From Sarea resinae (Eukaryota), in NCBI GenBank assembly GCA_026026165.1, contig JAPEUD010000094.1, positions 62,001 through 87,481 on the forward strand: DNA of 25,481 bases, read 5' to 3'. The translations under genes and the position numbers were made by a program. Below the pieces are notes generated by a model. The model did no database searches. It was not told the DNA's origin and saw only the letters and a program-made list of their open reading frames with translations. Below are positions 1 to 25,481 of this stretch, in pieces (positions within the stretch are counted from its first letter, which is position 1; each line of letters opens with the position of its first letter).

Positions 1-3000
1 TTAGACGTATAATTATTATTAAGTTTAGTATTATAAAGCAAGACTATATTTCTAATAGCGAACAGCGTTTAGCAAAGCTAGTGCAAGTCATTAAATAACT
101 CTTTGTTTTCCTGCCTAATCCTTTATAGGTGTAGTTATATGTTCTCTAAGTCCTTTGTATAGCGTTCTAGTTGTTAAGCTTAAAGAGCTAAGAGATTAGT
201 AGTGCTACGCACTAAACCCTAATCTAGTATATGCTATATAGGAAGTCTAAGTTTAATAAAAAGGACAGTATTATAGCTATATAAAACTTTGTATAGTGTT
301 TTGCTAGTGCTAGCACAAACAGTTGTTTGATCTGCCTATAAGACTATAGGAAGGTGTTTAACCTAATTGTTTCTGCTACCTTCTGTTAATTTAGATAAAG
401 CATTAACAATAGAGGTATAGCCTCTTTCTATAAGTCTATTTGCTTAAGAGTGATAAGCAGAGACAACTACATAATTAATCTTGTACTTTTCAGCGAGAAT
501 TTCTACAGCGCGTTTATTCTCTAGACCTTTATCTGTAATAAGCTTTTAGAAACATCTGTATTAACAGATAATATTCTCTTAGAGGAACTTTGCAACTAAT
601 TCTAAGGTTGTATTAGTTAGCGCTCTTGCTTTAACCTATCTAGAGAAATCATTGTAAGCGACTATAATATTTTTCTTCTGATTACACTGCAGCATATAAA
701 TCATGTCTAGTCTGACTTTCTTAAAGTATATAAAGGACTATATAGAGTGTAAAGCTTCTTCTTACTAATTTAGCTTCCTCTATTAACATTCTACACAGCT
801 ATAAACATACTGTGCAATCTTAGAGAATAGCTTAAGCCACTAGTATTTATCTGCAATTCTTTAGTAGGTTCCTTCCTAGCCTCTATATCTACTATTATTA
901 TGCGCTTCTTTAAGGACTTGCTGCTAATCTTGTTCTTTATCTATAACTCTTTAGAGAGGCATGTTTTTTAAGGCTCTTTTAAACAGATAATAGTTGTGTA
1001 CAAGAAATTTAACTGTATAGTTCTTAAAGTGTCGAAATTCCTTGCTATCTATATCTTCTAGACAGTCTAGATATATTAGCTAGCGCGCGATCTGTTCTAA
1101 TTCTTTAGAGTAGAGCCCCTTTTTAAGGATAGATCTAGTATCTCTTTCTACTAATATAGGAAAAACTCTTACAGGATACAGCTTAGCATTAATAACATTG
1201 TTAATATTAGGCTTATTCTCTATCTCTACAAGGTCCTTTGCTGTAGCAGGTCGTTATAATAAGCTATCTGCAGCTCTGTGTTTCTATCTTAGAATATAGC
1301 AAACAGTGAAATTAAACAGTTGTATCTAGGCTAGCTACTGTGTCACTAGCGCTCTAGAGAGGTCTAATACAGGCATGTTAAGCTAGGCTACTAGGGTATT
1401 AGCGTCAGATTTAACTGTAAATGCTTGTCTATATAAATAGACTTAGACCTTCTTAAGAGCTTTAAGTAGGCCTTAACATTCTTGCTTTCTAGCATTGTAT
1501 TTTGTTTCTATATTATTCTATAGCCTACTTTTAAAGCAAATTAGATGTTGTTTTCTAGTGTAGAGGTTGATTTGCATAAGCACTACTCCTTAGCCTAATA
1601 GGCTTATGTTAACAGCTAGAATAATCTCTTCTCTATCTAGTTTATAGACTATAGTAATAAGGGCAGGTGCTGTTATTAGAGTATACTTAAGCAGGTCTAT
1701 TGCAAGGATCTAATCCTATCCCTAGATAAAATCAGCATCTTTCTTAAAAAGGATAAAAATTAGCCTGGCTATAATCGCGAAGTCCTTAATAAAGATCTAG
1801 TAGTAGACGCAAATCCTAATAAAGGCATATACCTCTGTAATATTTTTGCATTCTAGCTATTCCACAATTTTTAGGACTTTTATGCTATTAGAGTGCCTGC
1901 TATCTAAGTTGTATATGTATCTAACTATTTTTATACCGCCTATGCTAAATTGTGACTTTTTACTAGACACTATGTATCCTAATCGTTTAATGTCAGCTAG
2001 GACCTTATCTAGTGCCTGAATATGTTCTGCTATAAAGCGCCTTATACTAGGTAGGATCTCCTTATTGTTGTAATTTGTCTTTAGCCCTTTTACACTAATA
2101 TTGTTAAGGAACAGCCTAGCTAGTCTTAGTATATAGTCGGCTAAGATTTTAGTAACAATCCTTACAAACTATGCTACTAAGTTAGTTGCCTCTTATAGTA
2201 AGGTAGTCTGATGTAGCAGGCTAAGTAGTGTTATAAACGCGGTCAAATCTTAGCAATGCTTTACTAACTCGATTTAGTTGTATCTAGAGAAGAAATTAAT
2301 TAAGAAGGCTACCTGTATTCCTGCAAATTCCTCTGAAAACTCCTCTACTAATAGTAGGAGGTTTGTATCTTATATTGTAACCTTGTTAATTGCTATTGCT
2401 GTATTTACTATGCGATATTTTCTGGATTTCTTCTTTATTAGGAACTAGAGGTTTTAGTAAGGCCTATAGCAGGGTTTAAGGAGACTACTCTTAAGCCTTT
2501 CTTAAAGCATCTTAATAATTGTTTTAGTTAGTGCCTGCAGAACTAAGAAGCTGCTCGCCTGCTATACCTTATATAGAATAGTTTAGATCTCTTATAAAGG
2601 CGCAACCTTAGGACAAACCCTTCTAATTTCTAAGAACTCCTATACTAGTGCCTTTTTACAATTATAAAGCATAGCAGTTAGTATCTCCTTTTCTTAGTCA
2701 GTTATATTATCGCTGACAATTATCTTTCCTAGTCGCTTTAAGGTGAGTCTTATTCTTTATAGAAGGTCTAAAAACTTCTTAATTAATAGGGTGTTAAAAT
2801 CCTAAGCTTCTTAGCCTAACTTGTCTCCTTAAGGCTTCTTTAGCTCGTTCTAATCAGCTTTCTTTACAGCCTTTTTCTAATCCCTTACTCCTTCTAGCGT
2901 GCTCCTATCTAAGGTTAACTAATTAACTAGTTTCACCTTTACCTCTTTCTTCTTATACAATGTTTCTACACAAACAGAGTCTTTCCTAGGTCCTAGGTTA

Positions 3001-6000
3001 TATTTAGGATCTAGCATTCTTTTTAACATCTAAAATGTCTTCCTTTCTATTACCTTTAGCGCCTAGAATTGTCTGATCAGGCTCTTTAACTTCTAGTTAG
3101 TCTAGGAGTTTATGTCTAGACTTTGCAACATTTCTAAAGGCTTCTCTATTCGCGTCACTCTTTCTATTAAGTCTTCTTCTTTCGCGTCTTTCACAACTAA
3201 TTGTATAGGCGCTACAGACACCTGCTTAAGGTAGTGCCTGCTACCTAGTTTTTTAAATAGTTAAGAAACATATTGTTATACGCATAGTCTAAAGTGCTCT
3301 CTATCTAAGCAGCGCTAAATATTCTTAACCTCTTCTAGTCCTTAGAGAAGACAGTATATATAGTTGTCCTATCTTCTCTAACCTCTATTCTTATCTAGGA
3401 TGCAATCTAGTACAGCTATCTAAGAATAAGCAGTTGATTAGAATAATTAGCGATAAAGATTAGCACCTATATAATAACCTCTCTAACTTTAACTTTAACT
3501 GCTTCTATATATCTAACAAATGCTGTAGGTTTTCTATTAATGCTAACTATAGTAGTAGCTAGATTTTGAGTCTAGCTAATACTAATATTCTGTGCTATCT
3601 TAAGACTTATTAGACAGATCTTAGCTCTACTATCTAGGAAGGCCTTAGTCTATAGACTCCTTTCTATACTTATATCCGCTATTATACAGCCTGCTACATA
3701 CAGCACATCCTTTGTTAGTTCCTAATCCTAATAATTTAGGCTAGACACCTTTCTAACTATTACTAGTCTTTAAGAGGCATTCTCTTTTAGGTCTTATAAC
3801 CTGTTTTCCTTACTTCTAGACAGCGATTAATATGTTGCTTTAATCTAGTCTTCTGCTAGCTGTTTAAAGAAAATCTTTTAGACGTCTAGAGAACATCCTA
3901 AGAGCTCTTAAACAGTTATATATGCTAGCAGTTAATTAAGGATCCTTCTAACTAGTCCTATAGGATTTGATTCTTCTTTTAGCACATCTAATAGTCGCCT
4001 TTACCTTTGCTTCTTATTTAATACTTAATCTATTTCTATCTCCTCTAGGACTTTAAACTTTACCTCTTTTAAAGTCCTAGACAGTCTAGATATTTGTCGA
4101 TCTTTATCTGTCCTTATATATATAATATCTCTCTCCTTAGTATACTAGTTTCTCTAATAGGTTCCTAGACAGATGTTCTTTGCAGCTAAGAGTTTGTCTT
4201 CTTTTACAATCCTCTGTTTCTATACTCTACTCTAAGGGTTAAGAACCTTTCTACTTTAAGTAGAGTCTAATCTGCATCTTAAAATCTTCTCTAGTTAACG
4301 TGCTACCTAAACTAAGGCAGGGTTTTCACTGTCTTCTACCTCTTTATTAGTATTATTAGCTTGCAGGTCTCTTGCACTAATAGAGGCGATATAAATAGAG
4401 TTGACTCTAATTTCTTCTTTGCGCTAATTGTACTACTTCTTATATTCTCGCTTAGCAAACACAGCGTGATATTCTCCTCTAGGAATCCTTAATTTAGGTC
4501 TACTGCTTTCTTTAGGTCCTAGGCACATTCTGTTTCGCTTGTTAAAGTAGATTTTAGAATAGGCAAGTAACTATCTAATTATAGAGCAATTAGCAACGCT
4601 ATAGTTAGTTCTTCTACACCCCTAACATCCTAGTATAGGTAATTTGCTATTGTTCCTAGCTGAGGCTACTGCAGCACTAGGTGCTAGTTAAGCATTTGCT
4701 AGTCTATTCTGTGTCGCGCCTTAGTTCTACAATATAGGTAGAGAGGCAAGCAGCTTAGCTGTTATTATTGCATTCTTATTTGCTACTTTAACTAGTAGGA
4801 TAAGATTTGCAAGCTAGGTAGTAATATCCTTAATAGCCTTGTTAGTCTTAGCAGCAGTAGTTGTCTAAGTTAGCTTAGAAGTCACTAGAGGCTTAAGTAA
4901 CTTAGCAGAGTTAGTCTTTAGAGTAGGCTTCTAGTTCTTAATTAACAGTTATACTGTCTTAGTTAGTTCCTTTTCGTTAAGCTTTTAAAGGGCCTAGATA
5001 GATTTGCATTGTTTAATAGCAAGGTTATATACTTTCTTAAAGTCGAAGTTAGCAATGCTGTATTTGTTAAGGTTAATATAACTGCAAGAGATAACTTTAG
5101 CTTGTATAGTCTCTAGAAGACCTTATAGAAACTAGAGGAGGTAAGAGTATCTATTAAGTTTTTTTCTTCTAGATAAGACTGTAAGAGATGCTTATAAACT
5201 AGCAGCAGTAATAGCGAATTTCCTTAGCTATCTTCTAGGCTCTAGTTCTATTCTTTAAAGCTTTAAGATAGGTATAAGAGTTAATCTGCTGCTCTATATC
5301 CTAATCAGCATATTCCTACAGCAAGGACTTTTTAAATTCTTCCTAGTCAGTTTTAAATTCCAGCATTATCTTAATGTTCCTTGCAATAATACTCTTATAG
5401 TAGTATAGCAGCCTCTTAAACGCTTTCTCTGCGCTAAGCTAGTAGTCTATACACATTCCTTTGTATCGCTTAAGAAACTTAGTAGCATTGACTCTAGTGA
5501 AATAAGGCACGCTATAACTTCTAGGAGAGGGCATAGGCTGTATATATTAAGGGCTAGAAGACTCTACAGTGCTTTCTCCTAATAGAGTAGGTATTGCTAG
5601 AGTTAACCTTATAATAAGACTTGCGTTTAAGCTAGTAAATAATAAAGACATAGCGGCGATAATAGCTAGTGTAAGAATTCTTATAGTTTCTTAAATAATC
5701 TAAAGAATAACTTTTTTTAATATGTAGTAGCAACTTTTTCTTCTTATCCTCTTCTTCTCTTAGGAAGTCTCTCTCTCTACTCTCTGCTATCGCTATTTAT
5801 TTGTGTTGTTTTGTTAGGGGTACCTCTCTACCTTAGAGAGGTTTGTATAAGAACTCTGCTTACTTGTTTGCTAATAACAGCAAAGAACTTATCTAATCTA
5901 TTAACGTTGTATTATGTTGTTCAGCTTCTTATTTAGTTATAGAGTTAAGTTCTACAATAAGTCTAGGTTGTTGTGTAACTATTAGACTGTCTAGAAGTTT

Positions 6001-6100
6001 GCTAAGAGTGCAATCTCTAATCTAAATCTAAAGCACTCCTTCTCTAATTTATAGGGTCTCTAGCAGCCCTATCTAAATAGCTTTGACTAATCTAATCTGT
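1..6100 (-). pseudogene. Degenerate gag-pol of the Gypsy element (5' boundary approximate)
   Basis: Zinc knuckle C*GCRRTNYSVANC (CX2CX4HX4C relic) 4586-4627. Protease AFLDSRAKIC (D-S-G relic) 3626-3634. RT PY*NL*FLIKKKSRKYRIVN...EEFSEEFAG...DLTAFIT...ATNLVA*FVRIV...FLNN (FLDD relic, 2100-2111). RNase H KQEC*GLLKALKK...FTVKSDA ~1400-1490. Integrase YVYSCVEC ~787-810 and VKHLPIVL*ADQTTV ~315-362. Confidence 0.92.
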
Positions 6101-6204
6101 TTAGCAGTTAATAGTATTAATGTCTTATCTTCCTTACTAATATATCACTCTTTCTAATTCAATATGCTGTTTTAATCTATATTGTTATATACTTAGTAGC
6201 ATTA

Positions 6205-6256
6205 CACTTAACTGCAAATCAAGTGGTTGCAGGTTTAAGCCCTGCGTAGGTCACTA
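6205..6256 (+). other. tRNA-derived extended primer-binding site (3' two-thirds of a tRNA, Trp-like 3' end, loop reads GCA); not a functional tRNA gene
   Basis: Anticodon arm CACTT(A)A-CTGCAAA-TCAAGTG, 5-nt variable loop, T-arm GCAGG-TTTAAGC-CCTGC (RIP form of TTCGAGC), then acceptor 3' strand GTAGGTC-A-CTA (CCA relic). It ends 1 nt before the LTR. No 5' acceptor strand is visible. Confidence 0.8.
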
Positions 6257-6257
6257 A

Positions 6258-6681
6258 TATAGAGGGACAAAATAGACGCACTAAATCAGTGCTAAAGCAG
6301 AACACCTAGACAGTCCTAATAACTCCTTATATAGTTAATAAGATAGCTATAACAACTACTTAACAACCTACTACTAAGGTATAATTAGTGGAATAGCATA
6401 AAGCAGAGGGATTAGAAGGTAACTGCTTCTCTAGGAAAGAAGTAGTAGGAGAACTCTTAATTAATTGATTTAACTAAGGAATAAAGAACTGCACTACACT
6501 CTCTAGAAACATAAAGATCTAACTAAACTAAACTGTGTAAATAACCTCCTAAACACAAATCCTCCTACCTATTACTAAATTGACTCCTATACTAAAGAAC
6601 ACCTATATAACTGCTAACTAAGCTAAACCTAACTGATTTATCCTATAACAGCGCTATTATATCTCTAGCGTTCTACCTACA
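6258..6681 (-). repeat. 5' LTR of the minus-strand Gypsy element (outer end 6681; alternative 6650)
   Basis: Directly abuts the PBS. Termini are TATAG (RIP form of TGTAG) at 6258 and CTACA at 6677-6681, a 5-bp TG...CA inverted terminus. The partner LTR is outside the window. Confidence 0.65.
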
Positions 6682-7870
6682 ACTTACAGCAAACTAGAGG
6701 ATATTATTAAGGCTTTTAACGCTATCTGCAAGTCGTTCTATTACTACAGCTATATAGAGAGCGTTGTTAGATAAGTGCTTATTAGTAGCGTTTATATAGG
6801 CTTTAACCTAGCGAGTAAATTGCCTTTGTAAGTTGTAGAGCATAGCAGCTAATAGCTTCTTAGCAGAGTTATTATTAGCGTAGCTAACTACTATATTCGC
6901 TGCCTTAGTAAGCTAGTTTAGGCGCTTATAGAAGACTATTAGCACCTTTAGCACACTAGGTTAGAGCTTAGCTAGCACTATATAGGAGTCACTCACCTAA
7001 CTACACTTCTTATACAACTAAGTATATTAAGTGCACTTTGTAGCTAATAAGGGCTTTGTACAGACAATATCTAGTGTAGACCTAATAACTTTAGTGTAGC
7101 AAAGGCAAACATCTTAATTTAGTCCTATAGGCTTTTAGAGGGCAGTAGCAGGCTAGTTTATATATAGTAAAGAGGTGGTAAAGCGTCTAGCGTTTATAAT
7201 AGGTAGATAGAGCATATAGAATGTACTTAAAAACGTAGTGCAAAAAGTTTAATTATATGTGTATATAGTAGACTACCTATGTTTTATACCTACACACCTA
7301 TAGCTAAGCAATCTCTAGGCGATAGAAAGAATACCTAATGCAGATAATTTAAAGCATTTACTTTGTTTATTTACTGCTACTACTCTAGCATAATGTTAGT
7401 AAACTAAGTAAACTAGATAAAGAACTCTCTTTATTATTAATACTAATTCACTGTTTGCAGCAAACACTAACGCCACTAAGTCGCTAGCAAGACAAAGACT
7501 TAACACTATAACGTTATACATTGTAAACAAAGGACCTAGAGGACTAGGCCCTAGAAGAGGAGGTAATTATAAGGGCCACTATTAATAGAGGTGCTGTATG
7601 CGGCTCGGCGTAGCGCAGGGTAACCACCTGGTGTGGTCTGGCAACGTTCGAGTAAGCCAAGCGGGGTCATCATTTATATAGATCAATAGGGGCGCTGGCT
7701 ATTAGGGCCAGCGTTCAGTGCAATTACAAAGTCAGTGCCTACTAGCAATATCAATCGTATCAGTTCCGCACCACCAGGGTGACGCCAGCATGCCGCAGCG
7801 TACTAGCCTATTCGATCGTGCTATTCCTACCTACTCTACCATAGCTAGAAGTCCAGGAGGCGAGCTGACA
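6682..7870 (+). mobile_element. 3' end of a second, plus-strand LTR retrotransposon (3' internal region, PPT, 3' LTR; right boundary uncertain)
   Basis: Purine tract AGAAGAGGAGG 7553-7563, then TAAT, then TATAAGGG at 7568 (RIP form of TGTAAGGG). The LTR-like body has TTTATATA ~7673-7680 and a CGCTGGC/GCCAGCG hairpin ~7693-7713. Confidence 0.55.
6688..7197 (-). pseudogene. RIP-damaged spliced gene for a small Zn2Cys6-like protein, antisense within an LTR element 3' region
   Basis: Reads DVCLCYTKVIRSTLDIVCTKPLLATKCT*YT*LYKKCS*. Restoring TAC/TAT to TGC/TGT gives C-X2-C-X11-C-X8-C-X2-C-X6-C (7003-7107). Intron 6946-6996 is GTGAGT...CTAAC...AG. An 86-codon second exon (6945-6688) follows, then a GTAAGT donor cut by the LTR. 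Start is approximate. Confidence 0.7.
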
Positions 7871-7887
7871 GCATGCCGGTAGCTGAT

Positions 7888-8088
7888 TGTTTCAGCTTCG
7901 CGCGCGGCATGAAATTTCGCATTATCAAGCGCAAGGTTTTGCTGAGGAACCCTGCAAGCAAACGGGCACATATGATCCTGGGAGGAAGGTCGTTTATTCC
8001 GAGTCGTCGTTCCGCGAGCATATACAGTATGCAGTTGCTATCACTTAAAATCATGCCAGTTTTTCATGCCGCGCGCGAAGCTGAAACA
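7888..8088. mobile_element. MITE-like 201-bp element with perfect 27-bp terminal inverted repeats
   Basis: TGTTTCAGCTTCGCGCGCGGCATGAAA (7888-7914) is the exact reverse complement of 8062-8088. Ends are TG...CA. No target-site duplication is evident. Confidence 0.7.
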
Positions 8089-8382
8089 GACAGGCGAGCC
8101 ACACCCGGACCGCACGGCTGAGTAGGTAGCATTGGGTCCAGACCTGCCACTGACGCCGTATCCTTTGCAGCCAGTCGACATTTCATTTTCTATGTTAGTA
8201 TTTCCTCAGGCACCCTCGCACAGCATTCTCCAACTTCCTCAGCCCGAACGCCACACCTACACATTTCCAACATTCTATTCATCCACCTTCTGACCTCTTT
8301 ACCCTCCTCCTGTTTTCTTGCACTCGAGCTCATTCCCCTCTGTTTTCAACCACGACGTTGCACTCAATTATTGCACTTTACC

Positions 8383-9213
8383 ATGTTTCTCTCGGTCATC
8401 TACGTGCTATGCGCCGTGGCAGTAGCGAGAGCGGTCGAGGAAGGTCGACAACATCCTCTGGTGCACGGAAATCCAAGTGGCCCTGGAGACATGCCCGGCG
8501 GTTCAATTGTCAGATTGTGTCCGGAATCAAGCGACACCGATGTCCTGGCGATCGAGCGCATTGTCAACAGCCCCCAGGTACCTATTTTGTATGTCTTAAC
8601 AACAATCTGACCGTCTGCTTAAGTTTGATTTCTGACCTGATTGGAGTGTTCAGGAACCAAGAAGAAGATGTTTTTATTTGGGGTGATTATTACTATTATT
8701 ATTGTTCCACCGTTTTTAAGATCAGCTTGAGCATCTCACCTGACTAACGTCTATGTCATTATGCAGGCAACTTGACCCGCGACATCTCAAGATACTCAAC
8801 CGTCGATTATCAGATCAATGTGACCGCAAACACTGGAGACTTTGGCGCGCTCAATAGCACATTCCACATCTGTGATTATCTCGAGAAGATGCACCAGCCT
8901 CCTGATTCGGACGAACCCGAAAAAGCATGTCCCCCGAGTGAAGGACCCATATTTATTGATTACGCATTTTGGTTTGCGGACTGGCTGGTCGCTCCTGTAT
9001 GCATTTGATGACTATTTTTGAACCTGAACGGCGGCTCACGGCTTTGTATAGGGACAGTGGAGCGTCCGATTTGACGCTAAGACCCCAGAGGGAGACAGGA
9101 TCTATTGCTTTCAAACAGAATTCGATCTCCAATGTCCTCCAGAACATGACGGTCCAGAGTGTTTGCGCAACACATCTGACACACTCAAGATCAGCTGGAT
9201 GCTGCAAGATTAA
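8383..9213 (+). CDS. Secreted ML-domain (MD-2/NPC2/PG-PI transfer protein-like) lipid-binding protein, ~208 aa
   Basis: Exons 8383-8588, 8654-8682, 8767-8996, 9052-9213, joined by GT-AG introns in consistent phase. Hydrophobic signal peptide. ML-type pattern MPGGS..C..SSDTDVLAI..I..SP / ICDY / CPP..G / PGQWSVRFDA...G.RIYCF. Confidence 0.8.
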
Positions 9214-9764
9214 ATGGATGATCAGATCGGGTGAAGGCTTTGAGTGGCGGAGGTGGCTGGCCTTTCGAGTTCATTTTCGAACATCGAAGTAGCAACTTTT
9301 GATTCTGAAATCAAACATATATAATGTTTTCAAAGCCTCCTGGAATGGACACCAGACCAGACCCGCTGGCCTGCAGTGCGGAATATGCATTACGGAGTCG
9401 CGGCCAAAAGTCTTGCAACACGCCCACAGCAACCAGGTCACAGGACCTCCAATGAGCTTTCAGGGTATTTGTGCGTCATAATTTTGCGAGCCACCCAGCG
9501 CCCAGGCGTCCTTTGGGGGCCCCATACAGTGGCTCTAGCGGCCTTTACAGAAACCCGTTGCAAGACTTATGGCCACGACCTCCGTACAGCTTCTGTGTCG
9601 ATGTCGGTGTCGGTGTTGGATATTACGAGTGCATGCTCTGCCACTCCTTTTGCCCGGCTGGACCAGTCAAGAAAGTGCCTTAGTGTGACATAGTTGATGT
9701 CTTCCTATCTGTGCTACGAACTGGATGCGTGTTAGTGATGTACAATTAAAGTTATTGGTCACAG

Positions 9765-10030
9765 GAGTTATAGTTTTTTAGTATAGTTTTACTATCTAGT
9801 TATCTACTCTATAGATACACTTCAAATATAGAACTAATGTACAGTAAGCTGTGGAATCTATAAATTGCTATTAGTTCTACTAAGGTCAAAATTTTTATTA
9901 TTATTATGTTTTTAATGTACAGTCTAGTATATAGGTAAACCTCTTCCTACATAAGCTAAAAAGACTGCTATCCGGCTCGTCTAAGTTATAGTTCTTTGCC
10001 TACTATATAGTGTAGAGTTCCTTTTAAGAG
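9765..10030. repeat. Short AT-rich RIP-type remnant, unclassified
   Basis: Abrupt TpA-rich patch within GC-balanced DNA. It contains a 10-bp inverted pair TAGAACTAAT/ATTAGTTCTA (~9829-9879). Confidence 0.5.
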
Positions 10031-10609
10031 CTATCCGCCGTCTTGTCTTTCAGCCGGTCTACGCATGGTAGGCGAAAACGAATCTCTTGTTCCTGTACCG
10101 AATAGCAGCAGCGATAACTTTGGCGAGGAGAGCTAGATGGGGAAGGAGCAGGTGATGGCGAGGTTGATGGCCGCGGACCTAAGAACGGGTTGCAGTATCA
10201 GTTGCTGACAGCTCCGCGCCGTAGGAGTGCTGTCTCTAGTAGTGAAGACGAGAATCTAAAAGATGCCAACCGAGATTCATCTCGGCATGCAAGTCAAGGC
10301 ATAATCTCCAAAAGCCGATTCGACATAGTAGAGAATGGCCGACTCCTGGTCCGCGTTCTCAAAGATCAGAAACGTCTCACGTCGACGGCCCCAGTCAGAA
10401 AAGACCGCAATACCAAAAGGCCAACTGCCTTCACCGGCGCCTTCTGCATGATCCGTGTTATAATGAACTACCAATTTTGCTGACATTGAGCGGCTGATAC
10501 ACCACAGATAACTTGATAGTATGTTATGGCCCATTTACATACTAGTGACACCACTCCAAAATTGTGCGGCGTCAGCAGGATAATTGGTGAAGAAGGTGGA
10601 CTGATCTCG

Positions 10610-13020
10610 TCACAACACACTTGAGTGACCATCATCGTTCAGCCAGCCATTCATGACGGCATTCCAATCCGGCAAATATGGAATCTCTGGCATTGACAGA
10701 TCCAGAGATGAAAAGATGTTCTGATTGGAATCAGCAACGAACTCTTGACCTGATTCGGGGAGGGTGGATGTTCCTTGCGTTGTTGCTGTTGTGCGGGTGG
10801 GCGGCGAAATTTCGATATCTGGCAGAAGCTGGGAAGTACAAAGTTCGCCACTGCTGGACAACTGGATCTCGACATCGGCCGTGGCCATAGATAGCTGGGC
10901 CTGTTGTCTCAATGATAAAGCTTGGAATCGGAGTAGGTTGAGACATCTCGAAATGCTACCGTGCCCATATTCATCATCGAGCCCCGCGGAATGACCATGG
11001 AGACTCATTCCGCGAGGAAAGAGCTCTTCGACCAAAGTCCAGGCACGTTCTGTCTCGACGCCACAGGGGCTACTACAGAGACAGCGTAGAACGTAGGCGA
11101 GGGCGTACCATTGCGTGTACATGTTGAAAAACCATTTGAATCTGGAAGCAACACCCTCCTTCAATGACACATAATTACTTTCCAGCCCATCACAGGCTAA
11201 CTTGAAAGACGGCTTGAGCTTGTCAGGAATCGCATCATCTTGCGCCCCTTTTTGCTTTTGCGTGCTGATCTCCTCTCGTAGTTGCAGCACGAACTCCATT
11301 TTCTTAGAGGCAGTGGTGATATGTTGAAGTGCGATGCGCGACAGATCAGTCAGCGTTCCAGACCCGGATGGAATACCATATTTAGCTGACAAATATTGAC
11401 CATGCTCCTGAATCATCTTTCGTCTTGCTGTGATATCAGGAAGAGCATCTGCGGAATGTTGCTCTTGAGTCTCAAGAACTGGATGTAGTAGCCGGCACGA
11501 CTCAGTTTGAATCAGAAAGAAGGACATTTCCGTCCAACCATCCGACTCCACTGGAAAGCTTGTCATGTCTGGATAGATTTGATTGTCATTCACATTCAAG
11601 GGAAGTCGTAGTTCCCCGTTCATGACATCAACCGTGGGTTGAAATCCCTGATCCTCCGGGGCACGAGAGTCAAGCACACATAGATGCCACCAGAGACGAA
11701 GACGCATTTCCGTCTCAAAGGGGCTCAGTTGGAGGCAGGCACCATCTCGGTGCACGCCAATCGATTGGGCGAGCCGGATCGCCAGCCCATTGAGAACCCA
11801 TACACTCCGGCCAATTTCATGGGCCCGTAAACAAGTCTAGAGCAGACGTGATCAGTTAGATGGACCAATCGAGTAAGGGTGCACTCAATATTGATTCCAG
11901 GGCGAGCCTCGGTACTCACCACATATATTGCGAGAGCCTGTAATGCCGTCATTTCAGGTCGATTCATGAGATCGGTCACCATGAGAAGTCGGTCCAAGGA
12001 CATCTTATAGCGTTTCAAGAGCACCGGCTTCTCTTCAGGTAGCTCGATGGGTTCGTTCTTATCATCATGACCAAGGGCCGTGACGGCGGCAAAATAGATG
12101 GAAAATGTCAATGCCACCGTTGCAGATCCTGCAGATTTGGGGTCCAGAATGGTTGCAACAACGGCAGACTGGGCGGTTGGTAGATGCAGAATCTTGAGGA
12201 CCGGATCGACCGACTTGACGTACACAGTCCATAACCGAAGGGCTAGTTGGGGATCAGGATAGAATTCCAGCACATCAGAAACCATGTCTGAAGGAGCACA
12301 AGCACCTGGCTGCGCAAGAAGTGTATGATGAGCATCTGTACCTTTCTGAACATGCGAAGGTGCTGTTTCCGAGCCAGTAGGTTGAGCAATTTTGATTCTT
12401 TCTCCCTGATGGACGTGCCATATTAGCTTAGCCAGGGTATGTATGATGGATGATACACTTATAGAGGGGACTAAAACTTGAATAAATTCTAAGAAGAAAT
12501 CCAGACTCACACCTTGCAGTGAAATCTCGATATTCAAATTATTCACATACCGGACAACTTGTCCATCATTCAATAATAGCTCCCATGTTGACTTGCAGGA
12601 GCGTTGATCGGATGGATGTTGATTTGCAGTTGCATTGACATTCGCACCAGATTGAAGCTGAACCCGAGTCTGAGACTCGCCACCACCACCACCACCATCT
12701 GCTGCAGATTCCGTAGTGACTCGACTGCTCTCAGCAAAACGTGATAGCAAAATTTCCAGTCGTTCCAGGCGGTTGGAGATGCTTTGGAGAGTGGGGCTTT
12801 TGCGTGCCAATTCGCTGTTCTTTGTGCGATACACGCAGGTCAAACCACATCTCGAACAGTTGGCGCAAGGCACTCCGTGATCACAGCGGACCTTACGCCG
12901 ATGACAGCTCAGACAGGACCGTGCCCCTAATCTGTGACTCTGCGGGGACGATTCCCGGAATGGGTGTGCCATGTCATTATTATCGGAAGAGGTAGATGAC
13001 CTCTTTTGTACTCTGGCCAT
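10610..13020 (-). CDS. Zn2Cys6 transcription factor with fungal-specific TF (middle homology) domain, ~740 aa
   Basis: SCLSCHRRKVRCDHGVPCANCSRCGLTC; VDPVLKILHLP; SVWVLNGLAIRLAQSIGVHRDG...RLRLWWHLCVLD. Exons 13020-12511, 12405-11920, 11836-10610 (introns GTGAGT...CAG and GTGAGT...CTAAC...TAG). Alternative ATG at 12972. Confidence 0.93.
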
Positions 13021-13722
13021 AATCGCTGATGCCACGTCGTTCAATGCCCATCAATTTGGAGAAGATACTTGAGAGAAAGAAAACCATAATTGATTCCAGC
13101 AAGCAGCTCGAAGTCGAAAAAGAAAACGATGATAAGGAAGTATTGCTGCGAGTAGGAAATGCTCTGCACCAACAAGGGGAACCTGTGGGGTAGTGGCGAT
13201 CTCCTCGGCCTGTCGGGACCGAGATGTCCGCAATGATCTACCATAGGGCATGAGGTCGGGTGGAGTGGATGTTGGTCTCCACCTCTAGCTCCAGCTGCAT
13301 CCACCGGCGTTCTCGGCGCCGCTGGCTCCGTAGGTACCTGCCGTCGTCAATGCTCCATTACCTGTAACCTTGAAGATACCTGTACCGGGCCAGTCACAAT
13401 CCAGCGCCGACGGACGGCCAAGTCCTACCGCCCGACATCATCCTCAACACAACAACACAACGCAACAACAAGAAAGGAAAAAGAAAGGGCGCATGCCGAT
13501 GATTACACGATTTTCCAACTATTGCTCGGACAATCGGATCACCATGGAAGATCCTACCGGTATAAATGTATATCATTATCACTCCATCCCGTCGAGTCAA
13601 GTAATAACAATCCGCACTCTCCAGAGATCAAGTCGTGCGTTCGACTCACGCCCAAATTGCAGAAGGCCTCCCTTTTTATTTGAATTCGCATCAGTGGTAC
13701 TCGATCCCCAGACCCTTTCATC
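13021..13722. promoter_or_regulatory. Divergent promoter between the TF and the DHA1 transporter
   Basis: Head-to-head genes. TATAAA at 13561. CGG-N5-CGG at 13527-13537 and further CGG/CCG triplets at ~13304-13330 and ~13407-13417, typical Zn2Cys6 half-sites (binding is inferred). Confidence 0.55.
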
Positions 13723-15421
13723 ATGTCAGATACGGATATCGAGAAAGGTGTCCACGAAAGCACCAGCGGCTCCCCGTTAGCTTCGGGTCCGGTCGACGAG
13801 CGCTATGAGCCCCGAAAGGCTGTGAATGCCACGAGCTGGAGTCTGGGGTTGAAAATTTCTCATACTGCCATCCCTTGCTTCCTGGCCTTTTTGATGTGGG
13901 TTTTGGGCGACCCGGGAAGCATGTCGTGTGCTCCTGCTGACCAAGTCATAATCAATCGAAGCACATTTTCCGCGTCCGTCACAGCTCCTGCCACTTCGAT
14001 GCTCATGGTTGAGTTCAACATCAATCGTACGGAAGCCCTTCTCGAGCAAACCCTATATATGTTGGGGTTGTCGTTCGGCCCTTTGATCCTGGCGCCCCTG
14101 TCAGAGTTTATTGGTCGTCGTTGGCTGTACCTGGTAACCTCATCGAGCATAATCGCTTTCGCAGGAGGTTCCGGAGCTGCACGAAATTTTGCCACCCTTT
14201 TGATCTGCCGTTTTCTCTGTGGATTCTTGGGATCAGCCGGAATCGCTATCGGTGCGGGGACAATCGTCGATATTTGGGGGGTGGCGAAAGCTGGAGGATT
14301 GGCAAGGCTTCTCTTCATTTGCGGCCCATTCTTAGGACCAGCTATGGGTCCATTGGTAGGGGCATACGTTATGCACGAATACAATGACGATTGGAGATGG
14401 ACCCAGTGGACGGTGGCCTTGATTGGAGCACCCATCTGGATTCTGGTCCTTTTCATGAAGGAAACTACTGACTTTCGGATCGAACGTGGTGCTAACTACT
14501 CAGGCCGTTTTGGCATTGTGCAATTGGCCCTGTCAACACTAAAGGCTGCAGTGCTCCGTTCAATGGCCATGCTTACCACGGAGCCTATCGCGTTATCCCT
14601 GACTCTGTACACGGGATACGCATACGCAATGGTCTTCAGCTTTTTCGCGAGCGCCACTTATGTCTATTCCCTAGATTATGCTTTCAATCCTCGACAGATT
14701 GGCCTTTCTTCTATCAGTGTGATCATTGGTTATTGTCTGGCTGCTGTCATGCACATGATCTTCGAGATGACACTTTATGCTCGAGCCGTGCGGCAAGCAC
14801 CCAATGGCCGTCCGGCCCCAGAGCACCGACTGTACACTGCTATGGCTGGAAGCATTTTCTTGCCCATTGGGCTATTCTGGTTCGTTCGATATCTTCCTGC
14901 AGGAGGCCAACTTAAGCTTTCAGTATCAAGCTAATCTTCACACTTACGATTGCAGGTACGCATGGGAGGCGCACCGAGGCGGCCACTGGGCAGCAGTCAT
15001 GGCCAGCGGTATCCCATTTGGTCTTGGTGCTTTTGTTCTCTTTGTGAGTTCTCCATTTTCCCTTGTGAAAACCAGAGGTTTCTTACTGAGTCCCTTTCCT
15101 TCAAAGCTGTCCTCAATAATATACCTTGTCGAGTCGTACGGGGCTGGTGCTGCTGCGTCTGGTAAGTCTTCTTAATTTTGTGTACTAAGCGCATAATTCA
15201 TGGCTCACGCTGCAACAGCTCTCGCTGCAAATGGATCTGTTCGTTACCTCCTAGGAGCGGTATTCCCTTTGTTCACCATTCAGATGTATGAGAACCTGGG
15301 CATCCATTGGGCTGGAAGTGTGTTTGGCTTTCTGTCTTTAGCGCTCCTTCCTATCCCTTGGCTACTGTTCAAATTCGGCCATTTGCTCCGGAATAAGAGC
15401 CGTTTCATAGCATCTGTATAG
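13723..15421 (+). CDS. MFS drug:H+ antiporter, DHA1 (12-TM) family, ~478 aa
   Basis: GPLILAPLSEFIGRR, RFLCGFLGS, GPFLGPAMGPLVG, WRWTQW, PEHRL and LAANGSVRYLLGAVFPLF motifs. Exons 13723-13895, 13962-14879, 14956-15043, 15107-15161, 15219-15421 in consistent phase. Confidence 0.93.
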
Positions 15422-16115
15422 ATAGAGTACTAGAGAGTGATGAAGATAAATCTAGTAGCATAGTTAGAGCAGCGCCAAGCATCTATTCGCTCACCAATTG
15501 GCAAGAACCCCTGAATTCGCATTATTAATCTCTTTATATGGCTAGAATTCATATTAAAAATGGTTGAGAAGAACTAACAAGGGACTAGCTTAATGAATAC
15601 AAGCTGCTTATCCTTGCTTCATTCCTAGACAACGTAGATTGCGCTGAGATTATGTTTTACCGATTGATATCTCCTTAGACCTACAATGTCTAAGGCTATT
15701 AGAGTTGTAAATTCCTTTAAGGGTGATAGCAGCGACCTTCTAGTAACTTTAAGGTTATAATTCTAATAATCCCTACGATACTAGGTAGTTAGTTTAAAAG
15801 AATTCCGATTTCCTATTTTCCTACTCTTTTCCTATAGGTGTGTAAAATAGCTTACAACCTAGGGTAGAGATTATAATAGTCTTAACATAGTACTTACACT
15901 GTTTAGGAATTCCAAACTATAGGTAGTTCTACTAGGTGTTTAAACTGCTATAAGACTGTGTTAGAATCCTAGATTTAGCTATAAGGTACTACTAGGTACT
16001 ACTATTATGTAATAATTCTACCAATCTACAAATTATTTAGGTTAGTAAGTGCACTCTATAATCTACTTAACCTAATTTAATGATAGCCTACTGAGAGGTA
16101 ATTTTTTTAGGGTTA
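15422..16115. repeat. AT-rich RIP-type transposon remnant(s), unclassified
   Basis: TpA-rich, CpA/TpG-poor tract with no ORFs. Contains small inverted repeats at 15673-15695 and 15697-15768. Confidence 0.6.
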
Positions 16116-16391
16116 GAGATCTTCAGCGTGCACACTATCTTTGCCTTTACCTAGAATGCTGAGTCCAGCTATTCCAGTCACTATTCCTCGCTTGTACCAG
16201 ATGAGCTCCTCTCCCTGGCCCTGATTCCCAGCGATTATCGCGAGCGGAGTCAAAGGCATCGAGTTATCGTGGTCCGAAGATAGCAGGTTGAAGCTGATCG
16301 CGGGGTGGACACGAGAATTCGCGTAAATCCCCAAATTTTTGACACAAAACTGTACCTTATGTCGCTCTCGATCGACCTAAAGCTCTGCGTC

Positions 16392-18127
16392 ATGAACCCT
16401 CCCCAATCCCGTCCCGAAGCGTGTCACAACTGTCGACGCCGGCGCTTGAAATGCGATCGGTCTCTTCCGCAGTGTCTTAAATGTATCAAGAGAGGTCAAG
16501 AATGCCTGGGCTATCAGCGCCTATTTCGCTGGGAGCAGGGCGTTGCGAGTCGTGGGAAGATGGCGGGTATGACGTTCGAGGAGATGAGGAAGGATCGAGC
16601 AAGGCGCGAAGAATCAAATCCGCACTTACCGTCTCCTGCCAGCTTTTCGAGGCAGCAGCTCTCACGCGGATATACTGACGTCTCGCCGCTTGGGTCCCTG
16701 ACGGACCCTCTGGTGCAAGACTTGAATCATGCTTCGAGAAAGTATCTGTTTTACTGTGAGCTTCCTTCGCCCTCTTGCTCAGTCCCTAATACCAATCAAG
16801 GTTCGTATCATAGTTGCTAGTGATGTCTGCAGAGACCTCGTCCTCTACGACATTCCCAAACATAAACCTTTCCGCGAGCTCATTCCCTTGGCGCAACAGC
16901 ATGCAGTCCTCCTTCAAATCATCATCGCCAGCTCAGCACTGCATATGTCGAATGCGTGCCAGAAATCCTTGGTTTTGGACACGACCGCTTTTCCCCTTCG
17001 CGATCGCACAAGTCTACTGGGCTCTCCATGCTCCAGCTCGTCCGCAATCCAACAACTAGAATCTTACAATGATGCTCTCGCAGCTAAGCAGCGGGCTCTT
17101 TACCTACTGAAATCCGCTCTCACCAGTGTAGCTTCAGTGGATATCGATGTAACTCTGGCGGTGGTGCTCCTCTTCATCGAATTCGAGCTCATCGACTCCG
17201 GACGAGATAACTGGAGATACCACATCAATGGCGCAAGAACGATTATCGAGACATTGTGTGGATCAAACATATCGACGCAGATCGCCATGAGCCCGCTGCG
17301 CAGCTGTTTGATCTCAAATTGCTTGGTGTATGACGGGCCCCTCGATTCAAAAACCGTTCTCAATACACACTGACCTGTTTCACACCAGGTTCGACATTCT
17401 CGGCTCGACGCTCGCAAGCTCCATTAGCCTCGTACCCAGTGATACGTTTTCAACTGGCGCTCTGTCACTACTGCAAGACGCAGAAGGCAATCACTGCTCT
17501 TCATTCCCCACAATCCTCCTCCAGCTAATTCGAACTGGAGCTCAATTATGCCAACCCAACCACCAACCCTCTCTGTACTCCTCGAACGGCTCCAAACAAC
17601 AACAAGCTCTCCTCCTCCTCTACACCGCGCAATCCTTCAACCCTTTCACCTGGGCCACAGACCTCCAATCGCGCTCACCCGCCACCGACCTCCTGCACCG
17701 CACACACATCGCTTCCGCACACCGCGCAGCCGTGTGCATCTATCTCTCCCGCGTCCTTCTCTCCATCTACCCCACCACCCAACTCTTCCATGACCTTGAT
17801 TCCCTAGTAGCAGATATCATAACTCACCTCTCATTTATCCGCCCCCAAAACGCCCTATTCACAGCAACAACCTGGCCGGCTTTCATTGCGGGAGCAGAAA
17901 CGAACGATCGCGCGAGGCAGGAATGGGTGGCGACAAGATTTCAAGAACTGTGGGAAGTTGAACCGTGGGGGTTGATAAGAGGGGCGTTGGGGGTGTTGGA
18001 GAGGATATGGGTGGGGAGGAGTGGGGTGGTGGTGAATGGAGACGGAACTCTACTGAAGGGGAAGGAGGGGGGCGGGGATTGGATTAGGGAGTTGAGAGGG
18101 AGGGGCGTTGATTGGCTTATTGTATAA
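16392..18127 (+). CDS. Zn2Cys6 transcription factor with Fungal_trans_2-type domain, Acr-2-like, ~538 aa
   Basis: ACHNCRRRRLKCDRSLPQCLKCIKRGQECLGY, RWEQGVASRGKM, WRYHINGA and TTWPAFIAGAE. Exons 16392-16755, 16814-17327, 17389-18127. Alternative ATG at 16359. The Acr-2 resemblance is from recall, not a search. Confidence 0.9.
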
Positions 18128-18265
18128 TATATGGGGAAGTATACCGCGTCAGCGGAATGTTAAATTCTATCACAAACTCAGATTGCTCTCAGTACCCCCA
18201 ATATATCTACTCACAAATTTCCCGACCCACGTCTTGCGCATCCTACAAACTACACAGAAGACCCT

Positions 18266-19987
18266 TCACACCTGCATCAGAACAACATCTCTGCCAATCC
18301 CCCTTCCCTGCTCCCCCCCTTTTGCCTGCCGCATCAAATCTCCCTTCTCATCTGCTGTCAAATCACTCTTCGCCTTCGGCACCCTCCCCCAAGCCCCCAT
18401 CATTACCAAACTCACCGCTCCCGCACCAACGCCAAACCAGAACGTGTTCTTGTAACTCCTTCCCAACCCCATCTCCTCAACCGTCGCCGACTGAATAATG
18501 TCCGTCAGCCCAAGACAGAGTGCTACACCCAGCTGCAGCACAGAATTGATCACCCCTCCCGCCAGCCCCTGCTGCGCGGTGGGAAATGTAGTGGTTATGA
18601 AGACTGTCATTAGGATTGTGGAGAGGTCGATGCCGATGGTGCTGAGGATCGTGGCAGGGAAGATCCATGCCCAGTAGTTCCCCCCTGCGAGCGGGATGAG
18701 GGCAAGGAGGAGTTGCGACCCCACTGCACCTAGGCCGGAGATTATTAGGAGAACCCTCCCGGGGACTAAGTGGAGGATGAAGCCCTCGAGTATACTGAAG
18801 AGGAGTCCAGCAGCGCCGAGGGGAACGTACCACGCGACGACTTGAAGAGGAGTGGCGGACATGATGTTTTGGAAGTAGAGGGTTCCGTAGACGGAGAAGA
18901 TGCCCCAGGCGCCGTAGAGAAGGAAGAGAGCAAGGAGGAGAGGTGTCATAGAGGGAGTAGTGAAAATTGAAGCGGGTAGGAGCGGGTGGGGGGAGATGCG
19001 CGTTTCTATGTAGACGGCAGAGAAGAGGGAGAGTAGGCCGAGAGTAAAGCATATGGGAATGTATGGTGTTCGCCATCCTGAGGAAGCATGCGCAGATTGA
19101 GTGATGCTGAAGACGGTGAGGGTGATGCCGAAGATGATGGTGAGGGCGCCGGGATAGTCCATGCTAGTGCTGCTGGGGGACGTTTTCTCCGATCGAGAAT
19201 AAGGGATTGAAAAGATCGAGCTCATTAGCGTGATAGCTGTAAGGATACCGCCGATCCAGAAATAGAATCCCCAGCGCAGGAACTGGCCAACGATACCCGC
19301 GACGAAAATACCCGCGAAGAAACCGAAGACTGCTGAAGTGCCGTAAATCGCGAAAACGAGGTTTTTTCGCGGTCCAGGCCGATAGATGGAGCCCATGAGC
19401 ATGACTCCTGCAGGGAGGAAGGCAGCGGCTCCTAAACCTTGGAGAGCTCGGCAAAAGTCTAGCATAAGTGGATTGATACTGAATCCTGCGATAATACTCC
19501 AGGTGAGAAGCCATGCGAGGCCCCAGAAGAAGACGGGAGAGCCTCCCCACACATCACCGAGGCGGCCGAATATGAGTAGAGTGCTGGCGATAACGAGCGA
19601 AAATGCGGTAGCAGGCCACACGCTGGATGCTTGTGGAATATCAAGCTCTCTTATCAAAGTTGGTAGGATGACGGGAAAGCCCGAAACAAAGTATTCCGTC
19701 AGGAATTGAGACATGGTGATGCTGAAAACAAAGGAGACCTCGCTCCAGAGGGTGGTGAAGGTAGGAGGGCGTTCACGGCCGAGACGCTCGATTCGGACTT
19801 CTAATGATTCTTCGGTAGGGGGGTGGAACTTGTTCTTCTCGGCGTTTGGTGTGAGAGTACTGGCAGCCGCGGCATGAACTTTTGAAGCCGAGGCGCTGAG
19901 GCTTCGGCTCCTTGATGGAAGAGGAGATACCCATGAGGTATTGCTCAAAGTTCGAGGTGGAATCGAGGGGGACAGAGTACGTGACAT
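18266..19987 (-). CDS. MFS drug:H+ antiporter, 14-TM DHA2 / Atr1-Amf1-like, intronless, ~573 aa
   Basis: RIERLGRERP, EYFVSGF, GRLGDVWGG, RALQGLGAAAFLP, YRPGPRKNLVFAIYG, MDYPGA, GWRTPYI and QQGLAGGVINS. First in-frame ATG at 19987. Minus-strand TATAAA at 20111-20116. Confidence 0.92.
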   Translation of the reverse strand: MSRTLSPSIPPRTLSNTSWVSPLPSRSRSLSASASKVHAAAASTLTPNAEKNKFHPPTEESLEVRIERLGRERPPTFTTLWSEVSFVFSITMSQFLTEYFVSGFPVILPTLIRELDIPQASSVWPATAFSLVIASTLLIFGRLGDVWGGSPVFFWGLAWLLTWSIIAGFSINPLMLDFCRALQGLGAAAFLPAGVMLMGSIYRPGPRKNLVFAIYGTSAVFGFFAGIFVAGIVGQFLRWGFYFWIGGILTAITLMSSIFSIPYSRSEKTSPSSTSMDYPGALTIIFGITLTVFSITQSAHASSGWRTPYIPICFTLGLLSLFSAVYIETRISPHPLLPASIFTTPSMTPLLLALFLLYGAWGIFSVYGTLYFQNIMSATPLQVVAWYVPLGAAGLLFSILEGFILHLVPGRVLLIISGLGAVGSQLLLALIPLAGGNYWAWIFPATILSTIGIDLSTILMTVFITTTFPTAQQGLAGGVINSVLQLGVALCLGLTDIIQSATVEEMGLGRSYKNTFWFGVGAGAVSLVMMGAWGRVPKAKSDLTADEKGDLMRQAKGGEQGRGIGRDVVLMQV

Positions 19988-20589
19988 GCTCAGGCTGCTC
20001 AATGACCGCTGGGGACATGTGAGTAGTTGACGATGGAGATTTCAAGCTCTGCAAGTTTCCGGGGAGAAGAAACTTATGTATCAGCTCGAAAAATCTCGAC
20101 AACAGCATGATTTATAACGACGAGGTGTAGTTCCCTTGAAATGATTGCCGTTATGCCGTTCATACGGATTTCCACGAGCACGGACTCATCCGATTTGTGG
20201 ATTTGAGGTCCAATAACCCGAATCGATATCAGGCTAGCCATTCTCTTGATCTGGACGCCTGATAGATTGTTACAAGGAATTCACGGTCAATAAGAGACAA
20301 CCCGCATCCCGAATCGACGCCGATCTCGTGCTCCACGTCGGTAGGTTTGAAGGACACCTAAGCGGTGGCGTACTGACAGGGTCTGAACTGGTATCCTCCT
20401 GTTGAGGGTTCCTGCCTGGATGGGCGGGGCAGATCGGATTTGTTTCCGCCATTCTGGTACGCGAATAGCGTTCGTTGGTCTAGAAACCTGAACCGACGGT
20501 CTGATCTTATCTTCTGGGAATTTGGTTGACATTTCGATTTGTCTAGGTGGTCCCAGAGCTTATCGGGGTGAGGAACTCCACTGTACAGG

Positions 20590-21720
20590 TCTGAAAGGTC
20601 GCCGGGTCACTTTTTGGGAGGTCTAGGAAGTGTGCGTCTACCTGGTCTAATGGGTACGACAGCCTATGCGCGTGAAATGGTCCATACTGTGCCTTGGCCG
20701 GGTATGCGTCCGTTTCGTACCGGGTGCTGGTTTCCGCACCTCCGGAGAATCTGTACTGATTGCTCCCGTTTCCTTGGCTGGCGGAGTGAGGTTCGTGTGA
20801 ATTCTCTTGGTGATATGAAGCGAGTTCTGGATCCGGATCTTGATACCCCCGTGTGTCTTGATCAGGGTTCGGCTAATGCTCTTGGTGATACGCCGTAAGC
20901 CTTGATAATCTTGGTTCCTCTCGCATTGGCGGTTACTGTCATGGATATCATCCGCGACCTTGATACGTGCCTATACGTCAGAGCACATATCGAAGGACAG
21001 CGGTGGGATGATGGGATGGAAGGCGACCGTGGTACGAGTCATTCGACAGAATGTATCCATCCATGATGGATCGGAACCCTGATGTCGATCGCTGTCTGCA
21101 AGTCTAGTGTCTTGGCTGCCTATTTAGGAATGATCCTAATCCAGATCCGGCATTATAATTGGCTCGAGCCTTATCGATACCACAGGGAGGTCGAATCTTA
21201 AATGAACCTCCCTCGTTAAGACTCCATGTTGACGGGAGCAAACGAAGACTCGGCTAGACGCGAATTGGACTATTTTAGCAACTGTTTCGGCAGGCGAGTT
21301 CTTCGCTATTATAACTACAGATACAGACTTGTCATTTGCAATCAGGAGAGCTACACAGTTGTTCATGAAGAAGGGGTATGGCCTGACAACCTTGGAAGGC
21401 TATGGGGCGTGAAAAGTTAGCTCCCCCCCGCCCCAACTCAAGGCCCTACTCTGGAAATGATGCTCCGAAACTGCGTCTTGGCTGCCTGTTGTAGAATACT
21501 GATGCCTCTCAACCCTGTCCCAAGCGTACGAAAACTAGCCCATCCACCAGCGTCAGCACACTCCCCGTGCCGCCATTACTCACTGTAGATGTAGACGATA
21601 TCGAGCTACTGCCCCCTTTCCGCGACGAAACCACCACGGTAACTCAACCTTTCTCCCCTGGTCTTAGTCGGCCAGCACATCTTTCGGCTTTCGCCCTCTT
21701 GATAGATAGCTGCGTCGCAT
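20590..21720 (-). pseudogene. Cryptic spliced locus (decayed gene or lncRNA); boundaries approximate
   Basis: Intron-like segments 21535-21583 (GTGAGT..GCTGAC..TAG), 21400-21449 (GTAGGG..GCTAAC..TAG) and 20971-21035 (GTACCA..CTGAC..TAG). No complete ORF. Confidence 0.4.
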
Positions 21721-21963
21721 CAGGGCGCTCCAATGTGTTCATCCGAGCATGGTATGTCAACCTGGAATCCAATTCCAGCCCAAGTTACGGTGAAGATCTT
21801 CCCTCCAGTTCCTCCGAATGATTTCTAATATTCTCCGTCGGTGTTCCTCCATAACAATCTTGTTACTTTCCAGTAGGAATTTAAAATGCTAGATAATCCC
21901 TTGTGTATATTCGTTTTGTCTACTGCCTTCGATACTGTCTAGTTCATTTCTCCTCTACCCAGC

Positions 21964-22728
21964 ATGGTACCAATCGTTCACTGCGTTCGCCACGGGCAAG
22001 GCTTTCATAACCTGGGAGCTGGATTTTACTCCCTTCGAGATCCCCGCCTCACTCCTCTGGGTGAAGAGCAGTGTAAAACTCTCCGAAACACCTCCTTCCC
22101 AGACCAGTCGAATATCTCGCTCATCACTGCCTCTCCACTTTGCCGAACACTTCATACCGCATTCCTGACATTCAGCCCGGCTCTCACGTCCGACAGCAAG
22201 TGCTCACCTCAAATTCTCGCCCTCCCGGATGCCCAAGAAACCTCCGATGAACCATGCGACATAGGCTCTGACCCATCCGTACTCCGCGGCCTCGTAGCCG
22301 AGAACAACTGGCCCGTCGACCTCTCCTTCATCAAGGATGGCTGGAACATCAAGACCCTAGAGAGTCGCTACAGCCCGCACAGTAGCGCCATCCAGGCCCG
22401 TGCCCGTGACGCTCGGATCCTTCTGCGCCAGAAAATTCGCGAGCTGGTTAGCAACGGCGATATAGACGCCCAAGTTATCCTGGTCACGCACGGAGGCTAC
22501 TTACACTATTTCACCGATGATTGGGAGGACTCGTATCAATATCCCGGTACAGGCTGGCATAATTGCGAAACCAGGTCCTACGTTTTCAAGGAGGATTTCA
22601 TGGCGGACGTAGACAGGGAGGCGAGACTGATTGAGACGATAGAGAGTCGGCAGAAACGAGGCAAGATGTATCCCATGTATGGAAGGGAGAAACAGCCCGA
22701 GTTGTTTAAGATAGGAATGCAACACTAG
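21964..22728 (+). CDS. Histidine phosphatase / phosphoglycerate-mutase family protein, probably C-terminally truncated
   Basis: Catalytic VRHGQGFHN, DPRLTPLG..Q, ASPLCRT, QE and LVTHGG motifs. The TAG stop lies at the RIP boundary and the frame continues ESQGLQRPD... to TAA at 22794. Confidence 0.9.
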   Translation: MVPIVHCVRHGQGFHNLGAGFYSLRDPRLTPLGEEQCKTLRNTSFPDQSNISLITASPLCRTLHTAFLTFSPALTSDSKCSPQILALPDAQETSDEPCDIGSDPSVLRGLVAENNWPVDLSFIKDGWNIKTLESRYSPHSSAIQARARDARILLRQKIRELVSNGDIDAQVILVTHGGYLHYFTDDWEDSYQYPGTGWHNCETRSYVFKEDFMADVDREARLIETIESRQKRGKMYPMYGREKQPELFKIGMQH

Positions 22729-22794
22729 GAGAGTCAAGGACTACAACGACCTGATAGTATAGAAACAGTACTAGATTCAACTTTAAATGTATAA

Positions 22795-23614
22795 TTAGAG
22801 ATCTTAGAAGTAGTACTTAGGTGTCTAAGGGGTATATGCTATAACTGCAGGTAGATTAAGACCCTGTTATAACAGTACTATTTATAGTTCTCAGACCTCC
22901 TACAAGCGTTACTACATTAGCAAAAATGTAAAATGCTTTATACACATATAGTATTACAACATAAGATTCTATACTAACTTTCTAATGTTCTTATTTACTA
23001 TGTATTTTTATGTTGCTACTATATAGCTTTATAATGCTACATATCATGTAGTAATACTTTATAAGAATTCGCTAAATTGCTTATATAAGCGAAAAATTAA
23101 GCAAAATTTTAGCGAAAGTAGCCCTAGTGCTATAGGCATTAACGCTATAACTTCCTAAATAGGAAATTATAAAAATTCATGAAAATTCACTTTATAATTA
23201 GTTAGCGCCTACCCTATAGCCTACCCTATAGCCCTATAGGCTAGGCATGCTAGAACTACCTATAAGTGCTAAGTTTGCAAAGTTGCACTAGTAGCATAAA
23301 CCAGTCACTAGAGTATGTACCTACCTAGTATATACCTTGCATTATAGGCTTCTAGAGCTATTAGGAGTACTTAAGTGCCTAGAGAGTATATCCTATAACT
23401 AGTTTAAGACTGTCTTATAATAGTATTAATAGTTCTAAAACCTTCTATAGGTGTTGTAATAGTGTTGTTACTGTGTTAAATGTTTTTAAGGTCTTAAGAC
23501 AATGTTACTATAGGTAGGTTTAGTACTACTGTTATAGTCTTAACACCTTCTATAGGTGTTGTAATAGTTGTTACAGTGTTAAACTTTTTTAGGTCTTAAG
23601 ACTCTGTTACTATA
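22795..23614. repeat. RIP-degraded unclassified repeat, including an imperfect ~105-bp-period direct repeat
   Basis: AT/TpA-rich. ACCTTCTATAGGTGTTGTAATAG...GGTCTTAAGAC..TGTTACTATA occurs at 23440-23512 and 23545-23614. CCTACCCTATAG occurs twice in tandem at ~23208-23231. Confidence 0.6.
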
Positions 23615-23718
23615 TATTAGAATTATAACCTTTATTCTAGTTACTCTTAAGTATCTAGACTGTTAGAATTATAACCTTAATTCTAGTCACTCTTAAGTAT
23701 CTAGACTGTTACAGAATG
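23615..23718 (+). repeat. Two tandem 5'-end fragments (46 bp and 58 bp) of the same Copia LTR, oriented opposite to the adjacent LTR
   Basis: 23661-23719 is the exact reverse complement of 24180-24238. 23615-23660 is a more mutated copy of the first 46 bp. Confidence 0.85.
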
Positions 23719-24238
23719 TGTTAGAAGGTAGCACAAAGATATAAGTAGAGAAAGGTGCTAAAGAAGTATAGTATAGAATGATTATATATTGTGAATTTAG
23801 AGATTCTAGCTATAGAGGTGTAAGGCAGTCAATATATAGACTTGACTGACTTACTAGAAACTTCTAGTGATGACTAATTACATGAGTGATTTGTAAGCAA
23901 TAGGCTGACAATAACATATGCTTTGTAAGAAAGTTAGGAGATAGTTGTGTAACCCTTATATCATAGAGTTCTATAGATATCTAAGGGATTCTATAGACTT
24001 CTAGACAGTTCTAGAACATTCTAGAGAGTTCTAGAAGGTTCTAGATACTTAGTCAGCATATAGTGATGCTTAGTCAGCATACCTATAGAGTCTTCTAGAA
24101 TGTTCTATAAGATTCTATAGAGTTCTATTAGCTTCTATAGGTCTATAGAAGCTTCTAGATGTATCTATACTGTTGTGTGACATTCTGTAACAGTCTAGAT
24201 ACTTAAGAGTGACTAGAATTAAGGTTATAATTCTAACA
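23719..24238 (-). repeat. 3' LTR (520 bp) of the Copia element
   Basis: TGTTAGAA...TTCTAACA termini. Preceded on the minus strand by the PPT AAGGGGGTG (24239-24247). Internal ~10-bp TTCTAGA/TTCTATAG repeats and CTTAGTCAGCATA twice. Confidence 0.85.
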
Positions 24239-25481
24239 CACCCCCTTAAGCTTAATTCTATAGGATAGGTATGCAATTTAGAACACCTATAGAACTTGGC
24301 TTTTTGTAACAGTTGCTATAGGTACGCAGTTTTATGCACCTATAGAACTTGCACCTATAGAACTTGTTTGTTCTTTAGGTGTAGGCTGTATCTGAATAGC
24401 CTTTAGGACTTCTAGCCACTTTTGAGTGCTAAGTGGCTTAGTAAAGCTATCTGCTAGTTGACTAGCTGTAGGTATATAATTCAGGTGAATTATATTCTTT
24501 TAATAGTTGTCTCTAACAAAGTGATATTGTATATCAATATGCTTTGTTTTTTGATAAAACATTGGATTTTTTGCGAGTTCTATAGCAGAAAGGCTGTTAG
24601 TGTATATAGCCTTAGAATCCTCTATGCTAATATTGTTTTTTAGCAAAGGGATTTGCTTGATTAGAGAATTTATATATAAATTCTCTTTTATAGCCTCTTT
24701 TAGGGCTATGTATTCTGCTTTATAAGAGCTTAGAGCAATTGTTTTTTGCAGTTTAGAATTCTAGGAAACTATGTTATTATCTAGTAGAAAAACATAGCCT
24801 GTTGTAGATTTTCTGCTATAATCTCCTCTCTAGTCTGAATCGCAATAACCTAGGAGTTTTAGGCCTTTTTGTTGTGATTTAGACTAATAGATAAGACTAT
24901 AGTCTTTTGTATAGACAAGGTACTGCTAGATCCTATCTAGGGATTTAAAATGCAGCTCGCTAGGATTTTGCATAAATCTAGCACATAGATTTACTGCATA
25001 GGCTAGATCAGGTCTAGAAATAATAGTTAGGTAGATTAGACTACCTATTTCCCTTTGATATTGTTTAATATCTTTAGGGTTTGCTTGTAGACTGTTTCTA
25101 TCTAACTTTACACCACCTATAGAAGGTGTTGTTATAGGCTTTAGGCCTAATTTGTTGAATTTTGTTAATAAATTAGTAATAAAAGCCTTCTGATTTAGAG
25201 TAATCCTTCTATTAGGTCTATCTCTAGAGATTTCTATCCCTAGATAGAATTTTATAGCCTCTAGATTAGAGATCTCTAGGTGCTTAGAGAGGTCTTTATA
25301 GAGACTATTTATACTATTAGCTGATTTGCTAAATAGCAAAATGTTGTCTATATATGTAGTGATTATTATATCCTCTCTAATATAGATAGAGCTATCTGCT
25401 AGGATTGTTTTAAATCCTATTTTTATAAGTAAATTCTTTAGGTGAATTTCCCACTGTCTAGCAGCTTGTTTTAAGCTATAT
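23719..25481 (-). mobile_element. RIP-inactivated Ty1/Copia LTR retrotransposon, 3' part (RT, RNase H, PPT, LTR)
   Basis: RT YIDN (YVDD relic) 25343-25354, FYLGIEI, YQREIGSLIYL..SRPDLAYAV. RNase H GYCDSD*RGD..RKSTTGYVF, TIALSSYKAEYIAL, KTKHIDIQYHF and QLADSFTKPL. RNase H is the last domain before the PPT, which is the Copia order. Confidence 0.95.

What the first reader, a model, noticed from the sequence alone, without database searches (positions are those of the whole stretch)
6688..7197. Hidden intron-containing Zn2Cys6-like gene carried antisense in an LTR retrotransposon
Seen: on the minus strand, four intact Cys plus two Tyr codons (TAC, TAT) one canonical RIP step from Cys give C-X2-C-X11-C-X8-C-X2-C-X6-C. 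A GTGAGT..CTAAC..AG intron, an 86-codon exon and a second GTAAGT donor follow. The gene lies just upstream of a plus-strand PPT and LTR start and is RIP-damaged like the TE, implying it is multicopy. Known: canonical Zn2Cys6 has X6 in the first loop, and introns survive retrotransposition only when antisense to the element RNA. Inference: this element family carries its own spliced, divergent zinc-cluster accessory gene, possibly driven from the 3' LTR, that could regulate the element or the host. It is absent from the ORF track.
Basis: partly seen in the sequence, partly recalled or inferred. Interest (0 to 1): 0.78.

Follow-up and report, generated by a model that had tools for sequence, protein, structure and literature searches.

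The report
Dead zinc-cluster-like gene inside fungal repeat
A mutation-riddled copy of a real, intron-containing, cysteine-rich fungal gene sits inside a many-copy mobile-element remnant, hinting that a jumping-gene family carries its own regulator-like protein, although which way round it is carried is not settled.

Summary
On the minus strand, 7197..6688 is a RIP-wrecked copy of a real gene. An unmutated relative exists: P0022, 194 aa, NCBI KAI9829878.1, from a fungal MAG (phmmer E 1.1e-36). It differs at 64 of 153 codons, and 60 of those 64 are explained by C>T/G>A changes alone.

Contigs of the same organism show further, differently mutated copies.

- The only gag-pol in the window (Ty3/Gypsy, 5651..3) is on the same strand as the gene, so the gene is not antisense to it.
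- No integrase lies next to the gene on the plus strand.
- No third exon follows the second GTAAGT.
- A purine run (7553-7563) and a 282-bp TG...CA unit (7592-7873) do flank the gene's 5' side. An antisense position in a second, plus-strand LTR element therefore remains my favoured arrangement (about 0.45). The rival is a sense position in the Gypsy leader.
- Pfam Zn_clus does not hit, so "Zn2Cys6-like" rests on Cys spacing and weak similarities.
- Antisense accessory genes in LTR elements are already known (brtn in Botrytis; plant Retand).

The parts
6997..7197 (-). Exon 1 of the degenerate Cys6 gene (67 codons). The start codon is ATA at 7197-7195, from ATG.
   Evidence: Gapless match to P0022 aa 1-67.
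7003..7107 (-). Six-Cys motif C-X2-C-X11-C-X8-C-X2-C-X6-C. Here two Cys codons are mutated to Tyr (TAC at 7098, TAT at 7026), there are two internal stops, and one Arg codon is mutated to Cys (7101).
   Evidence: P0022 reads CLRCAKVIGSTPDIVCTKASSAAKCTRCARLHKKC.
6946..6996 (-). Intron 1, 51 nt, GTGAGT...CTAAC...AG.
   Evidence: P0022 lacks exactly these 17 codons. The junction KKCSQ|VPTVF in P0022 matches KKCS*|VLIVF in the window. In 5 other contigs the donor reads GTAAGT (6994).
6688..6945 (-). Exon 2 (86 codons, 3 stops). Predicted helical part of the protein.
   Evidence: Match to P0022 aa 68-153. Helices 68-92, 94-123 and 128-154 in a low-confidence model.
6682..6687 (-). GTAAGT directly after codon 153. 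Similarity to P0022 ends here. It may be a second donor or a break point; this is unresolved.
   Evidence: No match to P0022 aa 154-194 anywhere in the window at E<=50. Another copy is contiguous across this point: a 287-nt contig on 6650-6920 with 28 differences (record 6).
7198..7591 (-). RIP-mutated stretch between the gene's start and the terminal repeat unit. Presumed 5' UTR and promoter-proximal region.
   Evidence: TpA/ApT 1.89, GC 0.33. Contigs of other copies run through it into a RIP-mutated version of 7600-7622.
7553..7563 (+). Purine run AGAAGAGGAGG, a candidate polypurine tract. It lies 28 nt before the TG at 7592, and AATAGAGG abuts that TG.
   Evidence: One of only 4 purine runs of 10 or more on the plus strand of 1-8000.
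7592..7873 (.). 282-bp LTR-like terminal unit, TGCTGT...ACAGCA (6-bp terminal inverted repeat). It is not RIP-mutated in this copy and is RIP-mutated in other copies. The repeat ends here.
   Evidence: Sequence. The RIP indices switch at 7600. The loose end at 7599 is a C>T/G>A version of 7600-7622, with 9 of 9 differences of that type. Summed contig depth falls to the single-copy level (about 336) from 8017, and a zero-difference single-copy contig starts at 7833. No second copy is in the window, so its LTR status is inferred.
7673..7680 (-). TATATAAA on the minus strand inside the terminal unit, pointing toward the gene. Candidate TATA box.
   Evidence: Read from the sequence. Function is inferred.
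5652..6687 (.). Unresolved spacer between the gene and gag. It probably holds the Gypsy element's own 5' LTR. Candidates are 6688..5974 and 6312..5988 (TGTCTAG...CTAGACA).
   Evidence: The highest summed depth is in bins 6013-6680. The purine bias of the plus strand flips near 6200-6300. The terminal-repeat search gave 208 candidates and is not significant.
4500..5651 (-). gag of a RIP-mutated Ty3/Gypsy element. ATG at 5651; CCHC knuckle at 4627 with His mutated to Tyr.
   Evidence: Read from the translations. There is no Pfam hit, so this is assigned by eye.
3..3650 (-). Protease (DSRA from DSGA, near 3643), RT, RNase H and integrase of the same Ty3/Gypsy element. It runs off the left end of the window.
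   Evidence: Pfam RT_RNaseH 1.7e-12, RT_RNaseH_2 7.9e-11, Integrase_H2C2 1.8e-9. Pol relatives reach E 1.8e-252 and align to 2798..3.

Best explanation
Minus strand 7197..6688 is a RIP-inactivated copy of a real, spliced gene. The gene encodes a small protein of the 194-aa class with three parts. The N-terminus has a six-Cys motif that resembles a Zn2Cys6 cluster with five extra residues in its first loop. A helical middle follows. The intact relative also has an acidic tail.

The gene is part of a multicopy repeat. On its promoter side this repeat ends in a 282-bp TG...CA terminal unit (7592-7873).

Most likely arrangement (inferred, about 0.45). That unit is the 3' LTR of a plus-strand LTR element, preceded by a purine tract. 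The gene lies antisense in the element's 3' internal region and would be read from a TATA box inside or near the LTR. A separate minus-strand Ty3/Gypsy element (gag-pol 5651..3) is nested in or abuts it and cuts off the gene's 3' end.

In intact copies the product would act as a small nuclear DNA-binding regulator (inferred). In this window the gene is dead: 9 stops, a lost start codon and two lost Cys.
For: The gene is real:
- phmmer of the minus frame 7698..5653 against 1.84 billion representatives gave P0022 at E 1.1e-36, covering query residues 169-339, which is window 7194..6682.
- tblastn of P0022 aa 1-153 matches 7197..6688 at E 2e-42.
- In the spliced, gapless comparison of 153 codons, 89 are identical and 64 differ. 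60 of the 64 are derivable by C>T/G>A only, in the direction P0022 to window. Shuffled controls gave 14.2 +/- 3.2, maximum 27 of 5000. In the reverse direction only 2 are derivable.
- All 9 stops derive from Q or R codons, and both Tyr codons from Cys.

It is multicopy:
- 1792 contigs of run X1 were laid on 1-10000 at 80% likeness or more.
- Summed depth is 3805-5571 over the gene against about 336 in the unique flank.
- 735 of 801 differing places are transitions.
- At 6 listed exon-2 places, 4-6 other contigs carry G/C where the window has A/T. 3 of the 4 non-synonymous ones restore the P0022 residue.

The terminal unit and orientation:
- TGCTGT...ACAGCA ends coincide with the RIP boundary.
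- Other copies are contiguous across 7599, and there they are RIP-mutated.
- The purine run 7553-7563 is 1 of only 4 on the plus strand of 1-8000.
- Plus-strand purine bias rises above 0.5 from about 6300 to 7700, against below 0.5 over the Gypsy element.
- The intron is retained.
- No near-identical pol accompanies P0022 in the protein collection. The best pol relative reaches at most 73.5% identity even after allowing for RIP, against 97% for the gene.

Zinc-cluster likeness:
- Cys spacing.
- BLASTP E 0.001 to a Pfam-verified Zn_clus host protein.
- Atlas structure neighbours of residues 24-72 have TM 0.57-0.75; 8 of 10 rows are Zn(2)-C6 clusters, all under the tool's bar.
Against: - The carrier's own gag-pol is not in the window, so 'LTR element' rests on one terminal unit that has no partner here.
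- The purine run is 28 nt from the TG rather than abutting it.
- The TATA box is equally consistent with a 5' LTR of a minus-strand element.
- The gene region's summed depth (3.8-5.6 thousand) resembles that of the Gypsy gag-pol (0.9-9.3 thousand), and the gene and gag-pol are co-directional.
- A second copy is contiguous across 6688 (record 6). This speaks against a one-off Gypsy insertion exactly there.
- The tool warns that summed contig depth is not a copy number.
- P0022 is the only relative found: 1 of 561 candidates, and 1 real hit. It sits once, on one 139,551-nt contig, as an ordinary host gene would.
- Pfam Zn_clus gives no hit even at E<=10.
- The AlphaFold model is poor, pLDDT 56.
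- Expression and function are untested.
Confidence: 0.45

Rival explanations
1. There is one element, not two. 7873..7592 is the 5' LTR of the minus-strand Ty3/Gypsy element. The Cys6 gene lies in sense orientation in an unusually long (about 1.9 kb) leader upstream of gag. The intron is kept because unspliced RNA is the template for copying, as in retroviruses.
For: - The gene and gag-pol are on the same strand, about 1 kb apart.
- Their summed depths are similar.
- Another copy is contiguous across 6688 (record 6).
- TATATAAA at 7680..7673 lies about 70% into the unit when read on the minus strand, a usual place for a U3 promoter (the 'usual place' is recalled).
- No convincing separate 5' LTR for the Gypsy element could be proven.
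Against: - No TGG-type primer-binding site directly follows the unit on the minus strand. The first TGG is 13 nt in.
- If the gene were an integral part of this Gypsy, the genome with the intact gene should also yield a near-identical pol. None was found: the best is at most 73.5% after allowing for RIP.
- Depth peaks at 6013-6680 and purine bias flips near 6300, which suggests a unit boundary between the gene and gag.
- A first ORF 1.5 kb ahead of gag would hinder gag translation (inference).
Confidence: 0.25
2. The gene is an ordinary host gene, and P0022 is its intact form. A fragment of it (start codon to codon 153, with intron 1) was picked up by, or duplicated along with, repeats and then destroyed by RIP. 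It is a passenger with no role for any element.
For: - Similarity to P0022 stops at codon 153 and the last 41 residues are nowhere in the window.
- P0022 is a single-member cluster on one long contig.
- Gene fragments captured by mobile elements are common (established knowledge, recalled).
Against: - P0022 has no detectable relatives among 5.8 billion clusters at near lengths or in the exhaustive scan run with the window copy. That is unusual for a conserved host gene.
- About 97% pre-RIP identity contrasts with a host transporter gene whose best named relatives are 73-79% identical, none of them from the MAG that holds P0022.
- The copy starts exactly at the start codon and keeps a TATA-bearing upstream unit that is itself repeated.
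Confidence: 0.2
3. There is no gene. The Cys/Tyr spacing and the splice-like signals are chance products of AT-rich, RIP-mutated DNA.
For: The pattern alone is at chance level, and intron-like strings recur.
Against: E 1.1e-36 and 2e-42 matches to an intact protein, with the exact Cys pattern and the exact intron, and 60 of 64 differences of RIP type.
Confidence: 0.01

Closest known systems
brtn, the additional antisense gene of Boty-like (BcGypsy1) LTR retrotransposons of Botrytis cinerea (Zhao et al. 2011, Virology 417:248). I saw it only as a citation and in passages of PMC8365987 and PMC4227169.
   Same: A fungal LTR retrotransposon family that carries an extra gene besides gag-pol, reported as antisense.
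   Different: No sequence likeness could be tested, because brtn was not available from a tool. The P0022 search at near lengths found no Botrytis protein. Here the antisense position is inferred, the carrier's pol is unseen, and the product has a six-Cys motif and an intron.
Antisense additional ORFs between pol and the 3' LTR of plant Ty3/Gypsy lineages (Retand, Grande, RIRE2). I read the abstract and passages of PMC11963269.
   Same: In the favoured model the position is the same (next to the PPT and 3' LTR, antisense). The product is proposed to bind DNA and regulate.
   Different: The plant ORFs mostly encode the TRP28 domain and sit in regions of 2.9-6.6 kb. Here the protein is a 194-aa-class zinc-cluster-like protein in a fungus, 395 nt from the repeat unit.
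HTLV-1 HBZ. It is named as an antisense retroviral protein with nuclear localisation in PMC11963269 passages. Its bZIP nature, splicing and 3' LTR promoter are recalled.
   Same: It works like the proposed case: an antisense, spliced, transcription-factor-like gene read out of the 3' LTR.
   Different: HBZ is from a retrovirus of humans and has a different DNA-binding fold. Nothing here has been shown at the RNA level.
Fungal Zn(2)-Cys(6) binuclear cluster transcription factors (Gal4 type, Pfam PF00172).
   Same: Six Cys. The second half, C-X8-C-X2-C-X6-C, is within the canonical ranges. A helical stretch follows, and the relative has an acidic tail. There is weak BLASTP similarity (E 0.001) to a verified member at 13050..11728.
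   Different: The first loop is X11 rather than X6. The Pfam model does not hit. The protein is very small and lacks a Fungal_trans domain.

Membership tests
Fungal Zn(2)-Cys(6) binuclear cluster domain (Pfam PF00172 Zn_clus) | Match to the family profile above its curated score | tested here: not met
   hmmscan of P0022 and of the window copy at E<=10 gave no Zn_clus hit. The only hits were Med27 (E 3.8) and DUF3973 (E 6.4). None of the 6 frames of 1-7700 hit at E<=0.1. Two host genes in the same window do hit (2.3e-8; 1.2e-9).
Fungal Zn(2)-Cys(6) binuclear cluster domain (Pfam PF00172 Zn_clus) | Six Cys spaced C-X2-C-X6-C-X5-12-C-X2-C-X6-8-C (signature recalled) | tested here: not met
   P0022 reads C-X2-C-X11-C-X8-C-X2-C-X6-C. 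Five of the six spacings are in range. The first loop is 5 residues too long.
Fungal Zn(2)-Cys(6) binuclear cluster domain (Pfam PF00172 Zn_clus) | Fold of the two-zinc cluster | tested here: inconclusive
   Atlas model, residues 24-72: TM by query 0.57-0.75 to 10 rows. 8 rows are clusters that carry or are named Zn(2)-C6, and in 4 rows the aligned part is PF00172. All are under the tool's bar, and the stretch is short. My own model has pLDDT 56, so no fold search was run.
Fungal Zn(2)-Cys(6) binuclear cluster domain (Pfam PF00172 Zn_clus) | Binds two zinc ions and DNA | not testable with these tools
   Needs purified protein.
Antisense additional ORF of an LTR retrotransposon (brtn, Retand or Grande type) | Opposite strand to the carrier's gag-pol | tested here: inconclusive
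   The only gag-pol in the window is on the same strand as the gene. A second, plus-strand carrier is inferred only from a purine run, a terminal unit and strand bias.
Antisense additional ORF of an LTR retrotransposon (brtn, Retand or Grande type) | Lies between pol and the PPT / 3' LTR | tested here: inconclusive
   The PPT-like run and the TG...CA unit lie 395 nt or less from the gene's start. No plus-strand pol lies on the other side.
Antisense additional ORF of an LTR retrotransposon (brtn, Retand or Grande type) | Present in many copies of the element family | tested here: met
   Several differently mutated copies of exon 2 and intron 1 occur in contigs of the same organism. Their linkage to complete elements was not seen.
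RIP-mutated repeat | TpA/ApT high, (CpA+TpG)/(ApC+GpT) low, and copies that differ by C>T/G>A (thresholds recalled) | tested here: met
   Indices for 6680-7200 are 2.41 and 0.62, against 0.53-1.0 and 1.2-1.4 in the flanks. 735 of 801 differing places are transitions. 60 of 64 codon differences are of RIP type.
Ty3/Gypsy (Metaviridae) element, for the neighbour at 5651..3 | Order gag(CCHC)-PR-RT-RNaseH-IN on one strand | tested here: met
   Pfam RT_RNaseH, RT_RNaseH_2 and Integrase_H2C2 in that order on the minus strand. Pol relatives E 1.8e-252. CCHC and DSGA remnants were read by eye. LTRs were not proven.

The most novel reading that the evidence does not exclude
A fungal LTR retrotransposon family carries its own spliced, antisense, zinc-cluster-like transcription factor gene, read out of the 3' LTR. 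This would be an HBZ-like arrangement in a fungus. An almost identical intact copy (about 97% before RIP) sits in a MAG under a different fungal label. That would point to recent horizontal spread of the element, with RIP then silencing the whole family in this genome.
Probability: 0.3. Interest if true: 0.8.

Novelty: new variant of a known kind. Interest (0 to 1): 0.6.

Why it matters
If the gene truly belongs to an LTR element, it would be a mobile element that encodes a DNA-binding regulator of the class fungi use most. It could tune the element's own promoter or host genes.

It would also extend the short list of fungal retrotransposon accessory genes. The one I found cited is brtn.

The case shows as well that a reader working from RIP logic alone can recover a gene that no ORF finder sees. 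And it gives a ready test system: one intact copy in a public MAG and many dead copies here.

Tried and rejected
- No whole genome is held for this window.
- Earlier findings of this scan returned nothing by place, sequence or words.
- A purine/pyrimidine-collapsed BLAST of 5400-7700 against the window gave only noise.
- A RIP-tolerant Smith-Waterman search found no second copy of 7592-7873, 6690-7591 or 5974-6689 in the window. Scores were at shuffle level, while the positive control scored 515-523.
- No RNA holder was listed by the look-up of sequencing runs, so expression could not be looked at.
- Runs X2 and X3 held next to nothing.
- Only 40 of 850 variant places were printed by read laying. 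The two Tyr positions (7097, 7025) were not among them.
- Scans for loci encoding P0022 relatives found none: viral contigs, metagenome contigs with P0022, and metagenome contigs with alignment A1.
- Scans for Gypsy relatives in viral contigs found none, with P0001 or with alignment A2.
- phmmer of P0022 against PDB sequences gave 0 hits at E<=10.
- The AlphaFold2 model of P0022 had pLDDT 56, so I ran no fold search.
- The search for LTR ends of the Gypsy element by terminal inverted repeats in the purine/pyrimidine alphabet gave 208 candidates and is uninformative.
- TAATAG as a RIP-mutated primer-binding site was dropped. It occurs 16 times on the minus strand, and at 7584 it is part of a palindrome.
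- Stop-codon density per frame is suggestive but not decisive.
- P0023 and P0024 (E about 5e-5, repeat proteins) were judged compositional matches and not followed.
- Supplements of the papers were not opened. Zhao et al. 2011 itself was not read.
Full report
**1. Setting**

The window falls into an AT-rich block at 1-7600 (GC 0.32-0.36) and GC-normal sequence beyond it. RIP indices are extreme in the block. For 6680-7200, TpA/ApT is 2.41 and (CpA+TpG)/(ApC+GpT) is 0.62. From 7600 on they are normal.

**2. The observation**

Minus strand 7107..7003 reads CLCYTKVIRSTLDIVCTKPLLATKCT*YT*LYKKC. GTGAGT lies at 6996, CTAAC at 6964 and GTAAGT at 6687.

On its own the pattern is not significant:
- An equally relaxed C/Y pattern occurs once in 1-7600, once in 22501-25481 and twice in 8000-15000.
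- 12 of 100 simulated blocks hold one or more.
- Pfam on all six frames of 1-7700 gave no Zn_clus hit.

**3. The gene is real**

Three proteins passed E 0.001.

Two were repeat proteins at about 5e-5, which I take as compositional matches. The third was P0022, at E 1.1e-36. It covers query residues 169-339, which is window 7194..6682, the finding's own span.

P0022 is 194 aa: NCBI KAI9829878.1, 'MAG: hypothetical protein M1819_005976 [Sarea resinae]'. It is a cluster of one member on one contig of 139,551 nt. What it shows:
- It reads CLRCAKVIGSTPDIVCTKASSAAKCTRCARLHKKC. Both Tyr codons of the window stand where P0022 has Cys, and the spacing C-X2-C-X11-C-X8-C-X2-C-X6-C is exact.
- It lacks exactly the 17 codons 6996..6946. 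With that 51-nt intron removed, the two exons (7197..6997 and 6945..6688) align to P0022 residues 1-153 without a gap.
- Of those 153 codons, 89 are identical and 64 differ.
- 60 of the 64 can be derived from a codon for the P0022 residue by C>T or G>A changes alone. Shuffles gave 14.2 +/- 3.2, maximum 27 of 5000. In the reverse direction only 2 can be derived.
- All nine stops come from Gln or Arg codons, and the start codon is ATA from ATG.

Before RIP the window copy was therefore up to 97% identical to P0022.

**4. It is multicopy**

One public DNA run (X1, kept as contigs) holds 75% of the sampled words of 5600-9000. I laid it on 1-10000 at 80% likeness or more, and 1792 contigs mapped.
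- Summed depth is about 336 in the unique flank from 8017 on.
- It is 900-18,000 across 1-8016, and 3805-5571 over the gene.
- 735 of 801 differing places are transitions.

The tool warns that summed depth is not a copy number. Distinct copies are nevertheless visible:
- A 287-nt contig lies on 6650-6920 with 28 differences.
- At six listed exon-2 places, 4-6 contigs carry G/C where the window has A/T.
- Of the four non-synonymous ones, three restore the P0022 residue (A135, A121, R109) and the fourth goes halfway.

The two Tyr positions were not among the 40 of 850 places printed.

**5. What surrounds it**

*The neighbouring retrotransposon.* Its genes are on the minus strand, the same strand as the gene.
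- Pfam finds RT_RNaseH, RT_RNaseH_2 and Integrase_H2C2 in the frame starting at 7697.
- 21 pol relatives were found, the best at E 1.8e-252. Eight of them align to 2798..3.
- By eye, gag starts at ATG 5651, a CCHC knuckle lies at 4627 (His mutated to Tyr) and a protease motif near 3643.
- The integrase runs off the left end of the window.

So the gene is not antisense to the visible element, and it does not lie between an integrase and a PPT here.

*The other side of the gene.*
- The plus strand has AGAAGAGGAGG at 7553-7563. This is one of only four purine runs of 10 or more on that strand of 1-8000.
- A unit at 7592-7873 begins TGCTGT and ends ACAGCA.
- RIP stops within eight bases of its inner end.
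- Three contigs that follow the internal sequence up to 7599 go on with a string that differs from window 7600-7622 at 9 places, and all 9 are G>A or C>T. Other copies therefore continue through this unit and are RIP-mutated there.
- Depth drops to single-copy level after it, and a zero-difference single-copy contig starts at 7833.

I read this unit as an LTR, but the window holds no partner copy.

*Simple arithmetic on the depth bins.* This gives about 27,000 for the unit against about 5,000 for the gene region, the excess expected of an LTR. It is inference from a measure the tool says is rough.

**6. Which way round?**

For a plus-strand carrier, with the gene antisense:
- the purine run;
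- a plus-strand purine fraction above 0.5 from about 6300 to 7700, against below 0.5 over the Gypsy element;
- retention of the intron;
- no near-identical pol accompanying the intact gene in the protein collection. The best pol relative reaches at most 73.5% identity even after allowing for RIP.

For a single minus-strand Gypsy with the gene in its leader:
- gene and gag-pol are co-directional and close;
- their depths are similar;
- a second copy is contiguous across 6688;
- a good TATATAAA at 7680..7673 points toward the gene, about 70% into the unit;
- I could not prove a separate Gypsy 5' LTR. There are candidates at 6688..5974 and 6312..5988, but 208 equally formal candidates exist.

Similarity to P0022 ends at codon 153, and the last 41 residues are nowhere in the window. 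The 'second donor' is therefore unconfirmed. It may be a real donor whose exon lies beyond an interruption, or simply a break point.

My estimates are 0.45 for antisense in a second LTR element, 0.25 for sense in the Gypsy leader, and 0.2 for a passenger host-gene fragment.

**7. What the protein is**

- Pfam gives nothing for P0022 at E<=10, and PDB sequences give nothing.
- My AlphaFold model is poor (pLDDT 56). It shows three long helices after the Cys region.
- BLASTP to the host Zn2Cys6 factor at 13050..11728 gives E 0.001 and 28% identity over 140 residues. That factor hits Pfam Zn_clus at 2.3e-8.
- The Atlas model of residues 24-72 has Zn(2)-C6 clusters in 8 of 10 nearest rows, TM 0.57-0.75, all under the bar.
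- For the whole protein, the nearest clusters by features are unnamed Ascomycota proteins.

'Zinc-cluster-like' is a fair description. Membership of Zn_clus fails on the profile and on the first loop.

**8. Relatives and host**

- A word-indexed search with P0022 at near lengths found only P0022 itself (1 of 561 candidates).
- Scans of viral and metagenome contigs found no locus.
- The host transporter gene at 13723-14931 has best named relatives at 73-79% identity in several classes, and none from the MAG that holds P0022.
- The near-identity of the Cys6 gene may therefore mean horizontal spread, or simply an incomplete or loosely labelled MAG. I cannot tell which.

**9. Known precedents**

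- Passages of PMC8365987 and PMC4227169 cite Zhao et al. 2011 for brtn, an additional antisense gene of Boty-like retrotransposons in Botrytis. I did not read that paper.
- The abstract and passages of PMC11963269 describe antisense ORFs between pol and the 3' LTR in plant Retand, Grande and RIRE2, and compare them with retroviral antisense proteins such as HBZ.

The kind is thus known. A zinc-cluster-like, intron-bearing example in a fungus would be a new variant.

**10. Verdict**

The copy in the window is dead. The decisive step is to look at the DNA around the intact relative and at full-length copies in this genome.

Noticed in passing
window 7592-7873 versus 1-7591: RIP stops abruptly at about 7600, inside a repeat. 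This copy of the 282-bp terminal unit is unmutated (GC 0.53), while other copies in the same organism are C>T/G>A mutated there. I have no proven explanation for why this copy escaped; short length below the RIP threshold is a guess.
   Followed up: partly
window 7883-7914 and 8062-8093: A 32-nt inverted repeat, 94% complementary, with 147 nt between the arms, lies directly outside the terminal unit in GC-normal DNA. It may be a foldback or a MITE-like remnant. The right arm is at single-copy depth.
   Followed up: no
window 13050-10610 (-) and 16419-16532 (+): Two ordinary host Zn2Cys6 transcription factor genes lie in the same window. Pfam Zn_clus scores are 2.3e-8 and 1.2e-9, and the first also has Fungal_trans at 1.7e-7. 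They flank an MFS transporter gene at 13723-14931 (+).
   Followed up: partly
window 24290-25481 (-): A RIP-mutated Ty1/Copia pol remnant (Pfam RVT_2, 5.9e-20, followed by an RNase H-like stretch) runs in from the right end of the window. Its 3' region and presumed LTR would fill the AT-rich block 22500-24290. It shows no likeness to the Cys6 gene or to 7592-7873.
   Followed up: partly
window 23617-23708 and 23661-24238: A 46-nt direct repeat occurs in tandem, and a perfect 59-nt inverted repeat has 460 nt between its arms. Both lie inside the right-hand AT-rich block.
   Followed up: no
window 6940-6634 (-), exon 2 of the Cys6 gene: Weak phmmer matches (E 4.5e-5 and 7.7e-5, 18-23% identity, 5-7 stretches) to about 37-residue repeats of two large fungal NACHT/HET-type proteins (P0023, P0024). 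I judged them compositional, but the helical part of the protein may be repeat-like.
   Followed up: no
window 5724-6102: One contig of the same organism joins 5724 to 6102, skipping 377 nt. So at least one copy lacks the stretch that holds the candidate inner end of the Gypsy 5' LTR.
   Followed up: no
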